Shown here one piece after another: positions 1-64,000 of a stretch of 64,000 nucleotides of DNA. This stretch comes from Steroidobacteraceae bacterium. Its GTDB lineage: Bacteria > Pseudomonadota > Gammaproteobacteria > Steroidobacterales > Steroidobacteraceae. Location: assembly GCA_035263105.1 (NCBI GenBank), contig DATFRO010000021.1:41254-105253 (forward strand), given 5' to 3'. How positions within the stretch are numbered: position 1 is the stretch's first letter; every line of letters begins with the position of its first letter. The translations under genes were made by a program, and so were the position numbers. Below the pieces are notes generated by a model. That model did not search any database. It was given only the letters and a program-made list of their open reading frames with translations, and had not been told where the DNA came from.

Positions 1-1133
1 CCGCGCTGCGCCGGCGCCGAGAAACTCGACGTCGTGGTGATGGCCTTCGGTGCCTCGGCCTTGAGCTCGAAACGATACAGGCGCCGCGTGCCTGCATCGT
101 CGATCGAGCCGATGAGCGAGCGCGAATCGGGCGCCCACTCGAGTTGATCCGCGGACCGGTCCCACTGCTCGGTGAGATTGCGAGTCTCACCGCTGCGCCG
201 GTCGAACAGCATCAGGCGCTGCTTGTCGGCGTAGAACCCCTTGATCTTCTGGCGCTCGAAGGCGATGTAGCGGCCATCGCCGCTGTACTGCGGCTCGGTG
301 TCGTCGGCCGCGTTGTCGGTGGTGAGATTGCGCGCCTCGCCGCCCGTGGCCGGCACGATGAACACGTCCGCGTTCGAGTCGATGCCGCTGCGATCGGTGT
401 CGGCAACGAACGCGACTTCCTTGCCGTCCGGTGAGATGTCGAAGCTGCGCGTGCTGGTTTCCAGCACCGACAGGTGAAAGCCCGTGCCGAGGGTGATCGG
501 CTGCGGTTCGCCGCCCTCGAGCGCGATCGAGTACACGTGCGGCTCGCGGTCCTCGATGAAATGATCCCAGTAGCTGAAGGGCGCCTTGTCCCACACCCGC
601 GCCGTCATCTTGGATTCGGCGCGTTCCTTCACGCGCTGCTCCTGCTCGCCCCAGCTCTTGAGGTCCGTCCACACCGCGCTGATGAAGGCGATGTGCTTCG
701 AATCCGCAAACCACTTCGGCGAGGAAACCCCTGTGGGCACGCGCGTGACGCGCCGCGCTTCACCGCCGTCGAGCGGGATGACGTAGAGCTGGCTGTCCTT
801 GTCTTCGCCGCGCTTGGAGATGAACGCGATCCACTTGCCGTCGGGACTGAAGTGCGGGTCGGTGTCCGAGGCGTCATCGCTGGTCAACTGGCGCGCCGCG
901 CCGCCCGCCGTCGGGATCAGCCACAGGTCGCTGAAACCCTTGTTCTTGCCGACGTCGTAACGCGTCACGGATGCGACCGCGAGCTTGCCGTCCGGCGAGA
1001 GGTCCGGATCACCCACGCGCAGAAGCTGCCACATGGTCTCGGCGGTGAGCACGGCATTGGCGGCGGGCTCGGCCTGCGCGAGGCCGCAGGCGAACAACAG
1101 GCAGCAACACAAGCGCGTCAACGAAATTCGCAT
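1..1133 (-). CDS. S9-family serine peptidase (prolyl oligopeptidase / acylaminoacyl-peptidase type), signal peptide plus N-terminal beta-propeller; C-terminal part lies beyond the window edge
   Basis: Own translation of the minus strand from ATG 1133-1131: MRISLTRLCCCLLFACGLAQAEPAANAVLTAETMWQLLRVGDPDLSPDGKLAVASV... with repeated SPDGK / GGEAR blade motifs typical of TolB-like propellers of S9 peptidases. The frame stays open to position 1, so it is absent from the ORF track. Confidence 0.7.
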   Translation of the reverse strand, partial: MRISLTRLCCCLLFACGLAQAEPAANAVLTAETMWQLLRVGDPDLSPDGKLAVASVTRYDVGKNKGFSDLWLIPTAGGAARQLTSDDASDTDPHFSPDGKWIAFISKRGEDKDSQLYVIPLDGGEARRVTRVPTGVSSPKWFADSKHIAFISAVWTDLKSWGEQEQRVKERAESKMTARVWDKAPFSYWDHFIEDREPHVYSIALEGGEPQPITLGTGFHLSVLETSTRSFDISPDGKEVAFVADTDRSGIDSNADVFIVPATGGEARNLTTDNAADDTEPQYSGDGRYIAFERQKIKGFYADKQRLMLFDRRSGETRNLTEQWDRSADQLEWAPDSRSLIGSIDDAGTRRLYRFELKAEAPKAITTTSSFSAPAQR

Positions 1134-1318
1134 CGGGCCTCTCCTGAAGATGGGCGCGCCGCGGCGATTGGCTGTTGGATTGGGCTCGCGGCGCAATGGG
1201 CGCGCATTCTGCCGCGCCGCCGCGGCCTTGCGCAATCCGCAGGTCGAAACGCTGCAGCGGCGCAACAGGACGCTCGAACGCAGGGTCGAGCGCCCGGCGC
1301 TTCAGGGGCGAAAGTGTT

Positions 1319-1708
1319 TCAGGCGAGGGCGTGACGGCGCTGGCGCCGCTCGCGCTGCAGGCGACGATCGGCAATCAGCGGGACGTGATCGCGTTGCCCG
1401 CGATCCTGGCGGCGGCGGCCCGGCCGCGAGCGGCGGTCCGCGTAGTGAACGTAGTAGCAGGTGCAGGTTTCGGCAGTGCAGCCGGGCACCGGGAGGGGCG
1501 GGGCGTGCTTCACCAGGAACCGTCGCCCGCGTACGGCCTCGCAACCCGCACAACACGCGTTATCGCCCCAGGGTTCGACGGCGACACTGTGAAAGCGCTG
1601 CTGCCTGCGAGCGGACCGGGTCGGGCGAGGCGGTGTGAGTACGAACCAGAGAGCTGCGACAGCGAGGCTGATTGTTATTGTTATTGCGCCTATCAGCATG
1701 GCACTCAT
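1319..1708 (-). CDS. hypothetical membrane-anchored Cys- and Arg-rich protein
   Basis: ORF track 129 aa. N-terminal hydrophobic helix MLIGAITITISLAVAALWFVL, then a Cys-rich stretch (CCAGC ... CTAETCTCYY) and an Arg-rich tail. No family recognised. Confidence 0.4.
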   Translation of the reverse strand: MSAMLIGAITITISLAVAALWFVLTPPRPTRSARRQQRFHSVAVEPWGDNACCAGCEAVRGRRFLVKHAPPLPVPGCTAETCTCYYVHYADRRSRPGRRRQDRGQRDHVPLIADRRLQRERRQRRHALA

Positions 1709-1830
1709 CGTATGAGCGCGGGGCCATCGGCGTCCACCGCTGTTTTGACAGAACGCGGGCGGCGCGGCACGCGCCGGCGGCAGAATCTGGAGTCCGTGAA
1801 CCAGCGCACGCGCAGCGCGCGCGGCCCCGG

Positions 1831-2814
1831 TCAGGTCTTCACCAATGATTTACCAAAGCTGCCGCCGCCCGCGACCTTGCACAGCTGCGCCGGCACGTTG
1901 GGCAGGCCGTCGACCACGTCTTCGTGGTAGCGGATGTGTCCTTCGGCGAACCAGGCGATCGCATCCTTGAGGAAGCCGTCGCGCCGGTGCTCGTGGTCCG
2001 GCACGACGAGCGGCAACACCCTGGCGCGTGCGCCCACCAGCGACTGGAGGTTGCGGGCGGGCGTGCCTTCCCCGTAGCGGGTCGGCGGCGCGCCCAGCAC
2101 GATGCGCCCGTTCGGCGCCAGGTGCCCGCCGGACATGACCGCGTTCAGCACTTCGCCGTCGACGGTGTCGAAGTACACATCGACACCCTTCGGCGCCACC
2201 TGCCGCAGGCGTTGCTCGAGCGGTTCGGCGCGATGATTGATGCACGAATTGAAGTGCGCTTCCTTCACGCACCACGCGCTCTCTTCGCGAGTGCCGGCGA
2301 TGCCGATGACCTTGCAGGCCTTGATGCGTGCGATCTGGCCCGCCATGGACCCGAGCGTGCCGGCGGCGCCGGACACGAGCACCGTTTCACCCTGCCGGAT
2401 CTGCGCCACGTCGAGGAGCCCGCAGTAGGCCGCCAGTCCCGGCATGCCCATCACGCCGAGCGCGGTGGAGAGCGGTGCGCTGCCGGTCTTTGCGCGATGC
2501 ACGTGCATGCCGTCGGAGACCGAGTAGTGCTGCATCCCGGCTTCCAGGACGACGACATCGCCGGCATTGAACACTTCGTTGCGCGAGTCGATGACTTCGC
2601 AGATCGCGCGCGCCGGCATCACATGCGCCGGCCGGAAGGTCGAGTGGTCGCTGGCGTGCAGGCGATCGACGGCCGAGTCGAGTGACAACCACTTCGCGCG
2701 GCAGAGGATTTCACCCTTGCCGGGTGTTGGCGCCTCGGTCTCGATCAGCTCGAAATCGGCGGGCTCGGGTGCGCCTTTCAGCGCCCTGCGGATCCGGACC
2801 TGCAGGTTTTTCAT
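1831..2814 (-). CDS. NADP-dependent oxidoreductase, medium-chain dehydrogenase/reductase family (YncB/CurA, alkenal reductase-like)
   Basis: 327 aa. Rossmann motif VLVSGAAGTLGSMAGQIA and overall layout of zinc-independent MDR enone reductases. Confidence 0.8.
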   Translation of the reverse strand: MKNLQVRIRRALKGAPEPADFELIETEAPTPGKGEILCRAKWLSLDSAVDRLHASDHSTFRPAHVMPARAICEVIDSRNEVFNAGDVVVLEAGMQHYSVSDGMHVHRAKTGSAPLSTALGVMGMPGLAAYCGLLDVAQIRQGETVLVSGAAGTLGSMAGQIARIKACKVIGIAGTREESAWCVKEAHFNSCINHRAEPLEQRLRQVAPKGVDVYFDTVDGEVLNAVMSGGHLAPNGRIVLGAPPTRYGEGTPARNLQSLVGARARVLPLVVPDHEHRRDGFLKDAIAWFAEGHIRYHEDVVDGLPNVPAQLCKVAGGGSFGKSLVKT

Positions 2815-2929
2815 CGCACCTCAGGCTACCGCCCGAGGCGCGAAAGGTGAAGTGTGCTCGCGTCGCCACCCGCCGGACCGGCCCGTCAGTCCCGGAATCG
2901 GGGCCGGCCGGCGGGCAGCTTCTTTGGTA

Positions 2930-3295
2930 TTACTTCTCGAGCCGGTTGCGCGCCTCGGCGTATTCGCGGCTGTCGAGCTTGCCGTCATGGTTGGCATCGA
3001 CATCGCTGAAGATCGCCGCGAGACCGGGCTGGTCCTTCGCTTCTTCCTGGCTGACCACGCCGTCGCCGTTCACGTCGAGCGTGCTGAACTCGGGCAGCTG
3101 TGTCGCCGCCTGCGGCTCTTCATTCATCGGCGTCGCGTCGGAGGAAGGTGCAGTCGAAGGCTCCGTCGACGGTGCGGTCGAAGGAGAAGTCGACGGGGCC
3201 GTGGGGGGCTGCTCCGACGGGGGCGGATCACCCGCGTACACGGCGCCGGTGCTGAGCAATGCCGCGAGCGCGGCGAACTTGATACGGGTCTTCAT
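2930..3295 (-). CDS. secreted EF-hand calcium-binding protein
   Basis: Signal peptide MKTRIKFAALAALLSTGAVYA, a Pro/Ser/Thr-rich linker and two EF-hand loops (DVNGDGVVSQEE, DANHDGKLDSRE). The start at 3295 is preferred over 3316 because of a GAGGA Shine-Dalgarno 7 nt upstream. Confidence 0.8.
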   Translation of the reverse strand: MKTRIKFAALAALLSTGAVYAGDPPPSEQPPTAPSTSPSTAPSTEPSTAPSSDATPMNEEPQAATQLPEFSTLDVNGDGVVSQEEAKDQPGLAAIFSDVDANHDGKLDSREYAEARNRLEK

Positions 3296-3366
3296 AAGCA
3301 TGTCCTCGTTTTGCAATATTTACCTGGCGGCGCCGCGTACTGGTCGGTGCCTCGCAGGGGTTGCGG

Positions 3367-3382
3367 AGCAAGGGCCATGCCA
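3367..3382 (-). promoter_or_regulatory. sigma54 (-24/-12) promoter upstream of the EF-hand gene
   Basis: Minus strand reads TGGCAT-GGCCC-TTGCT, with GG-N10-GC spacing exact. It is intergenic, about 70 nt upstream of ATG 3295, and divergent from glrK. Confidence 0.65.
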
Positions 3383-3538
3383 CGCCGGGCGAAACTACTG
3401 GCTTCAAGCGCTTAGCCGCCGCTGAGCGCCGTGCGGCGTGTGCCGCGCGCCGCCGCAGCGTCGTCAACAGGCAACGCATTTGAACCGCGGAGCGCTTTGC
3501 GCAGTCCCATTGGCGCGAGGCGTGCAGGGAATCGGGTG

Positions 3539-4984
3539 ATGCGACGGCCGAGATCGATTGTCCGGCTGATACTGATCGGGTTCGCCGCCGTAGCCGTGCC
3601 GCTGATCGCGGCGGTGGTCACCGCCGTCGTGCAGGTGGACCGCCTCGCGCAGCGTAATCGCGCCGCGGTGCTCGATGCCGAGAACGCCACGCACGAGAGC
3701 CGTGCGCTGATCGAGTACCTCACCACCATGGAGCGCAGCCTCGGCCAATATGGAGTGTTTCGTGACCGGGATTTCTACCTGACGTACCTGGACGCACGGC
3801 GCGAATTCCAGTCGGCGGCGCAGCGGCTGGGTGCACTGAACCTGAATGCGATCCTGCGCCGCCAGCTCGGCGAGCTGGTGCAGTCGGAGGCCGAGCTCAA
3901 TCGCTCGGTGCTGACGCCGGGCGGCGAGCCGATCGACTCCGCCAGCCCGCGCGACACCGCCGATGCGTGGGCCGCACTCAACGCGCGGGCGCGTTCCATT
4001 CTTGCCGAGAGCAGCAAGCTGATCGAAAGCCATGCGAGCCGTGCCAAGGACATGTCGACCGATCTGCAACGCACCCTGCTGCTGCAGGCGGCCGCCGCCG
4101 TACCCGTGGCGGTGCTGCTCGCCATCGTGTTCGTCGTGCTGATCACGCGCCCACTGCGGCAGATCGAAAGCGAGATCCGGCGGCTCGGGTCCGGCGACTT
4201 CGCGGCGAGCGTCGCGGTGCGCGGCCCGCGCGACCTCGAGGAACTCGGCAGCCGCCTCGACTGGCTGCGCCGGCGCATCCTCGAGCTGGAGGAGCAGAAG
4301 GCGACGTTCCTGCGCCACATCAGCCACGAGCTCAAGACACCGCTCACGACCTTGCGCGAAGGGTCGGAACTGCTGCTCGACGATGACGCGCGCGGCCTCA
4401 ACGCGGAACAGCTCGAAATCGCCTACATCATGCGCGACAGCGGCGTGCAGCTGCAGCGCCTCATCGAGGACCTGCTCGAATTCGGGCGCACGCAGGTGCC
4501 GCGCGCCGGGGCGACACAACGCGCGCAGGTGGCGCTCGATGATGTGGTGCGCAGTGCGCTCGAGGGGCAGAGCCTGGTGAAGACCGCCAAGGCGCTCACC
4601 ATCGAGGCGCAGCTCGCACCCGCGGTCCTGCAGGGCGACCAGGGGCAGCTGCGCATCCTGGTCGACAACCTGCTGTCGAACGCCGTCAAGTACACGCCGG
4701 CGCACGGCCGCATCCTCGTGAGCCTCGCGAGGAACGATACCGACGTCACGCTCGAAGTCGCCGACAACGGGCCCGGCATCGATGCGGACGAGCGCGAGCG
4801 TGTGTTCGAGCCTTTCTACCAGGGCCGCGCGCCCTACCAGGGCCATGTGCAGGGCACGGGCCTCGGGCTCGCGATCGCGCGCCAGTACGCCGAAGCGCAC
4901 GACGGCTCGATCGACATCGCTGACTCTCCTCTCGGGCAGGGCGCCTGTGTGCGCGTGCGCTTTCGGCTCGCGCGGGCGGCATGA
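3539..4984 (+). CDS. glrK: sensor histidine kinase GlrK/QseE type (TM-HAMP-HisKA-HATPase)
   Basis: H-box FLRHISHELKTPLTTLREGSELLLDD closely parallels E. coli GlrK FLRHLSHELKTPLASMREGTELLADQ. The C-terminal G-boxes are present. Gene order kinase-lipoprotein-sigma54 regulator matches glrK-qseG-glrR. The ATG at 3539 is preferred to the upstream alternative start at 3431. Confidence 0.8.
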   Translation: MRRPRSIVRLILIGFAAVAVPLIAAVVTAVVQVDRLAQRNRAAVLDAENATHESRALIEYLTTMERSLGQYGVFRDRDFYLTYLDARREFQSAAQRLGALNLNAILRRQLGELVQSEAELNRSVLTPGGEPIDSASPRDTADAWAALNARARSILAESSKLIESHASRAKDMSTDLQRTLLLQAAAAVPVAVLLAIVFVVLITRPLRQIESEIRRLGSGDFAASVAVRGPRDLEELGSRLDWLRRRILELEEQKATFLRHISHELKTPLTTLREGSELLLDDDARGLNAEQLEIAYIMRDSGVQLQRLIEDLLEFGRTQVPRAGATQRAQVALDDVVRSALEGQSLVKTAKALTIEAQLAPAVLQGDQGQLRILVDNLLSNAVKYTPAHGRILVSLARNDTDVTLEVADNGPGIDADERERVFEPFYQGRAPYQGHVQGTGLGLAIARQYAEAHDGSIDIADSPLGQGACVRVRFRLARAA

Positions 4985-5572
4985 ATGAGTGCCGTGCGTC
5001 GCCTGTCGATCGGGTTCGCAACGCTGCTGCTCGCGGCGTGTCACTCGCATCCGCCGAAGTCGGATAAGCCCGAGCACGCCTCGAGCGAGATGGTGCTCGC
5101 CGGCCTCAGCAGCTATGCGCGGAACGTGCGCCAGGAAGATGACGCGGGACTCGCCGCCGAGAAGACGCGACTGGATGCGCTGCCCAAATCGGCGGCGCGC
5201 GATCTGCGGCTCGCGATGCTGCTCGACCAGGAACGGAGCGCGCTGTACGACCCGGGGCGCGCCTCGCAATTGCTCGACGATGCGGCGCATGCCAGCGCCG
5301 CGGAGCCCGCGGAGCGCGCCTTCGCGGACATGCTGCTCGCGACCGCGGGCGCCGAGCCGCGCTCCTGCAGCGAAACCGGTTTCACGCAGGACCTGGTGCA
5401 GAAGCTCGCGGACGAGGAGCAGCGGCGCACCGAGCTCACCACGCGACTCGAGAACACGCGCCAGGAGCTCGAGGCCGAGCGCACGCAGCGCGTGAAGCTC
5501 GAGAAGCAGCTCGAGGCGCTCAAGTCGATCGAAACGCAGATCAAGAACCGGGAGAACGATGCGGGGCACTGA
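4985..5572 (+). CDS. qseG: QseG/YfhG-like lipoprotein encoded between kinase and regulator
   Basis: Lipobox LLLAAC. The C-terminal coiled segment QLEALKSIETQIKNRE resembles E. coli QseG KLENLTDIERQLSTRK. Its position between glrK and glrR fits. It abuts the glrK stop and overlaps the glrR start by 14 nt. Confidence 0.65.
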   Translation: MSAVRRLSIGFATLLLAACHSHPPKSDKPEHASSEMVLAGLSSYARNVRQEDDAGLAAEKTRLDALPKSAARDLRLAMLLDQERSALYDPGRASQLLDDAAHASAAEPAERAFADMLLATAGAEPRSCSETGFTQDLVQKLADEEQRRTELTTRLENTRQELEAERTQRVKLEKQLEALKSIETQIKNRENDAGH

Positions 5573-6983
5573 AGTCAGCAGCCAGCCGGCGCGCATCCTG
5601 ATCGTCGACGACGACGTGAAGCTGCTGCGCCTGCTCGCGATCCGACTGCGGCGCGCCGGCTGGATCATTGAGACCGCTGAGGACGGCCGCCAGGCGCTCG
5701 CCGCGATCCCGGGCTTCCGCCCGCAAGTGGTCGTGACCGACGTGCGCATGGGCGGGATGGACGGCATGGCACTGTTCGAAGCGCTGCGTTCGCAGCACCC
5801 GACGCTCCCCGTGATCATTCTCACCGCGCACGGCACGATCCCGGACGCGGTCGACGCCGCGCAGCGCGGCGTCTTCGCCTACCTCACCAAGCCCTTCGAC
5901 AGCGAGCGGCTGACGGAAACGATCGGCAAGGCGCTGCGCGCGTCGGGCTCACAGGGCAACGGCGGTGGCGATGTCGCCGGCCAGTGGCGCGCCGAGATCG
6001 TCACCCGCAGCCCTGCAATGGAGGCACTGCTCGGCGCCGCTCGCAAGGTGGCGCACACCGATTCGAGCGTGCTGATCCAGGGCGAGAGCGGCACCGGCAA
6101 GGAATTGCTGGCGCGTGCCATTCACCGCGCCAGTCGCCGCCACGACCAGCCTTTCATCGCGGTGAACTGCAGCGCGATTCCCGAGGCGCTGTTCGAGTCG
6201 GAGTTCTTCGGCCATCGCAAGGGCTCCTTTACCGGCGCGATCGAGAGTCGCGTGGGCCTGATCCAGTCGGCGCACCAGGGGAGCCTCTTGCTGGATGAGA
6301 TCGGCGACATGCCGCTGACGTTTCAGTCGAAGCTCCTGCGCGCGTTGCAGGAGCGTGAAGTACGCCCGGTGGGCGCGATGGATCCGCTGCCGGTGGACGT
6401 GCGGGTGATCGCGGCGAGTCACCAGGACCTGGAGCTCGCGGTGCGCGAGCGGCGCTTTCGCGAGGACCTCTACTACCGCATCAACGTGGTGACGCTGGAG
6501 ATTCCCGCGCTCGGCTCGCGCCGCGAAGACATCCCGCTGCTCGCGACGCACTTCCTCGCCGCGATCCGCGCCAAGCTCGCCGATACCGCGGTCGACGTGA
6601 GCGGCTTCTCTTCGGAAGCCATGGAACTGCTGGTCTCCGCGCCCTGGCCCGGGAACATCCGCCAGCTCCGCAACGTCGTCGAACAATGCGTGGTGCTCGC
6701 CACCACGCCGCTGATCCCGGCCTCCCTGGTGCAGAAGGCCTTGCGCAGCAAGCCGCGCGAGTTCCTGCCGTTCGCCCGTGCGCGCGACAACTTCGAATTC
6801 GACTACCTCGTGAACCTGCTACAGATGACGCTCGGCAACGTCGCGCAGGCGGCGCGCCTCGCGGATCGCAATCGCTCCGAGTTCTACAAGCTCCTGCGCA
6901 AGCACAACCTCGATCCGCAGGTGTTTCGCAGCGACGAAGGCGCCGCGGCGCCTGGAAAAACCGACCGCCTGGAGCGGCAGTAA
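5559..6983 (+). CDS. glrR: sigma54-dependent response regulator GlrR/QseF (REC-AAA+-Fis HTH)
   Basis: The receiver segment ILTAHGTIPDAVDAAQRGVFAYLTKP is near-identical in pattern to E. coli GlrR ILTAHGSIPDAVAATQQGVFSFLTKP. It also has Walker A GESGTGKE, the GAFTGA-like loop GSFTGA and a C-terminal HTH. Confidence 0.85.
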   Translation: MRGTEVSSQPARILIVDDDVKLLRLLAIRLRRAGWIIETAEDGRQALAAIPGFRPQVVVTDVRMGGMDGMALFEALRSQHPTLPVIILTAHGTIPDAVDAAQRGVFAYLTKPFDSERLTETIGKALRASGSQGNGGGDVAGQWRAEIVTRSPAMEALLGAARKVAHTDSSVLIQGESGTGKELLARAIHRASRRHDQPFIAVNCSAIPEALFESEFFGHRKGSFTGAIESRVGLIQSAHQGSLLLDEIGDMPLTFQSKLLRALQEREVRPVGAMDPLPVDVRVIAASHQDLELAVRERRFREDLYYRINVVTLEIPALGSRREDIPLLATHFLAAIRAKLADTAVDVSGFSSEAMELLVSAPWPGNIRQLRNVVEQCVVLATTPLIPASLVQKALRSKPREFLPFARARDNFEFDYLVNLLQMTLGNVAQAARLADRNRSEFYKLLRKHNLDPQVFRSDEGAAAPGKTDRLERQ

Positions 6984-7000
6984 CTACATGTAGGAAGGAA

Positions 7001-7035
7001 GCGGACACCGTCCGCGGGAGCGAAGCGGTGTCCGC
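7001..7035. terminator. GC-rich hairpin between convergent glrR and a small ORF (bidirectional terminator candidate)
   Basis: GCGGACACC (7001-7009) pairs with GGTGTCCGC (7027-7035). It lies between the glrR stop (6983) and the stop of the minus-strand ORF (7049). Confidence 0.55.
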
Positions 7036-7048
7036 GATTCGGCTTCGA

Positions 7049-7240
7049 TCAGCCCGGCGGAGTGCCGGTCTCGTCGTCGTCCTCGTCCGACGACGGATTG
7101 CGACGCGGATCGCCCGGGTTGTTGCGCTTCCTGCGCTCTTCCTCTTCGCGCTCGCGCCGCGTCTGCTGGTCTCCACCACCCGGGGTGTTGCCCGGATTGT
7201 TGGGCTTCTGCGGGTTGTGCGTTGGATTCTGGTTCGCCAT
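7049..7240 (-). CDS. small (63 aa) highly hydrophilic, charged, probably disordered protein
   Basis: MANQNPTHNPQKPNNPGNTPGGGDQQTRREREEEERRKRNNPGDPRRNPSSDEDDDETGTPPG. It has a high-GC third-position codon pattern, a GGAG Shine-Dalgarno 8 nt before the ATG and a sigma54 promoter about 66 nt upstream. It is the C-terminal part of the 397-aa track ORF, whose remainder is antisense to the M48 gene. Confidence 0.55.
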   Translation of the reverse strand: MANQNPTHNPQKPNNPGNTPGGGDQQTRREREEEERRKRNNPGDPRRNPSSDEDDDETGTPPG

Positions 7241-7305
7241 GACAATTACTCCATTGTGTAACGGTTCCATTCCGGACTGTGCCTTCCGGTGGCACCGGGG
7301 AAACT

Positions 7306-7321
7306 TGCAGGGTCCGTGCCA
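7306..7321 (-). promoter_or_regulatory. sigma54 (-24/-12) promoter upstream of the 63-aa hydrophilic protein gene
   Basis: Minus strand reads TGGCAC-GGACC-CTGCA, GG-N10-GC exact, intergenic. Confidence 0.6.
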
Positions 7322-7432
7322 CGCATGCATTTGCCAACCGCGCTTCATTACAATCCGCAGCCTGCGGCGGTCATGGGAACCTGAACGTTGCGGACCGGCT
7401 CCAAAATAAGGGTACGAACAGTGGAGAGCGGA

Positions 7433-8248
7433 ATGAATCGAGTGAAGCGGATCGCGGTGCTGCTGCTTGCCGGAGGGGCACTGCTCGCCGGTTGCCAGAC
7501 CGTCCAGACCACCGCGCCCGGCGCAATCGGCATCGAGCGCAAGCAGCAGATGCTCGTGTCCGAGGAGCAGGTGGACCAGGCCGCGGCGCAGGCTTACGCG
7601 GGCGAACTGCAGAAGGCACGCGAGGCGGGCAAGCTCAACAGCAACCCGCAGGTCGTGCAGCGTGTGCGCACTGTCTCGGAGCGCCTGATCCCGCAGACGG
7701 CGACGTTCCGGCCCGACGCGCCCGGCTGGAAATGGGAAGTGAACGTACTCAGCACCAAGGAGCTCAACGCCTACTGCATGCCGGGCGGCAAGATCATGGT
7801 GTACACGGGGCTGATCGACCAGCTCAAGCTGAGCGACGATGAGCTCTCCGCGGTGATCGGCCACGAGATCGGGCACGCGCTGCGTGAGCACAGCCGCGAG
7901 CGCGTGTCGCGCGCCTACGCGCAACAGATCGCGCTCAGCGGCGTCGCGGCCGCCGCGGGACTGGGGCAGGGCACGCTCGATCTCGCCAACCAGATCGCCG
8001 ATGTCACCTTCCAGCTGCCACACAGCCGTGAACAGGAAGCCGAGGCGGATCGCATCGGCCTGGAACTGATGGCGCGCGCCGGCTACGACCCGCACGCGGC
8101 CATCAACGTGTGGAAAAAGATGGAACAGCAGAACCAGAGCTCGCCGCCGGAATTCCTGAGCACCCACCCTTCGAGCCAGTCGCGAATTTCCGACCTCGAA
8201 GCCGCGCTCCCGCGCGTGCTGCCGCTCTACCAGGCCGCGCATCGCTAG
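7433..8248 (+). CDS. M48-family zinc metallopeptidase lipoprotein (LoiP/YcaL-like)
   Basis: Lipobox LLAGC, zinc motif HEIGHALREH, and downstream EQEAEADRIGLELMARAGYDP typical of M48. The start at MNRVKR is preferred. Confidence 0.85.
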   Translation: MNRVKRIAVLLLAGGALLAGCQTVQTTAPGAIGIERKQQMLVSEEQVDQAAAQAYAGELQKAREAGKLNSNPQVVQRVRTVSERLIPQTATFRPDAPGWKWEVNVLSTKELNAYCMPGGKIMVYTGLIDQLKLSDDELSAVIGHEIGHALREHSRERVSRAYAQQIALSGVAAAAGLGQGTLDLANQIADVTFQLPHSREQEAEADRIGLELMARAGYDPHAAINVWKKMEQQNQSSPPEFLSTHPSSQSRISDLEAALPRVLPLYQAAHR

Positions 8249-8278
8249 GGTAGGTCTGTGCCGACCTGCTCACACTGA

Positions 8279-10411
8279 ATGTCGGCCGCGCGCGGCGCTT
8301 CGCGGAGTCTGTTCCGGCCGGGCAGCAACTGCTGGCGCAGCGTGCGTGCGCCGCGCATGTCGCTGCTGGTCGACGGCGCGGACTACTTCGACGCCTTCGC
8401 CGCCGCGGCCGGGCACGCGCAGCGCTCCATCCTGATCCTCGCGTGGGACTTCAACAGCCACACCCCGCTCCGTATCGGGGCTGACGGCGAGGCGTTGCTC
8501 CTGGGCGAGTTCCTCAATTCGCTGGTGCGCCATCGGTTGCGCCTGCAGGTGCGCGTGCTGATCTGGGATTACCCGATGATCTTCGGCACCGACCGCGAGT
8601 TTCCGCCCATCTACGGGCTCGGCTGGACGCCGCATCGGCGCGTGAAGGTGCGCTACGACAACACGCACCCCGTCGCCGCGTGCCACCACCAGAAGATCGT
8701 GGTGATCGACGATCACATCGCCTTCTGCGGTGGCATCGACCTGGCGATGAAGCGCTGGGACACGCGCGAGCATCGTGCGGAGGATCCGCGGCGCGCGGTC
8801 GACGGGAGCACCTACCCGCCGTTCCACGACGTCATGATGATGGTCGACGGCGCAGCGGCCGCGACGCTCGGTGAGCTGGCGCGCGAGCGCTGGCGCGTGG
8901 CCACGGGGCGGAGCCTGCGAGCGGTGCCCGTCCAGCAGGACCTGTGGCCCAGGCAGCATCCGCCGCTCATCACCGATGCGCAGCTGGCGGTCTCGCGTAC
9001 CCAGCCCGCGGCGGAGAATCGCGCGGCGATACGCGAGGTCGAGAGCCTGTACCTCGACCTGATCGCGCGAGCGCGCGATTACATCTACATCGAGAACCAG
9101 TACTTCACCTCGCAGCGCATCGGTGATGCGCTCGCCGCGCGTCTCGCCGAGCCGCAGGGTCCGGAGATCATCGTGGTGTTGCGCCTGCTGAGTCACGGCT
9201 GGCTCGAAGAGCTCACGATGCAGAACCTGCGCGGGCGCCTGGTGGAGCGCCTCAGGCACGCCGACCCGCACGGCCGCTTCCACGTCTATTACCCGTTTGT
9301 CGAAGGCCTGCCGGAGGGGACCTGCATCGACCTGCACTCCAAGCTCATGATCGTCGACGATGAGTGGCTGCGGGTCGGCTCGTCCAATCTCTGCAATCGC
9401 TCGATGGGGCTCGACAGCGAGTGCGATCTCACGCTCGAGTCGCACGATCGCCGGGAATCGCGACACGTCCGGGCATTCCGCGACGGCCTGCTGGCGGAGC
9501 ACCTCGGCACGGAGCCGGCGCGGGTTGCGGACTCGATCGCGGCACACGGCTCGATCAGCGCCGCGATCGAAGAGCTCGGCACGCCCGCGCGCGCACTCAA
9601 GCGACTCGACATCGAGGCGGTCTCGGATGCCGTCCTGAACCTCGCGAGCCTGGTCGACCCGGAACAGCCGGTCGCGCTCGAGAAGCTGGAAGCGGAGTTC
9701 GGTCCCCGCGCCGCGAAGCGCCGTCGCAGTCTGTGGGGCAAAGTCGCCATCGCGGCACTGGTGCTTGCGGCGCTCGGGGCGCTGTGGCGCTACACGCCGA
9801 TGGCCGGCCTGGTGACGGCGGATCGCATTACCGGCTGGGCCGATCGCTTCGCGCACAACCCGTGGGCTGCGCTGATCGTCGTGTCCGCGTATACGCCGGC
9901 CTGCGTGACATTGTTTCCGCGCCCGCTGATCACGTTGTTCGGCGTCCTGGCCTTTGGTCCCTGGCTCGGCTTCACCTACGCGATGTGCGGCATCCTGTTG
10001 GCTGCGCTGCTGTCGTACGTCGCGGGTCTGCGGCTCGATCGCGGCACGGTGCGCCGGCTCGCGGGACCGAAGCTCAATCACATGATCGAGCAGTTGCGTC
10101 AGCGCGGCCTGATCGCAATGACTGCGCTACGCCTGGTGCCAATTGCGCCGTTCGTGGTGGAAGGAGTCGTCGCCGGCGCGATCCGCATGAGCCTCAAGGA
10201 CTTCATGCTGGGGACCGCCATCGGCATCCTGCCTGGAACGCTCGCGGCCACCGTCTTCGGTCACCAGCTCGAGGCGGCGCTGCGCGATCCGCGGCAGATC
10301 AACGTGTGGCTGATCGTGCTGGTGGTGGTGGTGTTCGTGGTGGCGACGCTCGCGGTCCGCCGCTGGCTGATGACGGCCCAATCCCATGAAAGCGCGCCCG
10401 CGAGACAGTGA
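8279..10411 (+). CDS. phospholipase D / cardiolipin synthase-like protein fused to a C-terminal DedA/VTT (TVP38/TMEM64) membrane domain
   Basis: Two HKD motifs (HHQKIVVIDD and HSKLMIVDDEWLRVGSSNLCNRS), followed by about 230 aa with multiple TM helices resembling SNARE-associated/DedA proteins. Confidence 0.8.
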   Translation: MSAARGASRSLFRPGSNCWRSVRAPRMSLLVDGADYFDAFAAAAGHAQRSILILAWDFNSHTPLRIGADGEALLLGEFLNSLVRHRLRLQVRVLIWDYPMIFGTDREFPPIYGLGWTPHRRVKVRYDNTHPVAACHHQKIVVIDDHIAFCGGIDLAMKRWDTREHRAEDPRRAVDGSTYPPFHDVMMMVDGAAAATLGELARERWRVATGRSLRAVPVQQDLWPRQHPPLITDAQLAVSRTQPAAENRAAIREVESLYLDLIARARDYIYIENQYFTSQRIGDALAARLAEPQGPEIIVVLRLLSHGWLEELTMQNLRGRLVERLRHADPHGRFHVYYPFVEGLPEGTCIDLHSKLMIVDDEWLRVGSSNLCNRSMGLDSECDLTLESHDRRESRHVRAFRDGLLAEHLGTEPARVADSIAAHGSISAAIEELGTPARALKRLDIEAVSDAVLNLASLVDPEQPVALEKLEAEFGPRAAKRRRSLWGKVAIAALVLAALGALWRYTPMAGLVTADRITGWADRFAHNPWAALIVVSAYTPACVTLFPRPLITLFGVLAFGPWLGFTYAMCGILLAALLSYVAGLRLDRGTVRRLAGPKLNHMIEQLRQRGLIAMTALRLVPIAPFVVEGVVAGAIRMSLKDFMLGTAIGILPGTLAATVFGHQLEAALRDPRQINVWLIVLVVVVFVVATLAVRRWLMTAQSHESAPARQ

Positions 10412-11174
10412 GCCGGCGCCGTACCCGCGGAGCGCCGCCGCCACTCACCGCGTGCAAGTCGCGACTTACAACATTCATCGCTGCGTGGGCGCCGACGGGC
10501 GTTGCGACCCGAGCCGCATCGCCTCGGTGATCGCCGAGCTCGATTGCGATGCCATCGGCCTGCAGGAAGTCGACAACACGCCGGGCCCGGCGCCGACCTC
10601 CATGCAGCTCGACTTCCTCGCCTCGGCCTGCGCCATGCGTGCGGTGGCGGGCTTGCGCATCCTGCGCCACCGCGGCCACTACGGAAATGCGCTGCTGACG
10701 CGCCACCCGGTGCGCTCCGTGCGGCGGCACGATCTGAGCTTCTCGTGGCGCGAGCCGCGCGGCGCACTCGACGTGGAACTGGATGTGCACGGCCGCCCGG
10801 CGCGCTTCATCGTCACGCATCTCGGGCTCACGCCCGGCGAACGCCGCCACCAGATGCGCAAGATCCTCGAGATCGTGGGCGACGTCGCGCAGCGTTCTCC
10901 GGTCGTGCTGCTCGGCGATATCAATGAGTGGCTGCCACTCGGCAAGCCGCTGCGCTGGCTGCATGCGCTCTTCGGCCGCCCGCCCGCGCCGCGCTCGTTC
11001 CCGTCGCTGTTACCGCTGTTCGCGCTCGACCGGATCTGGGCCAGCCCGCGTGCGAGCCTCCTCAGCGTGCGCGCGCATCGCTCGCGCGACTCACGCCTCG
11101 CGTCCGATCATCTGCCGGTGACCGCCACGCTGGAGGTGCCCGCGTCGGCCGCGGCGCAACCTCCGGATGACTAG
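10386..11174 (+). CDS. endonuclease/exonuclease/phosphatase (EEP) family protein
   Basis: VATYNIHRCVG ... GLQEVD ... SDHLPV motifs characteristic of the EEP fold. It overlaps the end of the PLD gene by 26 nt. Confidence 0.8.
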   Translation: MKARPRDSEPAPYPRSAAATHRVQVATYNIHRCVGADGRCDPSRIASVIAELDCDAIGLQEVDNTPGPAPTSMQLDFLASACAMRAVAGLRILRHRGHYGNALLTRHPVRSVRRHDLSFSWREPRGALDVELDVHGRPARFIVTHLGLTPGERRHQMRKILEIVGDVAQRSPVVLLGDINEWLPLGKPLRWLHALFGRPPAPRSFPSLLPLFALDRIWASPRASLLSVRAHRSRDSRLASDHLPVTATLEVPASAAAQPPDD

Positions 11175-11440
11175 CGCGCTCTGCCGCGCCGGATCAGGTT
11201 GACGATGGCGAGCAGGATGATCGCGCCGAGGAGCGAGATCAGCAGCCCGCTGAAGGAGAAGTCGCCCTGGTTGATGGTGCCGGTGCCGAAGAGCGGTGCC
11301 AGGAGCCACCCGCCGAGCACCGCGCCCACGATGCCGACCACGATGTTGAGGAAGATGCCCTGCTGAGCGTCGGTGCGCATGAAGAGGCTGGCGAGCCAGC
11401 CCACCAGACCACCGACCACGAGCCAGATGATGATTGCCAT
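11171..11440 (-). CDS. GlsB/YeaQ/YmgE family stress-response membrane protein (transglycosylase-associated)
   Basis: 89 aa: IIIWLVVGGLVGWLASLFM ... IVVGIVGAVLGGWLL, the typical Gly-zipper pattern of this family. Confidence 0.85.
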   Translation of the reverse strand: MAIIIWLVVGGLVGWLASLFMRTDAQQGIFLNIVVGIVGAVLGGWLLAPLFGTGTINQGDFSFSGLLISLLGAIILLAIVNLIRRGRAR

Positions 11441-11459
11441 GGATCACCTCGCGATGAAA

Positions 11460-11723
11460 TCAGAAATCGGCTACCGACATTCCCGTCCCGCCCTGCAACA
11501 GCAGGTGCGGATCGTCGAACAGTCGCGGATCATCCTGGCGCAGCACCGCGGCGGTGATGTCGTTGCGCACGATGCGCTCGCAGTAAGCCGGTTGCTGAGT
11601 CGCGGTCAGATCCGCGGACTGTGCGCGTGGCGTTGGTTCGTGCGTGCCCCCTGCGCCCTGGAGCGCACCGCCGGACTGCAACGCGAGCACGATGAAAGCC
11701 GAGATTGACGCCGCCTTTTTCAT
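11460..11723 (-). CDS. small hypothetical protein with N-terminal signal-like segment
   Basis: MKKAASISAFIVLALQSGGALQG.... It has a GGGAGAG Shine-Dalgarno 7-8 nt before the ATG at 11723 and lies immediately upstream of the GlsB-like gene (probable two-gene operon). Confidence 0.5.
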   Translation of the reverse strand: MKKAASISAFIVLALQSGGALQGAGGTHEPTPRAQSADLTATQQPAYCERIVRNDITAAVLRQDDPRLFDDPHLLLQGGTGMSVADF

Positions 11724-11765
11724 TTCGCTGCTCTCCCTGGTCGCTGTTTCCATCACCTGAAGATC

Positions 11766-11781
11766 TGCAATACGTGTGCCA
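11766..11781 (-). promoter_or_regulatory. sigma54 (-24/-12) promoter upstream of the small secreted protein / GlsB-like operon
   Basis: Minus strand reads TGGCAC-ACGTA-TTGCA, a perfect consensus. It is 43 nt upstream of ATG 11723. Confidence 0.75.
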
Positions 11782-11942
11782 GTGCGCCGGCGCCGCTCGC
11801 ACGAGCGCTGGCGCGCCATTACGCGCAAGCTTTGCCCCCGTCGCCGGAACTAATTGCAATGGAGCCTGCGTGCTGAAACGCAGCGCCGGCTCGCACGGTC
11901 TTGCTCGCACTCAGATCGTGAGCTGCGCGCGGCATTCGACAC

Positions 11943-11958
11943 TGGCATGTCGATTGCA
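11943..11958 (+). promoter_or_regulatory. orphan sigma54 (-24/-12) promoter with no recognisable plus-strand gene downstream
   Basis: TGGCAT-GTCGA-TTGCA, GG-N10-GC exact. It is divergent from the 11766 promoter. The next convincing gene downstream (ferritin-like, 12171-12797) is on the opposite strand. Confidence 0.55.
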
Positions 11959-12170
11959 GTCGCTTGCACCATGGGGCCCAGAGCGGCCCGGTGGACACAA
12001 GCCCGCGAAAGCCGCAGCAGCGTTGCCTGTCAGGGACAGAGGCGACTCGCAACGTGGCCGAAGCGCAGCGTCGGGTGGGTTGCGGACCGATCCGCCCGCG
12101 TCTGCCGGTCGCGCTGGGCTCCAACCACGTCTCGAGCCACGCGCAAGCAAAGAGAGATCAGGTGCTGCGG

Positions 12171-12797
12171 CTATTCGTCGCCGTTCTTCCGCGGCGTATC
12201 GGCGTGGAGGACGGCCGCCACGTCTTCGAGCATGCTGCGCAATTCCTCGGCGTGCTCCTCTTCCTTGGCGAGCACCGACTCGAGCATGCGCCGCGTGGTC
12301 GGATCGTGGATGCCGACGAACTGGATCATCTCGCGATAGGACTCGATCGCGACGCGCTCGGCGACGAGGTCCTCCTCGATCATGTCGACCAGGGACTTGC
12401 CCTCGCGGTATTCGGCGGCACTGCGCATCGCGAGCCCGTCCGGGTTGAAATCCGGCGCGCCACCGAGCTGCACGATGCGCTCGGCGATCTGGTCGGCGTG
12501 CGCCTGCTCTTCCTGGGCGTGCACCAGGAATTCCTGCTTGATGGCTTCGGCCAGCACGCCGTCCGCCATGAAGTAGTGGCGCCGGTAACGCAGGATGCAG
12601 ACGAGCTCGGTCGCGAGCGCCTCGTTCAACAGGCGCAGCACCGTGTCGCGGTTGGCATCGTAGCTGGGCGTGACGGCGCCGGACTGGATGTGCTCGCGCG
12701 CCCGCCGGCGGATTTCCTTGATGTCGCTGAGGAACGGCTGATCGCTCCCGCCGGGTTCGTCCTGGGGCTGGTTTCGAGTCCGCTCAGCTGGATGCAT
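12171..12797 (-). CDS. ferritin-like / bacterioferritin-family di-iron protein
   Basis: 208 aa. LNEALATELVCILRYRRH ... EEQAHADQIAERIVQLGG ... ERVAIESY ... AKEEEHAEEL match the four-helix ferroxidase Glu/His pattern of ferritin-like proteins. Confidence 0.75.
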   Translation of the reverse strand: MHPAERTRNQPQDEPGGSDQPFLSDIKEIRRRAREHIQSGAVTPSYDANRDTVLRLLNEALATELVCILRYRRHYFMADGVLAEAIKQEFLVHAQEEQAHADQIAERIVQLGGAPDFNPDGLAMRSAAEYREGKSLVDMIEEDLVAERVAIESYREMIQFVGIHDPTTRRMLESVLAKEEEHAEELRSMLEDVAAVLHADTPRKNGDE

Positions 12798-13022
12798 GGG
12801 GGTTCCCTCCCGTCATGGACCGATACGGCGGCGCTGCCGGCGTTCGCCGGCAAGGCCGCCCAGAGGAGCCGCTTTTCCCGCCCGGCACCTGGTCAGCTCT
12901 TCTGGCCGTGACCAGCGCCGTGTCCGCGTCCTGCGCATCCTTGTCGGCAAATTCCTCGGGGCTTCCAGTTGCCCTAGATCCGCCGGCACCAGGCGGGAAA
13001 GCGACAACGCGTGAAGTCGAAG

Positions 13023-13187
13023 CTACGTGCGTCGTGCCACGCTCATGACGAAGGTCACGACCGCGCCGATGAGGAACAGCACGAACAGGATCTTGGCGAA
13101 TCCCGCCGCGCCGGCCGCGATGCCGCCGAAGCCGAGGAAGGCCGCGATCAGCGCCACGATCAGGAACACGAGTGCGTAATACAGCAT
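13023..13187 (-). CDS. DUF1328 (UPF0391, YtjA-like) small membrane protein
   Basis: [47 protein letters not shown], the canonical sequence pattern of this family. The internal Met start is preferred. Confidence 0.85.
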
Positions 13188-13320
13188 GGTTTTCCCCGCA
13201 TCGACGTTCGATTGACTTGATTGGTACGATGCGACAAGGCACACCCGCCATGCCGTCGGCAGTCCACGACAGTCCCTGTAGGACGATGCTCACAATGCGT
13301 ATCCGCGAGATTTCCCGCGC

Positions 13321-14739
13321 ATGATCTGGCGCGACATCTTCAAGGTGTGGCTGCCGGTGCTGCTGCTCGCGGCGCTGCTCGCGGGCCTGTACCTGTTGTT
13401 CGAGCAGCGCTACTCGCGCCTCAACGAAGTGAGCGTGCGCGTGCTGCAGATCCAGGAACGGCAGAAGCTCCTGTCGCGCTTCATGCAGCTGGTGGTCGAT
13501 GCCGAGACCGGCCAGCGCGGCTTCCTCCTGACCGAACAGCCCGAGTACCTCGAGCCGCTGTTGAGCGCGGCGCCGCGCATCCACGAGGTGCTGGTGCAAC
13601 TCGCCGAGAGCTACCAGCGCGAAGGCGTGCCGCTCAACCCGGTGATCGAGCTCGGCGCTCTCACCCGGCAACGTTTCGAGGTTCTCACCGTCGCGTTGCG
13701 CCACTACGTGCAGTGGCGCAGGACCGGCGCGGCGCCGGTCCTGCAGGGCACCGGCAAGCAGGTCATGGACCAGTTGCGCGGCCGGGTCACGGAGCTCGAG
13801 ACACTGGAGTCCGAGCAGTTCGTGACCTCACTCGCACAGTGGCAGAGGGACCTGCGCACCACGCGCTGGAGCATGGCGGGCGCAACGCTCCTCAACGTAC
13901 TGCTGATCGTTGCGCTCGGCTCGTTCCTGCTGCGCGATCTCAACCGGCGCAGCCGCGAAGCCGAGTACCTCAAGCGCATGGTGGATGCGCGCACACGCGA
14001 GCTGGTGTCGCTCTCCAATCACCTGCAGGAGGTCACCGAGCGCGAGAAGCAGTCGCTGGCGCGCGAGCTGCACGATGCGCTGGGGAGCCTGCTGGTTGCG
14101 ACCAAGATGGACGTGGCGTGGCTGCACGCGCGCCTCAGGAGCCTCGATCCGGACCTGGAGGTGCGCTGGAGCCGCATCCAGGACTCGCTGGATCGCGGCG
14201 TCGATCTCAAGCGTCGCGTGGTCGAGTCGCTCCGTCCGACGCTGCTCGACAACATGGGCCTGTACGCCGCGTTGCGCTGGCAGTTCGACGAGACCTGCGG
14301 GCGCAACAACATCAAGTGCACCTGCCGCCTGCCCGAGGAGGAGCCGCAGTTCAGCAATGACGCGGCCATCGCGCTGTTCCGCGTGGCGCAGGAATCCTTC
14401 ACCAACATCCTGCGTCACTCGGAGGCGAGCGAGGCGGAGCTCGAGGTCAAGGTGGAGGATGGAGAGTTCGTGCTCACCATCGACGACAACGGCCGCGGCC
14501 TGCTGCTGCGCGATGATGCGACGCCGCGCCACGGGCTTGCCGGCATGCGCCATCGCGTGAACGCGCTCGGCGGCCGCTGCGAAATCGCGCGGCGCGAGGC
14601 TGGCGGAACCCGGGTGCGCGTGTCGATTCCGCTCGCCAACGTGCAGGAGGCCGCGGCGCAGCCGCTGCCGGCACAGATCGTCGGCGTGCGCAGCCGCGCG
14701 GGCTCCGCGCCTCAGGCGGGCACGAGCTCCGGCGAGTGA
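13321..14739 (+). CDS. CHASE3-domain sensor histidine kinase, NarX/HisKA_3 type
   Basis: CHASE3 signature DAETGQRGFLLTEQPEYLEP, a second TM, the H-box LARELHDALGSLL and a HATPase C-terminus (DDNGRG ... GLAGMRHR). Confidence 0.85.
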   Translation: MIWRDIFKVWLPVLLLAALLAGLYLLFEQRYSRLNEVSVRVLQIQERQKLLSRFMQLVVDAETGQRGFLLTEQPEYLEPLLSAAPRIHEVLVQLAESYQREGVPLNPVIELGALTRQRFEVLTVALRHYVQWRRTGAAPVLQGTGKQVMDQLRGRVTELETLESEQFVTSLAQWQRDLRTTRWSMAGATLLNVLLIVALGSFLLRDLNRRSREAEYLKRMVDARTRELVSLSNHLQEVTEREKQSLARELHDALGSLLVATKMDVAWLHARLRSLDPDLEVRWSRIQDSLDRGVDLKRRVVESLRPTLLDNMGLYAALRWQFDETCGRNNIKCTCRLPEEEPQFSNDAAIALFRVAQESFTNILRHSEASEAELEVKVEDGEFVLTIDDNGRGLLLRDDATPRHGLAGMRHRVNALGGRCEIARREAGGTRVRVSIPLANVQEAAAQPLPAQIVGVRSRAGSAPQAGTSSGE

Positions 14740-15122
14740 CGCTGGCGCGGCGGGCCGCCGCGCAACGTGTCGATCAGCTGCGGCAGGCGCTCGAAATCGC
14801 GCGCCTTGTCGAGGAAGTAATCCGCGCCCAGGGCGAGCGCCTGGCGGCGGTATTCCGGCAGATCGTAGTTGGTGAAGATGATCACGATCGGACGCTCTTC
14901 GAGCTTGCTGAGCGCGCGCAGCACGCCGAAGCCGGTGCCGCGATTCAAGCGCAGATCGAGCACCACGACGTCGATTCCGCCCAGCTCAATCGCCTCGATT
15001 GCCTTGGTCTCGCGATCGATCGTGTCGATGATGCGGATCGCGCGCAACTCGCACAACGACTCCCTGAGGCGCTCCGCCACGATCGGTGAATCCTCGACGA
15101 TCAGGATTCGCAGGATGTCCAT
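14712..15122 (-). CDS. single-domain response regulator (receiver only)
   Basis: MDILRILIVEDSP ... VVVLDLRL ... IIFTN ... ADYFLDK. Its 3-prime end overlaps the convergent kinase gene by 28 nt. Confidence 0.8.
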   Translation of the reverse strand: MDILRILIVEDSPIVAERLRESLCELRAIRIIDTIDRETKAIEAIELGGIDVVVLDLRLNRGTGFGVLRALSKLEERPIVIIFTNYDLPEYRRQALALGADYFLDKARDFERLPQLIDTLRGGPPRQRHSPELVPA

Positions 15123-15270
15123 TTCACTGCCACTCACGGAAATACTCTGCTGCTTGCACGTCGCATTCTCCCCGCAACGCCCGAGTCCCGGTATCAGACT
15201 TCGCTGACGCTGCTCCTACAAATCTCCCTTCGACACCGGCACATGAACGAATCGGCGCTTTCGGGCTCCC

Positions 15271-15903
15271 TCAGTTGATGAGCTGGTTGCGTAATGCATA
15301 CGAAGTGAGATCGGCATTGGTCTCGAAACTCATCTTCTGCAGGATGCGGCTGCGGTACGTGCTCACCGTCTTGACGCTCAGGCACAGCTCCGTCGCGATC
15401 TCCGAGACCGCGCGCCCGGCCGCGAGCTTGCAGAACACCTGGAATTCACGTTCAGAGAGGCGCGCGTGCAGCGGCTTGTCGGCCTCGCCGTCGAGCTCGC
15501 CCACCAGCTGTTCAGCGAGCGTCGAGCTCACGTAGCGCCGGCCCTGCAGGACTGCGCGCACCGCGCGCAGCAGCTCCTCGGGCGCGGTGCCCTTCTCGAT
15601 GAAGCCGCTCGCGCCGGCGCGCAGCACGTTGAGCGCGTACTGCCGTTCAGGGTAGCCGCTGAGCACCAGCACGCGGGTGCGGTCGTGCACCGAGCGGATC
15701 TGCTGCAGGATGTCGATGCCGCTGCGATCGGGCATGCCGATGTCGAGGATCACCAGGTCCCAGTTCTCGGCGCGCAGGCGATCGAGCGTCTCGCGCCCGG
15801 TTGCAGCTTCGCCGATCGCGCTGATGGCGCGGTCTTCGACCAGAAACTGCTTGAGACCGGCGCGAACTACCGCATGGTCGTCGGCGATCAGAACTCGTGC
15901 CAT
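15271..15903 (-). CDS. NarL/FixJ (LuxR-type HTH) response regulator
   Basis: MARVLIADDHAVVRAGL ... LVILDIGMPD ... the C-terminal LSEREFQVFCKLAAGRAVSEIATELCLSVKTVSTYRSRILQKM. Confidence 0.9.
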   Translation of the reverse strand: MARVLIADDHAVVRAGLKQFLVEDRAISAIGEAATGRETLDRLRAENWDLVILDIGMPDRSGIDILQQIRSVHDRTRVLVLSGYPERQYALNVLRAGASGFIEKGTAPEELLRAVRAVLQGRRYVSSTLAEQLVGELDGEADKPLHARLSEREFQVFCKLAAGRAVSEIATELCLSVKTVSTYRSRILQKMSFETNADLTSYALRNQLIN

Positions 15904-15926
15904 GGACTTCCCATTTCAGGTGGTCC

Positions 15927-16967
<1,041 letters not shown>

Positions 16968-17211
16968 TGCTTCCCCTAATGTCGATTCGTCGGACCGCGA
17001 GCGAATGCAATTTCTGCATCGGCCCTGGGGAAGCTTTGTAACGTATTGCATCCCGGGGCTGGAGCGGCGCTCACTGATCCCAGCCTAGGAATAATTGCAA
17101 CGCGCGTGTCGGTGTTTGTCTGACAAGAGCGCCCCAATCCGCTGTTTCCTGTGCCTTTGCGCACCGTGCGGGAGCCGTCGCGCTGCGCAGTGCACAACGC
17201 CATCCAGCCCG

Positions 17212-17227
17212 TGGCATACGCCTTGCA
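17212..17227 (+). promoter_or_regulatory. sigma54 (-24/-12) promoter upstream of a lipoprotein gene, divergent from the receiver-less activator
   Basis: TGGCAT-ACGCC-TTGCA, GG-N10-GC exact, 67 nt upstream of ATG 17294. Confidence 0.75.
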
Positions 17228-17293
17228 CCTCGCTATTCGGTTCGCGCGCCGCAAGTGACGCGCGCCGTGAGGCTGTGTGCCGGGAAGGTATTG

Positions 17294-17707
17294 ATGAAGA
17301 CCACATCTGTGAATCTGACGATCGTGAATCTGGCAATGGCGGCGCTGCTATCGGTGTTCGCGCTGGCGGGCTGCAAGCGCGCCGAGAGCCCTGCACATAC
17401 GCAGCAGGATGTTCAGCAGGCTGAACAGCAGGCCAACGAAAAAGTCGCGGAAGCGCGCACCGACCAGGCCAAGCAGGACGCAGAGGCCGGCAAGGACGTG
17501 CGCAACGAAGAGCAGGATGCTGCGAAGAAAGAAGCGAGCGCCGCCTATGACGTCGCGGTCGCGCAGGCGGAGGGCGATCACAAGGTCGCCATCCAGAAGT
17601 GCGAGTCACAGAGTGGCGCGGCGCGTGATGCCTGCAAGGAGCGTGCGGACACGGCGCTCGAGCAGGCCAAGTCGCAGGCCGAAGCGCGGCGCGACGCGGC
17701 GCGTTGA
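17294..17707 (+). CDS. charged helical lipoprotein (Ala/Glu/Lys/Gln-rich with a C-x10-C pair)
   Basis: Lipobox FALAGC, then QQDVQQAEQQANEKVAEARTDQAK ... KCESQSGAARDACKERAD. GGAAGG Shine-Dalgarno. Confidence 0.7.
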   Translation: MKTTSVNLTIVNLAMAALLSVFALAGCKRAESPAHTQQDVQQAEQQANEKVAEARTDQAKQDAEAGKDVRNEEQDAAKKEASAAYDVAVAQAEGDHKVAIQKCESQSGAARDACKERADTALEQAKSQAEARRDAAR

Positions 17708-17800
17708 TTTCCCGCAACGCGTGATCGATCACCAGGTGCGATCGATCACGCGACACACCGAGCTGATTCTCCCGTACTCAATCCCAAGAGGAGCGAACCG

Positions 17801-18019
17801 ATGAAGACCAAATACCTCATGATCGCAGCCCTGCTGTCGCTCTTCGCGCTGGCAGGCTGCAAGCGCCCGGAGGCGACTCCGCCGGAAACCCCCGCGCCGA
17901 GCTCGCAGCCCGAGACACCGCCGCCGGCACAGGAATCTCCGCCGCCCGCCGACCAGGCAACGCCGCCGTCCGACCAGACGCCGCCGCCTGACAACAGCGG
18001 GCAGCCCCCGCAGCAATAG
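17801..18019 (+). CDS. small proline-rich lipoprotein
   Basis: MKTKYLMIAALLSLFALAGCKRPEAT.... The signal peptide and lipobox are nearly identical to those of the preceding lipoprotein (LLSVFALAGCKR). AGAGGAG Shine-Dalgarno. Confidence 0.65.
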   Translation: MKTKYLMIAALLSLFALAGCKRPEATPPETPAPSSQPETPPPAQESPPPADQATPPSDQTPPPDNSGQPPQQ

Positions 18020-18180
18020 CGCGTGAACGCAGCCGGGACGGATGTCAGCCGACCTCCGTCCCTGCTTGCGGCTCAGTCCTACGGACGTGGCCATGCGCCA
18101 TGCGCTGAACTAGTCGCCGAAACTGCCGCAGTGTGTATTGACGCTTACCAACAGGTTCAGTAACGACCAGGAGACTTGTG

Positions 18181-18756
18181 ATGAGACGATCATTCACTCT
18201 CAGTACGGCAACGGCGCTGATCAGCGCCCTGTTGATCGTGGCGTGCTCGTCGACACCGACACAACGCAGCGCCGGCGAGACCGTCGATGACGCCACCCTG
18301 ACCGGCAAGGTCAAGGCCGCGCTCGTCGACAACGACCTCGTCAAGGCGGGCGAAGTCAACGTCGACTCGTACCGCGGCGTGGTGCAGCTCAACGGCTTCG
18401 TCGGCACGCAGGCGGAGAAGAGCGCGGCGAGCAAGGCGGCGCAGTCGGTGAAAGGCGTGAAGGAAGTGCGCAACAACCTCGAGGTCAAGTCGGTCGCGAT
18501 GGCCAATGCCGATGCGGATCGCTCCGCGGGGCAGGTCGTGGACGATGCGACCATCACCGCGAAGGTGAAGACGGCGCTGATCGAGGACAAGACGACCAAG
18601 GCCCACCAGATCAACGTCGACACCAGTTCCGGCATCGTGGAGCTCGGTGGCTTCGTCGACTCGCAGGAGGCCAAGGACCGCGCCGGTGAAGTGGCGCGTT
18701 CGGTGAAGGGCGTGAAGGACGTGAAGAACGACCTGCAGCTCAAGCCGAAGCCCTGA
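18181..18756 (+). CDS. BON-domain (OsmY-like) periplasmic lipoprotein, two BON domains
   Basis: Lipobox LIVAC. Twice repeated DDATLTGKVKAAL ... VDSYRGVVQLNGFV ... AKSVKGVKEVRNNL. Confidence 0.85.
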   Translation: MRRSFTLSTATALISALLIVACSSTPTQRSAGETVDDATLTGKVKAALVDNDLVKAGEVNVDSYRGVVQLNGFVGTQAEKSAASKAAQSVKGVKEVRNNLEVKSVAMANADADRSAGQVVDDATITAKVKTALIEDKTTKAHQINVDTSSGIVELGGFVDSQEAKDRAGEVARSVKGVKDVKNDLQLKPKP

Positions 18757-18794
18757 TCGCGACAGCAACTCACAAAGACGATGTCGAAACTCGA

Positions 18795-18824
18795 GCCGGC
18801 GGGGTCGAAGAGGGCCCCGCCGGC
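18795..18824 (+). terminator. intrinsic-terminator-like hairpin after the BON gene
   Basis: GCCGGCGGGG (18795-18804) pairs with CCCCGCCGGC (18815-18824) and is followed by TT. Its presence argues that the AI-2E gene starts at 18886, not 18781. Confidence 0.55.
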
Positions 18825-18885
18825 TTCGACGTTATGGGGTAGCCAGCGCGTGGCGCCCGCGTCTCACGAGCCGGTGCGGGAGGGT

Positions 18886-20079
18886 TCGATGCAAGAGATC
18901 GACCGGACGTTTTCCGCTCCACGACAACGCAATGCGGGCAAGGTCGCACTGATCGTTCTTGCCGTGATTGCAGTGATCGCGGCGTTGCACCTGGGGCGCG
19001 AAGTGACGATGCCGATCGGGCTGGCCTTGTTCTTCGCCGTGATTCTCTCGCCTGCTGTCGAGCGTTTGCGCCGCATGGGCCTGCGCAATGGCATCGCGGC
19101 GGCGCTGGTGATGCTCATGGTCGTTGCGGCGCTCGCCACGCTGGTGCAATTCATCAAGGACCCGGCGCGCGCCTGGTTCGAGCGCGCGCCGAGCGTGCTC
19201 ACCGACGTCGAGAAAAAGCTGCGACCGCTCCAGCAGGTCGCGACGCGCATCGATAGGGTCGCGGCGCAGGCGGAACGCGTGACCGGGGCGACAACGGCGT
19301 CGACGCCCAACAACACGGGCGACTACCAGGGGCTGCTGCGCAAGGCGCCCGCCGTGGTGTTGCCGGTGGTCGGCGTCTTTTTCCTGACCTTCTTTCTCCT
19401 CGCCTCCGGGCCGCCGCTGCTCGCTCGCGTAGCGACCGGACGACGACGCACCGGCTCGGCGCGCCACGGCGTGATCGTCGTGGAGAGCGCGCGGCGCGAG
19501 CTGTCGCGCTTTCTCGGCACCATCGCACTCATCAACGTCGGCCTCGGACTTGTGACGACGGGCATTGCCTACGCGTTCGAGCTGCCCACCCCGGTGCTCT
19601 GGGGCGTGATGGCGGCGGTGCTGAACTTCATTCCATACGCCGGTTCAGCAACGACACTCACCGTCATCACGATCGTTGCGATCATCACGCACGACACGCT
19701 GACGCCCGCGGTCGGAGTGGCGCTGTCCTACCTCACGGCCGCCACCATCGAGGGACAGCTGGTGCAGCCGCTCGCCCTCGGCCGGCGCCTCGCGCTCAGC
19801 CCGCTGATCGTGTTCCTCGGCCTGTGGGTGTGGGGCTGGATCTGGGGCATCGCGGGCCTGCTGCTCGCGACGCCGATCCTGGTGACGATCAAGGCGGTGA
19901 GTTGTCAGATCAGTAGTTGGGGCCCGTTGACGGAATTCCTGAGTCCGTCGGCGGCGCCCGCCATTACCTCGAGCGCGCGGGCGTGGCGACGCGCGCGTCG
20001 ACGGCGACGTGTGCCACGGACAACGGAATCCGCCGCGCTCGCGGCGGCGGAAAGTGAATCGGAGACGACCCTCGTCTGA
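18886..20079 (+). CDS. AI-2E family transporter (PerM/YhhT-like permease)
   Basis: Multi-TM protein with the family-typical ...FIPYAGS... and ...LGLWVWGWIWGIAGLLLATPI... segments. GGAGGG Shine-Dalgarno before ATG 18886. Confidence 0.8.
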   Translation, partial: SMQEIDRTFSAPRQRNAGKVALIVLAVIAVIAALHLGREVTMPIGLALFFAVILSPAVERLRRMGLRNGIAAALVMLMVVAALATLVQFIKDPARAWFERAPSVLTDVEKKLRPLQQVATRIDRVAAQAERVTGATTASTPNNTGDYQGLLRKAPAVVLPVVGVFFLTFFLLASGPPLLARVATGRRRTGSARHGVIVVESARRELSRFLGTIALINVGLGLVTTGIAYAFELPTPVLWGVMAAVLNFIPYAGSATTLTVITIVAIITHDTLTPAVGVALSYLTAATIEGQLVQPLALGRRLALSPLIVFLGLWVWGWIWGIAGLLLATPILVTIKAVSCQISSWGPLTEFLSPSAAPAITSSARAWRRARRRRRVPRTTESAALAAAESESETTLV

Positions 20080-20125
20080 ACGAAGGCAAGGACTCGCCGG
20101 ATCTTGAAGCGCAAGGAGAGCAATC

Positions 20126-20716
20126 ATGCAGCAGAGAGCAGCGGTACAACGTGACACGTCGGTGACCTACAAGGTCCGTGAGTTCAATTTCTCGCGCGTC
20201 GAGGGCATTTCCAGCGAGGCGCTGCAGGATCACCTGACGCTCTACAAGGGCTACGTCGAGAACACGAACCGGCTGCTCAAGGAAATCGAACATGAGGGCG
20301 GCAAGGACGCCGAGCATCGCCTCGCGTTCGAGTTCAACGGCATGAAGCTGCACGAGCTGTTCTTCGAGACGCTCGGCGGGCCGGGCTCGGCGATGCGAAC
20401 CTCGGGCGTGCTGGCCGAGGCAATGGACATCAGCTACGGCGGCACGAAGGGCTGGCGCGACCGGTTCCTCGCGGTCGCCAGCACGCGCGGCATCGGCTGG
20501 GTGATGAGCGCGCGCGAGGTGGCGACCAACCGACTGCTCACGTTCTGGATCGACGAGCATCACTTCGGCCTGCCGGCGAACCTGCAACCGGTGATCCTGC
20601 TTGACTGCTGGGAGCACGCCTATCTCAAGGACTTCGGCGTGAAGGGTCGCGAGGAGTTCGTCGAGACGGTGCTCCACAACTTGAACTGGAGCGTGATCGA
20701 GAAGCGCTGCAGCTGA
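20126..20716 (+). CDS. Fe/Mn-family superoxide dismutase
   Basis: All four metal ligands appear in the expected order (DHL, KLHELFF, DCWEHAY). The N-terminal helical and C-terminal alpha/beta layout fits. Confidence 0.75.
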   Translation: MQQRAAVQRDTSVTYKVREFNFSRVEGISSEALQDHLTLYKGYVENTNRLLKEIEHEGGKDAEHRLAFEFNGMKLHELFFETLGGPGSAMRTSGVLAEAMDISYGGTKGWRDRFLAVASTRGIGWVMSAREVATNRLLTFWIDEHHFGLPANLQPVILLDCWEHAYLKDFGVKGREEFVETVLHNLNWSVIEKRCS

Positions 20717-20725
20717 CGGTCGCTC

Positions 20726-21241
20726 TTACAAGACCGCCTTCGTCATGTAGTCGACCGCGTTCTTCACCGACTGATCCGAGAGATCGGGACGCCCGCCGCG
20801 CGGCGGCATGACGCCCCTCGTTCCCTGGAAACCGCTGAGGGCGTGCGCGTACAGCACGCCCTTGCCCTTCGCGATCCGCCGGCTCCAGGCGTTCGGGTCA
20901 CCGAACTTCGGCGCGCCCGCCAGCCCCGAGCCGTGGCACGCGACGCAGGTCGACTGGTAGACGTCGCTCCCGTTCAGGGTGGTGCTCGCCGGACGGGCCG
21001 CCACCGCCACGGTGGAGGAGCCTTCCGACGGCGGCGTAGGCATTCCACTGATCGCGAGGCGAGCGAACGGCGCGGTGCGCTCGGCAACGGCCGCGAGGCG
21101 AGCGGGGTCATCCTTCAATATCCGTTGGTCGCTGCGGTGACCGATGATGCGTGCGGTCACGAAGAAGCCGAGGATGACGGCGTGCAGCACCACGGCGAGG
21201 ATCATGAAGCGGGTCCAGAAGCGTGCGTCCTGTGAACTCAT
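20726..21241 (-). CDS. membrane-anchored c-type cytochrome (cytochrome c5-like)
   Basis: N-terminal TM MILAVVLHAVILGFFV, heme motif CVACHG, and downstream GVMPPRGG providing the Met ligand. Confidence 0.8.
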   Translation of the reverse strand: MSSQDARFWTRFMILAVVLHAVILGFFVTARIIGHRSDQRILKDDPARLAAVAERTAPFARLAISGMPTPPSEGSSTVAVAARPASTTLNGSDVYQSTCVACHGSGLAGAPKFGDPNAWSRRIAKGKGVLYAHALSGFQGTRGVMPPRGGRPDLSDQSVKNAVDYMTKAVL

Positions 21242-21254
21242 GACCGGGGATACA

Positions 21255-21270
21255 AGCAATCCATGTGCCA
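21255..21270 (-). promoter_or_regulatory. sigma54 (-24/-12) promoter-like element directly abutting the cytochrome c gene start
   Basis: Minus strand reads TGGCAC-ATGGA-TTGCT, GG-N10-GC exact, intergenic. However the -12 element is only 14 nt from ATG 21241, implying a very short leader or use of the Met at 21205. Confidence 0.4.
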
Positions 21271-21302
21271 GTCGCACGGCGCGGGTTGCTTGAGTCGCGG
21301 GC

Positions 21303-22124
21303 GTGACCGATCATCCGCGCGTGAACGAGACATCGAGCGCCGCGGCATCCGGCGGCAGAATGCCCGCGCTGTTCGTCGGCCATGGCACGCCGCTGAACGC
21401 AATCGAGGACAATGCGTTCAGCCGCGCCTGGCGCGAGCTCGGCGAGCGCGTGCCCATGCCCAGCGCGATCCTGTGCGTCTCTGCGCACTGGGAAACGCGC
21501 GACGTCCATGTGACCGCGGCGCGCGCGCCGGTGACGATTCACGACTTCTATGGTTTTCCACGTGCGCTCTACGACATCCAGTATCCGGCCCCCGGTGCGC
21601 CGGAACTCGCGAGCCGCGTGGTGCGCCTGGTGCAAGGCGCGCAGGTCCGCGCGGACCATGCGCGCGGCCTCGATCACGGCAGCTGGGCGGTGCTGCGCCT
21701 GATGTACCCCGAGGCCAACGTCCCGGTGATCCAGCTGAGTCTCGACACCAGTGAGCCGGCCGCCTTCCATTACCTGCTCGGGCGCGAGCTCGCCCCGCTC
21801 CGTGATGAGGGCATCCTCATCGTCGGCAGTGGCAACGCCGTGCACAATCTCGCGGTGATGGACCGGGGGCGCAGCTCCGGCTACGACTGGGCGGTGGAAT
21901 TCAACGACGTGCTCCGCTCGCGGATCGCGGCGCACGAGGATGAGTCGCTCATCGATTACAAGACGCTGCATCCGGCATCGACGGCAGCGATCCCGACGCC
22001 CGAGCATTACCTGCCGCTGCTCTACACACTGGCAGTGCGCAGCGAGGATGAGCCGCTGTCCTTCTTCAACGACCAGGTGGTCCTCGGATCGATCTCGATG
22101 TTGAGCGTGTGGATCGGCCCATGA
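21303..22124 (+). CDS. ygiD: 4,5-DOPA dioxygenase extradiol (class III extradiol dioxygenase, YgiD family)
   Basis: MPALFVGHGTPLNAIEDNAFSRAW ... ILCVSAHW ... LDHGSW ... GSGNAVHNL. The track ORF uses a GTG at 21303; an ATG at 21360 is the alternative start. Confidence 0.8.
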   Translation: MTDHPRVNETSSAAASGGRMPALFVGHGTPLNAIEDNAFSRAWRELGERVPMPSAILCVSAHWETRDVHVTAARAPVTIHDFYGFPRALYDIQYPAPGAPELASRVVRLVQGAQVRADHARGLDHGSWAVLRLMYPEANVPVIQLSLDTSEPAAFHYLLGRELAPLRDEGILIVGSGNAVHNLAVMDRGRSSGYDWAVEFNDVLRSRIAAHEDESLIDYKTLHPASTAAIPTPEHYLPLLYTLAVRSEDEPLSFFNDQVVLGSISMLSVWIGP

Positions 22125-22867
22125 AAAAGAGCGAATCGTCGCGCTCGCGCGAACGCACCAGCGACAGCCACGTGCGCGTACGGCGCGCGTATTTCGATTG
22201 CCGCTTCGGCCAGCTCAACGTGCGCACCGCGTTCCCGGGCAGTGGCGGGTTCGATGAGCGCACGACGCTCCTGTGCGTGCACCCGGAGCGCGCGTCGAGC
22301 CGCGTGTTTGCCCGCTGGCTGCCGGTGATCGCGCACGATCGCTCGGTGTACGCGCCGGATCTTCCGGGCTGCGGGGAGTCGGATGCGCCGGAGCGCCAGC
22401 CCGCGATCGCGGACTACGCCGCGGCGCTCGGCGACTTCGCGAGCAGCATGCATTTTCGCCAGCTCGATGTGCTCGGCTGCGGATCCGGTGGCCTGATCGC
22501 CGCGGAGCTGGCGCTCGCCGTGCCACAGATCGTGCGGCACCTGGTGATCGTTCCGTCGGCTGCCGCCGGCGCCGATGGGCAGGCGGCGGCATTGCATGAG
22601 GGCGTGGCGGAGCTCCTGCACAACGGTCCGGCCGCCGAGTGGATCACCGCCGCAGTGCGCGAGTACCGTCCGGCCGAACGGCTGGCGCTGGTGAAGCTCC
22701 CCACATTGGTGCTGTGCGCCAGGGACGAGGCCGCGGAGGGTGGGCGCGTGCGTCAGGTGCTGCGCGGAGCACGGAGCGTGGAGGTCGAGCAGCGCGGCGC
22801 CGACCTGTTCGGCGCGGCCGGCCAGATCGTGGCGCAGAGGCTGCGCGAGTTCCTCGACGCTCGCTGA
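22121..22867 (+). CDS. alpha/beta-hydrolase fold protein
   Basis: LLCVHPERASS ... VYAPDLPGCGESD ... LDVLGCGSGGLIA (nucleophile elbow with Ser replaced in GCGSG). ATGA overlap with the ygiD stop. Confidence 0.6.
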   Translation: MKKSESSRSRERTSDSHVRVRRAYFDCRFGQLNVRTAFPGSGGFDERTTLLCVHPERASSRVFARWLPVIAHDRSVYAPDLPGCGESDAPERQPAIADYAAALGDFASSMHFRQLDVLGCGSGGLIAAELALAVPQIVRHLVIVPSAAAGADGQAAALHEGVAELLHNGPAAEWITAAVREYRPAERLALVKLPTLVLCARDEAAEGGRVRQVLRGARSVEVEQRGADLFGAAGQIVAQRLREFLDAR

Positions 22868-23055
22868 CCGGGCTCGAGCGGGCCGACGCCTGCACGGCGA
22901 TCGACAGCACGGATTTGCCTCGCCCCCGTCCTTATGTTTAGTCTGCTCTTGCCTTTCGCGGGTGGATGCGACCCACTGGCGGGAGGGCGGGCCGACCCTG
23001 GCGGAGTTCGGCCCGTACGAAAAGACCCTCGGCATCAGAAGGGGGCTCATCGACG

Positions 23056-25503
23056 ATGAGCACACGAGCAGATCGAAGTCAGGACAAGGAACACGATACC
23101 GACAGCACGGACCAGCTGCCTGCGCTGGACGTCGCAGCCATGGAAGCTGCGCAACGCGCGGAAGAAGGGCTGAGCAGTACGGATACCTGGGTGACCGCTG
23201 GGCCCGCCGCGGCGCCCGGCAGCGCGCCCGGCGCCATCTTCGACACGATCCGCACGCTCGAAGCGAATCTTCACGCCAAGTCCGAACACACCGCGAATCT
23301 CGAACAGCTCCTGACGCGTGCCGAGCGCGAGCGCGATGCGGCCGAGCGCCGGCTGCGCGAACGCGAGCAGGCGCTGTCGCGCCTGGAACGGGAGATCGAA
23401 TCGCGCGCCACGGCCCTGAGCCACGCCGAACGCCAGCGCCAGGAAGCCGCCGAAGCGCAGCACAACGCCGAGCGCCAGGCGCGCGCGCTGGAAAAGGAGA
23501 AGGCGGATCTCCTGAGCCGCCTGACCGATCTCGAGGAGGCGCGCCGCGGGCTCGGCGCCGATCTCGACGCACGCGGCGCAACGATCGCGCTCTTCAAGAG
23601 CGACCTCGCGGCACGTGCGGAGCAGATCCGCCTGCTCGAGCAGCAGCGCGATGGGCTCGAACTGGAAAAGGTGACGCTCGCTGACACGCTGCGAGCGCGC
23701 GATGCGCGCCTCGCGTTCCTGGACACCGAGATCGCCGCGCGCAACACGCAGATGACGGAGCTCGAGGGCGTGGTCTCGGGCCGCGACGAAACGCTTGCGC
23801 ACCTGCGCGGCAAGATCGAGCAACTGCAGGGCGAAGCGCGCGGGCTGCACGAGACCATCACCTCTCGCGAGCAACACATCCAGTCGCTCGACGACTCGTT
23901 GCGCGCGAAAGAAGAAGCGCGCCTCGAACTGGCGCAGGCGCTCCAGGTCCAGGCACAGCAGGCCGCCAAGATCGATGAGACGGTGCGCGCCAATCAGCAG
24001 CAGGTCGAAAGCTGCCTGGAAGCGTTGCAGAGCCTGGAAACCCGCCGCAATTTCTACGATGGCGAGCTCTTTGTCCGCGAGCAGGAGATCGAGCGCCAAC
24101 AGGCGCACGCGACGGAACTGCAGGCGGATGTCGCGCGCCAGGCGGGCGAAGTCGGCGCCGTGCAGGTGCAGCTGCGCGAGCGCGATGCGGTCATCGTGGA
24201 ATTGAAGGCCGAAATCGCCACGCGCGATTCCGCGCTCAACGAGCGCGCCGCGGAGCTCGGCCGCCTGCGTGCGGCGACGCACGATTCGGGCGGCGTGATC
24301 GCCGACCTCGAGCGGCGCGTGAAAGCGCATGCCGCGGAGATCGTGCGCCTGCAAACCGACCTCGCCGAACGCGATGCGCGCATCGCGAAGGGACTCGACG
24401 ATCTGCGCGACGCCGCTGCGCAGGCGCGCGAGCGCGAGCAGGAACAGCATGCGCTGAAGGCCGCGGCCGATGCCCTGCGCGCACAGCTCGCCGAGCGCGC
24501 CACCGAGATCGCAGCCCTGACCGCGGCCTTGCAGGCCGAGCAGAAGCGCGGCGCCGGCTTCGAGGCGGAAGCGGCGGCACGCACGCGCACCATCGCCGAT
24601 ATCGAGAGCCGCGGACGCATGCAGAACGAGCTCGCCGAGCAGCACGTGCGCGAACTCGACACGTGGAAAGAGAAGTGGTCGACCATCGCCGCGGCGATCG
24701 GCGAGAAGGAAGCGCGCCTCGCGCAGATGGAGACCGACCTGCGGGTGAAGAGCGCGGAAGTCGCGACGCGCGCGGAGCGCATCGGCACGCTGCAGAAGAC
24801 CGTCGACGACCAGGCGGAGACGCTTGGCGCGCTCGAGAAGGAGCTGCGCGAGAAAGCGGAGAGCATCGCGCGCCTCGAAGGCGACCTGCGCGCGGCGGAA
24901 GACTCCATGTTGCGGCTCGAGTCACAACTGCGGCAGAGGGCCGACCAGGGCTCGATCGCTCAGCGCACACTGGAAGAGCAGCGCACGCAGATCCGGCATC
25001 TGCAGGACACGCTCGCCACCCGCGATTCCGCGGTTGCCCGACTGGAAGGCGAGCTCAAGGCGAGCAGCGAGATCATCGGCAACATCCAGCGCGACATCCG
25101 CCGCCTCAGCATCGAAGCGCCGCCGCCGTCGCTCCCCGCCGAGCCGGTGGTCGCGCCGGTGCGCGAGGTCCCGGTGCGCGAGCCCGTCGAACCGGCCTCC
25201 GAGTCGCTCACGCGCCTGCTGGTGCGCATCGACGGTGAGGCCGAGATCGTGCACGTCATCAACAAGAAGACCACCGCGATCGGCCGCACCGACGACAACG
25301 ACATCCAGATCGACACCAAGTACATAAGCCGCCACCACGCGCGCATCGTGATCGCCGGCACTTCCACGGTGGTCGAGGATCTCGGCAGCACCAACGGCGT
25401 GTACGTCAACGATCGTCGCGTCAGTCGCCGTCACGCGCTCGAGGATGGCGACCTGCTGATCGTCGGCAAGACGCAGTTCCGCTTCGCGGTGAAATCGAGC
25501 TGA
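23056..25503 (+). CDS. large coiled-coil protein with C-terminal FHA domain
   Basis: About 700 aa of heptad-like Glu/Arg/Ala/Leu-rich sequence, then a canonical FHA: IGRTDDNDIQIDTKYISRHHARIV ... EDLGSTNGVYVNDRRV ... LEDGDLLIVG. Confidence 0.8.
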   Translation: MSTRADRSQDKEHDTDSTDQLPALDVAAMEAAQRAEEGLSSTDTWVTAGPAAAPGSAPGAIFDTIRTLEANLHAKSEHTANLEQLLTRAERERDAAERRLREREQALSRLEREIESRATALSHAERQRQEAAEAQHNAERQARALEKEKADLLSRLTDLEEARRGLGADLDARGATIALFKSDLAARAEQIRLLEQQRDGLELEKVTLADTLRARDARLAFLDTEIAARNTQMTELEGVVSGRDETLAHLRGKIEQLQGEARGLHETITSREQHIQSLDDSLRAKEEARLELAQALQVQAQQAAKIDETVRANQQQVESCLEALQSLETRRNFYDGELFVREQEIERQQAHATELQADVARQAGEVGAVQVQLRERDAVIVELKAEIATRDSALNERAAELGRLRAATHDSGGVIADLERRVKAHAAEIVRLQTDLAERDARIAKGLDDLRDAAAQAREREQEQHALKAAADALRAQLAERATEIAALTAALQAEQKRGAGFEAEAAARTRTIADIESRGRMQNELAEQHVRELDTWKEKWSTIAAAIGEKEARLAQMETDLRVKSAEVATRAERIGTLQKTVDDQAETLGALEKELREKAESIARLEGDLRAAEDSMLRLESQLRQRADQGSIAQRTLEEQRTQIRHLQDTLATRDSAVARLEGELKASSEIIGNIQRDIRRLSIEAPPPSLPAEPVVAPVREVPVREPVEPASESLTRLLVRIDGEAEIVHVINKKTTAIGRTDDNDIQIDTKYISRHHARIVIAGTSTVVEDLGSTNGVYVNDRRVSRRHALEDGDLLIVGKTQFRFAVKSS

Positions 25504-25531
25504 AAGCGCCCCTGCGCTCGAGCTCCCCGGC

Positions 25532-26836
25532 TCAGAACAGTTGACCCTGCCGATCCTGCGCATCGGCGGGCGGCCGCGTGCGCAGCGGTTCCGCGTGCGG
25601 AGACTCGCCGGGCGCCGCCTGCGCCGACTGCGGCACGACGATCGCCGCGATCTCCTGGACGCTCCGCCGCTGCACCAGCATGAAGACCAGCAGTGCGAGC
25701 AGGTTGCAGCCGAGCACGGTGAACGCCAGCGGGTAGGGGCTGGGATTGGAGATAGCGGCCACGAGCTGCACGGCGGACGCCGAAACGATCAGCTGCAGGA
25801 AACCCGTGAGCCCGGAAGCGGCGCCCGCGATGTCGGGGCGCACGCCGATTGCGCTCGAGGTGGCGTTCGGCGCGGAGATCGCGTTGGCGAAGCACACCAG
25901 CATCGCGGGAAGAAAGAGCGCGGCGGGGTGCCAGATGTGAAGCAGCGCGAACATCGTGAGCAACAGGCCGCCCGTCAGCGACAGGATCGAGCCGGCGCGC
26001 ATCATGCGCAGCGCCCCCATGCGCCGTGACAGGCGCGCGGCGGTGAAAAAGCCCGCGAACGAGGCGCCGGCAGGCAGCATGAAGAGCAGGCCGTAGCGCG
26101 ACGGAGACATGTGCAGCACGTCGATCGCGACATGCGGCGCGCCGGCGATGAACGTGTACACGGCGGCGAACAGGAGCGACCCGAACAACGCATACGCGCG
26201 GTAGCGGCCGGTGAGCAGGAGCTCGCGGTAGCTCTCGAGCGTGTGCGGACCGCGGCGTGTCGCAGCGCTCGCCCGGTGCGTTTCCTTGATGCGCAGCTTG
26301 GTGAAGATCAGCACCGCGGTGCCAAGCACGATGCACAGCGCAAAGACCAGGCGCCAGCCGGCGAGCTCCACCGCGAATCCACCGATGGTGGGCGCCACCA
26401 TCGGCACCACGAGGATCGCGGTCGCGGTGTAGGCGATGCCGCTCGCCGCACGCTCCGGGCCGAACGCATCCATGAGCGTCGCGCGCGCCACCGCCATGGC
26501 TGCCCCGCTCCCGAAGGCCTGCAGGATGCGTGCACCAATCAGGAGCGCGATGCTGTTGGCGAGCATGCCGGCGAGGCTCCCGGCGATGAAGAGCGAGAGC
26601 CCGGCAAAGATGATCGGGCGGCGTCCGAACCGGTCCGAGAGCGGCGCCACCATCACGTTGCCCGAGGCAATGGCCAGCATCGAGAGGGTGACGAGGAGCT
26701 GGGCGGTGCTGACCGAGGTCGCGAACTGCGCGCGGATGTCCGGGAGCGCGGGCAGGATCGCGTGCATCGCGAACGTGCCGAGCGATCCGATCGCGGCGGA
26801 GGCAAAGATCAGGCGGCGGGCGAGGAGACGATCCAT
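25532..26836 (-). CDS. MFS transporter (Bcr/CflA-like drug-resistance type)
   Basis: 12-TM profile, with the motif A-like PLSDRFGRRPII after TM2. Confidence 0.8.
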   Translation of the reverse strand: MDRLLARRLIFASAAIGSLGTFAMHAILPALPDIRAQFATSVSTAQLLVTLSMLAIASGNVMVAPLSDRFGRRPIIFAGLSLFIAGSLAGMLANSIALLIGARILQAFGSGAAMAVARATLMDAFGPERAASGIAYTATAILVVPMVAPTIGGFAVELAGWRLVFALCIVLGTAVLIFTKLRIKETHRASAATRRGPHTLESYRELLLTGRYRAYALFGSLLFAAVYTFIAGAPHVAIDVLHMSPSRYGLLFMLPAGASFAGFFTAARLSRRMGALRMMRAGSILSLTGGLLLTMFALLHIWHPAALFLPAMLVCFANAISAPNATSSAIGVRPDIAGAASGLTGFLQLIVSASAVQLVAAISNPSPYPLAFTVLGCNLLALLVFMLVQRRSVQEIAAIVVPQSAQAAPGESPHAEPLRTRPPADAQDRQGQLF

Positions 26837-26911
26837 CTGGCAGCGCGCAGTGTAAGGGAGCGGCGCGCTGTAGCCCAAAGGCGATTCTTGCTAACTTAAC
26901 CGCAGGGCGAG

Positions 26912-28444
26912 GTGTCGCGGGACGGCATGGACAACAACTACATCGAGAAGATTCTCAAGGCGCGGGTCTACGACGTCGCGATCGAGTCGCCGCTCGAGCC
27001 GGCTGAACGCCTGTCGCGGCGCTTGCGCAATCGCGTGCTGTTCAAGCGCGAGGATCTGCAGCCGATCTTCTCCTTCAAGCTGCGTGGCGCCTACAACCGC
27101 ATCGCCAACCTCTCGCAGACCGCGGCACAGCGCGGCGTGGTTTGTGCATCCGCCGGCAACCACGCGCAGGGCGTGGCGCTCGCCGCGCGCAAACGCGGCA
27201 TCCCGGCGGTGATCGTGATGCCGCAGACCACGCCGCACATCAAGGTGCAGGCGGTGATGGATCTCGGCGCCGAAGTCGTCCTGCATGGCGATGACTACGA
27301 CCAGGCGTACGAGCGTTCGCTCGCGCTCGAACGCGAGCGCAACCTCGTGTTCATCCATCCGTTCGATGATCCGGACGTGATCGCCGGGCAGGGCACCATC
27401 GGCATGGAGATCCTGCGCCAGCGCCCAGGCGACATTCACGCGATCTTCGTGCCGGTGGGTGGCGGAGGCCTGATCGCCGGCATCGGCGCGTACGCGAAGT
27501 ATCTCTACCCGCGCGTGAAGATCATCGGCGTCGAGCCCGAGGACGCGGCGGCGATGCACGAGTCATTGAAGCAGCGCCAGCGCGTCACGCTCGATCGCGT
27601 CGGCATCTTCGCCGACGGCGTCGCGGTGCGGCGCGTGGGCGAGGAAACCTTCCGCCTGGCCCGCGAGCACGTGGATGAGGTCCTCCTCGTCAACACGGAC
27701 CAGGTGTGCGCCGCGATCCAGGACATCTTCGAGGACACGCGCGCGATCGTGGAGCCCGCGGGCGCGCTCGCGGTGGCGGGCATCAAGCGCTACGTCGCGC
27801 GCGAGAATCTCACCGACGAGACGCTGGTCGCCGTGAACAGCGGCGCCAACATGAACTTCGACCGCCTGCGCCACGTGGCGGAGCGCTCGGACCTCGGCGG
27901 TCAGCGCGAGGCGCTGATGGCGGTCGAGATTCCCGAGCAGCCGGGGAGCTTCCTCAAGTTCTGCGAGCTGCTCGGGCCGCGCAGCGTCACGGAGTTCAAC
28001 TACCGCTACGAAAGCAGCGAGCGCGCGCAGATCTTCGTCGGCTTCTCATTGTCGCAGGGGAAGGAAGAGAAGGAAGCCGTGATGCGGGCAGTGGCGGCGG
28101 GTGGTTTTGCGGTCAACGACATGACCGACAACGAGATGGCGAAGTTGCATGTGCGGTTCATGGTCGGCGGCCATGCGCGCGGCATCGCCAACGAAGTGCT
28201 GTACCGCTTCGAGTTCCCGGAGCGGCCGGGGGCGCTCCTCAAGTTCCTGCGCGCCATCGGCAGCAACTGGAACATCAGCCTGTTCCACTATCGCAATCAC
28301 GGCTCGGACTACGGGCGCGTGCTCGCGGGAATCCAGGTACCGCCTGCCGAGCGCGCGCAGTTCCTCGATCACATCAACGAACTGCACTACCCGTACACGG
28401 ACGAGACTGCGAACCCGGCCTACCGGATGTTCCTCGGCGCGTAG
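26912..28444 (+). CDS. ilvA: biosynthetic threonine ammonia-lyase (threonine deaminase)
   Basis: Collinear with E. coli IlvA: FKLRGAYN (PLP Lys), ASAGNHAQGVA, VPVGGGGL, and tandem C-terminal ACT-like regulatory domains ending NPAYRMFLGA. ATG 26927 is the alternative start. Confidence 0.95.
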   Translation: MSRDGMDNNYIEKILKARVYDVAIESPLEPAERLSRRLRNRVLFKREDLQPIFSFKLRGAYNRIANLSQTAAQRGVVCASAGNHAQGVALAARKRGIPAVIVMPQTTPHIKVQAVMDLGAEVVLHGDDYDQAYERSLALERERNLVFIHPFDDPDVIAGQGTIGMEILRQRPGDIHAIFVPVGGGGLIAGIGAYAKYLYPRVKIIGVEPEDAAAMHESLKQRQRVTLDRVGIFADGVAVRRVGEETFRLAREHVDEVLLVNTDQVCAAIQDIFEDTRAIVEPAGALAVAGIKRYVARENLTDETLVAVNSGANMNFDRLRHVAERSDLGGQREALMAVEIPEQPGSFLKFCELLGPRSVTEFNYRYESSERAQIFVGFSLSQGKEEKEAVMRAVAAGGFAVNDMTDNEMAKLHVRFMVGGHARGIANEVLYRFEFPERPGALLKFLRAIGSNWNISLFHYRNHGSDYGRVLAGIQVPPAERAQFLDHINELHYPYTDETANPAYRMFLGA

Positions 28445-28447
28445 CCC

Positions 28448-31180
<2,733 letters not shown>

Positions 31181-31397
31181 CCCATGCTGCGCGGTGGCCA
31201 CTGGAGTGGTTCGCGATACTAGGGTGCCGGCAGGGTGGCTGCAATCGCAGCAACCGTGCGAGCGTCGCAATTCCTGCGCGCCTCGCTGGCGACGCACTCA
31301 TGTAACATGCGCTGCGCGCCGTGCTGAACGGAATTGATGCCGATCGGGCTGCGCAGGAGGTCGAGGGACGAACCAACGGACAGGAGAGGTACGCGCG

Positions 31398-31538
31398 ATG
31401 GCGAAGCGAAAGAAACGGGCGAAGAAACGCACCACGAAGCGCAAGAAGCGCACCGCAGGCAGGAGCCGGAAGAAGAAGACGACTCGACGACGCAGGACCA
31501 GCCGCGGCGAGCCCGACGTCGCGCGGCCGCCGCACTGA
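31398..31538 (+). CDS. possible small (46 aa) extremely basic Lys/Arg-rich protein
   Basis: My own reading; below the ORF-track size cutoff. MAKRKKRAKKRTTKRKKRTAGRSRKKKTTRRRRTSRGEPDVARPPH. An AGGAGAGG Shine-Dalgarno lies upstream. AAG/CGC codon choice fits the genome better than the overlapping acidic frame 31334-31618. Confidence 0.35.
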   Translation: MAKRKKRAKKRTTKRKKRTAGRSRKKKTTRRRRTSRGEPDVARPPH

Positions 31539-31634
31539 GCACCGCCGGTCGATTCCGCGGCGCGCTGCTCGCAGGACACGCGCCGCGGCCCGGCTTCCCC
31601 AGGGAGACACGACAATAATGCTGCGAAGCGCACC

Positions 31635-32276
31635 ATGAACGCGACGGCGGTCCCCGCGTCGCGCGATTCGCTGCCGCTGGTACTGCTGGTCCTGGTCGCG
31701 ATCGCGCTGGCGCTCTCCGCCGTGCACCCGGCCGACCGGATCACCTGGTGGCTGGAGATCTTCCCGATCCTGCTGGTCGTGCCGGTGCTCATCTTCACCG
31801 CCCGGCGTTTTCCGCTCACCCGCCTGCTCTACGTCCTGATCGCGATCCACTGCCTGATTCTCATGGTGGGTGGGCACTACACGTACGCGCAGGTGCCCTT
31901 CGGCTTCTGGCTGCAGGATGTGCTCGACCTGTCGCGCAATCCCTACGATCGCATCGGCCACTTCGCGCAAGGGTTCGTGCCGGCGATCGCGGCGCGCGAG
32001 ATCCTGTTGCGCCAGACCCCGCTCCAGAGAGGCGGGTGGTTGTTTTTCATCGTCTCCGCGATCTGCCTCGCGATCAGCGCCTGCTACGAGTTCATCGAGT
32101 GGCTCGCCGCGGTCCTCGGCGGCGGCACCGCCGAGGCGTTCCTCGGCACGCAGGGCGATGTCTGGGACACCCAGTGGGACATGCTGACGGCGCTGATCGG
32201 CGCGATCACCGCCCAGCTGGTCCTCTCCGGCCTTCACGACCGCTCGCTCGAGCGGCTGCTGGGCCGCAAGAGCTGA
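31635..32276 (+). CDS. DUF2238 (YjdF-like) inner-membrane protein
   Basis: VHPADRITWWLEIFPILLVVPVL ... NPYDRIGHFAQGFVPAI ... EFIEW pattern of the YjdF family. Confidence 0.75.
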   Translation: MNATAVPASRDSLPLVLLVLVAIALALSAVHPADRITWWLEIFPILLVVPVLIFTARRFPLTRLLYVLIAIHCLILMVGGHYTYAQVPFGFWLQDVLDLSRNPYDRIGHFAQGFVPAIAAREILLRQTPLQRGGWLFFIVSAICLAISACYEFIEWLAAVLGGGTAEAFLGTQGDVWDTQWDMLTALIGAITAQLVLSGLHDRSLERLLGRKS

Positions 32277-32279
32277 ACC

Positions 32280-33395
32280 ATGCTCGAGGAACTGCAAGCC
32301 GCGCCCTGGCTGAAGCGCACGATCGTCTCGCTCCTGATCGGCGGCCTGCTGCTCTTGAGCTACGTCGTGTTGCGGCCGTTCCTGGTCCCGGTCATCTGGG
32401 CCATGATCCTGGCGTTCGTCACCTGGCCCTTGTACCTGAAGCTGCGCCGCGCGATGCGCTCGCGCGTCACCCTGTCGGCGCTGACGATGACGCTCCTCCT
32501 CACGATCGCCTTCGTGGTCCCGATCGTCTGGCTCACCTCGCTCATGCGGCACGAAGTGAAGGGCGCCTACGACGTGCTGATCGCGTTCCTGGCGAAGCAT
32601 CCGCAACTGCCGCCCTCGATCCACAACGTGCCCTGGTTCGGCGAGTGGCTGCAGGACATCATCGATCGGCTGGGCCGTGATCCGCAGGCGTTGCGCACCG
32701 AGATCGGCCTCTGGGCCGACCAGTCGCTCGGCGAGATCCGCACGCTCATCGGCGGCGTGGGCCGCAATCTCGCCAAGATCTTCTTCTCGCTCCTCACGGC
32801 CTTTTTCGTGTACCGCAACGGCGAACAGCTGGCGCAGCAGGTGCGTGCGGTGCTGGAGCGGATCATCGGCGATCGCATTCACGACTACCTGAAGGCGATC
32901 GGCGACACGACCGGCGCGGTCGTCTACGGCATCGTGCTCGCCGCGCTCGCGCAGGGCATTCTCGCGGGCCTCGGCTACTGGGTGGCGGGGCTCAAGGCGC
33001 CGGCGCTCCTCGGCGCGATCACCGTGATCGTGGCCCTCATCCCGTTCGGCGCGCCGCTCGTGTGGCTGAGCGCGGGGTTGTGGCTGCTGATGACGGATCG
33101 CACCGGCGCTGGCGTGGGGCTGCTCGCGTGGGGCGCCCTGGCGGTGAGCTGGATCGACAACCTCATCCGGCCGCTCGTGATCAGCAACGCCACCAAGATT
33201 CCCTTCCTGCTGGTGATGTTCGGCGTGCTGGGCGGGATCACCGCGTTCGGGCTGGTCGGGCTCTTCGTGGGGCCGGTGATTCTCGCCGTGCTGATGGCTG
33301 TGTGGCGCGAGTGGCTCCATGTGCCACACCCGCACCTGCATTCCCGGGCCCACCGGGAACAGGCTAGCTTGCCGGAGGACCCGTCCAGGTCTTGA
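32280..33395 (+). CDS. AI-2E family transporter (second copy)
   Basis: Multi-TM protein with ...LIPFGAPLVW... and ...IDNLIRPLVIS... segments typical of PerM/YhhT-like permeases. Confidence 0.8.
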   Translation: MLEELQAAPWLKRTIVSLLIGGLLLLSYVVLRPFLVPVIWAMILAFVTWPLYLKLRRAMRSRVTLSALTMTLLLTIAFVVPIVWLTSLMRHEVKGAYDVLIAFLAKHPQLPPSIHNVPWFGEWLQDIIDRLGRDPQALRTEIGLWADQSLGEIRTLIGGVGRNLAKIFFSLLTAFFVYRNGEQLAQQVRAVLERIIGDRIHDYLKAIGDTTGAVVYGIVLAALAQGILAGLGYWVAGLKAPALLGAITVIVALIPFGAPLVWLSAGLWLLMTDRTGAGVGLLAWGALAVSWIDNLIRPLVISNATKIPFLLVMFGVLGGITAFGLVGLFVGPVILAVLMAVWREWLHVPHPHLHSRAHREQASLPEDPSRS

Positions 33396-35013
33396 CGAGC
33401 GAGCGCCACTTCTCGCGCCAGCCGACACGCTCGTCGGACAAGGTGTCGAGGAAGTCGGCGAGGCGCTTCGACTTCACGATCGTGTACATGGTGATTGCGC
33501 TGGTCGCGAGCAGGATCACGACGAAGAACAGGATGCGCCACCCCAGCGGGCGGTTCGCTTCGGCGATCAGGTTCATCCCGAGGAAGCCGGTCGCCACCGT
33601 GCCGATGAGGCCGAAGATAGTCACCACCGTGAGGCGCAGGATGGTGTTGGCCTGGCGGCGCACGCTGTCGGTGTCGAGGTATTCGTTCATGTCTTCGACT
33701 TCGGCACCCACTTCCTCGTAGAGCGTCTCGGTGCCGAGCTGCTGGCGCAGGCGGTCGAAGATGCTGCGCGCGATGTTCTGGTTCGACAGCTGGTGGAACC
33801 AGTAGCGATGCGTGAAGCGCAGGAAGATCTCCATCGAGGAGCGGATGGCGCGCTTGAACTGGCGCACCGACTCGAGGTCGCCGACTTCGAGCCGGTTCAT
33901 CGCCACCGCCAGCTCGTCCGACATCGAGAGGAGCGCCGCGCGGTGAAAGTGCGCGATCAGGAACAGCAGGAAGTACTGGTGCCGGAACTGGCCGAAGAGG
34001 CCGGTTTCGCGGCCGGTGAAGAAGTAATCGTCCTGCCGGCCGACGACCGCGAGCAGCTGCCCTGTGCAGATGAGGCGCGTGTCGCCGGAGAAGAGGTCGC
34101 CAGCCCGTCCCCAGAAGCGATCGTCGCAATACTCCGCTTCAAAGCTTTCGAGTGACTTGGCCGAATAGGGCAGGGAATCGCGCCCGCCGGGCCGCGTCAG
34201 CATCCCGAGGCGCACGAAGTCCGCGCGTGACAGGTCGCTCGGATCGTCGAAGGACAGGTACGCCATCAGCGGCATCCGGTAGTACTCGAGCTGCCGGTAG
34301 CGCAGCGGTCCCGTCTGTCCCGGGAACTCCAGCACCGCCGGGCGCAGCAGGAATTCCCAGTGCGCCGCGATCGCCGGTGCGCGGTAGCGGCCGACGTGGC
34401 CGAGATACTTCTGCTTGAGCTCGTAGTCGGAGGTCGCGAGCACCTGGCCCGCCTCGTCCAGCCATTCGACGCGCCGCGGGCAATTGCCGCCGTGGCCGTT
34501 GCGCTCCCAGAACGCGGGGTAGGCGCGACCGAAGCGGAACAGCGTGTCCTGCGCCCGATCGAGGCTGATGTCGTTGGCGTGTATCTCGAAGGCCAGCATC
34601 GCGATGTCGGCATCGAGGAAGAAATACAGGTCGGTGTGCGCGACATCGAAGATGACCGACCCGCCGTCGTCATACGTGACGCGCACGCGCGCGATGTCGG
34701 GGCGACGGAACACCCGGATGCTCGGTTCGCCGTGGCGTTGCGAGGCTTCCTGTCCCGCGCTCGAGCCATAGAGGAAGCGCTGCACGTACGGCAGGAACGT
34801 CACGAACTCCTTGTAGTGCCGCTCCTGGAACTCGAGCGGGTCGCTCGAATATTCATCGCGCACTTCGCGCCAGGCACACCCGTCGGTGAGCGTCTCGAGC
34901 GCTTCCCAATGCCGTTGCACCTGCACGCCCGGCTTCAGCGGCATGAGCTGCAGCGGCCAGAGCACGATCTGGCGGAAATGGCGCACGACGATAGGTGCGG
35001 CGGCATCGCTCAT
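33364..35013 (-). CDS. CorA-like membrane protein (GMN motif) with a large unassigned N-terminal cytoplasmic domain
   Basis: The C-terminus TGFLGMNLIAE is flanked by two TM helices (LTVVTIFGLIGTVATGF and ILFFVVILLATSAITMYTIV), as in CorA. The preceding 450 aa or so have no family I can name. Confidence 0.65.
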   Translation of the reverse strand: MSDAAAPIVVRHFRQIVLWPLQLMPLKPGVQVQRHWEALETLTDGCAWREVRDEYSSDPLEFQERHYKEFVTFLPYVQRFLYGSSAGQEASQRHGEPSIRVFRRPDIARVRVTYDDGGSVIFDVAHTDLYFFLDADIAMLAFEIHANDISLDRAQDTLFRFGRAYPAFWERNGHGGNCPRRVEWLDEAGQVLATSDYELKQKYLGHVGRYRAPAIAAHWEFLLRPAVLEFPGQTGPLRYRQLEYYRMPLMAYLSFDDPSDLSRADFVRLGMLTRPGGRDSLPYSAKSLESFEAEYCDDRFWGRAGDLFSGDTRLICTGQLLAVVGRQDDYFFTGRETGLFGQFRHQYFLLFLIAHFHRAALLSMSDELAVAMNRLEVGDLESVRQFKRAIRSSMEIFLRFTHRYWFHQLSNQNIARSIFDRLRQQLGTETLYEEVGAEVEDMNEYLDTDSVRRQANTILRLTVVTIFGLIGTVATGFLGMNLIAEANRPLGWRILFFVVILLATSAITMYTIVKSKRLADFLDTLSDERVGWREKWRSLVKTWTGPPAS

Positions 35014-35138
35014 GAAATCGCTGGCCTCGGTCCGGGGGCGCGGCTATTGCCCTTGTGGCTCGCGCCGGGCCGTAAAGTAGTGCATGCGCCGATCTGCGAC
35101 AATCACAAAATGACGATCGCAGGCACTTCCCGGGGTTC

Positions 35139-36383
35139 ATGAGCACGGCCGGCCGGCACGCGCTGGGCGCTTTGAGCTACCCCAGCTTCGCGCGTTTTCT
35201 CTCCGCCCGATTCCTGTCCACGCTCGCCGTGCAGATGCAGAGCGTCGCGGTTGGCTGGCAGGTCTACGCGATCACGCACGATCCACTCGATCTCGGCCTG
35301 ATCGGCCTCGCGCAGTTCATGCCGTTCCTCGCGCTCATCCTGATCGCGGGGCAAGTGGCGGACCGATACGACCGGCGGCTGATTCTCGCCGGCTGTTTCG
35401 CGATCGAGGTGCTGTGCGCACTGCTGTTGCTCGCGTTCACCTTCAGCGGTCTTGAGGTCGTCTGGCCGGTGTTCGCGGTGCTGGTGTTGTTCGGTATCGC
35501 GCGCGCTTTCAGCATGCCGACGTCCTCGGCGATCACGCCCAACCTGGTGCCCATCGAACGGTTCGGGAACGCGGTCGCGCTCAACTCCTCGACGTTCCAG
35601 GTCGCGACGATCGCGGGCCCCACCATCGGCGGCCTGCTCTACATCTACGGACCGCATGTCGTGTACAGCACGGTCGCGGTCATCCTGACCGTCTCCGTCG
35701 TGCTGATGGTCATGGTGAAAGTGCCGCGCGTCGTGCGGTCGGCAGAGCCGACGACCTGGCACACGGTGCTCGAGGGACTGCGCTTCGTACGCTCGCGCCC
35801 GGTGGTCCTCGGCGCAATCTCGCTCGACCTCTTCGCGGTCCTCTTCGGAGGCGCGACCGCACTTCTGCCCGCGCTGGCGAGTGACGTCCTGCACGTCGGG
35901 CCGACCGGTCTCGGCTTCCTGCGCACGGCGCCCGGACTCGGTGCGGCGCTCACAGGACTGCTGCTCGTGATGGCCCCGGTGTCGCGCGACGTGGGGCGCT
36001 GGATGTTCGGCGGCGTGGTGCTGTTCGGTATCGCGACCATCGTGCTCGGCGTCTCGGAATATTTCGCGGTCTCGATGGCGGCGCTGTTCCTGCTCGGCGC
36101 GGGCGACATGGTGAGCGTCTACATCCGCCACGTGCTGGTGCAACTGGAAACGCCGGATGCCATTCGCGGCCGGGTGAGCGCGGTGAACGCTGTCTTCATC
36201 GGCGCTTCCAACGAGCTCGGCGAGTTCGAATCGGGTGTGACTGCGGTGTGGTTCGGCTTGCGGCCCGCGGTGGTGATCGGCGGCATCGCGACGCTGTGCG
36301 TCGCCGGCCTCTGGTCGCGCTGGTTCCCGAGCTTGCGCACCGTGGATCGATTCCCTGGCTCCGCGCCCCCGTCACAGCCCTGA
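35139..36383 (+). CDS. MFS transporter
   Basis: 414 aa, 12 predicted TM helices, with GQVADRYDRRLIL after TM2 (MFS motif A). Confidence 0.8.
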   Translation: MSTAGRHALGALSYPSFARFLSARFLSTLAVQMQSVAVGWQVYAITHDPLDLGLIGLAQFMPFLALILIAGQVADRYDRRLILAGCFAIEVLCALLLLAFTFSGLEVVWPVFAVLVLFGIARAFSMPTSSAITPNLVPIERFGNAVALNSSTFQVATIAGPTIGGLLYIYGPHVVYSTVAVILTVSVVLMVMVKVPRVVRSAEPTTWHTVLEGLRFVRSRPVVLGAISLDLFAVLFGGATALLPALASDVLHVGPTGLGFLRTAPGLGAALTGLLLVMAPVSRDVGRWMFGGVVLFGIATIVLGVSEYFAVSMAALFLLGAGDMVSVYIRHVLVQLETPDAIRGRVSAVNAVFIGASNELGEFESGVTAVWFGLRPAVVIGGIATLCVAGLWSRWFPSLRTVDRFPGSAPPSQP

Positions 36384-36419
36384 GCGCTTGCGCCACGTAT
36401 AGAAGAGTGGCGTATACTC

Positions 36420-36435
36420 CTGTATATCCGTACAG
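36420..36435 (+). promoter_or_regulatory. LexA (SOS) box of the E. coli/Pseudomonas type
   Basis: CTGTATATCCGTACAG = CTGT-N8-ACAG inside the longer palindrome CCTGTA-N6-TACAGG. It is immediately preceded by TATACT (36413-36418, -10-like) and lies 11 nt before ATG 36447. Confidence 0.65.
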
Positions 36436-36446
36436 GATGCCTTCCC

Positions 36447-38561
36447 ATGCCGATCGATCCAGGAATCCGCAAGGGGCGCGGTGCCGGCTCCAATCCCGAG
36501 GGGCGCTTTGAATCCCGCCGCACTGAGGCGGTCGACGACGGCTGGCCGCAGGAACTCGCAGACGAATTGCCGCCGCTCGAGACGACACTCACTCCCGAGC
36601 ACGCGAAGCACGTCATCACGCGCAACAACTCACCCGACATCGCGTTCGAGCAATCGATCAACCCGTACAGGGGTTGCGAACACGGCTGTGTGTACTGTCT
36701 AGGGGGTGAGACACAGATACTGATGGGCGATGGCACCACCAAGGCCATTGCGGACATTCGACTCGGCGACGAGATATACGGCACTGAGAAGCGTGGCCAC
36801 TATCGGCGCTACGTAAAGACCACGGTTCTGGCTCACTGGAGCACTCGCAAACCGGCTCATCGAGTGTGCCTGGCCGATGGCACGGAAGTGATTGCCAGTG
36901 CGGACCATCGTTTTCTGACCGAGCGCGGGTGGAAGTTCGTCGCGCAGGGGGGTGGAGGACAAAGACCCTACCTGACTCGCAACAACTCACTCATGGGTTT
37001 TGGTCTCGTTCGAACATCCTCCTGCACCGAGAGCGCGGCGTACCGTCGCGGATATCTGTGCGGTGTGATCCGTGGTGATGGCCGCATCGGGGCCTATCAC
37101 TACCAGGGGCCTGGACGCTCGCACGGCGACCAGTATCGGTTTCGACTGGCCATGATCGACGGCGAGCCGCTGGAGAGAACACGCCGCTACCTGGCAGAGT
37201 TCGGCATCGGAACTGACGTCTTCCTCTTCCAGGCCGAGCGTCCGAATCGTCGCAGGATCGAGGCCATCCGAACCAGTGCGCGAGCCTCGGTGGAAGCGAT
37301 TCAGTCGTTGATCCAGTGGCCGGACCGAACTGATGACGAATGGACGCAAGGTTTTGCAGCCGGAATCTACGACGCGGAAGGCTCATTCGGCGATGGGATT
37401 CTGAGGATCGCAAATGCCGATACCAGAATGATCGAGACGACAACGATTGCTCTGTCCCGCCTGGGATTCGACGCCGTCGTGGAGATGACACGCGCACGTT
37501 TGTCGCGTCCGATGTATTACGTCCGCGTCCGGGGCGGACTGCGCGCTCACCTGCGCTTCATGCAGTCGTGCAATCCGGCCATCGCTCGCAAGCGTTGTGT
37601 AACAGGGCAGGCGGTCAAGTCACGCGCCGAACTCGACGTCGTGGCGGTCGAAGGATTGGATGAGCGTCAACTGTTCGACATCACCACTGGAACCGGCGAC
37701 TTCATCGCCAACGGCGTCATCAGCCACAACTGCTACGCCCGTCCGGCGCACGCATACATGAATCTCTCGCCCGGGCTCGATTTCGAAACCAAGATCTTCT
37801 ACAAGTCGCGCGCGGCGCAGTTGCTGGAAGACGAGCTCACCAAGCCCGGTTACGTCTGCAAGCCGATCAATCTCGGCGCGAACACCGATCCGTATCAGCC
37901 GGCCGAGCGCAAGCTCAGGGTGACGCGCTCCGTGCTCGAGGTGCTGCAACGATTTCGTCATCCGCTGACGATCGTCACCAAGTCCGCACTCGTGGAACGC
38001 GACATCGACATCCTCGCCGACATGGCGCGCGATGCACTCGTCTCGGTCTTCGTCAGCATCACCACGCTCGACCCGGCGCTGAAGCGCGGCCTCGAGCCGC
38101 GAGCGCCGGCGCCGCTCGCAAGACTCGGCGCCGTGAGAAAGCTGAACGACGCCGGGATTCCGGTCGGCGTGTTCGTCGCGCCGATCATTCCCGCCGTCAA
38201 CGATCACGAGATCGAAGCCATCCTCGAGGCCTGTGCCCAGGCCGGCGCCCGGACGGCAGGCTATGTCATGTTGCGCTTGCCTTACGAAGTGAAGGACCTG
38301 TTCCGTGAGTGGCTGGCGAATCACCTGCCCGAGCGCGCCGATCACGTTATGTCGCTGATTCGCGCCATGCGGGACGGGAAGGATAACGATCCGCGCTTCG
38401 GCTCGCGGATGAAGGGACAAGGCGCCTACGCGGAGCTCATCGGCCGGCGATTTGCAGTGTGCAGCCGCCGTTTGGGCCTCGATCGCGGCCGCGCGCTTCA
38501 GCTTTCGACCTGCCATTTCCGCTCGCGGGCAGCCGCCGGTGGTCAGCTCGACCTGATCTGA
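36447..38561 (+). CDS. PA0069-family radical SAM protein (SplB/COG1533-like), interrupted by an intein
   Basis: The exteins read ...NPYRGCEHGCVY | CYARPAHAYMNLSPGLDFETKIFYK..., which restores the CxxxCxxC radical SAM motif when residues 84-428 are removed. The C-terminal extein is collinear with PA0069-type proteins. Confidence 0.85.
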   Translation: MPIDPGIRKGRGAGSNPEGRFESRRTEAVDDGWPQELADELPPLETTLTPEHAKHVITRNNSPDIAFEQSINPYRGCEHGCVYCLGGETQILMGDGTTKAIADIRLGDEIYGTEKRGHYRRYVKTTVLAHWSTRKPAHRVCLADGTEVIASADHRFLTERGWKFVAQGGGGQRPYLTRNNSLMGFGLVRTSSCTESAAYRRGYLCGVIRGDGRIGAYHYQGPGRSHGDQYRFRLAMIDGEPLERTRRYLAEFGIGTDVFLFQAERPNRRRIEAIRTSARASVEAIQSLIQWPDRTDDEWTQGFAAGIYDAEGSFGDGILRIANADTRMIETTTIALSRLGFDAVVEMTRARLSRPMYYVRVRGGLRAHLRFMQSCNPAIARKRCVTGQAVKSRAELDVVAVEGLDERQLFDITTGTGDFIANGVISHNCYARPAHAYMNLSPGLDFETKIFYKSRAAQLLEDELTKPGYVCKPINLGANTDPYQPAERKLRVTRSVLEVLQRFRHPLTIVTKSALVERDIDILADMARDALVSVFVSITTLDPALKRGLEPRAPAPLARLGAVRKLNDAGIPVGVFVAPIIPAVNDHEIEAILEACAQAGARTAGYVMLRLPYEVKDLFREWLANHLPERADHVMSLIRAMRDGKDNDPRFGSRMKGQGAYAELIGRRFAVCSRRLGLDRGRALQLSTCHFRSRAAAGGQLDLI
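36696..37730 (+). mobile_element. class 1 intein (345 aa) with LAGLIDADG homing-endonuclease domain
   Basis: It starts with CLGGETQILMGDGT (block A Cys1), has block B SADHRFLTE, two LAGLIDADG motifs (YLCGVIRGDGRIG and FAAGIYDAEGSF), and ends FIANGVISHN followed by the +1 Cys. Codon usage is visibly more A/T-ending (cta, aca, ata, gta, aaa) than in the flanks. Confidence 0.85.
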
Positions 38562-38585
38562 AAGTGACAAAACGTGGGCTTCGGA

Positions 38586-38606
38586 ACCCGTGATGCATTC
38601 ACGGGT
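38586..38606 (+). terminator. hairpin after the radical SAM gene
   Basis: ACCCGTGA-TGCAT-TCACGGGT, an 8-bp stem 25 nt after the stop. There is no U-tract, so it is only a candidate. Confidence 0.35.
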
Positions 38607-38706
38607 CTACGATCGACGAAGCTTCACGTATACTGGCTGCAAAACCGGCCCAACCAGCGCGGCGAAGCTTTTCCTTCAATCCGTGCGTGTTCGGCTCGGG
38701 GGCTCC

Positions 38707-39426
38707 ATGAGCTGCACAGAGCGTCCGAATTTTTCTTCCTTCGACGGCCTCCCGCGCGTCGTTCCGGTTGCGGCGTTCCTGGCGTTGAGCCTCGCGGGTT
38801 GCATGCGTGCGCAGGTCGTGGAAAGCCGCGAATTCGCGACCCAGATCAGCAAGGACGAAGGCGTCGTGCTGCTTGCGAAGCCGCACGTCGAAGGCACCGG
38901 CACCGAGGAAGATTTCACCGACTGCGTCGCCTCGGATCTCTCGCGTGGCAAGTCATCGTTCCGTGTCGACGACAATCACAAGTTTGTCGACGCGCTGTTC
39001 CCCTGGTTCGAGCCCTCGACCGCACCGACGCGACCCGAGGGGCTGACCAGCCTCCTCAACAAGCCGCGCGTCGCGGAACGGCTCGCCGAAACCGGTGTCC
39101 GTTATGTCGTGTGGTTCGACGGTGAGACGCGCAAGACCGATGGCGGCGGCAGTATCGCCTGCGGTGCCGGGCCCGGCGGCGCCGGCTGTATCGGCTTCGG
39201 CTGGTGGGAAAAGGAATCCGATTACGTTGCTACTGTGTGGGACCTGAAGGAAACCCGCTCGGCTGGCACCGTGAGCACGAATGTGACAGGCACGTCCGCG
39301 CTGGTGGGCGCCATCATCCCGTTGCCGTTCATCGCGCGTGTGCAGGGCACCGCCTGCAATCGCATGGCCGACCAGCTGCGCTCTTTCCTGCGAGGCGATG
39401 ACCTCGCGGCGTCCTCCGCCCAGTGA
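38707..39426 (+). CDS. lipoprotein, first gene of the 12-gene operon
   Basis: Signal and lipobox VAAFLALSLAGC. No family recognised. The ATG at 38707 is preferred to the alternative start at 38590. Confidence 0.65.
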   Translation: MSCTERPNFSSFDGLPRVVPVAAFLALSLAGCMRAQVVESREFATQISKDEGVVLLAKPHVEGTGTEEDFTDCVASDLSRGKSSFRVDDNHKFVDALFPWFEPSTAPTRPEGLTSLLNKPRVAERLAETGVRYVVWFDGETRKTDGGGSIACGAGPGGAGCIGFGWWEKESDYVATVWDLKETRSAGTVSTNVTGTSALVGAIIPLPFIARVQGTACNRMADQLRSFLRGDDLAASSAQ

Positions 39427-39435
39427 GACCCTGAT

Positions 39436-41040
39436 ATGCGAAATCGCCTCATCGCCCTCTTCGTCATCGCAGCCCTGCTCGCTGCCTGCACCGGCATGCA
39501 GACCCAGGGCGGTGGCTCGTCCGGCGGATCTTCCGGCGGGTCCTCAGGCGGATCATCCGGATCCTCGGGTGGATCCTCAGGCGGTTCGTCGGGTTCCTCG
39601 GGTGGGTCTTCGGGCTCTTCGGGTGGCTCATCGGGCTCGTCAGGCGGGCAGACTGGGTCCTCCGGCGGATCGTCAGGCGGTCAGTCCGGCGGATCCTCGG
39701 GCGGCGATTCGGGTTCCTCAGGTTCTTCGGGTGGATCGGCTGGTACGGCGGGACCGCCGAGCTGGCCGAGCCCCAATGACTCCCCCAACGGCAGCTCGAA
39801 TGGCAGTGCCGGTGGGAGCGAGGGCGGCGGTAGTGATTCCCCGGGCGGCGGATCAGCAGGCACGGCAGGACCGCAGAGCTGGCCGAGCCCCAATGACTCG
39901 AGTGGCGGCAGCTCCGACGGCAGCGCTGGCGGCGGGTCCGAGGGCGGTGGATCTCAGTCCTCGACGACGTCCAGCAATGGCGGCGGCAGCAGTTCCGGCG
40001 CCGCGGGCGGCCAGGCGGGCAGTAACAGCTGGCCCTCTGGCGACAGCTCTTCGGGCGGCACCTCAGGGTCCGCGGGCGGCCAAGCCGGTGCTCAGGGCTC
40101 CGGTGGTCAGCAAGGCACGGACGGCCAGTCCGGAACGAGCGGTGGCGCCGGTGGCCCGTCAGGAAGCATGGGCGGTCAGCAAGGCGGCGGCGGCCAGCAA
40201 GGGAGCGGTGCGTCAGCGCAGTCCGCTGGAGCCGGCGGCCAGCAGGGCGCAGGTGCGGGTGGTGCCGGAGGCGCTGGTGGACAGCAGGGTGCCGGAGCCT
40301 CAGGAGCCGGAGGACAACAGGGCGCGGGCGCCGCAGGCGCCGGTGGCCAACAGGGTGCAGGTGCTGCGGGCGGTGGTCAGGCGGGCGTGAGAACCGCATC
40401 GGCCGGCGCCGGTGGCGCGATGAGTGGCGCCGGTAATGCCGGAGCGGGCGGCGTGGAGGGCCAGAACGGTGGTCCGGGACAGGGCCCCAACATGCCGGGC
40501 GGTGGCGGCGCACAGACCGATGCGGAACGCACGGCCGCTGCGAATGCGGCGATGGACGCCTCCCTCGGCGACTTCGACGAGAAGATCCGCAAGGAGCGCG
40601 AGCGGATTGCCAAGGAGCGCGATGCCGAGGCGGCGAACTCGCACGGCGCTTCCGGGGACTCGAGTGGCAGCAACGGCAGCTCGCCGGTCAGCGAAGGCGG
40701 CGGCGGCGCGGGGCGGCCCGGTGGCAATGACGGTGACCTGCGCTCCACGGGCGCAGGTTCTACGGGCGCCGGCGGCACGCCGGGCGCGGGTGGCGCATCC
40801 GGTTCTCCGGGCGGCACGAATTCTTCGGAGAAGGGCGGGCACGGTGGCGGTGGTGGCACCGGCGGCGGCGGCGGCAAAGGCGGCGGCGGCCCGAACTCCA
40901 CGCCCAAGAACATCCCGGATGGCAGTGACGATGACACGATCGCACGCCAGATTCGCGAAGCGGCGGAGAAGGAAACGGATCCGGAGCTCAGAGACAAGCT
41001 CTGGAAGGAATACATCGAGTACAAGAAGAACGCGCACTAG
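39436..41040 (+). CDS. lipoprotein with a Gly/Ser/Gln/Ala low-complexity region of about 330 aa and a charged helical C-terminal domain
   Basis: Lipobox LLAAC, GGSS-type repeats, two copies of a roughly 39-aa unit containing SAGTAGP(P/Q)SWPSPNDS, and GGQQGAGA repeats. The C-terminus is DDDTIARQIREAAEKETDPELRDKLWKEYIEYKKNAH. Confidence 0.7.
   Translation: MRNRLIALFVIAALLAACTGMQTQGGGSSGGSSGGSSGGSSGSSGGSSGGSSGSSGGSSGSSGGSSGSSGGQTGSSGGSSGGQSGGSSGGDSGSSGSSGGSAGTAGPPSWPSPNDSPNGSSNGSAGGSEGGGSDSPGGGSAGTAGPQSWPSPNDSSGGSSDGSAGGGSEGGGSQSSTTSSNGGGSSSGAAGGQAGSNSWPSGDSSSGGTSGSAGGQAGAQGSGGQQGTDGQSGTSGGAGGPSGSMGGQQGGGGQQGSGASAQSAGAGGQQGAGAGGAGGAGGQQGAGASGAGGQQGAGAAGAGGQQGAGAAGGGQAGVRTASAGAGGAMSGAGNAGAGGVEGQNGGPGQGPNMPGGGGAQTDAERTAAANAAMDASLGDFDEKIRKERERIAKERDAEAANSHGASGDSSGSNGSSPVSEGGGGAGRPGGNDGDLRSTGAGSTGAGGTPGAGGASGSPGGTNSSEKGGHGGGGGTGGGGGKGGGGPNSTPKNIPDGSDDDTIARQIREAAEKETDPELRDKLWKEYIEYKKNAH
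39508..40500 (+). repeat. coding low-complexity / tandem-repeat region (GGS, GGQQGAGA units), including a tandem duplication of about 117 nt at 39727-39960
   Basis: Read directly from the translation of 39436-41040. Synonymous codon variation between repeat units suggests the repeats are maintained at the protein level rather than arising from recent slippage. Confidence 0.8.
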
Positions 41041-41063
41041 TTGAGGTCGAGGATCAAGGAATC

Positions 41064-42359
41064 ATGACGGCTCTCAGGTTCACGCATTGCGGATTCGGCC
41101 GGGCGGCAGCCGTTTCCTTCGCACTGCTGCTCCTCGCCGCGCTGTCGGGATGCGTCGTCGAGGAAACGCGGCCCCTGCCCAAGGTGCACGCGGTGCAGGC
41201 GAAAGAGGAAATTCCGGCCGACGAGCTGCTCGATGTCGGCGTACGCATCTTCGATCCGGGCATTCCACCCGAGGTGGAGACCGACCCGACGGCCCAGGAG
41301 AAAGAGGGCATCTATCCCGACGTGCGCCGCGCCGAGGCGCGCTACATGTCGATGCTGCTCCGGAACACGCTCGAGACCACGGCGCAGTGGGGCGCAGTGC
41401 GCGTGATCCCTGCGACCGCCGAGTTCGTCGATGTGCTGGTCACCGGCAAGATCGTGAAGTCCACCGGCAAGGAGCTCGAGCTCCTCATCACCGTGCGCGA
41501 TTCGACCGGCCGCACCTGGTACACGGAAAAGAAATACGAACAGGAAGCGGACCTCGGCTCCTATCTGAGCGATGCGGCGCTCAAGGCCCGCGATCCGTTC
41601 CAGAACATCTACTCGACGATCGCGAACGACATGCTCGCGTTCCGCAACACGATCCCCGAGCCCGACCGGCGCATGGTTCGGCGCGTGACCGAGATGCGCT
41701 TCGCGCAGGACCTGGCCCCGAACGCCTATTCGGACTACGTGGTGCAGGACAAGGAAGGCCGCTACACGCTCAAGCGCCTGCCCGCGGATGGCGACCCGGT
41801 GTTCGAGCGCGTGCAGAAGGTCCGCGAGCGCGACGGCGCGCTGATCGACACCGTGAGCGACTACTACGGCAACTTCTACGATCACTTGAGTGAGCCGTAC
41901 GGCAACTGGCGCCGCTACAGCTATGACGAGATCAACAAGGAAGAGAAACTGAAGTCACAGGCGCGCACGCGCATGATCATGGGTGCCGCCGCCGTGCTCG
42001 GCAGCATCCTGGTGTCTTCGCAGTGCCCGGGCTCGGACTACAACTGCCGGCGCGTTGAGAGTGCGGTGCGCACGGCCGGCACCCTCGGCGGCATCGCCGG
42101 GATCATGAGCGGCCTGAAGAAGAACGCGGATGCAAAGATTCACACTGCGGCGATCAAGGAACTCGCGACCTCGTTCCAGACGGAAGTCGCGCCACAGGTG
42201 GTCGAAGTGGAAGGTCGCACCCTCAAGCTGACCGGCACGGCCGAGGACCAGTATCGCGAGTGGCGCGAGATGCTCAAGCAGATGTATATCGAGGAAACTG
42301 GCGGCGCGACCAACACGACGATCGCCGCGGGTAGCCCGACCACTACGACACCGCGTTGA
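41064..42359 (+). CDS. lipoprotein (431 aa) with a C-terminal Gly-rich hydrophobic segment
   Basis: Lipobox AALSGC, the later hydrophobic stretches MIMGAAAVLGSILV and GTLGGIAGIMSGL, and a Thr-rich tail. No family recognised. Confidence 0.65.
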   Translation: MTALRFTHCGFGRAAAVSFALLLLAALSGCVVEETRPLPKVHAVQAKEEIPADELLDVGVRIFDPGIPPEVETDPTAQEKEGIYPDVRRAEARYMSMLLRNTLETTAQWGAVRVIPATAEFVDVLVTGKIVKSTGKELELLITVRDSTGRTWYTEKKYEQEADLGSYLSDAALKARDPFQNIYSTIANDMLAFRNTIPEPDRRMVRRVTEMRFAQDLAPNAYSDYVVQDKEGRYTLKRLPADGDPVFERVQKVRERDGALIDTVSDYYGNFYDHLSEPYGNWRRYSYDEINKEEKLKSQARTRMIMGAAAVLGSILVSSQCPGSDYNCRRVESAVRTAGTLGGIAGIMSGLKKNADAKIHTAAIKELATSFQTEVAPQVVEVEGRTLKLTGTAEDQYREWREMLKQMYIEETGGATNTTIAAGSPTTTTPR

Positions 42360-42366
42360 GCTTCAT

Positions 42367-44685
42367 ATGCCGGGTTTGAACAGCGGGCAGCAACTGTCCG
42401 GGCGGTACAGTTTGCGCGAGCGACTCAGCGCCGGCCCGCTGGGTGAGACCTGGCGCGCACACGATTCCCAGCTCGATCGCGAAGTGGTCATCCGCCTGCT
42501 GCCGCAGGTGGCTCCCGCTGCGCTCGCGAGCGCGAACGCCGAGCTCGCGTCGGCCGAACAGCTCGATCCCGCCAGCATCGGCGCCGCGCGCAGCATCGAG
42601 CGCGATGGCGAGCAGCTCTACCTGGTTCGCGACTACGTTCCCGGCACCGATGTCTCCGCACTGCGCGCGGGCTCCTGGCGCGTCATCGCTTCCGCGGTGG
42701 CGGGAGCCGCGGACGCCCTCGCGAGGCTTCACCAGGCGGGACGCGTCCATCGCGACATCAAGCCCGGCAACATCGTGCAGCGACCGGATGGATCGGTGGC
42801 CCTCATCGATTTCGGCAACGCGGCGCTCGAGGGCGCGAACGCGCCGCACGGCGCGCTGTCGCGCTACAGCGCCAGCCCGCAACAGCTGGCCGGCGAGCCG
42901 GCGACGGCCGCCGACGATGCGTACGGCCTGGGTGCCGTGCTCTATGAGTTGTTGAGCGGCTACCCGCCGTTCTATCCGAATTTCAGCCGCGAGCGCGTGC
43001 TCTCCGAAGCGGTAGCGCCGCTCAAGCCGGCGCAGCCCGCGCCGCAGCCGCTCCTCGACCTGACCCTGCGGCTGCTGGCGAAGTCACCGGCCGAACGTCC
43101 CAGCGATCTCGCGCAGCTCGCACAGCAACTGCGTGAGCTGGTGAAGGGTGCAAACGACAGCGTCGCGAGCCCGAGCCGCGCGGCGGCCGGCTCGGATGCG
43201 GCGCCGGTCGTGACCATCGTGCGTCCGATCCTGCGTCCGGCCGCGCAAGGCGAGCGTACGAAGGCGGCGGCGGGTCCGCAGCGCCGCTGGTTGATCGGCG
43301 CCGCGTTCGCGCTGCTCGTGCTGCTCGCCCTCACGGTGCTGGTCGTGCTGCCGAGGTTCGTGCAGCGGCCGGCGGCCACGAGCACTGCACCCACCACCGC
43401 GAAGACTGCGCCCGCGCCCAAGCCTGCAGAGCCCGTCGAACCGGACCTGCGCACGCTCGCCGAGCAGATGCAGGAGGCCGAGCAGGTGCGCGACCAGTAC
43501 GACTCGCTCTACGAGTCGCTCGACAAGCGCGCCGTGAAAGAGTGGGCGCCGCAGCCCTTTGCCGCTGCGACCCACCACGGCGAAGAGGCGCGCAAGCACT
43601 ACTCCGTGCGCGAGTTCAAGGAATCAAAGGACGCGTACACCGCCGGCCTCGAAGAGCTGCGCAAGGCCGACGCGCTCGCCGAGCCGACGCTGCGCACGCA
43701 GATCGAAAAAGGCGAAGCCGCCCTCGTCGCCGGCCAGTCGGCCGCCGCACAAGCAGCCTTCACGCTCGCACTCAAGATCGATCCCGCGAACGCCGCTGCG
43801 ACCAGGGGCCTCAAGCGCGCGGGCACGCTCGACCAGGTGAACGCATTGCTGGCTAATGCGGCGAGCGCGGAGCGCACCGGCCAGCTGCCGCTCGCTGTGC
43901 AGCAGTTCGAAGAAGCCCTCAAGCTCGATCCCGACACGACAGCGGCGCGCGATGGCGCCGCACGCGTGCGTGCGCGCATCTCCGGCGACCAGTTCGCGGC
44001 CGCGATGTCGCAGGGGCTGGCACAACTTTCGGCGGGCAAGCTCGACGCGGCACGCGCGGCGTTCGAGCGTGCCAAGGGCATTCGCCCGAACGCACCGGAA
44101 GTGACCGATGCCTTGAACCAGGTCGCGCAGCAGCAGACCACGCTCACCATCGCGCAGCGTCGCGAGCAGGGAGAAAAGTTCGAGCACATCGAGCGCTGGG
44201 ATCTCGCCGTGGCCCAATACGATGCGGCCCTGAAGCTCGATCCGGGTCTCGAGTTCGCGCTCGCGGGCCGTGCCCGTGCCGCTCCGCGCGCGGAAATGGC
44301 CCAGCAGCTCGATGCGGTCATCAAGCAGCCGGAGCGGCTCCTCTCGGCCTCGGTGCGCGAGCAAACCAAGGCCTTGGTGGCGGCGGCGAACAAGGTCGAT
44401 CCGCAGGGCCCGCTGCTGCGCCAGCAGGTGACGACGGTGACCGCGAGCCTCGCCCAGTTCGAGGCGCCGGTGCGCATCGCGCTGGAATCGGATAACCAGA
44501 CGCAGGTGGTGATTCACCGCGTCGGTCAGCTCGGCATGTTCGACCACCGTGAGATCGACCTGCAGCCGGGCACTTACACGGTGATGGGAACCCGGGTCGG
44601 GTATCGCGATGTCCGCCGCGAGATTACAGTGATACCCGGGAAGGCACTCCCGCCCCTCATCGTGCGCTGCGAGGACCGCATTTGA
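42367..44685 (+). CDS. atypical Ser/Thr kinase-like protein: kinase domain - TM - TPR repeats - C-terminal PEGA-like domain
   Basis: HRDIKPGNIV and DFG are present. The Gly-loop is degenerate (SAGPLGE) and the VAIK lysine is replaced (VVIRLL). TM: WLIGAAFALLVLLALTVLVVL. TPR-like repeats follow, ending with PGTYTVMGTRVGYRDVRREITV. Confidence 0.8.
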   Translation: MPGLNSGQQLSGRYSLRERLSAGPLGETWRAHDSQLDREVVIRLLPQVAPAALASANAELASAEQLDPASIGAARSIERDGEQLYLVRDYVPGTDVSALRAGSWRVIASAVAGAADALARLHQAGRVHRDIKPGNIVQRPDGSVALIDFGNAALEGANAPHGALSRYSASPQQLAGEPATAADDAYGLGAVLYELLSGYPPFYPNFSRERVLSEAVAPLKPAQPAPQPLLDLTLRLLAKSPAERPSDLAQLAQQLRELVKGANDSVASPSRAAAGSDAAPVVTIVRPILRPAAQGERTKAAAGPQRRWLIGAAFALLVLLALTVLVVLPRFVQRPAATSTAPTTAKTAPAPKPAEPVEPDLRTLAEQMQEAEQVRDQYDSLYESLDKRAVKEWAPQPFAAATHHGEEARKHYSVREFKESKDAYTAGLEELRKADALAEPTLRTQIEKGEAALVAGQSAAAQAAFTLALKIDPANAAATRGLKRAGTLDQVNALLANAASAERTGQLPLAVQQFEEALKLDPDTTAARDGAARVRARISGDQFAAAMSQGLAQLSAGKLDAARAAFERAKGIRPNAPEVTDALNQVAQQQTTLTIAQRREQGEKFEHIERWDLAVAQYDAALKLDPGLEFALAGRARAAPRAEMAQQLDAVIKQPERLLSASVREQTKALVAAANKVDPQGPLLRQQVTTVTASLAQFEAPVRIALESDNQTQVVIHRVGQLGMFDHREIDLQPGTYTVMGTRVGYRDVRREITVIPGKALPPLIVRCEDRI

Positions 44686-47108
44686 GTCTTGCCCTGCGTC
44701 TGCGTGAGCCCCTCGGCGAACGCGCCATCTCGGCCAACGATCTGCCCCTTGCCCTCGGCGGCGAGGGCGCGAGTCTTGCCGTTCCCGGCGTGCCGCCAGG
44801 CGTGACCGCCGCCTACATCGGCTTCGACGAGCAGACCCCATACATCGAAGCCGTGGCGGACTCGGGCATCCCCGTGCTGCTCAACGGCCGCGCGCTGCGC
44901 GAACGCACGCCGCTCCTGCATGGCGATGTGATCCGCCTCGGCGATGCGCAGATCCTGTGCGCGGCGCGCGCCGGCACCGTCAACCTCGAGGTGATCCACC
45001 AGGAAGGCAACCAGACGCAGCCGCCGATCGTCGATCCGTCCGAGCAGGAGGAAGAGGTCGAGCTCGCGCCCGACTCGCAGGCGATCCGCCGCGTGGCGTT
45101 CAAGCCCGTGCTCGCGCCGCGCCAGCAGGTGCGGCGCAGTGCGACGCCCCAGCGCATCGGCCTCACCGCCGGCCTCACGGTGCTGTTCCTCGCGCTCTTC
45201 TACCTGGTGACGGCGAAGCCCCTGATCCTTGTCATCGACCCGCCCGACGCGAAGCTCGACTTCCGCGGCACGACGTTCGACTTCCGCGCCGGCGATCGCG
45301 TGCTCATGCGCCCGGGCAACTACAGCGTGGTCGCAACGCGCGCGGGCTACGAAACCGCGCAGCTCCCCGTGCACTTCAAGGGCGACAAGGGCGAGCAACT
45401 GAAGATCCGCCTCGCCAAGCTCCCCGGGCAGATCCACATCGACACGAATGGTGTGGCGGGCACGCTCAGCATCGACGGCAAGCCCGTCGGGCCCGTGCCG
45501 GGCGACTACCCGGTGACCGCCGGCAAACGGGAATTTCGCATCAGCGCGCCGCGCTACGAGGACTTCGCCGCGGCCGTGGAAGTGAAGGGTCTCGGCGAGA
45601 AACAGCGTGTCAACGCAAAGCTCAAGCCTGCGTTCAGTCCGGTGACGATCGAGTCCGAACCCGCGGGCGCGGCCGTCGCACTGGATGGCAAGGACCTCGG
45701 CGTGACGCCCCTGACAGTGCCGATCGATGCCGGCAGCTACTCGCTCACCCTCACGGCTGCGGGCTTTCGGCGCTGGGAGAGCTCGATCCAGGTGAAGGCG
45801 GACGCGCCGCAGAAGATCGGCCCGGTGAAGCTGGGCCTGCCGGATGGCGTTTTGCTGGTGCGCTCCACGCCCTCGCAGGCCGACGTCAATATCGGCGGCC
45901 GTTACCGCGGCCGCACGCCGCTCGACGTGAGTCTCGCGCCGGGTGTGCAGTACGAAGTGGTCGTGAGTCACTCGGGCTATGAAGACGGGCGGCGCGCCGT
46001 GCCCTCGAAGCCGGGAGAGCGGTCGGCGGTCGAGATGACCCTCAAGCCGATTCTCGGCGACGTCACGATTCGCGGCGATCCCGCGGATGCGCAGCTCTTC
46101 GTCGACGGCCAGCCGCGCGGGCCGGCCAACCAGACGATCGGGCTGCCCTCGACCGAGCTCTCGATCGAGATCCGTCGCGAGGGCTACCAGCCGTTTGCGA
46201 CCAAGGTCGTGCCGCAGCCGGGCCTCACGCGCGTGCTCGAATACCGCCTGCTCACGCCCGAGCAGGTGCGCCAGGCGCGCATTCCGCCGGTGATCCGCAC
46301 GCACACGGGCGGGCAGCTGCGCCGCATACCGACGGGCCATTACGTGATGGGCAGTTCACGCCGCGAGCCGGGCCGGCGCACCAACGAAGTCGAGCACGAA
46401 GTGGTGTTGCAGCGGCAGTTCTATGTGGGCGTATACGAAGTGACGAACGCCGAGTTCCGCCAATTCCAGCCCGAGCATTTGTCGGGCGTGGTGCGCGACC
46501 GCTCGCTCGACCAGGATGATCACCCGGTCGTCAACGTGACCTGGAATGATGCCGCGGCCTACTGCAATTGGCTGAGCGGGCAGGATGGACTCCCGCCTGC
46601 GTACACACAGCAGGGGGATACGTACGTGTTGGCGAAGCCGGTCACCACCGGATACCGCTTGCCGACCGAAGCGGAGTGGGAATGGGCCGCGCGCTACGAG
46701 AACGGACAGGCCACCCGGCGCTATCCCTGGGGCGCCTCGCTCCCGGTCCCGGAGAATTCAGGGAACTTTGCCGACAAACGGGCGCTCGCAGTCAACGCTA
46801 CCGCCGTAGAGAACTATGAGGACGGATTCGTGACCACGGCCCCGGTGGGCAAGTTTCCGGCAAGCCCGCTCGGGCTGTACGACATCGGCGGGAACGTGAC
46901 CGAATGGGTCCATGATTTCTACACTGTGTATCCGGAAGGGTCACCGATGACGACCGACCCGCTGGGACCCGACTCGGGGCCCCAGCACGTCGTGCGCGGT
47001 TCGAGCTGGCGCAGCGCCAATGTGGCGGAGCTGCGCCTGGCGTGGCGCGAACACGCGGACGGCAAGGCGCAACACATCGGCTTCCGGATTGCGAGGTACG
47101 CTGAATGA
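44682..47108 (+). CDS. FHA-like domain - TM - five PEGA-like domains - formylglycine-generating-enzyme (FGE/SUMF1) type domain
   Basis: N-terminus ...VLLNGRALRERTPLLHGDVIRLGDAQI (divergent FHA). TM: IGLTAGLTVLFLALFYLV. Repeated units end in GYETA, RYEDF, GFRRW, GYEDG and GYQPF. The C-terminus has HPVVNVTWNDAAAYCNWLS ... YRLPTEAEWEWAAR ... GNVTEWVHDFY ... RGSSW ... GFRIAR. Confidence 0.8.
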   Translation: MSLALRLREPLGERAISANDLPLALGGEGASLAVPGVPPGVTAAYIGFDEQTPYIEAVADSGIPVLLNGRALRERTPLLHGDVIRLGDAQILCAARAGTVNLEVIHQEGNQTQPPIVDPSEQEEEVELAPDSQAIRRVAFKPVLAPRQQVRRSATPQRIGLTAGLTVLFLALFYLVTAKPLILVIDPPDAKLDFRGTTFDFRAGDRVLMRPGNYSVVATRAGYETAQLPVHFKGDKGEQLKIRLAKLPGQIHIDTNGVAGTLSIDGKPVGPVPGDYPVTAGKREFRISAPRYEDFAAAVEVKGLGEKQRVNAKLKPAFSPVTIESEPAGAAVALDGKDLGVTPLTVPIDAGSYSLTLTAAGFRRWESSIQVKADAPQKIGPVKLGLPDGVLLVRSTPSQADVNIGGRYRGRTPLDVSLAPGVQYEVVVSHSGYEDGRRAVPSKPGERSAVEMTLKPILGDVTIRGDPADAQLFVDGQPRGPANQTIGLPSTELSIEIRREGYQPFATKVVPQPGLTRVLEYRLLTPEQVRQARIPPVIRTHTGGQLRRIPTGHYVMGSSRREPGRRTNEVEHEVVLQRQFYVGVYEVTNAEFRQFQPEHLSGVVRDRSLDQDDHPVVNVTWNDAAAYCNWLSGQDGLPPAYTQQGDTYVLAKPVTTGYRLPTEAEWEWAARYENGQATRRYPWGASLPVPENSGNFADKRALAVNATAVENYEDGFVTTAPVGKFPASPLGLYDIGGNVTEWVHDFYTVYPEGSPMTTDPLGPDSGPQHVVRGSSWRSANVAELRLAWREHADGKAQHIGFRIARYAE

Positions 47109-47521
47109 ACACGCCCATCAGAGACTCCACACGAACACCGCGCCGTTACCCGGCGGCGTGGATCACGCTCGCGCTCCTGGCGCTCGCACCGGTTGGTGCG
47201 CTGGTGTCACAGGATGCGCCCAAGCCCGCGACGCCGGAGGAAGGAGCACCGGCTGCGAAGGAAGCACCGCCGGCCGCAAAGAAGACGCCGGCGTCAAAGC
47301 CCGCGGCGGACTCCACCAAGCCCGCTGCTGATTCGACCAAGGCCTCCACTGCGAAAGCGCCTGCCGCGGGTGCTGACAAAGGCGAGGCCGGCAAAGCGCC
47401 AGCCAACGGCGAGCAGGCCGACAAGGGCGACGACATCGACAAGTCGCAGGCTCCTACCATCTTCGTTCCAACCCAGAAAACATCGGCAGACAACAGTGCA
47501 ACATTCCCGATCGACATCTGA
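47105..47521 (+). CDS. membrane-anchored or secreted Ala/Pro/Lys-rich protein (TolA/TonB-spacer-like)
   Basis: N-terminal hydrophobic helix AAWITLALLALAPVGALV, then KPATPEEGAPAAKEAPPAAKKTPASKPAADSTKPAADSTK.... Third-position GC supports this frame over the overlapping Arg-rich frame. Confidence 0.65.
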   Translation: MNTPIRDSTRTPRRYPAAWITLALLALAPVGALVSQDAPKPATPEEGAPAAKEAPPAAKKTPASKPAADSTKPAADSTKASTAKAPAAGADKGEAGKAPANGEQADKGDDIDKSQAPTIFVPTQKTSADNSATFPIDI

Positions 47522-48353
47522 AGCCTCCGCGCCAGCCCCGGCTGCGCGCGCGACGCCACGCAGCTCTCAGCAGAGCGAGTTCCTCTTCAGCACCTTCGCG
47601 TTGATCATCACCGCGATCCTGGTGCATGCGCTCTACGTGGTGCACATCCGCCCGCGCGGCGACGCCATCATGGCCGAGCAGTTCGCGAAGATGCGCGTCC
47701 AGGCCAACTACGTGCCGGAGCGCTCGATCTACATCGTGGTGCACGAGTACGAGCCCGAGGTGTGCATCATCCTGATGATCTGGTCGCTGATCCTGCTGGG
47801 TCATCGCATGGTCGACAATCGCGCACAGCGCAAGCTCCTGGCATCGGGACTGCTCAACATCCCGCCGGGCATGCGCATCCTGCCGAAGGACACGCGCGAG
47901 TACGCGCGACAGATGGAAGCGCTCGATCCCAAGACCCAGGAGCTGCTCCTGCCGCGCGCGATCGTGGCATCGCTCGAGCGCTTCGGCTCGACCGACAACA
48001 TCCATGACGCCGCCGAGGCGGGCCGCGCGGTGTGCGAGTCCGAGGCCGAGCGTCTCGACTCCGAGCTCTCGATGGTGCGCTACACGGTGTGGGCGATTCC
48101 CGCCATCGGGTTCGTCGGCACGGTGCGCGGTATCGGCGCGGCGCTCCAGCAGGCGCACCAGGCGGTGTCCGGGAACATCAGTGGCGTCACCGAAGCGCTC
48201 GGCATCACCTTCAACGCCACGTTCACCGCGCTCACCTCGAGCATCATCGTGATGTTCTTCCTGCACCAGCTGCAGCTCGCACAGGAACGCATGGTGCTCG
48301 ATACCTCGAGCTACCTGGACCAGCATCTGCTGCGGCACATGCGCGCGTCCTGA
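47496..48353 (+). CDS. MotA/TolQ/ExbB-family proton-channel protein (3-TM ExbB/TolQ topology)
   Basis: TM1 FLFSTFALIITAILVHALYVV, a long cytoplasmic loop, then IPAIGFVGTVRGIGAAL ... GVTEALGITFNATFTALTSSIIVMFFLH, which parallels P-IGL-GTV-GI ... GIAEAL ... of ExbB/TolQ. No in-frame ATG precedes TM1, so the GTG at 47496 is proposed as the start (uncertain). Confidence 0.75.
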   Translation: MQHSRSTSEASAPAPAARATPRSSQQSEFLFSTFALIITAILVHALYVVHIRPRGDAIMAEQFAKMRVQANYVPERSIYIVVHEYEPEVCIILMIWSLILLGHRMVDNRAQRKLLASGLLNIPPGMRILPKDTREYARQMEALDPKTQELLLPRAIVASLERFGSTDNIHDAAEAGRAVCESEAERLDSELSMVRYTVWAIPAIGFVGTVRGIGAALQQAHQAVSGNISGVTEALGITFNATFTALTSSIIVMFFLHQLQLAQERMVLDTSSYLDQHLLRHMRAS

Positions 48354-48379
48354 AGCCGAACCAGCCGAGCACGATCACC

Positions 48380-49750
48380 GTGAGCAGGGGTGCCATCGAG
48401 ATCAACGACGCCGGCGTGCTCGTCGCCGTCGATGGTGTCGTGCGGCAATCGAGTCCCGGCTACGCGTTGCTCGATCGCGAGCCCACCGTGGTGGGCGAAC
48501 CGGCGCTGCACGCCGCGCGCATCGAGCCGCTCAACATCAACAATCGCTTCTGGAACGAGCTCGACGAGCGGCCGCTCCTGGTGCGCGCCGCCGCCGGACG
48601 CTCGCATGCGGATCTCGCGTACCTGCACCTCGCGCACATCTGGCGCGACCTTGCCGAGCCGCCGCAGGCCGTGCGCTTCGCGGTGCCGGCGACGTTGCGC
48701 CCGCAACAGCTGGCGCTCCTCCTCGGGATCGCGCGGGAAGCGCGTGTGCCGGTGGCCGGGTTCGTCGACACGGCCGTCGCGCTGGCCAGCACTGCGCCCG
48801 ATAGCGGCCGGCTGCTCTACGTCGATGTCCATTTGCACCACACGGTGATCACCGCAGTCGCCGTCGGCGAGCGCGCACGCCGTGAGCGCTCCGAGCTCGC
48901 GCGCAATGCGGGCTGGCTCGCATTCACCGACACGTGGTTGAGCATGGTCGGCCGCGAGTTCGTGGCGCGCACCCGCTTCGATCCGCTGCATCGCGCCGCC
49001 GTCGAGCAGCAGTTGTTCGACGCGTTGCCCGGCTGGCTCGAGCAGCTGCAGACGAGCGATGCGATCGAGATCGAGCTGCCGTTCGAGGGCGAGACGCATT
49101 CGGTGCGGCTCACGCGCGAGCAATTCGCGCTCGAGGCCGACGGTCTCTACACGGAGCTCCTGATGCGCGTGCATCGGCTGCGCACGCCGGGCCACGCGAC
49201 CACCATCGTGCTCGGCGACCGCGCCGCACTGTTGCCCGGGCTCGCGCAACGCTTTGCCGAATTCAACGACTGCAACGTGGTGCGCAGCTCCCCGGGCGCC
49301 GCCGTGATTGCCGCCGCCGCGCTCGACGGCGAGGCGACGGGCGATGACACCGTGCAACTGCTATGCGCGACGCCGCGTCTCGATGCGGGGATCACGCGCC
49401 TGCCGTGGAAGAGCCTGCAGGATGCGCGCCCGGCGGATGTCGTGGCCGCGCCTTCGCACCTTTTGTATCGGGGGCAGGCCGTGGCACTCGGTCCCGAACC
49501 GTTGCACATCGGTCTCGCCCCGCCGCGCGATCGCGGCCCGGCGCTCAGCGTGGTCGGCGCCGCGGCCGGTGTGTCACGCCTGCATTGTTCGGTGTTGCGC
49601 CTGCCGAGCGGCGCCGTGGTCGTCGATCACAGCCGCTACGGCACCTGGCTCAACGACGAGCGGGTCTTCGGCCGCGCGACGCTGCGCGCCGGCGATCGCC
49701 TGCGGCTCGGCCGCCCGGGCGTGACACTCGAGCTGATCACTTCGGGCTGA
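48380..49750 (+). CDS. degenerate Hsp70/actin-like (ASKHA) domain protein with C-terminal FHA domain
   Basis: The ordered motif analogues are AIEINDAG (phosphate 1), FAVPA, GFVDTAVALAS (compare IINEPTAAA), LLYVDVHLHHTVITAV (compare DLGGGTFDV), IVLGDRAALLPGL (compare LVGGSTRIP) and PGAAVIAAAAL. The FHA is GVSRLHCSV ... DHSRYGTWLNDERV ... LRAGDRLRLG. A GTG start is proposed (uncertain). Confidence 0.65.
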   Translation: MSRGAIEINDAGVLVAVDGVVRQSSPGYALLDREPTVVGEPALHAARIEPLNINNRFWNELDERPLLVRAAAGRSHADLAYLHLAHIWRDLAEPPQAVRFAVPATLRPQQLALLLGIAREARVPVAGFVDTAVALASTAPDSGRLLYVDVHLHHTVITAVAVGERARRERSELARNAGWLAFTDTWLSMVGREFVARTRFDPLHRAAVEQQLFDALPGWLEQLQTSDAIEIELPFEGETHSVRLTREQFALEADGLYTELLMRVHRLRTPGHATTIVLGDRAALLPGLAQRFAEFNDCNVVRSSPGAAVIAAAALDGEATGDDTVQLLCATPRLDAGITRLPWKSLQDARPADVVAAPSHLLYRGQAVALGPEPLHIGLAPPRDRGPALSVVGAAAGVSRLHCSVLRLPSGAVVVDHSRYGTWLNDERVFGRATLRAGDRLRLGRPGVTLELITSG

Positions 49751-49753
49751 GCC

Positions 49754-50854
49754 ATGCCGCGCAATCGCCGCCACACCGAAGTGTTCACGATGTCGTTCCT
49801 CGACTGCATCTGCTGCGGTTTCGGCGCGGTCGTGCTCGTGTACGTGATCATCAGCGCGACTGCGGGCGTCACCCGCGTGCACCAGGACGACGACCTCAAG
49901 GGCGAGGTCAACAAGCTCGAGGAGCAGGTGCTCGAGGGCTACAAGAACCTGGTCGTGTTGCGCAACACGACGCAGGTGACCACCAGCCAGTCGAGCAAGG
50001 CCTCCGGGCGCATCGCGCAGATCCTCGAGGAGCTGGAGAAGACGCGCGTCGAGCTCTCGACCTACACCGGCGACACGCTCTCGAAGCAGGAGCACATCAA
50101 CCAGCTCAAGTCCGACATCCGCGCGCTGGAAGAGGGCAACCGGCGCCTGGAAGCGGGCTCGAAGGACGTCGCCGAAGCCGGGCAGAACGTGCGCGCCTTC
50201 AAAGGCACCGGCAACCGGCAATACCTCACCGGCATCACGGTCACCGGCAAGCACGTGCTCATCCTCATCGACATGTCGGCGAGCATGCTCGATGAGACGC
50301 TGGTCAACATCCTGCGCATGCGCAACCTCCCGGACATCCAGAAGATGCTCGCGCCGAAGTGGCAGCGCGCGGTCTCGACCGTCGACTGGCTGACGACGCA
50401 GATTCCGCCCGACAGCGAATTCCAGGTGTACGCGTTCAACACCGAAGCGCACTCGATGATCGAGGGGAGCGACGGCAAGTGGCTCAAGGCGACCGACCCG
50501 CGTCCGCTCAACGCCGCGGTGGCAAAGCTCAGGCACACGCCGCCGCACGACGGCACGAGTCTCATCAATGCGTTCAACGCCGCAAAGACGCTCGATCCAC
50601 TGCCCGACCAGATCCTGCTGATCACCGATGGGCTCCCGACGCAGGGCGCGACCGCGCCCGCGATCCGCAAGGCGGTGGAAGTCGAGCAGCGCGCGAAGCT
50701 CTTCGATCAGTCGCTGGGGGCGCTGCCGCCGCACGTGCCCGTGAGCACCATCCTGATGCCGATGGAAGGCGATCTGCCGGCGCCCGCGCGCTTCTGGCGC
50801 CTGGCGCGTGAGACCGGCGGTGTCTTCATGATGCCGGCGAAGGACTGGCCATGA
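49754..50854 (+). CDS. ExbD/TolR-like N-terminal TM (with Asp) - coiled coil - vWA domain protein, paralog 1
   Basis: N-terminus MPRNRRHTEVFTMSFLDCICCGFGAVVLVYVI (compare TolR EINIVPLLDVLLVLLLIF), about 110 aa of coiled coil, and a vWA with MIDAS DMSAS ... GTS ... ITDG. Confidence 0.75.
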   Translation: MPRNRRHTEVFTMSFLDCICCGFGAVVLVYVIISATAGVTRVHQDDDLKGEVNKLEEQVLEGYKNLVVLRNTTQVTTSQSSKASGRIAQILEELEKTRVELSTYTGDTLSKQEHINQLKSDIRALEEGNRRLEAGSKDVAEAGQNVRAFKGTGNRQYLTGITVTGKHVLILIDMSASMLDETLVNILRMRNLPDIQKMLAPKWQRAVSTVDWLTTQIPPDSEFQVYAFNTEAHSMIEGSDGKWLKATDPRPLNAAVAKLRHTPPHDGTSLINAFNAAKTLDPLPDQILLITDGLPTQGATAPAIRKAVEVEQRAKLFDQSLGALPPHVPVSTILMPMEGDLPAPARFWRLARETGGVFMMPAKDWP

Positions 50855-51834
50855 AGCTCAAGCGCCACACCACCGAAGTCTTCAGCATGTCGTTCCTCGA
50901 CTGCATCTGCTGCGGCTTCGGCGCGATGATCCTGATCCTGGTGCTCACCGAGACCGGCCAGCCGATCGTGCTGGAGAAAGTGCGCACCGACATGCACGGC
51001 CAGGTGGCGAAGTTGCAAGCCGAGCTCTACGAGATCCGCGGCGAGACCGACATCCTCAACCGCGACCTGAAGGGCCGCATCGAGCAGCTGTCACTCGAGA
51101 AGAGCAAGCTCGCGAAACTGCAGGGCGACCTGAGCACCGTCAAGGGCCAGTACCAGAGCAGCCAGAAGGAATCGGAGATCGAGAATACCGAGGAGGGACA
51201 GCTCGTATCCGCGTACCAAAAGCTGACCGACGAGATGGAACGGCTCCTCAAGGCCGGCTACCACCGCCCGAAGAATTCCGCCATCGGCGGCATCCCCGTC
51301 GACAGTGAGTACATAATCTTCGTGGTCGACACGTCGGGCAGCATGCAAGAGAATCACTGGGACCAGGCGCGCAAGATGATGGAGGAAATCCTCGACATCT
51401 ACCCGCACGTCAAGGGCATCCAGGTGATGGACGACGAAGGCGCTTACATGTTCGATGGCTATCGCGGCCAGTGGATCGCGGACACGCCCGCGCGGCGCAA
51501 GGCGATCATGGACCGCTTCAAGACCTGGACCTCGTTCAGCAACTCGAACCCGGTCGAAGGGTTGCTTGCGGCCGTGCGCACGTTCTGGGCCCCGGACAAG
51601 AAAGTGAGCGTCTATTACTTCGGCGACGACTTCCCCGGCGAGTCGATCCAGGCCGTGCTCGACCAGATCGATCGCGCCAATCACAGCGAGAGCGGCGAGC
51701 GCCGCGTGCGCATTCACGCCATCGGCTTCCCGATGCCGCCGCGCGCGCCGCAATTCGGCAACACGCGCTACAGCGCGCTGATGCGCCAGGTGTGCGAGAG
51801 GAACGGCGGCACCTTCGTCGGCATGGAAAGCTGA
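50851..51834 (+). CDS. ExbD/TolR-like N-terminal TM (with Asp) - coiled coil - vWA domain protein, paralog 2
   Basis: N-terminus MKLKRHTTEVFSMSFLDCICCGFGAMILILVL is nearly identical to paralog 1. A coiled coil follows, then a vWA with MIDAS DTSGS. ATGA overlap with paralog 1. Confidence 0.75.
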   Translation: MKLKRHTTEVFSMSFLDCICCGFGAMILILVLTETGQPIVLEKVRTDMHGQVAKLQAELYEIRGETDILNRDLKGRIEQLSLEKSKLAKLQGDLSTVKGQYQSSQKESEIENTEEGQLVSAYQKLTDEMERLLKAGYHRPKNSAIGGIPVDSEYIIFVVDTSGSMQENHWDQARKMMEEILDIYPHVKGIQVMDDEGAYMFDGYRGQWIADTPARRKAIMDRFKTWTSFSNSNPVEGLLAAVRTFWAPDKKVSVYYFGDDFPGESIQAVLDQIDRANHSESGERRVRIHAIGFPMPPRAPQFGNTRYSALMRQVCERNGGTFVGMES

Positions 51835-52874
51835 TGCACACAAAGAAAGCGTTGGGAGGACTCGCGCTCCTCCTGCTGGTCGCCGCGGGATTCAGCGGCT
51901 GCGGTGGCGTGAACATCGCGACCGAGTCGAACATGCCCACGCCGCTCGTCGACCAGATACCGGTCACGGTCGGGATCTACTACAGCGACGATTTCGCGAA
52001 GGCCACGCACGCCGAGGAACGCTGGGGCACGGACTGGAAGGTCGATCTCGGCCCTTACCACGTGCACATGGCGGACAAGCTCTTTGCCGCGGAATTCCGC
52101 GAGACCGTGGCGGTCACCGACATCAAGTCCTTGCCGCAGGACCCACCGTACAAGGCCATCCTCGAGCCGCGCATCGAGCAGTTCTCCTTCATCACGCCGC
52201 GCGACACCGGCGCGAAGTACTTTGCGGTCACGATCCGCTATCGGCTGAACGTCTATGCGCCGAACGGCACGCTGGCCGATTCGCTGACCTTCACCGGTTA
52301 CGGCAGCAACGGTGCGGGCAGCGGCATGACGAGCACCAAGCCGATGATCGCGGCGACCAAGGCGGCGATGCGCGATGCCGCGGCCAAGTTCCTGGTGCAG
52401 TTCCCCGAGCAGGATGTCGCGAAGCGCCTCATCGCCGGCGAGCCGTTGGTCGAGGCGAAGCAGCAGGTCGCGCTCGGCGGCGCTGCCGGGGCTGGCGCGG
52501 CGGCGGGTGCGAGCGACAGCGTGAAAGTGGATACCGTGCCCATCGTCGATCCGACGCCGGAAACCGCGGCGCCAGGGGCGGTCCCCGGACAACCTGCGCC
52601 GGCGCGAGCGCCGGCGGCGACTACCACGCCGGCCGCAGGCGGCCAGGCGCCGAGCACGGACGCGCCCAAGCCGCCGGCAGAGTCGCAACCGACCACGGAT
52701 CAACCGTCGTCGCCAACGCCGTCCGGCAGTGAAACACCCCCGACGCGGACAACGGGCGGCGAGACACCGACACCGCCATCGGCCGGAGACGCGAAGACGC
52801 CGCCGGGCGCAGACAACAAGACGCCGGCGTCCGGCGGCGACTCACCGCCGCCTTCGACGCAGCCGCCGAATTAG
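51834..52874 (+). CDS. lipoprotein with Pro/Thr/Ala-rich C-terminal tail, last gene of the operon
   Basis: MHTKKALGGLALLLLVAAGFSGC lipobox, a globular part of about 200 aa, then a tail of about 120 aa rich in P/T/A/G. TGATG overlap with the preceding gene. Confidence 0.7.
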   Translation: MHTKKALGGLALLLLVAAGFSGCGGVNIATESNMPTPLVDQIPVTVGIYYSDDFAKATHAEERWGTDWKVDLGPYHVHMADKLFAAEFRETVAVTDIKSLPQDPPYKAILEPRIEQFSFITPRDTGAKYFAVTIRYRLNVYAPNGTLADSLTFTGYGSNGAGSGMTSTKPMIAATKAAMRDAAAKFLVQFPEQDVAKRLIAGEPLVEAKQQVALGGAAGAGAAAGASDSVKVDTVPIVDPTPETAAPGAVPGQPAPARAPAATTTPAAGGQAPSTDAPKPPAESQPTTDQPSSPTPSGSETPPTRTTGGETPTPPSAGDAKTPPGADNKTPASGGDSPPPSTQPPN

Positions 52875-52905
52875 TTCGCTCGCGTTGCTTCAGATCCGCG
52901 GCAGA

Positions 52906-54378
52906 TCAGCTGCGGACGTAAATCGTTTCCTTGTAGCGCACACCGACGGTCTCGACCGGCTCGCCGTTGACGAAGCGCGGCCGATAGCGCGCGCGCTTGA
53001 TGGCGCTCAGCACCGAGTTGCCGGCGGTATCGCTCGAGTCGTGGTCGCCGAGCTTGGCATCGCGCACGCGGCCCTCGGGCGTGACGGTGAACTCGATCTC
53101 GGCGTAGTGCGGCGTGTACTTGTCGGCTGCCTCATGCGGAGGCCGGGTGATCGATGGCGCGCGATAGATGACCGGGTACGGACTGTCGAGCGCCGCGGTT
53201 CCAGGCGCTCCCGGCTCGCTCAACGCCTTCCACGCGTCGCGGTAGGTGTTCATCGCCTGGCGCCACTGGCCCGCGGTGATGCGCCAGTCGCCGAGCTCGA
53301 TCAGCGTCTGCCCGCGCCCCGCGTTGTCCTCGCCCGGGTGCGCATCGTAGATCTTCATCGCGGCTTCGAGCGCGTTCTCGCCATCCGGGTTGAGCACGCT
53401 CGCCGTGCTCACGCCGTTGGCGCTCGCGGGAGTGGACACCGGCCCCGCGACGCCGCCGATGTCACCGGCATTCTCCGGAGAGCCCTCCGGACGCTCCGGC
53501 CCATAGAGGAATTCCATCCGGTAGGTGCGCGCGATGCCGCGCAGCGGACTGATCATCCGCATGTCGGTCTCGCCGCCTTTGCGGGCGATGTCGAGTGCGC
53601 GCGCATGGATCTGCCGCGCGGTCGTGAAGCGGCCTTGCGATTCGAGCCAGCTCGCGGTGCGCTCGAGCGCGGGCAGGATCCGCGGATCGTCCCGGCCGTA
53701 GGTCGTCTCGGCGAGCCGCAGCGCGTACTGTTGCTCGCGTTGCGCATCGTCGTACTGGTTGAGCGCGGAGTAGCCGGCGATCAGCGGGTCGAGGAGCTCG
53801 AGCTGCGCCGGGTTGAAGAGGCCGTCGATCTTGCGGCTCACGTCCACGGCGCGCTTCAACGCGTCGGTGGAGGCGGCATAGTCGCCGCTCGCCGCGTACG
53901 TCATGCCGAGCCCGAAGAGCGGCTGGATGATCTCGTGCGAGAAGCCGCCCTGGTTGGACTCGACGATCTTCACCGCGCGCTTGTAACTGGTTTCCGCGCC
54001 GCTGTAGTCCTTGACGCGCAGTTGCGTGGTGCCGAGATTGATCAGCGGGTTGACGAGTTGCGGGCCGTTCGGCCCGAACTCCTGCTCGGTCTGCTCGATC
54101 AGCTGGCGCGCGGGCACCAGCGCTTCGGCGAAATGCCGGCTGTCGAATTGCTGGCGGAACGCCTTATAGGTCCCGGCCCGATTCGAGCTGGCATCGGGTG
54201 CGGCCGGTGTCTCCTCAGCCGGCGTGGGCGGTGCTTTCGCGTCGGTCTTCTTGTTTTTGTCGGGCTTGGCGGAAGGTGTTGTGGTCGCGGGCGGCGTCGC
54301 TTGCAACGTCGTCGCCTGCGCGAGCGCCACGGCGCCTGAGGCCATCGCGATGAGGATGATGGATCTGAAGGGGATCAC
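52906..54378 (-). CDS. periplasmic TPR-repeat protein with C-terminal TonB_C domain
   Basis: A GTG start at 54378 with a GGAGGA Shine-Dalgarno gives the signal peptide (M)IPFRSIILIAMASGAVALAQA. TPR-like helical repeats follow. The C-terminus is HYAEIEFTVTPEGRVRDAKL ... SVLSAIKRARYRPRFVNGEPVE (TonB_C pattern). Confidence 0.7.
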   Translation of the reverse strand: MIPFRSIILIAMASGAVALAQATTLQATPPATTTPSAKPDKNKKTDAKAPPTPAEETPAAPDASSNRAGTYKAFRQQFDSRHFAEALVPARQLIEQTEQEFGPNGPQLVNPLINLGTTQLRVKDYSGAETSYKRAVKIVESNQGGFSHEIIQPLFGLGMTYAASGDYAASTDALKRAVDVSRKIDGLFNPAQLELLDPLIAGYSALNQYDDAQREQQYALRLAETTYGRDDPRILPALERTASWLESQGRFTTARQIHARALDIARKGGETDMRMISPLRGIARTYRMEFLYGPERPEGSPENAGDIGGVAGPVSTPASANGVSTASVLNPDGENALEAAMKIYDAHPGEDNAGRGQTLIELGDWRITAGQWRQAMNTYRDAWKALSEPGAPGTAALDSPYPVIYRAPSITRPPHEAADKYTPHYAEIEFTVTPEGRVRDAKLGDHDSSDTAGNSVLSAIKRARYRPRFVNGEPVETVGVRYKETIYVRS

Positions 54379-54529
54379 GCGCCGTCCTCCACCGGAACCG
54401 ACCGGGCCCGCGCACGCCATGAAGAACACGCGTCAGTATACCCAGCCTCGGGGACGGGTCGGCACGGCACGGAGATGAACTTGGACATTCAGGTGCAGGA
54501 CGAGTTCGTCCCGGCCAGGGCCGGCTCGG

Positions 54530-55027
54530 TCACCCCGGGTTGTCGAGGTTATTCGGTGCCGGGCCGCGCAGGCGCTGCGCCAGGCGGACGAGGAGCGGCG
54601 AGAGCACCAGGTACAGCAGGTAGATCATCAGCGGACCGAGCACGGCCCAGCCGATCACCGCGTGCAGGATGGCATCGCGCAGGACGCTGAAGGTGTGCGC
54701 GCCGCCGCTGCCGAACACATCGAGGCTGGCGCGCATCGACAACGGCTCGCTGTGCGCATGAACGATGTGCTCGCCGAGGCGCACGAACGGGATGATCAAC
54801 AGCAGTTGCAGCGGCGTCATGGCGAAGTGCACCGTCTGGATGGCGATGAGGTTGAGCCGCCAGAACAGGGCGGCCACCGTGCACAACACCATCGTCGTGC
54901 CCAGCACTGGGAAGATCCCGATGCCGATGCCGAGCGCGAGACTGAGCGCGATCTTGGCCGGCGTGATGCCCTGCATGAGCAGGATCACGAGCGGCGCGAT
55001 CACCCGCCGGTGGATGAATTCCTTCAT
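54530..55027 (-). CDS. DUF2062 membrane protein
   Basis: MKEFIHRRVIAPLVILLMQGITPAKIALSLALGIGIGIFPVLGTT..., the typical DUF2062 N-terminus. The internal Met start is preferred. Confidence 0.75.
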   Translation of the reverse strand: MKEFIHRRVIAPLVILLMQGITPAKIALSLALGIGIGIFPVLGTTMVLCTVAALFWRLNLIAIQTVHFAMTPLQLLLIIPFVRLGEHIVHAHSEPLSMRASLDVFGSGGAHTFSVLRDAILHAVIGWAVLGPLMIYLLYLVLSPLLVRLAQRLRGPAPNNLDNPG

Positions 55028-55103
55028 GGAGTGAGAGACCCGCCCCGAGGCCGCGGAAACGCTGGAGTGCGGGCATTTTCCACTACAATCGGCACCAACA
55101 ACA

Positions 55104-55808
55104 ATGAACCAGCCCAAGCCCCAGGCAGATCCACGGTGGACCGCCCTCGTCGCGGGCGGCAACGGCTTGGTCGGCAGCCGCCTGCTTGAGGCGCTGGCGG
55201 GGACCTGGGAGTGCGCGCGCGCCATCGCCGTCACGCGCCGGCCGCTGGTCTACGATCACCCCAAGGTCGCCAATCGCATCGTGCGCTTCGAAAAACTCGA
55301 GGAGTCGCTCGCCGGCACGCACGCGGACGTCGCCTTCTGCTGCCTCGGCACGACGATCAAGACCGCGGGATCACAGGAGGCCTTCCGCCAGGTCGATTTC
55401 GACTACACGCTGGCCTTCGCGCGCGCGGCGCTCAAGGCCGGCGTCAAACGTTTCGTCCTGAATTCCTCCGTGGGCGCGGACCCGGACGCGAAGACGTTCT
55501 ACCTGCGTGTGAAGGGTGAGACCGAAGCGGCGGTAGCCCAGGTCGGGTTCGCATCGCTCGACATCCTGCAGCCGAGCCTCCTGCTCGGTGTGCGCAGCGA
55601 ACTGCGGCCTGCGGAGCTGGTGATGATGGGTGTGCTGCCGATCTTCAGTCCCCTCATGCTCGGCAAGAGTGAGCAGTTTCGCCCGATTCGCGCGAGCGTG
55701 GTGGCCGCGGCCATGGTCGGCGCCACGCACTCCGGCCGCAAAGGAATCTACCGCTACACCTGGCGGGCCATCCATGAGCTGGCCGCGCGCAAGGCGCCAC
55801 GACGCTAG
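55104..55808 (+). CDS. NAD(P)H-binding (atypical SDR / HTATIP2-like) oxidoreductase
   Basis: Rossmann motif ALVAGGNGLVGSRLLEAL, with size and layout of NAD(P)-binding domain proteins. Confidence 0.7.
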   Translation: MNQPKPQADPRWTALVAGGNGLVGSRLLEALAGTWECARAIAVTRRPLVYDHPKVANRIVRFEKLEESLAGTHADVAFCCLGTTIKTAGSQEAFRQVDFDYTLAFARAALKAGVKRFVLNSSVGADPDAKTFYLRVKGETEAAVAQVGFASLDILQPSLLLGVRSELRPAELVMMGVLPIFSPLMLGKSEQFRPIRASVVAAAMVGATHSGRKGIYRYTWRAIHELAARKAPRR

Positions 55809-55865
55809 CGCTCTGCGCCCAGCGCTCGCGGGTCGGTAAGGCTCAGGGATTCTCGCAGGCGCGCG

Positions 55866-57074
55866 TCAGCGCGAGGCCGGCAGGCGGATGGTCTCGTGGC
55901 GCTCGAGGAGGCCGAGAAGAATACCGGCGGCGAGCGCAAGCAGCGGGTCGGTGATCTCCGCGGAGCGCTCCGGGAGCCAGAGCTGCGTCACTTCGATGCC
56001 TGCGAGCAGCAGCGCCGTCAGACCCGTCGCGATTCCCAGCGAAGTGCCCCGGCGCAGGAGCAGCCACACGAGCGAGAAATACCAGAAGCACTTCTCGAGC
56101 AGCACGGAGTAGTTGACCTCCAGGCTGTCGCTGAGTGAGTTCATGAAGGGCACCCAGCTGAAGGAATGCGGCTGGGCGAGAAATACGTACGGCTTGAGTC
56201 CTTCCTCGATGATCACGCCGGCGAGCAGGATCGCGAGCACCGTGGCGCGCCTGCGATCCGGGATCACCGCCATCAACGCCGAGGCGGGAATACAAATAAC
56301 CAGCGCCAGCAGCTCCGAGGGCACGAGCACCTTGCCGACCACCATGATGCGTCCGAGCAGCACGACGGCGGCGATGACGGCAAACGCATGCAGCACGTAC
56401 TCGCGCCGCCACAGCCGGCGGATCGCGTAGCCCGCGATCAGCCAGCCGACGACGTAGCGGTACGTGTCGAGCGCGCTGAACTGCGGATCGACGAAGAGCG
56501 GCTTGAGCGCGTCCTTGTACTTCTGCCAGTCGATCGTCGGCACGAACGGCGCGAGACGAAAGCCGAGCCACAGCAGGAGGATCCCGAGCGGCACAGGGTC
56601 GGGCCGGCCGGGCGCGATGCCGGGGACGCGGATGGTCGAGCCGATCTCGAGATAGATGAGCGCGATCAGGCCGCCGCCCAGGGTGCCCGCGGCGTTGAGC
56701 ACCACGTCGGTGAGACTCGAGACGCGCGACGGCGCATGGACCTGCAGCATCTCCACGCCGACGGAGAGCATCGTGCCGAGCAGCAGCGTCCAGAAGAGCC
56801 GCGTCAGTCGTCCCCAGTGCGCCGGCCACGACAGCAGCAGGCACAGGCCGAGCGGCGCGTACAGCAGCAGGTTCGCCACCAGGTCGCCGCGCGAGGTGCG
56901 CTGGAAGCGCAGGCCCATCAGCAGGTCGAAAAAGCCGGTCCCGCCGAGCACGTCGAACTCGAACGGGAACAGCGAGCCGTAGAGGATCAGGATGACGGTC
57001 GCGACGGTCAGCCAGCGCGCCACCGGGCGGAAATTGGGCGGGCTGCTCCTGATACGCGGCGCCGCTTCACGCAT
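55866..57074 (-). CDS. VanZ-like family membrane protein with additional C-terminal TM helices
   Basis: N-terminal VATVILILYGSLFPFEF and about 10 TM helices. The VanZ-like pattern is in the first 130 aa or so. Confidence 0.6.
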   Translation of the reverse strand: MREAAPRIRSSPPNFRPVARWLTVATVILILYGSLFPFEFDVLGGTGFFDLLMGLRFQRTSRGDLVANLLLYAPLGLCLLLSWPAHWGRLTRLFWTLLLGTMLSVGVEMLQVHAPSRVSSLTDVVLNAAGTLGGGLIALIYLEIGSTIRVPGIAPGRPDPVPLGILLLWLGFRLAPFVPTIDWQKYKDALKPLFVDPQFSALDTYRYVVGWLIAGYAIRRLWRREYVLHAFAVIAAVVLLGRIMVVGKVLVPSELLALVICIPASALMAVIPDRRRATVLAILLAGVIIEEGLKPYVFLAQPHSFSWVPFMNSLSDSLEVNYSVLLEKCFWYFSLVWLLLRRGTSLGIATGLTALLLAGIEVTQLWLPERSAEITDPLLALAAGILLGLLERHETIRLPASR

Positions 57075-57253
57075 CGGGCGCCGGGACCCGCGTAGCGAGG
57101 GGAACGATCACAGCGCGCACACTAACCAACCTCGGCTCACGATGAAAGCGCGCGCGCCTGACGCAAGGCGGCGACAGCGGAACGTCGCGGCGAATTCGTG
57201 CATGCTATGTCCCAACGCGATTGTCCGCGCGCGCCGCGGGGAGATGCATCGAC

Positions 57254-57703
57254 ATGAAGAAGTGGCTCCTGGCACTCGCCGTGGTACCGATGCTCGCGGG
57301 ATGCAGCCACTGGTCGTGGAACCCGAAGGACTGGTTCGCGAGCAAGCCCGAGCCCGTGCCAGCGCCGGTCGACATGCTCAACATCCAGTCGGAGTCCGCC
57401 AACGCAACCGGCGAACGCTTCGTGCAGACGTGGGAAGGCGCACGCCTGGTCGTCGACCTCTACAGCGGGAGCGGCATCGGCAAGGCGATCGTCAAGCCGC
57501 GCGACCAGGGCTGGCCGCTCAAGCTCGCGTTCCGGCTCAACCTCTCAGCGGTCGAGAGCTTCGAAGTGCGCGGCGTGCAGAACCAGCGCTGGAACCTCGG
57601 TCACGATCCGCTCACGCAACCCGCGCTGATCGACGTGCCCTACGGCACGTACAAGAAGGACACGCCGCAGATCGAGATCGCCTGGGTGGATCACTACCGG
57701 TGA
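57254..57703 (+). CDS. hypothetical lipoprotein
   Basis: MKKWLLALAVVPMLAGC lipobox. No family recognised. Confidence 0.6.
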   Translation: MKKWLLALAVVPMLAGCSHWSWNPKDWFASKPEPVPAPVDMLNIQSESANATGERFVQTWEGARLVVDLYSGSGIGKAIVKPRDQGWPLKLAFRLNLSAVESFEVRGVQNQRWNLGHDPLTQPALIDVPYGTYKKDTPQIEIAWVDHYR

Positions 57704-57709
57704 GGATCC

Positions 57710-58363
57710 TCAGGTCGGCGGTTGATCGCCGGAGAACTTGATCGGCGTGGCGCCGGTCACTTCGCCGATCGTCGCGCGATCGCTCACGTAGAGCTTCACT
57801 TCGCGACCGAACTTGAGCGCTCCCTGCACCGTGGCGCCCGGCCCGATGACGATGACGGGCACATCCTTGGTGAAGGAGATGTTGAACCCGTGCACCTGCT
57901 CGACGGTGATGCCGCCCTCAACCTTCGAGTCGGCGCCAACCGTGATGTCGCCGGTGACGGTGTGAAGTCCGCCGCCGACATGCGCGCCGTCGAGATTGAA
58001 GCGACCGTTGACGTTCTCAACCTTGCCGGTGACATCGGCGCCTTTCTGCAAGGTCATCGAACCGTTCACAGATGAGAGATTGCCTGAGACCTTGGCGCCC
58101 GGGCCGAGCGTGATCGAGCCATTCACGGTCTCCGCGGATTCCGCGGTCGCCTGATCGCCGATCGTGATCGAACCGTTGACCGTCTCCGCGTGCTTCACCG
58201 CGGCGTTCGAGGCGACGTGAATCGCGCCATTCACCGTCGAGGCATTGTCTGGCGCTTGCCCGGCCGCGACGTTGATCGAGCCATTGACCTTGTCATTGCC
58301 GTTCTCGGCATCGCACGCCGCTGCAGACAGCGCCAGGATCATCACCAGCAGGTGTTTCATCAT
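57710..58363 (-). CDS. lipoprotein built of VNGS(I/M)T-type beta-helix-like repeats (bactofilin/DUF583-like repeat pattern)
   Basis: MMKHLLVMILALSAAAC lipobox. At least seven repeats follow of the form (E/S)TVNGSI(T/H)(I/L/V).... Confidence 0.55.
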   Translation of the reverse strand: MMKHLLVMILALSAAACDAENGNDKVNGSINVAAGQAPDNASTVNGAIHVASNAAVKHAETVNGSITIGDQATAESAETVNGSITLGPGAKVSGNLSSVNGSMTLQKGADVTGKVENVNGRFNLDGAHVGGGLHTVTGDITVGADSKVEGGITVEQVHGFNISFTKDVPVIVIGPGATVQGALKFGREVKLYVSDRATIGEVTGATPIKFSGDQPPT

Positions 58364-58403
58364 CGGAGCACTCCTCGGGCATACTCGCGGGCGGCCCGCC
58401 TTC

Positions 58404-61025
58404 ATGTCGCGCGATCTTCCCATATTCGAGATTCTTCCGGCACTCCGGCAGGCGTTGCTGGCGCATCGCAACGCCGTACTGCAGGCGCCGCCGGGCGCCG
58501 GCAAGAGCACGGTAGTGCCGCTGGAACTCCTGGGCGAGCCATGGATGCGCGGCCAGCGCCTCATCATGCTCGAGCCGCGCCGGCTCGCGACCCGCGCGGT
58601 GGCAGCGCGTATGGCGCAGACGCTCGGCGAGTCTGTCGGCGGGACAGTCGGCTACCGGATGCGGCTCGAAAGCCGCGTGGGCCCCACGACGCGCATTGAA
58701 GTCGTGACCGAAGGCGTGCTGGCCGCGATGCTTCAGCATGATGCGGCGCTCGAAGGCGTGGGCGCGATCCTGTTCGACGAGTTTCACGAACGGAGCCTGC
58801 AGGCCGACCTGGGTCTTGCGCTGTGCCTCGACGTGCAGGCGGCGCTGCGGCCGGAGCTCAGGCTCCTGGTGATGTCAGCCACGATTGCCGCCGACGCCGT
58901 TGCCGCGCTCCTGCACGATGCGCCGATCGTGCGCTCGACGGGTAAGCTCCACCCTGTCGAGGTGCACTACCTGACGAGCACGGCGCGACGGCCTGCGGCG
59001 CGGCTGGGAAGCGAAGACACGCTCGCGGTCGCCAAGCTTGCAGCGTCGGGTGCGCAGCGCGCGCTCAACGAGCAGCGCGGCGATGCCCTGGTGTTCCTGC
59101 CGGGCGCGGCCGAGATCCGGCGCGTCGCGAGCCTGCTCGACGAGCAATTGAACGACTCGAGCGTTCGCGTGTTGCCGCTCATGGGCGAGCTCGATTTCGC
59201 CGCGCAGGACTTGGCGCTCAAGCCCGCCGCGCCGGGAACGCGCAAGATCGTGCTCGCGACCAACATCGCGGAGACGAGCCTCACGATCGAAGGGATCGGT
59301 TCGGTCGTCGATTCCGGGCTCGTACGGCGTTCGCGGTTCGATCCCACGAGCGGCATGAGCCGGCTCGAGACGCTGCCGATTTCGCGTGCGTCGGCGGAGC
59401 AGCGCTGCGGTCGCGCCGGTCGGCTCGGGCCGGGGCTGTGCCTGCGCTTGTGGACCGAGGGCACGCAGGCGTCGCTCGAAGCGCAGACACCGGCGGAGAT
59501 ACTCGAGGCCGATCTCGCGTCGCTGGCCCTCGACCTCGCGGCCTGGAACGTGGTGGATCCGAAGACCTTGCGTTGGCTGGATCCGCCGCCCGCTGCGCCT
59601 TACGAACAGGCGCGTGAGTTGCTCGCGAGCCTCGACGCGCTCGATTCCGCGGGACGCATCACGCCGGCGGGCCGCGAGATGCTCGTGCTGCGCGTCCATC
59701 CGCGCCTTGCGCACATGCTGCTCCGATCGCGCGACCTTGGGTTGCAGGACGAGGCGTGCGATCTCGCGGCGCTCCTGAGTGAGCGCGATGTGTTTGCGCG
59801 GACGGACGCGGAAGATGCGGACATTCGCAGCCGGCTCGAGGCGCTGCGGGGTGAATCGCACGGCGGCGCGCGTCTCGACAAGGCGGCGCTAGAGCGGGTG
59901 CGTCGCGTGTCTGGGCAACTTCGGCAACGGCTGGGCGAGCGTTCGCGAGGCGCACGAAAAAAGGGCGCGCGCACTGCTGATGAGGTAACTGCCTCTGCTG
60001 GCAGCGCTGCTGCCGCTCGCGTGGCTGCTGCTGAGGTGTCTGCCGTCGATGTTGCCGGCGTGCTTCTCGCGTGGGCCTATCCGGATCGGATCGCGCGCCG
60101 GCGCGATGAAGGGCAGGGCCGCTACGTCCTCAGCAACGGGCGCGGCGCGCGCTTTACAACCGCGCAGTCATTGGCGAAAGCGGAATTCCTGGTCGTCGCC
60201 GCGCTCGACGATCGCGAGCGCGAGGCGCGGATCTTCATGGCAGCTCCGCTGAGTCGCAAAGCGCTCGAGACAGCGCTCAGCGAGCATTTCACCGTCACGG
60301 AGCGTATCGACTGGAACGAGCGCGAGCGCGCGGTGGAGGCGGTAGTCGAACGGCGGCTCGGCGTGCTCGTCGTCGATTCCGGGCCGCTCACCGACGCCGA
60401 TCCGACGCGCGTCGCGCAAGCGCTCATCGCGGGCATCCGCCGCTTGTCACTCACCGTGCTGCCCTGGGATCGCGAGACACGAGCCTGGCAAGCGCGGCTG
60501 CGGTTCGTGCGCGCGCTGCCTTCGCAGAGCGGCGTCGCGTGGCCGGACGTCAGCGATGCGGCACTCCTCGCGGGGCTGGAAACCTGGCTGGCGCCGTGGC
60601 TCGACGGCCTGAGCCGCGTCGACCATCTCGCGCGACTCGATCTCACCGCGATCCTCGGCTCGATGCTGGGTCGCGACCTGCAACGTCGGCTCGAGCAACT
60701 CGCGCCCACGCACGTGCAGGTGCCGAGCGGCTCGCGCATCCGGATCGATTACGAGGATGAAGCGCCGTCGTTGTCGGTGCGCTTGCAGGAAGTGTTCGGG
60801 CTCGCCGTCACGCCGCGCATTGGCGGTGGCACGGTCCCGCTGGTGCTCAAGCTCCTCTCGCCCGCGCAGCGGCCGGTGCAGGTCACGCGCGATCTCGCGA
60901 GCTTCTGGGCCAATGGCTACGCGGAAGTGCGCAAGGAGCTGAAGGGACGCTATCCCAAGCACGCCTGGCCCGAGGATCCGCGCACGGCACCCGCGATGCG
61001 CGGCGCGCGGCGGCGTAAAGCCTGA
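58404..61025 (+). CDS. hrpB: ATP-dependent RNA helicase HrpB (DEAH-box)
   Basis: LPIFEILPALRQAL ... LQAPPGAGKST (motif I), DEFHER (motif II), SAT, the helicase C domain and the HrpB C-terminal domain ending ...RYPKHAWPEDP. The ATG at 58404 is preferred. Confidence 0.9.
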   Translation: MSRDLPIFEILPALRQALLAHRNAVLQAPPGAGKSTVVPLELLGEPWMRGQRLIMLEPRRLATRAVAARMAQTLGESVGGTVGYRMRLESRVGPTTRIEVVTEGVLAAMLQHDAALEGVGAILFDEFHERSLQADLGLALCLDVQAALRPELRLLVMSATIAADAVAALLHDAPIVRSTGKLHPVEVHYLTSTARRPAARLGSEDTLAVAKLAASGAQRALNEQRGDALVFLPGAAEIRRVASLLDEQLNDSSVRVLPLMGELDFAAQDLALKPAAPGTRKIVLATNIAETSLTIEGIGSVVDSGLVRRSRFDPTSGMSRLETLPISRASAEQRCGRAGRLGPGLCLRLWTEGTQASLEAQTPAEILEADLASLALDLAAWNVVDPKTLRWLDPPPAAPYEQARELLASLDALDSAGRITPAGREMLVLRVHPRLAHMLLRSRDLGLQDEACDLAALLSERDVFARTDAEDADIRSRLEALRGESHGGARLDKAALERVRRVSGQLRQRLGERSRGARKKGARTADEVTASAGSAAAARVAAAEVSAVDVAGVLLAWAYPDRIARRRDEGQGRYVLSNGRGARFTTAQSLAKAEFLVVAALDDREREARIFMAAPLSRKALETALSEHFTVTERIDWNERERAVEAVVERRLGVLVVDSGPLTDADPTRVAQALIAGIRRLSLTVLPWDRETRAWQARLRFVRALPSQSGVAWPDVSDAALLAGLETWLAPWLDGLSRVDHLARLDLTAILGSMLGRDLQRRLEQLAPTHVQVPSGSRIRIDYEDEAPSLSVRLQEVFGLAVTPRIGGGTVPLVLKLLSPAQRPVQVTRDLASFWANGYAEVRKELKGRYPKHAWPEDPRTAPAMRGARRRKA

Positions 61026-61110
61026 GGCGGATCGATTCGCGCCGGTGCTCGGCGGCGCAGGGAGTGGCGTTGACGGGTTCGAGCGGGCGCAGGCTTGGCG
61101 GCCCGATGAG

Positions 61111-63003
61111 TTACTTCTGGATCGAGAAGCGCATCCGGATGGCCATCAGCTGGTCATGCGGAGTGCCGTCGACCATCATCGGCTTGAACTTCCAGCGCTT
61201 GAGGGCCTTGGCCGCGGCATCGTCGAAGATGCCCTGCGGCTGCGCGTTCACGACCACGACGTCCTTCACGTCACCGGTGGCCGTGGCGATGAACTGCATG
61301 TCCACGTAACCCTCGATGTTCTTGCGCTCGGCAGAGGTCGGATAGTCCGGGGTCACGCGCTTGACGATCATCTCCTCGCGCACGCCGATCGGCTTGCTCA
61401 CCGCCTCGGCCCGGCGCTGCGCGCTGCCGACGGCCGCAGTCGCGGATTCGAGTCCCGCGCCGCTCGCGCCGAACTTGCGCGCCTCATCGAGCATACGCTG
61501 CGCGCGCGCGACGTCGTCGCGCTTGGCGGAATCCTCGACCGCGGTGAGGAGCTGCGCCTTGAACGAGTCGACCACCGCGGGCAACTGCGGATAGTCCGGG
61601 AACTGCTGCTGGAGAGTCGCGACGTAGTAGCGCGCGCTGTCGTTGGCGGGATCTAGCAGCTGGCCGGCGTTGAGCCGGTCGCGCGCGAGCCCGAGCAGGC
61701 GATCCGCATCGGCGGCCTTGGCCCGCTGACCGGTCTTCATGTCGCGCTCCGCCTTGGCGAAGTCGATGCCGTTCACGTCGAGGGCGCGCGCCTGCGCCAG
61801 CCAGCGGTCGGCCGTATCGGCGTCGCCGCGCCCCGCGGCCTGCTGGCCCTTCTGCAACATCTTGTTGGCGAGCGAGCGCAAGCTCTGCTGCGCGAGCAGG
61901 CTCGCGCTGTCGAGGTCGTGCGCACTGTTGAAATAGAACTTCGCGCTGTCATTCGCCGGGTCGACGAGCTTGTCCTGGCTCATCCGGTCGTTGCCCAGCT
62001 TGATCAGCTGCGCGAGCTTCTGGCTGGTGGCATCGGCACGCGCGCTTTCCTGCTGCTGCGCCGCCGAGCGCTCCATCTCGCGCGACACCTGCGCGTCGAG
62101 AAACGCGATGCGCGGATGCGTCGGGGTGATCGAGCGTGCGATCTTGATCGCGGCCGCCGCTTCACGCGGCTTCTGGTCGAGAAGCGCCGCCTCGGCGCGC
62201 GCCAGCATCACTTCGGTCACGCGCACCAGGCCGTCGCGCGCTTCCGCATTGTTGGCGTCGATGGCGAGCGCCGCGCGGTACAGATCCGCAGCGTTGTTGT
62301 TCTTCGGGTCGATGTAGCGACCCGCTTCGAAGGCCTCGCGCGCCTTCTGCAACTGTGTTTCGACCGCGGTTGCCTTCTCGACGGTCGGATTGGCAGCGGT
62401 CGTGCCAGTCGCGACGCTCCCCGTATCCGAGGAGTTGCCGGAGTGGCGCATCGCGAGCCAGCCGACGACACCGCCGACGATGAGCACCGCGGCCGCGATG
62501 CCCGCATGGAGCGGCATGCGGCTCTTGCCCGACGAGGGCGCTGCAACGGCAGCCTCGGTCTTGAGCTCGAGGTGGCGGTTGATGCCCATTTCGAGCGCGG
62601 AGGCGAGGAGCTCCGTGGTCTTCGCCTTGACGACGAAGCCCTGCACGTCCTCGGAGTTGATGTAGCGCATGACGCGCTGTTCGTCGTCCGGCTCGCCTGC
62701 GACGACGAAACCGAGGTCGGGGAACTGCTGAGCGAGCCGCCGCGCGACCGCTTCGAGGTCCTTGCGCACCAGCGCGTAGTCGAGCAGCGCCACCGCGCAC
62801 GGCGTCTGCAGGAGCATGTCCGCCGCCTGCGACTCACTCGTCGCATGCCACACGCGGTTCGGCAGCGTCACCACGCGACGCACCGCGAGCAGGAAGAAAT
62901 CGTCCTCGGTCAGCACCAGCACATCGATGCCCGCACCGGAGGGCGCAGGCGCGATGGTATTGACCGGGCCGGATTGCAGGTTGCGTGCCGCGCTTGGCTT
63001 CAC
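61111..63003 (-). CDS. receiver-like domain - TM - helical repeat region - TonB_C domain protein
   Basis: N-terminus IDVLVLTEDD ... VALLDYAL ... FVVAGE ... VQGFVVKA (REC-like order of Asp/Asp/Lys positions). TM: AAVLIVGGVVGWLAM. TPR/Sel1-like repeats follow. The C-terminus is EGYVDMQFIATATGDVKDVVVV ... AAAKALKRWKFKP. GTG start with a GGAG Shine-Dalgarno. Confidence 0.7.
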   Translation of the reverse strand: MKPSAARNLQSGPVNTIAPAPSGAGIDVLVLTEDDFFLLAVRRVVTLPNRVWHATSESQAADMLLQTPCAVALLDYALVRKDLEAVARRLAQQFPDLGFVVAGEPDDEQRVMRYINSEDVQGFVVKAKTTELLASALEMGINRHLELKTEAAVAAPSSGKSRMPLHAGIAAAVLIVGGVVGWLAMRHSGNSSDTGSVATGTTAANPTVEKATAVETQLQKAREAFEAGRYIDPKNNNAADLYRAALAIDANNAEARDGLVRVTEVMLARAEAALLDQKPREAAAAIKIARSITPTHPRIAFLDAQVSREMERSAAQQQESARADATSQKLAQLIKLGNDRMSQDKLVDPANDSAKFYFNSAHDLDSASLLAQQSLRSLANKMLQKGQQAAGRGDADTADRWLAQARALDVNGIDFAKAERDMKTGQRAKAADADRLLGLARDRLNAGQLLDPANDSARYYVATLQQQFPDYPQLPAVVDSFKAQLLTAVEDSAKRDDVARAQRMLDEARKFGASGAGLESATAAVGSAQRRAEAVSKPIGVREEMIVKRVTPDYPTSAERKNIEGYVDMQFIATATGDVKDVVVVNAQPQGIFDDAAAKALKRWKFKPMMVDGTPHDQLMAIRMRFSIQK

Positions 63004-63019
63004 GATACGACTCCGAAAG

Positions 63020-63472
63020 TTACTCGAGACAGACGACCAGCTGCGCCGAATGACTGCGCCAGTTGATCGGGATCACGAAGGAACGGACGTTCGCCGGGGT
63101 CACGGCGTGATCCGGCGTGCCGGAGATGACGCGCGGCACCGAGATCATGAACTCGCTCCCGAAGTCGCGGCGCGCGTTGCCGGAAATCTGGTTGGCGACC
63201 TCGCCGACGAGATCGCACATGTTCTCGTGCGTCATGTCGGTCTCGCCGAGACGCATGAGGAGGACGGTCAGCATCGGGCGCGAGGCGGTGAAGTACACGA
63301 TGCCCTTGCGCTTGCCGCCGATCGTGATGATGCCGGTGTATTCCTGGATGCCGGGCGCGCCTTCGTTCACCAAATAGGGTGAGCCGACCGACGCCGGCTG
63401 GTTGGCGGCGGTCTGGAAATAGTGCGTCGTTCCCTCGACGAAGGTTTCCAGCTCGACCTTGGTCATGTTCAC
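63020..63472 (-). CDS. CheX-like chemotaxis phosphatase family protein
   Basis: 150 aa: FVEGTTHYFQT ... GIITIGGKRKGIVYF ... CDLVGEVANQISGNARRDFG, typical of CheX/CheC-like proteins. Confidence 0.7.
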   Translation of the reverse strand: MNMTKVELETFVEGTTHYFQTAANQPASVGSPYLVNEGAPGIQEYTGIITIGGKRKGIVYFTASRPMLTVLLMRLGETDMTHENMCDLVGEVANQISGNARRDFGSEFMISVPRVISGTPDHAVTPANVRSFVIPINWRSHSAQLVVCLE

Positions 63473-63855
63473 GCTGCCGCACCTCGCAGCAGCTCATCGA
63501 GCGCATCGGTGAGCTGCCGGTCGGAGAAAGGCTTGCACAGAAAACCGTTGGCGCCGCGCTTCATCGCCTCGATCGCCGTCGCCTTGTCGGCGAGCGCGCT
63601 GACCACGAGGATCAGCACGTCGGGCTTGATCGCGACCAGCTGTTCCACGCACTCGATGCCGTCCATCTCCGGCATGGTGATGTCCATCGTCACGACGTCG
63701 GGCTCCGTGCGGCGGAAGAGCTCGACCGCCTGCTTGCCGTTGCCGGCCGAGCCGACGAACTGCAGCCGCGCGCACTGGTGCGAGCGCTCGATCTTGCGAC
63801 GCATGATGTTCGAGTCGTCGACGATCATCAGCTTCAAGGGTGCAACCGCGTTCAA
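63469..63855 (-). CDS. CheY-like single-domain response regulator
   Basis: LKLMIVDDSNIMR ... VVTMDITMPEMDG ... VVSAL ... ANGFLCKPF. Confidence 0.9.
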   Translation of the reverse strand: MNAVAPLKLMIVDDSNIMRRKIERSHQCARLQFVGSAGNGKQAVELFRRTEPDVVTMDITMPEMDGIECVEQLVAIKPDVLILVVSALADKATAIEAMKRGANGFLCKPFSDRQLTDALDELLRGAAA

Positions 63856-63887
63856 TCCGCAACTCCTGTTGTTATTGAAGGGTCAGC

Positions 63888-64000
63888 TCAGGCCGCCCGC
63901 GAGGCCTTCGCGGAAGCGGGCAGCCAGATGCGGAAGCGCGCAAAGCGGCCGACCGTGGTCGAGACGCCTACCTTGCCTCCCATTTCCTGGATCAGGTTGC
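63888..64000 (-). CDS. C-terminal end of a histidine kinase (HATPase domain), the rest outside the window
   Basis: Own translation of the minus strand: ...NLIQEMGGKVGVSTTVGRFARFRIWLPASAKASRAA-stop, the typical G2-box to C-terminus segment of sensor kinases. Confidence 0.6.
   Translation of the reverse strand, partial: NLIQEMGGKVGVSTTVGRFARFRIWLPASAKASRAA

Follow-up and report, generated by a model that had tools for sequence, protein, structure and literature searches.

A kinase-like protein and its FGE-domain partner as probable stalk subunits of a TolQ-like/vWA envelope motor with a putative lineage-specific phospho-threonine relay

Introduction

In the H1 type VI secretion system (T6SS) of P. 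aeruginosa, TagR uses its FGE-sulfatase domain to act on PpkA, a Hanks kinase whose substrate is Fha1 (PMC13713981), and this TagR/PpkA/Fha1 pathway appears to be the closest signalling analogue of the locus described here. A Hanks kinase, an FGE-fold periplasmic partner and an FHA reader are encoded in one locus, as in TagQRST-PpkA-PppA-Fha1, and the likeness to TagQ/TagR/TagST-PpkA-PppA-Fha1 (PMC13713981) extends to the bitopic nature of the kinase with its periplasmic domain, to a partner of the FGE-sulfatase fold that is non-enzymatic, to an adjacent lipoprotein, to the involvement of vWA domains and to a cytoplasmic FHA reader that controls (here putatively) the assembly of an envelope machine. 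Unlike TagR, the FGE protein of our locus has a membrane anchor of its own, and it combines the FGE domain with an FHA fold and five PEGA repeats; the periplasmic part of the kinase consists of TPR and a PEGA-like domain rather than the vWA of PpkA. The cassette also differs in having no PP2C, TagST or T6SS genes (PP2C_2 search of the contig; Pfam/NCBIfam searches of the operon), in its output, which would be a TolQ-like/vWA motor instead of a T6SS, and in that its periplasmic parts occur without a kinase in most lineages.

A TolQ-like motor with paired trans-pore-helix vWA proteins was recently predicted in silico (Mol Biol Evol 2025, PMC12204202), and our locus contains its exact core, a tolQ-like gene and two heterologous TM-Asp vWA genes without tolR/exbD. 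As that work is silent on kinase, FGE/PEGA, TPR, ASKHA-FHA and lipoprotein partners, both genes studied here are undescribed partners of the predicted motor, and full-text literature searches found no published description of the domain combination of the pair.

Other envelope machines offer structural parallels. PorK/GldK, which acts with GldLM (PorLM) in type IX secretion, likewise places a Cys-less FGE fold in the periplasm, as a structural companion to a 5:2 proton-driven motor; among NCBIfam models our FGE domain scores best with GldK (122.7 bits, far under the GldK cut-off of 350 bits), and PorK chains are among its PDB matches, but PorK is an outer-membrane lipoprotein whereas our FGE protein is bitopic in the inner membrane, and no GldL, GldM or GldN homologues are present. 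The YscD/PrgH class of type III and EssC of type VII secretion systems share an N-terminal cytoplasmic FHA fold without pThr pocket, a TM helix and periplasmic repeats, and EssC and a type III secretion protein are among the Foldseek matches of the FHA fold described below (ranks 40, 42 and 48); only the fold is in common, with no sequence relationship, and the periplasmic modules (PEGA, FGE) and the machine differ. Finally, the Lys to Arg exchange in the VAIK motif that we describe occurs also in KSR1, in which ATP binding is retained and for which a scaffold or allosteric role is proposed, and in bacterial ActPs2 (bSTK atlas, bioRxiv 2025.01.12.632604). In ActPs2 the Asp residues of HRD and DFG are missing too, whereas our kinase keeps every other catalytic residue, and unlike in both of these proteins the exchange lies within one genus of an otherwise canonical family.

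Results

Domain layout of two coupled proteins

The window, by which we mean the whole 64,000-nucleotide stretch of Steroidobacteraceae DNA that was analysed, had received an initial annotation from the sequence alone, in which coordinates and frames are right; the two genes lie at 42367-44685 (772 aa) and 44682-47108 (808 aa with a TTG start). The first gene has the following features:

42367-44685, plus strand: gene of the 772-aa bitopic protein (ORF; Pfam Pkinase 5.8e-22 and TPR_2 4.6e-11; 120 full-length homologues)
42388-43131, plus strand: kinase domain, aa 8-255 (aligned to PknA, PknB and StkP; column counts over 121 homologues)
42493-42495, plus strand: codon CGC for Arg43, which takes the place of the invariant VAIK Lys in beta3 (alignment to VAVK of PknA)
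42748-42771, 42808-42816 and 42874-42885, plus strand: kinase-domain motifs HRDIKPGN, DFG and SPQQ (APE position)
43288-43350, plus strand: predicted TM helix, aa 308-328, WLIGAAFALLVLLALTVLVVL (sequence; position kept in the family alignment)
43399-44436, plus strand: periplasmic TPR-rich region, aa 345-690 (Pfam TPR_2, TPR_1, TPR_8, TPR_11)
44437-44682, plus strand: C-terminal PEGA-like beta-sandwich, aa 691-772 (hhalign to the PEGA repeats of the partner)
44682-44685, plus strand: TTGA, in which the TTG start of the 808-aa gene overlaps the TGA stop of the 772-aa gene (sequence)

The protein thus runs from a Hanks kinase domain through a TM helix and a periplasmic TPR region to a PEGA-like end domain, and its N-terminus is predicted to be cytoplasmic because basic residues precede the TM helix. 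Its kinase domain matches Pfam Pkinase (PF00069) with 78.8 bits against a cut-off of 31.7, aligns with M. tuberculosis PknA at 3.7e-25 and contains both HRDIKPGN and DFG, as had been read from the sequence. The initial annotation had also placed TPR plus PEGA outside the membrane: the TPR part exceeds the Pfam cut-offs, and its profile retrieves kinase-less orthologues at E 1e-25 to 1e-87, but the PEGA part is below threshold in Pfam (PEGA E 0.066; CarboxypepD_reg 7.5e-4) and is matched by profile-profile comparison only (hhalign probability 95.5% with repeat 1 and 91.9% with repeat 4 of the partner). The 4-nt overlap with the next gene, noted initially, has a GAGGA 6 nt upstream and is kept among orthologues, the -4 spacing being found in 51/56 and the TTG start in 52/56 orthologous loci. 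The second gene encodes:

44682-47108, plus strand: gene of the 808-aa bitopic protein, TTG start (ORF; Pfam; orthologues in all cassettes examined except one three-gene locus)
44682-45005, plus strand: FHA fold at the N-terminus, aa 1-108, lacking the canonical residues for pThr binding, GR / SxxH / N (AF2, Foldseek, alignment)
45009-45026, plus strand: invariant cytoplasmic motif N-x-T112-x-P-P (NQTQPP; aligned orthologues)
45015-45017, plus strand: Thr112, candidate phospho-acceptor (conservation)
45084-45107, plus strand: juxtamembrane motif (I/V)-x-P/R-x-x-(F/Y)-x-P (IRRVAFKP; alignments, kinase-less cassettes included)
45156-45215, plus strand: predicted TM helix, aa 159-178 (sequence; position conserved)
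45228-46262, plus strand: five PEGA-type beta-sandwich repeats, aa 183-527 (Pfam PEGA and CarboxypepD_reg)
46323-47096, plus strand: FGE-sulfatase (C-type-lectin-fold) domain without catalytic Cys pair (Pfam PF03781)
46995-47024, plus strand: RGSSWRSANV, the stretch equivalent to the region of the catalytic Cys pair (human FGE alignment)

The 808-aa protein therefore starts with its FHA fold in the cytoplasm, crosses the membrane after a linker and continues with five PEGA repeats, which are followed by the Cys-less FGE/C-type-lectin-fold domain. An AF2 model of the N-terminal 112 aa (pLDDT 86.5) has only FHA domains among its best 50 Foldseek matches in the PDB (TM 0.5-0.62), and hhalign pairs this fold with the FHA domain of the ASKHA-like protein encoded downstream (88.7%), with Pfam FHA (PF00498) reaching E 0.08 and 13.8 bits against a cut-off of 20.7. 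In alignments the GR position of this module reads GG and neither Ser nor His is conserved, so that of the divergent FHA domain proposed at 44682 as a phospho-Thr reader the fold stands and the pThr-binding residues are missing. The five PEGA-like and FGE domains of the initial annotation are borne out by PEGA (PF08308) matches in 4 stretches (1.5e-47, 159.8 bits), a fifth, CarboxypepD_reg-like repeat at aa 209-244 and an FGE-sulfatase match of 4.1e-51 (174.5 bits), and most cassettes are matched by a five-repeat PEGA profile over its full length. Human FGE aligns to the FGE domain at 4e-27, with both catalytic Cys of 2aii (Cys336/Cys341 in human numbering) opposite Ser and Val. A catalytic FGE was rejected on these grounds and because all well-aligned orthologues hold a single Cys per domain; the pair is missing from every readable orthologue, in agreement with a binding-only domain.

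The pair within a TolQ-like/vWA motor cassette

The initial annotation had put the pair at the front of its operon, which needs a small correction: two lipoprotein genes (39436-41040 and 41064-42359) come first and are conserved with the pair. The neighbouring genes are:

41064-42359, plus strand: lipoprotein gene directly upstream, with the pair in every complete cassette (tblastn)
47496-48353, plus strand: TolQ/ExbB/MotA-like channel gene (Pfam MotA_ExbB 1.3e-10; conserved in loci)
48380-49750, plus strand: gene of an ASKHA-like protein with C-terminal FHA domain, a putative pThr reader (Pfam FHA 1.2e-7)
49445-49747, plus strand: FHA domain of the ASKHA-like protein, with GVSRLHC and DHSRYGT (Pfam FHA)
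49754-51834, plus strand: two paralogous TM-Asp (SFLDCICCGFGA)/coiled-coil/vWA genes, the predicted axle of the motor (Pfam VWA_2; N-terminal alignment)

TM-Asp/coiled-coil/vWA proteins have been described as TPH-vWA (PMC12204202), and neither ExbD nor TolR is matched among the Pfam/NCBIfam results of the operon. The synteny of the cassette is seen in ~60 loci, including four to five in Acidobacteriota with different flanking genes, and the lipoprotein gene at 41064-42359 is kept in ~75 loci by tblastn, those of Acidobacteriota and kinase-less lineages included. The cassette marker occurs in single copy in 31/40 genera of the family. In an unbiased class-level gammaproteobacterial sample of 400 genomes, in which cassettes were picked via vWA2, 38 genomes (~10%) carried the cassette, and TPR-PEGA and PEGA5-FGE orthologues were present in the 28 assessable cassettes. 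Only 3/28 of these have the kinase domain, and the other 25, from outside the clade of the window, lack it and retain the periplasmic parts. A single exception, locus L116, consists of the three-gene core alone.

These data show that the periplasmic TPR-PEGA and PEGA5-FGE parts belong to the machine everywhere, and that both members of the pair are constant partners of the predicted TolQ-like/vWA motor. Joint periplasmic sensing by the two proteins, as originally proposed, is plausible but too narrow, given that the periplasmic parts are found also where no kinase domain exists; being universal even then, they look structural first and sensory second. We hold it to be doubtful that the pair is primarily a periplasmic sensor of a ligand or of damage, in which an envelope ligand bound by the FGE head, PEGA and TPR parts would dimerise the kinase and signal inward, with the motor genes as the output, as for TagQ/TagR/PpkA. 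The non-catalytic FGE domain, the conserved lipoprotein gene directly upstream, the TagR-PpkA precedent and the obligate adjacency and translational coupling of the pair would all suit a sensor, but the periplasmic parts are equally conserved in the 25 cassettes without kinase, T-x-P-P and pThr-type FHA, and their primary role therefore cannot be to feed a kinase. The conserved length of the five-PEGA stalk, which suggests a structural ruler, also speaks against a sensor, as does the ring-forming GldK/PorK as top NCBIfam hit for the FGE domain.

An anti-phage defence system was rejected, as PADLOC gives only generic kinase-domain matches (PD-T4-6, mad6) and none for the other genes; single copy, conserved synteny and presence in 31/40 genera likewise count against a defence island.

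Arg43 in an otherwise conserved active site

The PknA alignment, in which R43 (VVIRLL) falls on the Lys of VAVK, places Arg43 on the VAIK Lys, as the initial annotation had claimed. Position 43 is Lys in 104/121 and Arg in 16/121 homologues, with the codons CGC/CGG/CGA in the Arg clade versus AAG elsewhere. The exchange defines a genus-level clade to which the window belongs, and homologue P0022 of the sister clade has a second, apparently independent one. A compensating lysine of WNK type was rejected, since the N-lobe of the homologues has 0-1 Lys, none of them conserved. The alphaC Glu (E59), the HRD Asp (D130), Lys and Asn of the catalytic loop (K132, N135) and the DFG Asp (D148) are all present, each being kept in at least 115 and at most all 121 of the 121 homologues; Arg244 of subdomain XI is present as well. 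The Gly loop had been called degenerate, which is too strong: it reads S-A-G-P-L-G, in which the first Gly of GxGxxG is replaced by Ser and the other Gly are kept. SPQQ does replace APE (Gln in 117/121 homologues), but this is, by the alignments, a trait of the whole family and not of the Arg clade; Lys-bearing relatives also show SPQQ and the Gly-loop Ser.

An exchange of this Lys for Arg is the classic way to inactivate a kinase. Decay or relaxed selection of the domain in the Arg clade was rejected: dN/dS is 0.09-0.25 versus 0.12-0.20 in a Lys clade, the kinase-to-periplasm distance ratio is 1.07 versus 0.71-1.29 in Lys clades, and just 3 positions set the Arg clade apart, R43 and two peripheral ones. 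Of the proposed pseudokinase, then, the exchange itself is real and without a WNK-type Lys, but it is confined to one genus-level clade whose domain is not decaying, given dN/dS values like those of the Lys clades and so few clade-specific positions. In the genus of the window the beta3 Arg is, to judge from these comparisons, long-standing and held by selection, the other catalytic residues being kept across dS ~1.

A true pseudokinase in this genus, with phosphotransfer killed by Arg43, the domain serving as a KSR-like scaffold or allosteric dimerisation module and pThr written in trans, for example by the canonical TPR kinase at 28448-31297, seems unlikely to us. It would be in keeping with the uncompensated exchange, with the bSTK atlas, which operationally counts as a pseudokinase any homologue without the VAIK Lys, HRD Asp or DFG Asp (a definition that applies here through Arg at the VAIK Lys, is by sequence only and says nothing on activity), with a canonical Hanks kinase 11 kb away and with a cassette that works without the kinase domain in most lineages. 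A pure scaffold, however, would not need D130, K132, N135, D148 and E59, and their retention counts against it, as does the small number of clade-specific positions; nor is the neighbouring kinase part of the conserved cassette. An atypical enzyme or ATP-binding switch fits as well as a dead scaffold, and in our reading the Arg43 domain is no relic but still functions, as a kinase of low activity or as an ATP-binding switch, because the other catalytic residues, Thr112 and the SxxH of the reader are all kept in the Arg genus. That the kinase is fully active, Arg43 being near-neutral in an unusual active site with a short activation loop and SPQQ, is improbable. In its favour are the conserved charge, the retained alphaC Glu, strong purifying selection, the second exchange in P0022 and the retained reader and acceptor motifs; against it are Lys in 104/121 homologues and the general experience that in nearly all kinases assayed Lys to Arg costs orders of magnitude of activity.

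The second kinase itself (28448-31297, minus strand), described initially as canonical, has all motifs intact (GRGGMG, VAIK, HRDLKPSN, DFG, SPE) and lies outside the conserved cassette. An FHA protein proposed to act in trans (22966-25503) does have a canonical FHA domain but is not in the conserved cassette either. The window was correctly noted to lack a PP2C phosphatase gene: PP2C_2 has zero matches on its contig and three elsewhere in the genome, and among ~95 loci a PP2C lies beside the cassette in only one (L026). There an FHA-GAF-SpoIIE gene adjoins a Vicinamibacteria cassette, and since it recurs at no other locus a cassette-encoded PP2C was rejected.

A putative phospho-threonine acceptor and reader

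Thr112 of the partner is invariant in 35/35 and 59/59 aligned orthologues, and S399 and H402 are invariant in the FHA domain of the ASKHA-like protein. In the class-level sample, the G-x-S-x-x-H-C of this FHA domain and the T-x-P-P of the partner (N-x-T112-x-P-P) were each found in 3/3 kinase-bearing and 0/25 kinase-less cassettes, a co-variation that may go back to perhaps one or two evolutionary events and be weaker than the counts suggest. In a larger set, selected through the FHA motif itself, all 63/63 assessable loci have a kinase domain. The FHA fold of the partner also goes with the kinase domain in most cases. The assignment of the FHA domain at 48380 as pThr reader, already suggested in the initial annotation, is well supported by an SxxH signature that co-varies with the presence of the kinase domain, and the reader parts of the putative relay are by sequence still conserved in the Arg genus. 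The domain is without the canonical Arg after the conserved Gly and without the Asn of the S-x-N-G turn; position +3 from Thr112 is an invariant Pro, and FHA domains usually favour I/L/V/D at pT+3. The vWA proteins also have a Thr (HTEVF) in their cytoplasmic tails, which was rejected as acceptor, as it is not conserved in Acidobacteriota or in locus L115.

Discussion

The reading that we consider probable is that the two genes encode structural stalk subunits of an envelope motor, on which they carry a lineage-specific relay from kinase to pThr to FHA domain. Both proteins would be bitopic inner-membrane subunits of a conserved machine centred on a TolQ/ExbB-like proton channel and two TM-Asp/coiled-coil/vWA proteins, the first contributing TPR and one PEGA-like domain to the periplasm, the second five PEGA repeats followed by a non-catalytic FGE (C-type-lectin-fold) head. 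In a clade centred on Steroidobacteraceae, a signalling layer would sit on the cytoplasmic N-termini, made up of the Hanks kinase domain, the FHA fold with N-x-T-x-P-P and the SxxH FHA domain of the ASKHA-like protein. The kinase domain may phosphorylate a protein of the cassette, most likely Thr112 of the coupled partner, and pThr may then recruit the FHA domain of the ASKHA-like protein and so set motor assembly or activity, by the logic of TagR/PpkA/Fha1 in the P. aeruginosa H1-T6SS. Counting against the relay, most lineages have the machine without any kinase, and it would therefore be dispensable for core function.

More tentatively, the locus could be a Tol/Exb-type 5:2 proton motor gated by a eukaryote-like phospho-relay on its own structural subunits. 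The TPR-PEGA stalk would, through its kinase domain, phosphorylate Thr112 of the FGE stalk, and an Hsp70/actin-fold pseudo-ATPase would recognise this mark with its FHA domain and switch the motor, with Arg43 as a nucleotide-binding switch in the genus of the window. If so, it would be the first such motor with a built-in phospho-relay, and the genus would show a catalytic kinase turned into a nucleotide-binding Arg43 switch with reader and acceptor kept.

TolQ-like/vWA motors are common, occurring in ~10% of the gammaproteobacterial genomes sampled and in 31/40 genera of the family. As the kinase domain, the invariant Thr motif and the pThr-type FHA signature appear and disappear together, they yield a testable hypothesis of writer, acceptor and reader, for which Lys-type, Arg-type and kinase-less cassettes provide natural comparison sets, with the Lys type available in cultured Steroidobacter and Peristeroidobacter. 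In the Arg43 clade, where selection holds the remaining active site, the effect of Lys to Arg in VAIK can be studied cleanly as a natural experiment. This clade has a single origin in the vWA2 tree (a 6-row clade, support 100/99), which because of one very long branch (L023) is not reliably rootable. Locus L136, which has no kinase, keeps a high-scoring FHA domain whose key Ser is replaced by Ala, and this hints at loss of the kinase domain.

Conserved organization of the cassette

The genes for the kinase-like protein and its FGE partner sit within a co-directional gene run (~38.6-52.9 kb, + strand) in a window of 66-70% G+C:

5' of the kinase-FGE pair: lipoprotein genes
42367-44685, + strand: kinase-like protein (772 aa)
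44682-47108, + strand: partner (808 aa; TTG start)
3' of the pair: small secreted protein, Ala/Pro/Lys-rich
3' of the pair: MotA/ExbB/TolQ-like channel
3' of the pair: ASKHA-like protein with an FHA domain at its end
3' of the pair: two paralogous vWA proteins (vWA1, vWA2) with an ExbD-like TM helix (SFLDCICCGFGA), a coiled coil and a vWA domain
3' of the pair, beyond the vWA genes: lipoprotein gene

The TTG start of the partner overlaps the TGA stop of the kinase-like gene (TTGA), and this 4-nt overlap is conserved in 51 of 56 loci. We found ASKHA-FHA orthologues in 464 species-representative genomes and, in the ~60 loci with sufficient flank, a constant gene order: lipoprotein C-terminus, lipoprotein, kinase, FGE protein, channel, ASKHA-FHA, vWA1 and vWA2. 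The same order recurs on multi-megabase contigs of Acidobacteriota (Vicinamibacteria, Marinacidobacterales), in loci devoid of the flanks specific to Steroidobacteraceae (radical SAM, first and last lipoprotein, and convergent TPR-TonB_C genes). Within the window's family the cassette marker is present in 99 of 151 genomes and 31 of 40 genera, nearly always singly.

At one locus (L124, G257:C51:42300-61200) the order is rearranged, the TolQ-like gene lying behind vWA2 (~14038) and not ahead of the ASKHA-like gene. One gammaproteobacterial genome (L116, G391:C6:112400-131300) carries the channel, vWA1 and vWA2 genes, and the ~11 kb upstream of them contain no gene for a TPR-PEGA, FGE, lipoprotein or ASKHA protein; the motor is here reduced to three genes. 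For the lipoprotein encoded at 39436-41040, conservation across all cassettes, kinase-less ones included, is limited to the last ~45 aa (residues 486-531), its long Gly/Ser/Gln spacer being lineage-specific.

Kinase-bearing and kinase-less cassettes

A sample blind to kinase and FHA was obtained by querying 400 evenly drawn Gammaproteobacteria with vWA2, which retrieved the cassette in 38 genomes from 32 genera, and the loci were scanned with profiles made from each single domain. The TPR-PEGA and PEGA5-FGE proteins were present in all 25 assessable cassettes outside the window's clade, and scanning the entire locus with the domain profiles detected a kinase domain in none of these (0/25); nor did any of them contain T-x-P-P (0/25). 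The ASKHA-like protein was present in 15 of the 25, with a ~100-aa end bearing an FHA-like NG...GD pattern, and neither G-x-S-x-x-H-C nor D-H-S-x-x-G-T was found in these 15 proteins. The kinase-bearing cassettes of the sample (the window, L115 and L140) each have the kinase domain, the Thr motif and the pThr-type reader (3/3), and a kinase domain was found in 63/63 assessable loci of a larger set that had been chosen via the FHA motif itself. Because one or two events in evolution may have given rise to these patterns, and no root could be placed on the tree, the statistics are weaker than the raw counts; even so, the direction of the argument is clear and indicates that kinase domain, Thr motif and pThr-type reader are one module.

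Among the kinase-less loci, the FHA of L136 still scores highly, with Ala at the key Ser position, and L113 and L114 keep the partner's FHA fold and lack T-x-P-P. For a further one, L144 (G484:C1:2295500-2314400), a Hanks kinase is encoded separately, 5 kb downstream of the cassette (18032-18901), and the gene for an FHA protein lies 4 kb upstream of it (1843-3645); neither occurs in the same span of the congeneric L141.

The motor core was predicted in 2025, with two TM-Asp vWA proteins forming the axle in a TolQ-like pentamer and no mention of a kinase, FGE, PEGA or FHA partner (PMC12204202). The gene content of the cassettes suggests that the periplasmic halves of both proteins are constitutive parts of this predicted TolQ-like/vWA machine. 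The TPR-PEGA protein and the stalk of five PEGA repeats, topped by its lectin-fold head, would provide a periplasm-spanning scaffold or stator-like elements, and in the window's clade a phospho-relay would be mounted on the cytoplasmic ends of both stalk proteins. The closest worked-out analogue of this putative relay is TagQ/TagR/PpkA/Fha1, where a bitopic Hanks kinase, acted upon by an FGE-fold protein and a lipoprotein, phosphorylates an FHA protein and so triggers T6SS assembly (PMC13713981). Unlike that system, the cassette has no PP2C, TagST or T6SS genes, and so does not belong to it.

FHA domains, phosphatases and the partner protein

The initial annotation had proposed three FHA-type modules as possible readers of phospho-Thr. 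The role was supported for the ASKHA-like protein (48380-49750), whose signature is absent from the kinase-less cassettes. Its FHA domain (aa 356-456; 49445-49747) scores above the Pfam cut-off and keeps S-x-x-H (S399, H402), with Leu for the canonical Arg behind the conserved Gly and Tyr for the Asn of the S-x-N-G turn. For the partner (44682), the N-terminal 112 aa gave only E 0.08 with Pfam FHA, and an AlphaFold2 model that drew on 35 orthologues (pLDDT 86.5) returned FHA domains for all of the best 50 Foldseek matches in the PDB. The fold is real, but it is probably not a pThr reader, as the canonical binding residues are missing (GG for GR) and the orthologue alignment contains no conserved Ser-x-x-His. 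The third module, in a coiled-coil protein (22966-25503), is fully canonical (GR, SRHH, STNG) but lies outside the conserved cassette. The window was also correctly described as free of PP2C genes; three PP2C_2 genes are located on other contigs of the genome. At L026, a Vicinamibacteria locus, a gene for an FHA-GAF-SpoIIE (PP2C-type) phosphatase (13897-15255, - strand) is convergent with the cassette end, and no such gene recurred in any other fetched locus.

Right behind the partner's FHA fold lies N-x-T-x-P-P, whose Thr112 is invariant in all aligned orthologues, and a second motif, (I/V)xPxx(F/Y)xP, is found on the N-terminal side of the TM helix. Thr112 is a candidate phospho-acceptor, a role made less secure by the Pro at +3. 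In one Steroidobacteraceae subclade (L020, L023, L032, L033, L044, L046, L068 and relatives) the partner's N-terminus is cut to ~92 aa, with the NG...GD half of the FHA fold lost and N-x-T-x-P-P kept.

In its periplasmic part, the partner matches PEGA in four stretches (1.5e-47), the fifth repeat being CarboxypepD_reg-like in Pfam, and FGE-sulfatase (PF03781) at residues 548-805 (4.1e-51). Whether the FGE domain retains the catalytic Cys pair had been raised as a check, and it does not: the pair of human FGE aligns to Ser and Val. Since each well-aligned orthologue has a single Cys in this domain, it is, by its sequence, a binding or structural variant throughout the family. Its top NCBIfam relative is GldK/PorK (122.7 bits, far under the cut-off), and its best named relatives in the PDB are FGE and PorK chains. 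In L127-L129, which come from small genomes (1.7-2.0 Mb), the PEGA matches of the FGE protein are confined to the final two of the five repeats and the TPR region has shrunk considerably, which argues that the stalk is shortened in these lineages.

An Arg-bearing kinase domain under constraint

The kinase-like protein matches Pfam Pkinase at residues 15-250 (E 5.8e-22), followed by a TM helix (308-328) and TPR repeats above Pfam cut-offs; its C-terminal 82 aa stay below the Pfam threshold for PEGA and align to the partner's PEGA repeats with hhalign probabilities of 95.5% and 91.9%. The proposed replacement of the invariant beta3 Lys by Arg was confirmed, as HMMER places VVIRLL, with Arg43, opposite VAVKVL of M. 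tuberculosis PknA. HRDIKPGN, DFG, the alphaC Glu59 and the subdomain XI Arg244 are kept, with SAGPLG as the Gly loop and SPQQ at the APE position. By the definition of the bacterial kinome atlas, a sequence criterion only, the domain counts as a pseudokinase. The WNK-type rescue by a compensating Lys, named beforehand as a finding that, together with robust kinase activity, would refute the pseudokinase idea, was ruled out, no N-lobe Lys being conserved in the homologue alignment.

Across 121 full-length homologues the beta3 position holds Lys in 104 and Arg in 16, the latter being the window's nearest relatives (at least 58% identity) and one separate case, P0022. Cultured strains with a Lys-type orthologue include Peristeroidobacter soli JW-3 and Steroidobacter agaridevorans SA29-B. 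The window and five species-level relatives form a single clade (100/99 support, vWA2 gene tree), in which Arg is encoded by CGC, CGG or CGA versus AAG elsewhere, arguing that the change is old and that Arg itself is maintained. SPQQ is common to 117 of the 121 homologues and the Gly-loop Ser also occurs in Lys-bearing sister clades, so neither is tied to the loss of Lys; only N5, R43 and L230 are specific to the Arg clade within the kinase domain. Pairwise dN/dS of this domain is 0.09-0.25 in the Arg clade and 0.12-0.20 in a Lys clade, with 0.10-0.22 for the periplasmic half, and the kinase-domain/periplasmic divergence ratio is 1.07, inside the 0.71-1.29 spanned by two Lys clades. These values indicate that the Arg43 kinase domain is under normal constraint. 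The Arg genus keeps Thr112 as well as the Ser and the His of the reader, which argues that phospho-signalling still operates there; either Arg43 would retain some activity or another kinase would write the mark.

P0022 shows an apparently independent K->R change within a sister clade that bears Lys. In P0017 the Arg is accompanied by HLD at the HRD position, and P0009, of the Arg clade, has a Lys right behind the Gly loop's third Gly (GPLGKTW). The activation segment (42808-42885 in the window, and orthologues) is short and usually without Thr, with ~6 residues from DFG to the conserved G-S in Steroidobacter, and regulation of this kinase family through activation-loop phosphorylation therefore seems unlikely.

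Follow-up and report, generated by a model that had tools for sequence, protein, structure and literature searches.

A conserved gene cluster encoding a TolQ/ExbB-type channel protein and two membrane-anchored vWA proteins that may form a proton-driven motor

The closest described relatives of the system reported here are the "TPH-vWA" proteins, which were predicted computationally together with TolQ-like channels and for which Idiomarina loihiensis supplies the exemplar (PMC12204202, section 8, Fig. 4c–d). As described there, these are TM-tethered vWA proteins encoded as heterologous pairs beside a tolQ-like gene, with no tolR or exbD, and they carry a conserved Asp in a TolR/ExbD-like trans-pore helix that lacks an SHLS/His motif. 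Each of these features recurs at the locus analysed here. The same section presents an AF3 model of a family of the same architecture, with a 5:2 stoichiometry and the two Asp residues placed inside a Thr ring. The main idea developed below is already in print, as a prediction from computation alone (Mol Biol Evol 2025;42:msaf138; PMC12204202). Section 8 and the Fig. 4 legend of that paper do not include the PEGA/FGE, small secreted, Hsp70-like/FHA and kinase/TPR proteins or the lipoproteins that accompany the pair here, and they are silent on channel-less loci and single-Asp heterodimers.

We found no published description of the nine-to-ten-gene cluster that surrounds the channel/vWA module and is conserved across several phyla. 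Its gene order is rigid across phyla, and it lies beside housekeeping genes with no mobile-element context. The cluster genes of the window, the 64-kb stretch of DNA that was analysed, are given in Table 1 with their convergent neighbour.

Table 1. Genes of the channel/vWA cluster and its convergent neighbour
Position	Strand	Product	Features and basis
39436..41040	+	Gly/Ser-rich low-complexity lipoprotein	Lipobox LAAC; conserved C-terminal helix (...ETDPELRDKLWKEYIEYKK)
41064..42359	+	Lipoprotein, 431 aa	Lipobox LSGC; conserved in cluster; syntenic in most loci
42367..44685	+	Ser/Thr protein kinase	TM helix, periplasmic TPR repeats; Pkinase E 6e-22 and TPR matches; synteny
44682..47108	+	Membrane protein, 808 aa	Cytoplasmic N-terminal region, one TM, four periplasmic PEGA repeats, C-terminal FGE-sulfatase fold
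47105..47521	+	Small secreted protein, 138 aa	Sec signal peptide, disordered middle, invariant C-terminal tail
47496..48353	+	TolQ/ExbB-family channel protein	285 aa from GTG at 47496; three TM helices
48380..49750	+	Hsp70-like NBD and C-terminal FHA protein, predicted cytoplasmic	Between channel gene and vWA1; start codon uncertain
49754..50854	+	vWA1, 366 aa	VWA_2/VWA Pfam matches, AF2, Foldseek
50851..51834	+	vWA2, 327 aa, vWA1 paralogue	VWA_2/VWA Pfam; TM motif as in vWA1, long helix, vWA with D-T-S-G-S
51834..52874	+	Lipoprotein	Lipobox FSGC; Pro/Thr/Ala-rich C-terminal tail; sequence, synteny
52906..54429	-	Secreted TPR protein with C-terminal TonB_C, convergent neighbour	Lineage-specific; system membership uncertain

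Composition and conservation of the cluster

The channel gene belongs to the MotA_ExbB family (Pfam PF01618, E 7e-11; 42.4 bits, cut-off 22.9). A profile of its family retrieved TolQ as the sole PDB match (E 1.3e-3), and Foldseek searches with the AF2 model (pLDDT 84.8) returned exclusively TolQ or ExbB chains among the best 44 matches, with target TM-scores of up to 0.72. Sequence, profile and fold together bear out the ExbB/TolQ-type assignment made in the initial annotation, whose quoted peptides were all recovered at their coordinates. The channel is not a TolQ orthologue because its NCBIfam TolQ score (21 bits) falls far under the cut-off (221), and that identification was rejected. Most homologues are 265–268 aa long. 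The profile alignment pairs T209 with TolQ T145 and T242 with TolQ T178, and both threonines are invariant in an alignment of 65 sequences. The Glu of the GVTEAL segment, which had been taken for a conserved channel residue, is present in the window, but it varies across the family, and in the profile alignment it does not line up with TolQ E173.

The small protein encoded upstream of the channel was initially described as a TM-anchored, Ala/Pro/Lys-rich rod of the TolA/TonB spacer type. A hydrophobic N-terminus does precede an Ala/Pro/Lys-rich stretch, but the hydrophobic segment resembles a cleavable Sec signal peptide rather than a TM anchor. The protein lacks both an SHLS motif and a C-terminal domain and ends instead in an FPxDI tail, and on these grounds a TolA/TonB-like anchor was rejected. 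Its Ala/Pro/Lys/Glu-rich middle is disordered and variable in length, while the C-terminal tail is invariant (...F-x-P-T-E/Q-K-x-x-A-D-x-x-V/A-S/T-F-P-I/V-D-I-COOH). The protein has no Pfam or NCBIfam match, and nearly every locus, channel-less and marine ones included, encodes an orthologue with this tail at the corresponding position.

In vWA1 a basic N-terminal tail leads into a TM helix that runs on as far as residue 136, and a disordered linker then connects this helix to the vWA domain. The AF2 model (pLDDT 88.9) shows a single unbroken helix (residues 10–136) and, beyond the disordered linker, a vWA fold (167–366) that Foldseek supports. The MIDAS is intact (D173, S175, S177, D292), and the D-x-S-x-S motif and downstream Asp are kept in both the vWA1 and vWA2 families. 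These observations agree with the proposal that both proteins begin with a short basic N-terminus and one TM helix, and that the remainder is a helix of coiled-coil length (here ∼100 residues) followed by a MIDAS-bearing vWA domain. The two paralogues share 28% identity (BLASTP, E 6e-22) and have nearly identical N-terminal TM regions. vWA2 adjoins vWA1 in essentially all 81 loci, and in the window the vWA1 stop codon and the vWA2 start codon share an ATGA, as read directly. The two are an obligate, translationally coupled pair. Net charge averages +2.75 ahead of the TM helix, at the N-terminus, and −0.5 immediately past it; by the positive-inside rule, this bias predicts that the vWA domains of vWA1 and vWA2 lie in the periplasm.

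Of 63 syntenic loci, 55 (87%) have the channel gene together with the vWA pair; they are distributed among Gammaproteobacteria, Desulfobacterota, Acidobacteriota, Myxococcota and Planctomycetota. In the other eight, neither the cluster nor the 10 kb to either side contains a MotA/TolQ/ExbB-like gene. No ExbD/TolR/MotB gene was found anywhere in the 64 kb of the window, nor in 81 related loci taken with 10 kb of flank on each side.

The remaining genes are conserved to varying extents. The gene between channel and vWA1 is syntenic in all loci of the synteny comparison; its product matches the FHA family (Pfam E 1e-7), and its family profile retrieves the NBDs of SSB1, DnaK and BiP from the PDB (E 1.5e-7 to 1e-3) as well as FHA domains. 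This gene for a cytoplasmic protein splits the channel gene from the vWA genes, an arrangement that sits awkwardly with a motor. The PEGA/FGE gene is syntenic, and its product matches FGE-sulfatase (E 4e-51) and PEGA (E 1.5e-47) in Pfam. Its top NCBIfam match is GldK/PorK (E 2e-35), under the cut-off of that model (123 versus 350 bits), and an FHA domain in its N-terminal region is unsupported. In marine relatives the counterpart of the kinase has lost the kinase domain and retains only the TM-TPR part. The 431-aa lipoprotein has no known domain in Pfam or NCBIfam, and the C-terminal segment of the Gly/Ser-rich lipoprotein is found upstream in most loci, also in the marine locus L083. The start of the lipoprotein gene downstream of vWA2 overlaps the vWA2 stop in TGATG; this gene is syntenic in Steroidobacteraceae-like loci, and unrelated small lipoproteins occupy its place in marine loci. 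For the convergent neighbour, TonB_C and TPR Pfam families were recorded in the orthologue at locus L001. By tblastn it lies directly downstream in 41 gammaproteobacterial loci, with a 42nd match (L052) elsewhere, and was not found downstream in loci of other phyla.

The anchor helices of the vWA proteins

The TM motif S-F-L-D...C-G-F-G-A is the best-conserved stretch of the vWA proteins. Column identity averages 0.82 across the TM core, compared with 0.55 for the vWA domain and 0.30 for the long helix, and F15, D17, G24 and L28 of vWA1 are invariant. The search for vWA1 homologues returned more than 7970 sequences (1652 representatives at 50% identity), and the Asp is kept in almost every full-length homologue examined, at identities as low as 31%. 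It is likewise present in both vWA1 and vWA2 at each of 80 genome loci with a readable N-terminal motif, a count that leaves out nine vWA1 and two vWA2 ORFs in which the motif was unreadable. In the L082/L083 marine lineage vWA2 carries Ala instead. The proposed conservation of the TM Asp was confirmed by alignment. Of the neighbouring CICCGFG segment, C21 and G-F-G-A are kept, but the other CICC cysteines are not conserved. Residues with at least 90% conservation are spread over all faces of the helix, which fits a protein-enclosed helix rather than a lipid-exposed anchor. In all eight channel-less loci, vWA1 and vWA2 alike retain the complete Asp motif; these loci occupy at least four separate places in a neighbor-joining tree, so the helix is equally constrained without a channel gene in cis.

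The initial annotation held that these helices align residue for residue with TolR and ExbD. The pattern is there: hhalign sets D17 on TolR D23, ExbD D25 and MotB D32, but with a probability of 1–2% that is not significant. Neither the Pfam ExbD/MotB models nor a PDB profile search matched the helix at E ≤10, and homology is not detectable by any of these searches. In pattern, the vWA anchor helices look like the missing TolR/ExbD subunit.

A putative motor and its alternatives

We consider it moderately probable that the core is a proton-driven 5:2 motor of the TolQR/ExbBD/MotAB type, with the vWA1 and vWA2 helices as its axle. The AF3 model cited above, of a family built in the same way, supports this independently. 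Family membership suggests that the TolQ/ExbB-like protein would form a pentameric channel; this channel would enclose the N-terminal helices of both vWA proteins as a heterodimeric axle. The invariant Asp would lie beside the invariant Thr ring and may bind the proton, taking over from the absent TolR/ExbD subunit. Proton flow would make the axle rotate or piston, and this movement would pass through the ∼100-residue periplasmic helix pair (∼15 nm) to two MIDAS-bearing vWA heads. We conjecture that the heads recognise an acidic ligand presented by a product of the same operon in the periplasm or outer membrane; candidates are the small secreted protein with its invariant ...FPxDI-COOH tail, the PEGA/FGE-fold protein and the cluster lipoproteins. 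The Hsp70-like/FHA protein may regulate the machine from the cytoplasm, with the Ser/Thr kinase as a putative extra regulator in the Steroidobacteraceae-like lineage. Tethering, secretion or surface movement are possible physiological outputs.

Several observations also fit a second explanation, which we regard as unlikely though worth serious attention. Here vWA1/vWA2 would be a membrane-anchored periplasmic adhesion or scaffold heterodimer, whose TM motif (small-xxx-small plus polar Asp) packs the two helices against one another or against further single-pass proteins, for instance the kinase/TPR or PEGA/FGE protein; the TolQ-like protein would then be a non-essential accessory, making lateral contact or energising something else. 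Retention of the motif where the channel gene is missing (8 of 63 loci) and the tolerated Asp-to-Ala change in the L082/L083 lineage are consistent with such a scaffold, as are the C21-x-x-G24 and G22-x-x-A25 spacings typical of helix packing, the lack of sequence homology to ExbD/TolR, and the presence of at least two further single-pass membrane proteins in the cluster. However, a scaffold would leave a TolQ/ExbB-family channel with both invariant pore threonines devoid of a central dimer, when no TolR/ExbD-type partner is encoded in 81 loci. Moreover, conservation on all faces of the helix exceeds what a dimer interface needs, the channel is present in 87% of loci across phyla, and the Asp lies at the TolR/ExbD/MotB depth (in an hhalign register that is not significant).

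The co-occurrence of vWA, Ser/Thr kinase, FHA and FGE-fold proteins, recurrent parts of conflict systems (PMC7159879), raises the improbable reading of a signalling or defence-type system in which the MotA/ExbB-like protein is a membrane-depolarising effector, as in Zorya or vWA ternary systems. The kinase does match PADLOC kinase models (e.g. PD-T4-6, E 3e-37), but this is meaningful for a generic kinase domain only, and the vWA1/vWA2 matches are weak and of the coiled-coil type (E 0.002–0.06). MoxR or another NTPase is absent, marine relatives keep the core without kinase and FHA domains, the predicted location of the vWA domains is the periplasm, and the rigid, housekeeping-associated gene order described above argues against a conflict system. 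A variant BatA/BatB aerotolerance-type operon of membrane-anchored vWA proteins is highly improbable. Two TM-anchored vWA paralogues and a TPR protein recall it, and BatB and Bat-like vWA structures (3ibs, 4jdu) are among the Foldseek matches, but generic vWA domains match better than BatB, none of the loci has a MoxR ATPase or DUF58 gene, and the TM motif and long helix are specific to the vWA1/vWA2 family.

Comparison with known motors

The putative motor shares with TolQ-TolR-TolA and ExbB-ExbD-TonB its channel family, by sequence and fold, and both pore threonines. Likewise, its partner crosses the membrane once, starts with a basic N-tail and carries the Asp some six residues into the helix, counted from the cytoplasmic end. 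It differs from these systems in that the partner helix lacks detectable homology, the periplasmic part is a long helix and vWA domain rather than the ExbD/TolR fold, and the partner would be a heterodimer of two paralogues. Furthermore, there is no TonB/TolA-type third subunit, a role the upstream protein does not fill; the channel Glu matching TolQ E173 is not conserved; and, in contrast to tolQ-tolR and exbB-exbD, the gene for a cytoplasmic protein intervenes between channel and partner genes. With MotA-MotB and PomA-PomB the putative motor would be expected to share a 5:2 architecture and an Asp in the plug helix. However, MotA and PomA come well after TolQ and ExbB in the Foldseek ranking, the vWA proteins carry no OmpA-like peptidoglycan-binding domain, and no flagellar genes lie nearby.

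Similarities also extend to GldK-GldL-GldM-GldN (PorKLMN) of Type IX secretion and gliding, a pentameric motor around two single-pass helices whose long periplasmic parts extend to an outer assembly, an arrangement that may hold here as well. In both cases the motor genes adjoin a gene for an FGE-sulfatase fold, and the best NCBIfam match of the FGE domain in the window is GldK, at 123 bits against a cut-off of 350. GldL, however, is outside the MotA_ExbB family, GldM and GldN homologues are absent here, and the FGE-fold protein is anchored in the inner membrane rather than being a lipoprotein. A precedent for a heteromeric axle is the AglR-AglQ-AglS gliding motor of Myxococcus, which combines one TolQ-like channel with two different TolR-like subunits, and the Agl system also employs a vWA adhesin, CglB. 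In that motor AglQ and AglS are genuine homologues of TolR and CglB is a separate outer-membrane lipoprotein, whereas here the vWA domains are fused to the putative axle helices themselves.

The ten-gene cluster and its relatives

Ten closely spaced genes, several of which share stop and start codons (ATGA, TGATG), make up the cluster, and the fifth to ninth were examined as the proposed machine core (see table). The gene overlaps of one to four bases suggest translational coupling along the operon, including between the genes of the paired vWA-domain proteins, vWA1 and vWA2. In all frames of 39338-58000 there are also many long alternative-frame and antisense ORFs, two of which are listed in the table. 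Such ORFs are expected at the ~67% GC of the window and lack homologues; they are not to be read as genes.

Features of the cluster and of selected homologous loci. Coordinates are window positions unless a locus from another genome (L001, L083, L084) is named.
Feature	Position	Strand	Description
Cluster	39436-52874	+	ten genes
Gene 1	39436-41040	+	Gly/Ser-rich lipoprotein
Gene 2		+	431-aa lipoprotein
Gene 3		+	Ser/Thr kinase + TPR
Gene 4	44682-47108	+	four-PEGA + FGE-sulfatase-fold membrane protein
Gene 5	47105-47521	+	138-aa Ala/Pro/Lys-rich protein (small protein)
Gene 6	47496-48353	+	MotA_ExbB protein (channel)
Gene 7	48380-49750	+	456-aa protein with C-terminal FHA (Hsp70-like/FHA)
Gene 8	49754-50854	+	vWA1
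Gene 9	50851-51834	+	vWA2
Gene 10		+	lipoprotein
Gene overlap	44682-44685	+	TTGA; TTG start at 44682-44684 over preceding stop
Other gene overlaps	47105-47108; 50851-50854; 51834	+	ATGA twice, TGATG once
Downstream gene	52906-54429	-	convergent; secreted TPR protein with TonB_C domain
Alternative ORF	44574-46340	-	antisense
Alternative ORF	47193-48353		channel-frame extension
Small-protein orthologue	L001 8308-8616
Small-protein orthologue	L083 7730-7936
Small-protein orthologue	L084 7643-7864
vWA2 of L083	11074-12060		helix M-A-F-L-A-V-I-T-C-G-F-G-S

Among the GTDB species genomes scanned, at least 597 have a relative. The closest relative of the window is a Steroidobacteraceae MAG (91% identity in vWA1), and the 80 best loci belong to the Steroidobacteraceae, Woeseiaceae, Desulfobacterales, Vicinamibacteria, Myxococcales, and Isosphaeraceae. 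Gene order is kept throughout, running from the lipoproteins through the kinase/TPR, PEGA-FGE, small protein, channel, and Hsp70-like/FHA genes to vWA1 and vWA2. Marine Gammaproteobacteria (~35% identity) keep the core without the kinase domain, and in their Hsp70-like and PEGA/FGE proteins Pfam detects no FHA domain; phospho-signalling is therefore probably a layer added to the core. In 41 gammaproteobacterial loci, those without a channel gene among them, the convergent TPR/TonB_C gene sits directly downstream of the last cluster gene; it is absent in other phyla.

The first lipoprotein is mostly Gly/Ser/Ala low-complexity sequence, and its C-terminal ~35 residues (D-D-D-T-I-A-R-Q-I-R-E-A-A-E-K-E-T-D-P-E-L-R-D-K-L-W-K-E-Y-I-E-Y-K-K) are kept as far out as the marine loci of 35% identity. 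Between the channel and vWA1 lies the gene for a protein in which an Hsp70-like nucleotide-binding domain is joined to an FHA domain. Its profile matches SSB1, DnaK, and BiP (E 1.5e-7 to 1e-3) as well as FHA domains (E 2e-8) in the PDB, and it lacks a TM segment, which would place its action at the cytoplasmic face. Its phosphate-2 glycine loop looks degenerate (L-H-L-D-L-x-L-H versus D-L-G-G-G-T), which leaves its presumptive ATPase activity uncertain. In the PEGA/FGE protein, the C-terminal R-G-S-S-W... segment contains no cysteine; by our reading, this FGE fold would lack the two catalytic cysteines of genuine formylglycine-generating enzymes. At the N-terminus of the same protein, ~100 residues appear FHA-like by eye, an identity that neither Pfam nor the PDB supports.

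The channel and the paired vWA proteins

The initial annotation described the channel protein as ExbB/TolQ-type, and this description is borne out. The channel matches Pfam MotA_ExbB (PF01618) over residues 169–268 with 42.4 bits (cut-off 22.9; E 7e-11), and a PDB sequence search with a profile of 30 orthologues returns TolQ as the sole match (E 1.3e-3). Its AF2 model (pLDDT 84.8) has the three-TM fold of TolQ and ExbB with a helical cytoplasmic domain. Foldseek matches 1–44 of this model are TolQ or ExbB chains (best target TM-score 0.72, rmsd 3.8 Å), and MotA and PomA rank far below. In the profile alignment, channel residues T209 and T242, both invariant among 65 channel sequences, fall on the pore-lining TolQ residues T145 and T178 (T148 and T181 in ExbB). 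The channel is not a TolQ orthologue, as it scores 21 bits against the NCBIfam TolQ equivalog TIGR02796 (cut-off 221); it forms a distinct subfamily instead. The conserved channel Glu of the initial annotation did not stand up: the E233 column is varied (27 E, 13 Q, 9 A, 8 R, and 3 D) and, in the profile alignment, is out of register with TolQ E173 (ExbB E176), which lies in the G-I-A-E-A-L segment and faces a Val/Ile column.

The two vWA proteins are paralogues (E 6e-22). The AF2 model of vWA1 (pLDDT 88.9) shows one helix spanning residues 10–136 that a disordered linker joins to a vWA fold, the latter backed by Foldseek. The MIDAS residues are kept in both paralogue families, and the sequence features of TM-anchored vWA proteins with an intact MIDAS, as originally annotated, are present. 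The N-terminal motif F-S-L/M-S-F-L-D-x-I/M-x-C-G-F-G-A is nearly unchanged among 120 close homologues, 150 representatives of 50%-identity clusters (the most distant at 31% identity), and 118 marine homologues, and in both vWA1 and vWA2 over 80 genome loci. F15, D17 (the Asp of the vWA1 TM helix), G24, and L28 do not vary among 75 aligned sequences. Mean column identity is highest in the TM core (0.82), followed by the vWA domain (0.55) and the long helix (0.30). The cysteines in the CICC part of CICCGFG are not conserved. Every face of the TM helix bears conserved residues, which we read as the signature of a helix that probably lies within a protein environment and not in contact with lipid. 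With a net charge of +2.75 before the helix and −0.5 after it, the sequence is predicted to have an N-in, C-out topology.

The residue-for-residue alignment of this helix with TolR and ExbD that had been put forward at first does not hold. Pfam gave no ExbD/MotB or other match to six N-terminal vWA peptides at E ≤ 10, and a TM-profile search of the PDB at E ≤ 10 did not find ExbD, TolR, or MotB. Comparison by hhalign with E. coli TolR (a query identical to PDB 9ddm), ExbD, and MotB yielded non-significant probabilities of 1–2%, and the equally non-significant register sets D17 on TolR D23, ExbD D25, and MotB D32. We thus reject sequence homology between the TM helix and ExbD, TolR, or MotB. 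The helix, with its core motif S-F-L-D-x-x-x-C-G-F-G-A, has no His or SHLS motif, and the periplasmic part of the vWA proteins consists of a long helix followed by a vWA domain, with no ExbD/TolR fold or OmpA-like domain. What the vWA proteins share with the plug subunits is a single N-terminal TM helix, a predicted cytoplasmic N-terminus, and an invariant Asp near the cytoplasmic end. Across the window and 81 related loci, a phmmer search of every ORF for ExbD/TolR/MotB genes produced one marginal OmpA-like match only. Unless the vWA helices supplied it, the TolQ/ExbB-type channel, whose Thr ring is intact, would lack a central dimer. Judged by this genomic context, the vWA TM helix is plausibly of the ExbD/TolR type.

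Natural variants provide experiments against which a motor model can be tested. The channel gene, parted from vWA1 by one gene, is found in 55 of the 63 loci that hold both flanking genes. In the remaining eight (L001, L014, L020, L030, L031, L036, L044, and L056), the gap between the FGE and Hsp70-like/FHA genes holds the small gene only, and searches with the family HMM and with E. coli TolQ and ExbB detected no second MotA/TolQ/ExbB gene within 10 kb on each side. These loci are not monophyletic, since a neighbour-joining tree places them on four or more branches, and both of their vWA paralogues keep the complete Asp motif. Either the channel gene has been relocated in these genomes, or the Asp helix has a channel-independent role. 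A further variant occurs in a low-GC marine lineage (L082 and L083), where A-F-L-A replaces S-F-L-D in vWA2 and vWA1 retains its Asp, which would produce a single-Asp heterodimer. These two loci have neither a kinase domain nor a Pfam-called FHA domain in their Hsp70-like and PEGA/FGE proteins.

A channel-independent role would suit a scaffold heterodimer whose TM helix has another partner, and the channel-less loci speak for that reading. Set beside them are the 55 loci with a channel gene and the Thr ring that would otherwise lack its dimer, and we consider a scaffold unlikely. On balance, we favour as probable a 5:2-type proton motor in which the N-terminal helices of the vWA heterodimer serve as the axle inside the channel pentamer. 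The central interpretation of the initial annotation, a Ton/Tol-like stator in which the ExbD/TolR-type subunit is duplicated and bears a vWA domain, is a reasonable hypothesis with independent precedent. Ion-driven 5:2 motors (MotAB, ExbBD, TolQR, GldLM, and Zorya) power widely differing envelope processes. If the motor reading is true, the direct fusion of its axle to a domain for metal-dependent adhesion would give proton-motive force one more route to the periplasm or outer membrane. The family runs to thousands of homologues in several phyla, abundant soil and marine Gammaproteobacteria included.

The small secreted protein and a possible trans-envelope machine

Positional orthologues of the small protein are found in nearly all loci. 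They begin with a Sec-type signal peptide that has a terminal A-x-A, with Q, E, or D as the next residue (e.g., VGA-QD, ATA-QE, and AHA-QD), continue through a disordered middle region of highly variable length, and end in an invariant ~20-residue tail (...F-x-P-T/S-E-K-x-x-A-D-x-x-V-S-F-P-V/I-D-I). No orthologue contains an SHLS motif, and neither Pfam nor NCBIfam gives any match to the small protein, TonB_C and TolA domain III included. The signal peptide, together with the lack of an SHLS/His anchor and of a globular C-terminal domain, refutes the earlier picture of a TM-anchored spacer like TolA or TonB. The tail is acidic and strictly C-terminal, which makes it a candidate ligand of the vWA MIDAS sites.

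We tentatively conjecture that the whole cluster encodes one uncharacterised proton-driven trans-envelope machine, a possibility that we regard as rather doubtful at present. Its components would be the lipoproteins, the TPR/kinase protein, the PEGA/FGE-fold protein, the secreted tail protein, the TolQ-like channel, the Hsp70-like protein, and the two vWA axle proteins. The vWA heterodimer would rotate or pull, while its MIDAS sites would grip either an outer-membrane partner or the acidic, unvarying tail with which the small protein ends. Ser/Thr phosphorylation may gate the machine in some lineages. In type IX secretion, the PorKLMN core follows a parallel logic.

Comparison with known systems

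Several known systems resemble parts of the cluster. The BatA/BatB operon includes a MoxR ATPase and DUF58; the window cluster and its annotated relatives contain neither, and we reject a Bat reading on these grounds. A T6SS phospho-relay is likewise rejected, as there are no T6SS genes. The FGE-sulfatase-fold domain is most similar to GldK/PorK, a ring protein of the T9SS (E 2e-35), with a score below the cut-off of the TIGR03525 model (122.7 bits, cut-off 350); the PEGA/FGE protein has an internal TM helix and, unlike GldK/PorK, is not a lipoprotein. PADLOC defence models matched the generic kinase domain, and the vWA proteins drew weak coiled-coil-type matches only. We found no description of the wider conserved cluster in the literature.

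The closest precedent is a computational prediction set out in section 8 and Fig. 4c-d of a recent study (PMC12204202; Mol Biol Evol 2025;42:msaf138). That section describes TM-tethered vWA proteins, chiefly heterologous pairs, that are tightly linked to tolQ homologues, without tolR or exbD, and that carry a conserved Asp in a TolR/ExbD-like 'trans-pore helix'. Its AF3 models, built for a family of like architecture, place the Asp pair within the Thr ring, and its exemplar is from Idiomarina loihiensis. No Idiomarina protein is among our named homologues; the names of cluster members and a homologue search from a marine relative comprise MAGs and one Halioxenophilus isolate only. To the published prediction our analysis adds a conserved gene set to study together, a candidate ligand in the form of the small protein's invariant C-terminal tail, a regulatory layer of Hsp70-like/FHA protein and kinase, and two natural experiments, namely the channel-less clusters and the single-Asp heterodimer. 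Like the TPH-vWA/TolQ-like class as that section presents it, the window encodes paired TM-tethered vWA proteins beside a tolQ-like gene, with no tolR or exbD, and the vWA helix combines a conserved Asp with the absence of an SHLS/His motor-binding motif. Every defining feature given there is found in the window system, which, with the exemplar compared by its description only, is a putative member of this computationally proposed class.

What the first reader, a model, noticed from the sequence alone, without database searches (positions are those of the whole stretch)
48380..49750. Degenerate Hsp70/actin-fold protein fused to an FHA domain, inserted between the channel gene and its TM-Asp partners
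The N-terminal 360 aa or so show the ordered landmarks of the ASKHA (Hsp70/actin/sugar-kinase) fold. The nucleotide-binding loops, however, are altered: AIEINDAG replaces IDLGTT, and DVHLHHT replaces DLGGGT. The C-terminus is a recognisable FHA domain (GVSRLHCSV ... SRYGTWLND ... GDRLRLG).

An ATPase-like scaffold that docks on phospho-threonine, encoded inside a stator-like gene set, is unusual. It suggests that the motor's cytoplasmic face is controlled by phosphorylation. The start codon is uncertain because there is no in-frame ATG; GTG 48380 is proposed.
Basis: partly seen in the sequence, partly recalled or inferred. Interest (0 to 1): 0.6.

Follow-up and report, generated by a model that had tools for sequence, protein, structure and literature searches.

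The report
Inert Hsp70-like adaptor with FHA domain
This gene encodes a cytoplasmic protein with the fold of an Hsp70 ATPase domain that has lost its ATP-binding motifs, fused to a phospho-signalling (FHA) domain; it appears to be an optional regulatory add-on of a recently predicted, untested proton-driven envelope motor.

Summary
GTG 48380..49750 encodes a 456-aa protein. Relatives have ATG or GTG at the same codon.

- **Fold.** The N-terminal ~335 aa model confidently (pLDDT 91.8). The 50 Foldseek matches listed are all Hsp70/Hsp110. A family profile matches only Hsp70 NBDs among its 60 best PDB sequences (best E 4.9e-5).
- **Lost ATPase motifs.** All three glycine-based nucleotide motifs are replaced in 81 orthologues. 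So are the counterparts of Glu175, Thr204 and Asp206. I read it as a pseudo-ATPase.
- **FHA domain.** The C-terminus is a real FHA domain (Pfam 1e-7) but non-canonical. SxxH is kept. The Arg of GR and the Asn of NG are lost.
- **Context.** The gene always lies between a TolQ/ExbB-like gene and two vWA genes whose membrane helices carry an Asp. This is the "TPH-vWA" motor predicted in PMC12204202, which does not mention this protein.

New here:
- 14 of the 32 operons inspected, from 35 sampled gammaproteobacterial genomes with the motor, lack this gene. It is therefore an accessory subunit.
- The intact FHA signature occurs only where the neighbouring TM-TPR protein carries a Ser/Thr kinase domain. 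Kinase-less operons have a decayed FHA or none.

Likely role: an inert cytoplasmic adaptor linking the kinase to the motor. Binding partners and phospho-dependence are untested.

The parts
48380..49750 (+). Whole gene: 456-aa Hsp70-NBD-like pseudo-ATPase fused to an FHA domain (GTG start, TGA stop).
48380..49384 (+). Hsp70 nucleotide-binding-domain-like fold, residues 1-335. No Pfam family covers it.
   Evidence: AF2 model. Foldseek: the 50 matches listed are all Hsp70/Hsp110. Profile A2 against PDB sequences: Hsp70 only, E 4.9e-5. Pfam finds nothing even at E 10.
48392..48415 (+). AIEINDAG (residues 5-12), at the position of the Hsp70 phosphate-1 loop IDLGTT. E7 and D10 are nearly invariant, the Gly and Thr residues are absent, and the hairpin loop is only 2 residues long.
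48824..48844 (+). DVHLHHT (residues 149-155), in place of the phosphate-2 loop DLGGGT. D149 is kept. The three Gly and the catalytic Thr are replaced (family consensus D-x-x-L-H-x).
49214..49222 (+). G279-D280-R281, where Hsp70 has V-G-G of its adenosine motif (LVGGSTRIP). The two Gly (338, 339) align with D280 and R281, and R281 is conserved in 74 of 81 orthologues.
49385..49453 (+). Linker between the NBD-like and FHA domains, residues 336-358. Variable, with lower pLDDT (74-90).
49454..49738 (+). FHA domain, residues about 359-453 (Pfam match 391-444).
   Evidence: E 1e-7. (FhaA 3po8, E 1.4e-6).
49568..49588 (+). GVSRLHC (residues 397-403): the SxxH motif of FHA. S399 and H402 are invariant in 81 orthologues.
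49625..49657 (+). DHSRYGTWLND (residues 416-426): FHA beta6-beta7 region. The canonical NG is Y420-G421, so the Asn is lost.
49511..49516 (+). G378-L379, at the position of the FHA GR dipeptide. The phosphate-binding Arg is L, W, A or S in most orthologues and is never the common residue.
47559..48353 (+). Upstream partner: TolQ/ExbB-like channel gene (Pfam MotA_ExbB). Its 5' end is uncertain.
   Evidence: conserved position.
49754..50854 (+). Downstream partner vWA1: N-tail, TM helix with invariant Asp (SFLD), coiled coil, vWA domain.
   Evidence: PMC12204202.
50851..51834 (+). Downstream partner vWA2, a paralogue of vWA1 with the same SFLD membrane helix.
42367..44685 (+). Operon Ser/Thr kinase fused to a TM-TPR protein. 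Presence of its kinase domain tracks the FHA signature of the target protein. In this clade beta3 Lys is Arg.

Best explanation
The gene encodes a soluble cytoplasmic accessory subunit of a TolQ/ExbB-like proton-channel complex. In that complex the usual TolR/ExbD partner is replaced by two paralogous vWA proteins, each with an Asp-bearing membrane helix.

**NBD-like domain.** The N-terminal 335 residues descend from an Hsp70 nucleotide-binding domain and keep its fold. They have lost the glycine loops and catalytic residues needed to bind and hydrolyse ATP. I take this domain to be an inert protein-protein docking scaffold on the cytoplasmic face of the motor, not an energy source or chaperone.

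**FHA domain.** It links this scaffold to the Ser/Thr kinase domain that this lineage has fused to the operon's membrane TPR protein. The link is most likely through a phosphorylated Thr on the kinase or a substrate. Periplasmic sensing by the TPR/kinase protein would then be passed on to motor assembly or activity.

**Shown**
- the fold
- the motif loss
- the FHA domain
- the invariant gene position
- the accessory (non-core) status
- the co-occurrence of the FHA signature with the kinase domain

**Inferred**
- physical binding to the motor
- dependence on phosphorylation
- a regulatory (switch or clutch) effect
For: **Fold and homology**
- AF2 gives pLDDT 91.8.
- The 50 Foldseek matches listed are all Hsp70/Hsp110, E down to 2e-17.
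- Profile A2 matches only Hsp70 NBDs among its 60 best PDB sequences, best E 4.9e-5.

**Loss of the ATPase machinery in all 81 orthologues**
- IDLGTT becomes IE(L/I)NDA(G/A), with a 2-residue hairpin loop.
- DLGGGT becomes D-x-x-L-H-x.
- In the GG adenosine motif the first Gly is variable and the second is Arg.
- The Glu175 counterpart is A, S or T. The Thr204 counterpart is mostly Q or R (His in the window). The Asp206 counterpart is hydrophobic (mostly Val).
- There is no substrate-binding domain.

**Context**
- The gene lies between the ExbB-like gene and vWA1, with 26-nt and 3-nt spacers and no promoter or terminator signal between them.
- The order is the same in about 80 loci from Steroidobacteraceae, Woeseiaceae, Nevskiaceae and Acidobacteriota, apart from two loci (L018/L020) where no ExbB-like gene was detected.

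**Accessory status**
- Of 35 sampled gammaproteobacterial genomes with the vWA2 gene, 20 have the NBD gene. 14 operons have the ExbB-like gene directly followed by vWA1.

**Coupling to the kinase**
- Every FHA-positive locus with enough upstream context has a Pkinase domain on the TM-TPR protein (about 55 loci).
- All kinase-less loci have one of two states. Either there is no C-terminal domain (L086, L106). Or there is a homologous but decayed FHA lacking G, SRxH and DHSxYGT (hhalign prob 98%, E 1e-13).
- In the NBD tree the FHA-less, kinase-less forms nest inside the kinase-positive clade. This implies at least one concerted loss.
Against: - The FHA lacks two of the six signature residues named in PMC3162421: the Arg of GR and the Asn of NG. 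MxiG-N also has only four of six, and it does not bind pThr.
- The window's own kinase clade has beta3 Lys replaced by Arg and a degenerate Gly-loop. It may be catalytically weak or dead.
- No conserved Thr that tracks the kinase was found in the vWA N-tails or in the cytoplasmic part of the kinase.
- The vWA N-tails look the same in operons with and without the NBD gene. There is thus no sequence hint of what the NBD-like domain binds.
- E7, D10, D149, H153, R168 and R281 are highly conserved and may line the former nucleotide cleft. A non-canonical ligand cannot be excluded.
- Most kinase-positive forms may trace to a single origin. The co-occurrence therefore rests on few independent events.
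- No experiment exists on any member.
Confidence: 0.55

Rival explanations
1. The FHA domain works without phosphorylation. It would be a structural docking module, like the cytoplasmic FHA-fold domains of T3SS MxiG/YscD or the FHA next to the GltG membrane helix that is predicted to sit on the AglR pentamer. It would bind the kinase domain, or the motor, as a protein surface. The kinase would act on something else or be a pseudokinase.
For: - The Arg of GR and the Asn of NG are missing in all orthologues. MxiG-N, with the same count of signature residues, does not bind pThr (PMC3162421).
- Some homologues give faint Yop-YscD_cpl hits.
- The window-clade kinase has beta3 K->R.
- The GltG FHA is predicted to contact the motor pentamer (PMC11761067).
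Against: - S399, R400, H402 and S418 are invariant or nearly so only where a kinase domain is present. They decay where it is absent. That pattern is expected for a phosphate-reading pocket.
- Outside the window's clade, 37 of the 47 aligned kinase sequences keep the beta3 Lys together with HRD and DFG.
Confidence: 0.25
2. The NBD-like domain is still a ligand-driven switch. It would bind ATP, another nucleotide or a metal in a non-canonical way through its conserved acidic and basic cleft residues. It would then use that cycle to assemble or gate the motor, like a specialised Hsp70 or an ATP-bound but non-hydrolysing Ssz1/PilM.
For: - E7, D10, D130, D149, H153, R168, R199, D201 and E209 are invariant or nearly so.
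- D149 aligns with the Mg-coordinating Asp of phosphate-2.
- Other ASKHA scaffolds such as PilM keep bound ATP (own knowledge).
Against: - All three glycine-based loops are gone, and an Arg replaces the second Gly of the adenosine motif.
- The Glu175, Thr204 and Asp206 counterparts are lost.
- The phosphate-1 hairpin loop is reduced to 2 residues.
- No J-domain or GrpE-like partner is encoded in the operon.
Confidence: 0.12
3. The protein is an actin-like, filament-forming cytoskeletal element that links or tracks motors in the cytoplasm, as MreB does for the Agl-Glt gliding motor.
For: It belongs to the ASKHA superfamily fold. There is a precedent for MreB coupling to a TolQR-like motor (PMC11761067).
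Against: - The 50 structural matches listed and all 60 sequence matches listed are Hsp70-type, not MreB/ParM/FtsA.
- Polymerising actins need nucleotide, and the binding motifs are absent here.
- The gene is dispensable in 14 of the 32 sampled operons inspected.
Confidence: 0.05

Closest known systems
Hsp70 nucleotide-binding domain (DnaK, Ssb, BiP), including non-cycling Hsp70s such as Ssz1
   Same: - Same four-subdomain fold (Foldseek E 2e-17, TM up to 0.70).
- Detectable sequence homology in the correct register (E 4.9e-5), including the VPAYF-, INEPTAAA- and RDPLAxQRL-like segments.
   Different: - No Pfam HSP70 match.
- All glycine loops and the Glu175, Thr204 and Asp206 counterparts are lost.
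- There is no substrate-binding domain and no lid.
- Subdomain IB appears reduced.
- It is fused to an FHA domain and encoded inside a membrane-motor operon.
FHA domains of bacterial Ser/Thr-kinase pathways (FhaA/Rv0020c, GarA, EmbR)
   Same: - Pfam FHA match above the cut-off.
- SxxH, the GT-x-(V/L)-N segment and the GD-x-(I/L)-x-(I/L/F)-G segment are conserved.
- It is encoded next to a membrane Hanks-type kinase and co-occurs with it.
   Different: - The GR Arg and the NG Asn are replaced.
- The beta3-beta4 loop is longer.
- No PP2C phosphatase is encoded in the operon.
- The target phospho-site is unknown.
TolQ-like motor with paired transpore-helix vWA proteins (TPH-vWA), predicted in silico in Mol Biol Evol 2025 (PMC12204202)
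   Same: The flanking genes fit that description: a TolQ-like gene, no tolR/exbD gene, and a heterologous pair of vWA proteins whose membrane helix carries the conserved Asp.
   Different: The main text of the paper does not mention an Hsp70-like protein, an FHA domain, a kinase or a PEGA/FGE protein. The protein studied here is an undescribed accessory found in 20 of the 35 sampled genomes that carry such a motor.
PilM / GspL cytoplasmic domain (ASKHA-fold scaffolds of type IV pilus and type II secretion machines)
   Same: This is an analogy of design only. In both cases a cytoplasmic actin/Hsp70-superfamily domain serves as a docking platform next to a pair of paralogous bitopic proteins with periplasmic coiled coils (PilN/PilO compared with vWA1/vWA2). 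Based on own knowledge.
   Different: - The structural neighbours are Hsp70, not PilM or FtsA.
- No evidence was found that it binds the vWA N-tails.
- PilM keeps ATP binding.
Cytoplasmic FHA-fold domains of envelope machines (MxiG/YscD of T3SS; GltG of Agl-Glt)
   Same: An FHA fold at the cytoplasmic face of a membrane machine, with an incomplete pThr signature (PMC3162421, PMC11761067).
   Different: Those domains are fused to the membrane protein itself and do not track a kinase. Here the FHA is on a soluble protein, and its signature tracks a kinase domain.

Membership tests
Hsp70 / ASKHA nucleotide-binding domain | Two-lobed, four-subdomain actin/Hsp70 fold | tested here: met
   AF2 pLDDT 91.8. 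The 50 Foldseek matches listed are all Hsp70/Hsp110. TM 0.61-0.70 to NBD-only chains.
Hsp70 / ASKHA nucleotide-binding domain | Sequence homology to Hsp70 | tested here: inconclusive
   No Pfam HSP70 hit even at E 10. The single-sequence search of PDB finds nothing. Family profile A2 matches only Hsp70 NBDs among its 60 best hits, best E 4.9e-5. Homologous, but outside the curated family.
Hsp70 / ASKHA nucleotide-binding domain | Phosphate-1 (DxGTT), phosphate-2 (DxGGGT) and adenosine (GG) motifs | tested here: not met
   IE(L/I)NDA(G/A), D-x-x-L-H-x and x-R respectively in 81 orthologues.
Hsp70 / ASKHA nucleotide-binding domain | Catalytic residues (Hsp70 Glu175, Thr204, Asp206) | tested here: not met
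   The aligned positions are A/S/T131, residue 154 (mostly Q or R, His in the window) and residue 156 (mostly Val).
Hsp70 chaperone | C-terminal substrate-binding domain and lid; J-protein/GrpE partners | tested here: not met
   The C-terminus is an FHA domain. No DnaJ or GrpE is encoded in the operon.
Hsp70 chaperone | ATP binding and hydrolysis | not testable with these tools
   Needs biochemistry.
FHA domain (PF00498) | Profile match above the curated cut-off | tested here: met
   32.7 bits against 20.7, E 1e-7. PDB FHA domains at E 1e-6.
FHA domain (PF00498) | [quoted passage not shown] | tested here: not met
   G378 is invariant, but position 379 is L, W, A or S in most orthologues; Arg is not among the common residues.
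FHA domain (PF00498) | SxxH motif before strand 5 | tested here: met
   S399 and H402 are invariant in 81 orthologues.
FHA domain (PF00498) | NG motif before strand 7 | tested here: not met
   Y420-G421: Tyr in 77 of 81 and His in 4 of 81. The Gly is kept.
FHA domain (PF00498) | Binds phospho-threonine peptides | not testable with these tools
   Indirect support only: the signature co-occurs with the operon kinase domain.
TolQ-like / TPH-vWA motor operon (PMC12204202) | tolQ-like gene tightly linked to a heterologous pair of vWA genes, with a TolR-like Asp in the membrane helix and no tolR/exbD gene | tested here: met
   MotA_ExbB Pfam hit. vWA1 and vWA2 carry an invariant SFLD helix. No ExbD hit among the operon proteins.
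TolQ-like / TPH-vWA motor operon (PMC12204202) | The target protein is a core, universal component of the system | tested here: not met
   14 of the 32 motor operons inspected, from 35 sampled genomes, lack the gene.
PilM/GspL-type ASKHA scaffold | Closest structural neighbours are PilM/FtsA; binds the N-terminal peptide of a bitopic partner | tested here: not met
   The neighbours are Hsp70. The vWA N-tails do not differ between operons with and without the NBD gene. Binding itself is not testable here.

The most novel reading that the evidence does not exclude
This would be the first 5:2-type ion-driven envelope motor (TolQ-like pentamer with a vWA-headed axle) known to have a dedicated cytoplasmic control subunit. 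That subunit is an Hsp70-derived pseudo-ATPase that sits on the motor and is recruited or released by a eukaryote-like Ser/Thr kinase through a non-canonical FHA domain. A periplasmic TPR sensor would thereby switch a proton motor on or off by phosphorylation.
Probability: 0.3. Interest if true: 0.75.

Novelty: new variant of a known kind. Interest (0 to 1): 0.58.

Why it matters
- **Undescribed control of a motor class.** The Tol, Ton, Mot, Gld and Zorya motors are all 5:2 ion-driven machines. How their cytoplasmic faces are controlled is known for only a few. Here a large family has no Pfam model and no description in the literature searched. It has at least 1,502 clusters at 50% identity. 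It shows an Hsp70 ATPase domain recycled as an inert adaptor on a predicted new motor class.
- **A testable link to phosphorylation.** The comparative pattern (kinase domain present with an intact FHA signature; kinase absent with a decayed or missing FHA) is a concrete hypothesis that phosphorylation controls a proton motor.
- **Experiments are feasible.** Cultured carriers exist: *Steroidobacter agaridevorans*, *S. gossypii*, *Peristeroidobacter soli* and *P. agariperforans*. The Idiomarina example of PMC12204202 may serve for the kinase-less form.
- **A route to function.** The result also offers a handle on what the TPH-vWA machine does, which nobody knows.

Tried and rejected
1. **Direct sequence searches with the single protein.** Pfam, NCBIfam and PADLOC found only the FHA domain. 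phmmer against PDB found nothing.
2. **hhalign of family alignment A1 against this genome's own DnaK NBD.** The register was right, but the match was not significant on its own (E 0.02, prob 2%). The wider profile A2 was needed.
3. **Thr8 of the vWA N-tails (RHTEVF) as the FHA target.** Rejected. The Thr is present in only about 65% of orthologues and is absent from kinase-positive L120 and L121.
4. **The NBD-like domain clamps the vWA N-tails, as PilM clamps PilN.** No support. The tails are equally conserved in operons that lack the NBD gene.
5. **A conserved Thr in the cytoplasmic part of the kinase (first ~340 residues, including the activation loop and juxtamembrane linker).** None reaches 60% conservation.
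6. **Catalytic Glu retained as D130.** Rejected. Both profile alignments put D130 opposite Asn174 and put A/S/T131 opposite Glu175.
7. **tblastn suggested ten FHA-positive loci without a kinase domain.** This was an artefact of the divergent query. The nine tested with Pfam all have Pkinase at E 1e-25 to 1e-32.
8. **Defence-system reading.** PADLOC hits were generic kinase and coiled-coil matches only.
9. **Model coordinates were not available.** I could not check whether R281 and the acidic residues fill the cleft.
Full report
**1. What is there**

The window has about 67% G+C. It carries a plus-strand operon (Pfam) in this order:
- lipoproteins
- a membrane Ser/Thr kinase with periplasmic TPR repeats (42367-44685)
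- an FHA-like/PEGA/FGE-sulfatase membrane protein (44682-47108)
- a small secreted protein
- a MotA/TolQ/ExbB-like channel protein (ending at 48353)
- the target ORF (48380-49750)
- two paralogous proteins, each with an N-terminal membrane helix, a coiled coil and a vWA domain (49754-50854 and 50851-51834)
- a lipoprotein
- a convergent TPR/TonB_C gene

The target starts at GTG 48380, 26 nt after the channel gene's TGA. It ends at TGA 49748-49750, 3 nt before the next ATG. No promoter-like or terminator-like signal separates these genes.

**2. Start codon**

There is no in-frame ATG before residue 189. Three lines support the GTG start:
- The identical 456-aa protein is in the public collection.
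- About 190 homologues, mostly 445-460 aa long, start at the same place with M-x-x-x-A-I-E-L-N-D.
- Twelve relatives carry ATG (six) or GTG (six) at the homologous codon, directly after the stop of the channel gene.

**3. The N-terminal domain**

No Pfam, NCBIfam or PADLOC model covers residues 1-345, even at E 10. The single sequence finds nothing in PDB.

Evidence for an Hsp70-type fold:
- AlphaFold2 with a 39-sequence alignment gives a confident model: mean pLDDT 91.8, pTM 0.79, no segment below 50.
- Foldseek against PDB lists 50 best matches, all Hsp70/Hsp110 (DnaK, Ssb, BiP, Hsc70, mortalin, Sse1), with E down to 2e-17. Isolated nucleotide-binding domains give TM 0.61-0.70 (most 0.64-0.70) and rmsd 4.3-5.6 A over about 380 columns at 13-16% identity.
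- A wider profile was built from FHA-less and distant family members (A2). Its 60 best PDB sequence matches are all Hsp70 NBDs, best Ssb1 at E 4.9e-5.

The profile alignment is in the expected register:

| Hsp70 segment | Family consensus |
|---|---|
| VITVPAYFNDAQRQ | vilavPgsfskeqLgL |
| IINEPTAAA | glVdaAvaaa |
| LIFDLGGGTFDVS | llhldlqlhravlt |
| VLVGGSTRIPKV | lllssraaaLpGl |

The domain is thus a true but very divergent homologue of the Hsp70 NBD. It is closer to Hsp70 than to MreB, FtsA or PilM.

**4. The ATPase machinery is gone**

Column counts over 81 orthologues, read with the alignments, show:
- **Phosphate-1.** IDLGTT is replaced by I-E-(L/I)-(N/V)-D-A-(G/A). In the model the hairpin loop is only two residues long (strands 3-9 and 12-17).
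- **Phosphate-2.** DLGGGT is replaced by D-x-x-L-H-x (DVHLHH in the window). Only the Asp (D149) remains.
- **Adenosine motif.** In GG the first Gly is variable (D280 in the window). The second is Arg (R281, 74 of 81).
- **Catalytic residues.** The counterpart of Glu175 is A, S or T (residue 131); D130 aligns with Asn174, not with the Glu. The counterpart of Thr204 is mostly Q or R (His in the window). The counterpart of Asp206 is hydrophobic (mostly Val).

There is no substrate-binding domain, and the operon encodes no J-protein or GrpE. The same E-x-N-D start and the same absence of glycine loops are seen in the most distant family members.

I read the domain as a pseudo-ATPase.

One caveat remains. 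E7, D10, D130, D149, H153, R168, R199, D201 and E209 are invariant or nearly so. The former cleft could still hold some ligand or an internal salt-bridge network. I could not inspect the model coordinates.

**5. The C-terminal domain**

Pfam FHA matches residues 391-444 (E 1e-7, above the cut-off). The family profile matches FhaA, EmbR, Rad53 and GarA FHA domains.

PMC3162421 gives the FHA signature as GR, SxxH and NG. In this family:
- **GR.** G378 is invariant, but the next residue is L, W, A or S in most orthologues, and Arg is not among the common residues.
- **SxxH.** S399 and H402 are invariant.
- **NG.** It is Y420-G421.

Four of the six signature residues are therefore present. That is the same count as MxiG-N, which does not bind pThr. 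The FHA fold is certain; canonical pThr binding is not.

**6. Distribution and context**

- A scan of one genome per species found 384 genomes encoding a relative. Most are Steroidobacteraceae, including cultured Steroidobacter and Peristeroidobacter strains. Others are Woeseiaceae, Nevskiaceae and several Acidobacteriota.
- In all fetched loci with enough flank the gene order is the same: lipoprotein, kinase/TPR, PEGA-FGE, ExbB-like at -0.8 kb, target, vWA1 at +1.35 kb, vWA2 at +2.45 kb, lipoprotein, convergent TPR/TonB_C. The exception is L018/L020, where no ExbB-like gene was detected.
- A full HMMER search with the N-domain alone found 1,502 cluster representatives at E <= 0.001. The family is large.

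**7. The system is partly known; this protein is not**

PMC12204202 (Mol Biol Evol 2025) describes, from computation, TolQ-like genes tightly linked to heterologous pairs of membrane-tethered vWA proteins. The "transpore helix" of those proteins carries the TolR/ExbD-type Asp, and no tolR/exbD gene is present. That fits the flanking genes here: both vWA proteins have an invariant S-F-L-D helix. The main text of the paper does not mention an Hsp70-like protein, an FHA domain, a kinase or a PEGA/FGE protein.

**8. The protein is an accessory subunit**

I searched an evenly drawn sample of 400 gammaproteobacterial genomes.
- 35 genomes have the vWA2-type gene.
- 17 gave an NBD match in the direct search.
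- I fetched the other loci and scanned them with HMMs built from the orthologues. Three more have a short, divergent NBD gene.
- 14 operons have the ExbB-like gene directly followed by vWA1, with no gene between them. Some of these (L123, L125, L140) are otherwise as close to the window's system as operons that do have the gene.

The NBD protein has thus been gained or lost repeatedly and is not needed for the motor core. This argues for a regulatory or adaptor role.

**9. The FHA signature tracks the kinase domain**

Among loci with enough upstream context, three states occur.
- **State i.** The TM-TPR protein carries a Pkinase domain, and the target carries an FHA with G-(V/I)-S-R-x-H-C and D-H-S-x-Y-G-T-(F/W)-(L/V)-N. 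This holds for the window, L120, L121 and about 55 of the loci. tblastn missed the kinase domain in ten of these; the nine I tested with Pfam have it at E 1e-25 to 1e-32.
- **State ii.** The TM-TPR protein starts at the juxtamembrane segment and has no kinase domain. The target keeps a C-terminal domain homologous to the FHA (hhalign prob 98%, E 1e-13). It has lost the G, the SRxH and the DHSxYGT motifs (L108-L118).
- **State iii.** There is no kinase domain and no C-terminal domain at all. The proteins are 347-348 aa and are followed at once by vWA1 (L086, L106). L105 and L107 are also FHA-less but too short to show the kinase position.

No discordant locus was seen.

In a maximum-likelihood tree of the NBD domains, all kinase-positive forms fall in one well-supported clade (97/99). 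The pair L086/L106 nests inside it, as do L107 and L113. Ten state-ii forms lie outside. The pattern therefore rests on one origin plus one to three concerted losses. That is few events, but all point the same way.

**10. What weakens the phosphorylation reading in this genome**

The window's kinase and its five closest relatives (82-89% identical targets) have Arg in place of the beta3 Lys and a degenerate Gly-loop. The next relative (L016) and all the other aligned sequences that cover this position keep the Lys; K is present in 37 of the 47 aligned sequences. HRD and DFG are intact. The kinase here may be weak or inactive, or another kinase may serve.

I found no conserved Thr that tracks the kinase, either in the vWA N-tails or in the cytoplasmic part of the kinase.

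**11. Mechanism**

My best reading, with confidence about 0.55:
- The protein is an inert Hsp70-derived scaffold at the cytoplasmic face of the TolQ-like/vWA motor.
- Its FHA domain couples it to the kinase domain of the TM-TPR sensor.
- The likely effect is to control assembly or activity of the motor.

Fold, motif loss, operon position, accessory status and kinase/FHA co-occurrence are shown. Binding partners, phospho-dependence and the direction of control are inferred.

Rivals:
- a phospho-independent structural FHA (0.25)
- a non-canonical ligand-driven switch (0.12)
- an actin-like polymer (0.05)

**12. Earlier notes of this scan**

Other agents reached similar readings on relatives in other genomes. 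I treated these as leads and re-derived each point here.

Noticed in passing
window 42367-44685: The operon kinase has Arg instead of the invariant beta3 Lys (VIRLL) and a degenerate Gly-loop (SAGPLGE). This occurs only in the window and its five closest relatives. L016 and all the other aligned orthologues that cover this position keep VA(L/V)K and GxGxxG. SPQQ replaces APE family-wide.
   Followed up: yes
L123, L124, L125, L130-L140 (gammaproteobacterial genomes): Otherwise complete TM-TPR / PEGA-FGE / ExbB-like / vWA1 / vWA2 operons have no gene between the ExbB-like gene and vWA1. The Hsp70-like protein is optional.
   Followed up: yes
L110:13346-14107; L112 and L116: Gene-order variants. 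In L110 the ExbB-like gene lies after vWA2 instead of before the NBD gene. In L112 and L116 no ExbB-like gene was detected within the 20-kb stretch.
   Followed up: no
L018 and L020: No ExbB-like gene was detected by tblastn between PEGA-FGE and the NBD-FHA gene, although the rest of the operon is intact.
   Followed up: no
window 44682-44980 (N-terminal ~95 aa of the PEGA/FGE protein): This cytoplasmic N-terminal domain is FHA-like. Its HMM cross-hits the C-terminal domain of the NBD protein in L117 and L121. It lacks the FHA signature and is also present in kinase-less operons (L086, L106, L113, L123), so it does not track the kinase.
   Followed up: partly
window 49754-49870 and 50851-50960: Both vWA proteins share a short basic N-tail followed by (F)-S-(M/L)-S-F-L-D-x-(I/M)-x-C-G-(F/L)-G-A. 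The Asp is kept in every complete copy inspected, with or without kinase or NBD.
   Followed up: yes
window 52906-54429 (minus strand): The convergent TPR/TonB_C gene is conserved at the same place in most loci (27-73% identity by tblastn). It probably belongs to the system.
   Followed up: partly
L086:4258-6586: In this metagenomic locus the FGE-sulfatase part of the PEGA-FGE gene is split into two ORFs (4258-6294 and 6341-6586). This could be a frameshift or a sequencing error.
   Followed up: no
L001:1-727: The intein-containing radical SAM gene upstream of the operon in the window is also found upstream of the operon in a 40%-identity relative. The synteny therefore extends beyond the operon.
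   Followed up: no
L137:14660-15478: A separate 482-aa ORF with a kinase-domain match lies about 4 kb downstream of a kinase-less, NBD-less operon. It was not examined.
   Followed up: no
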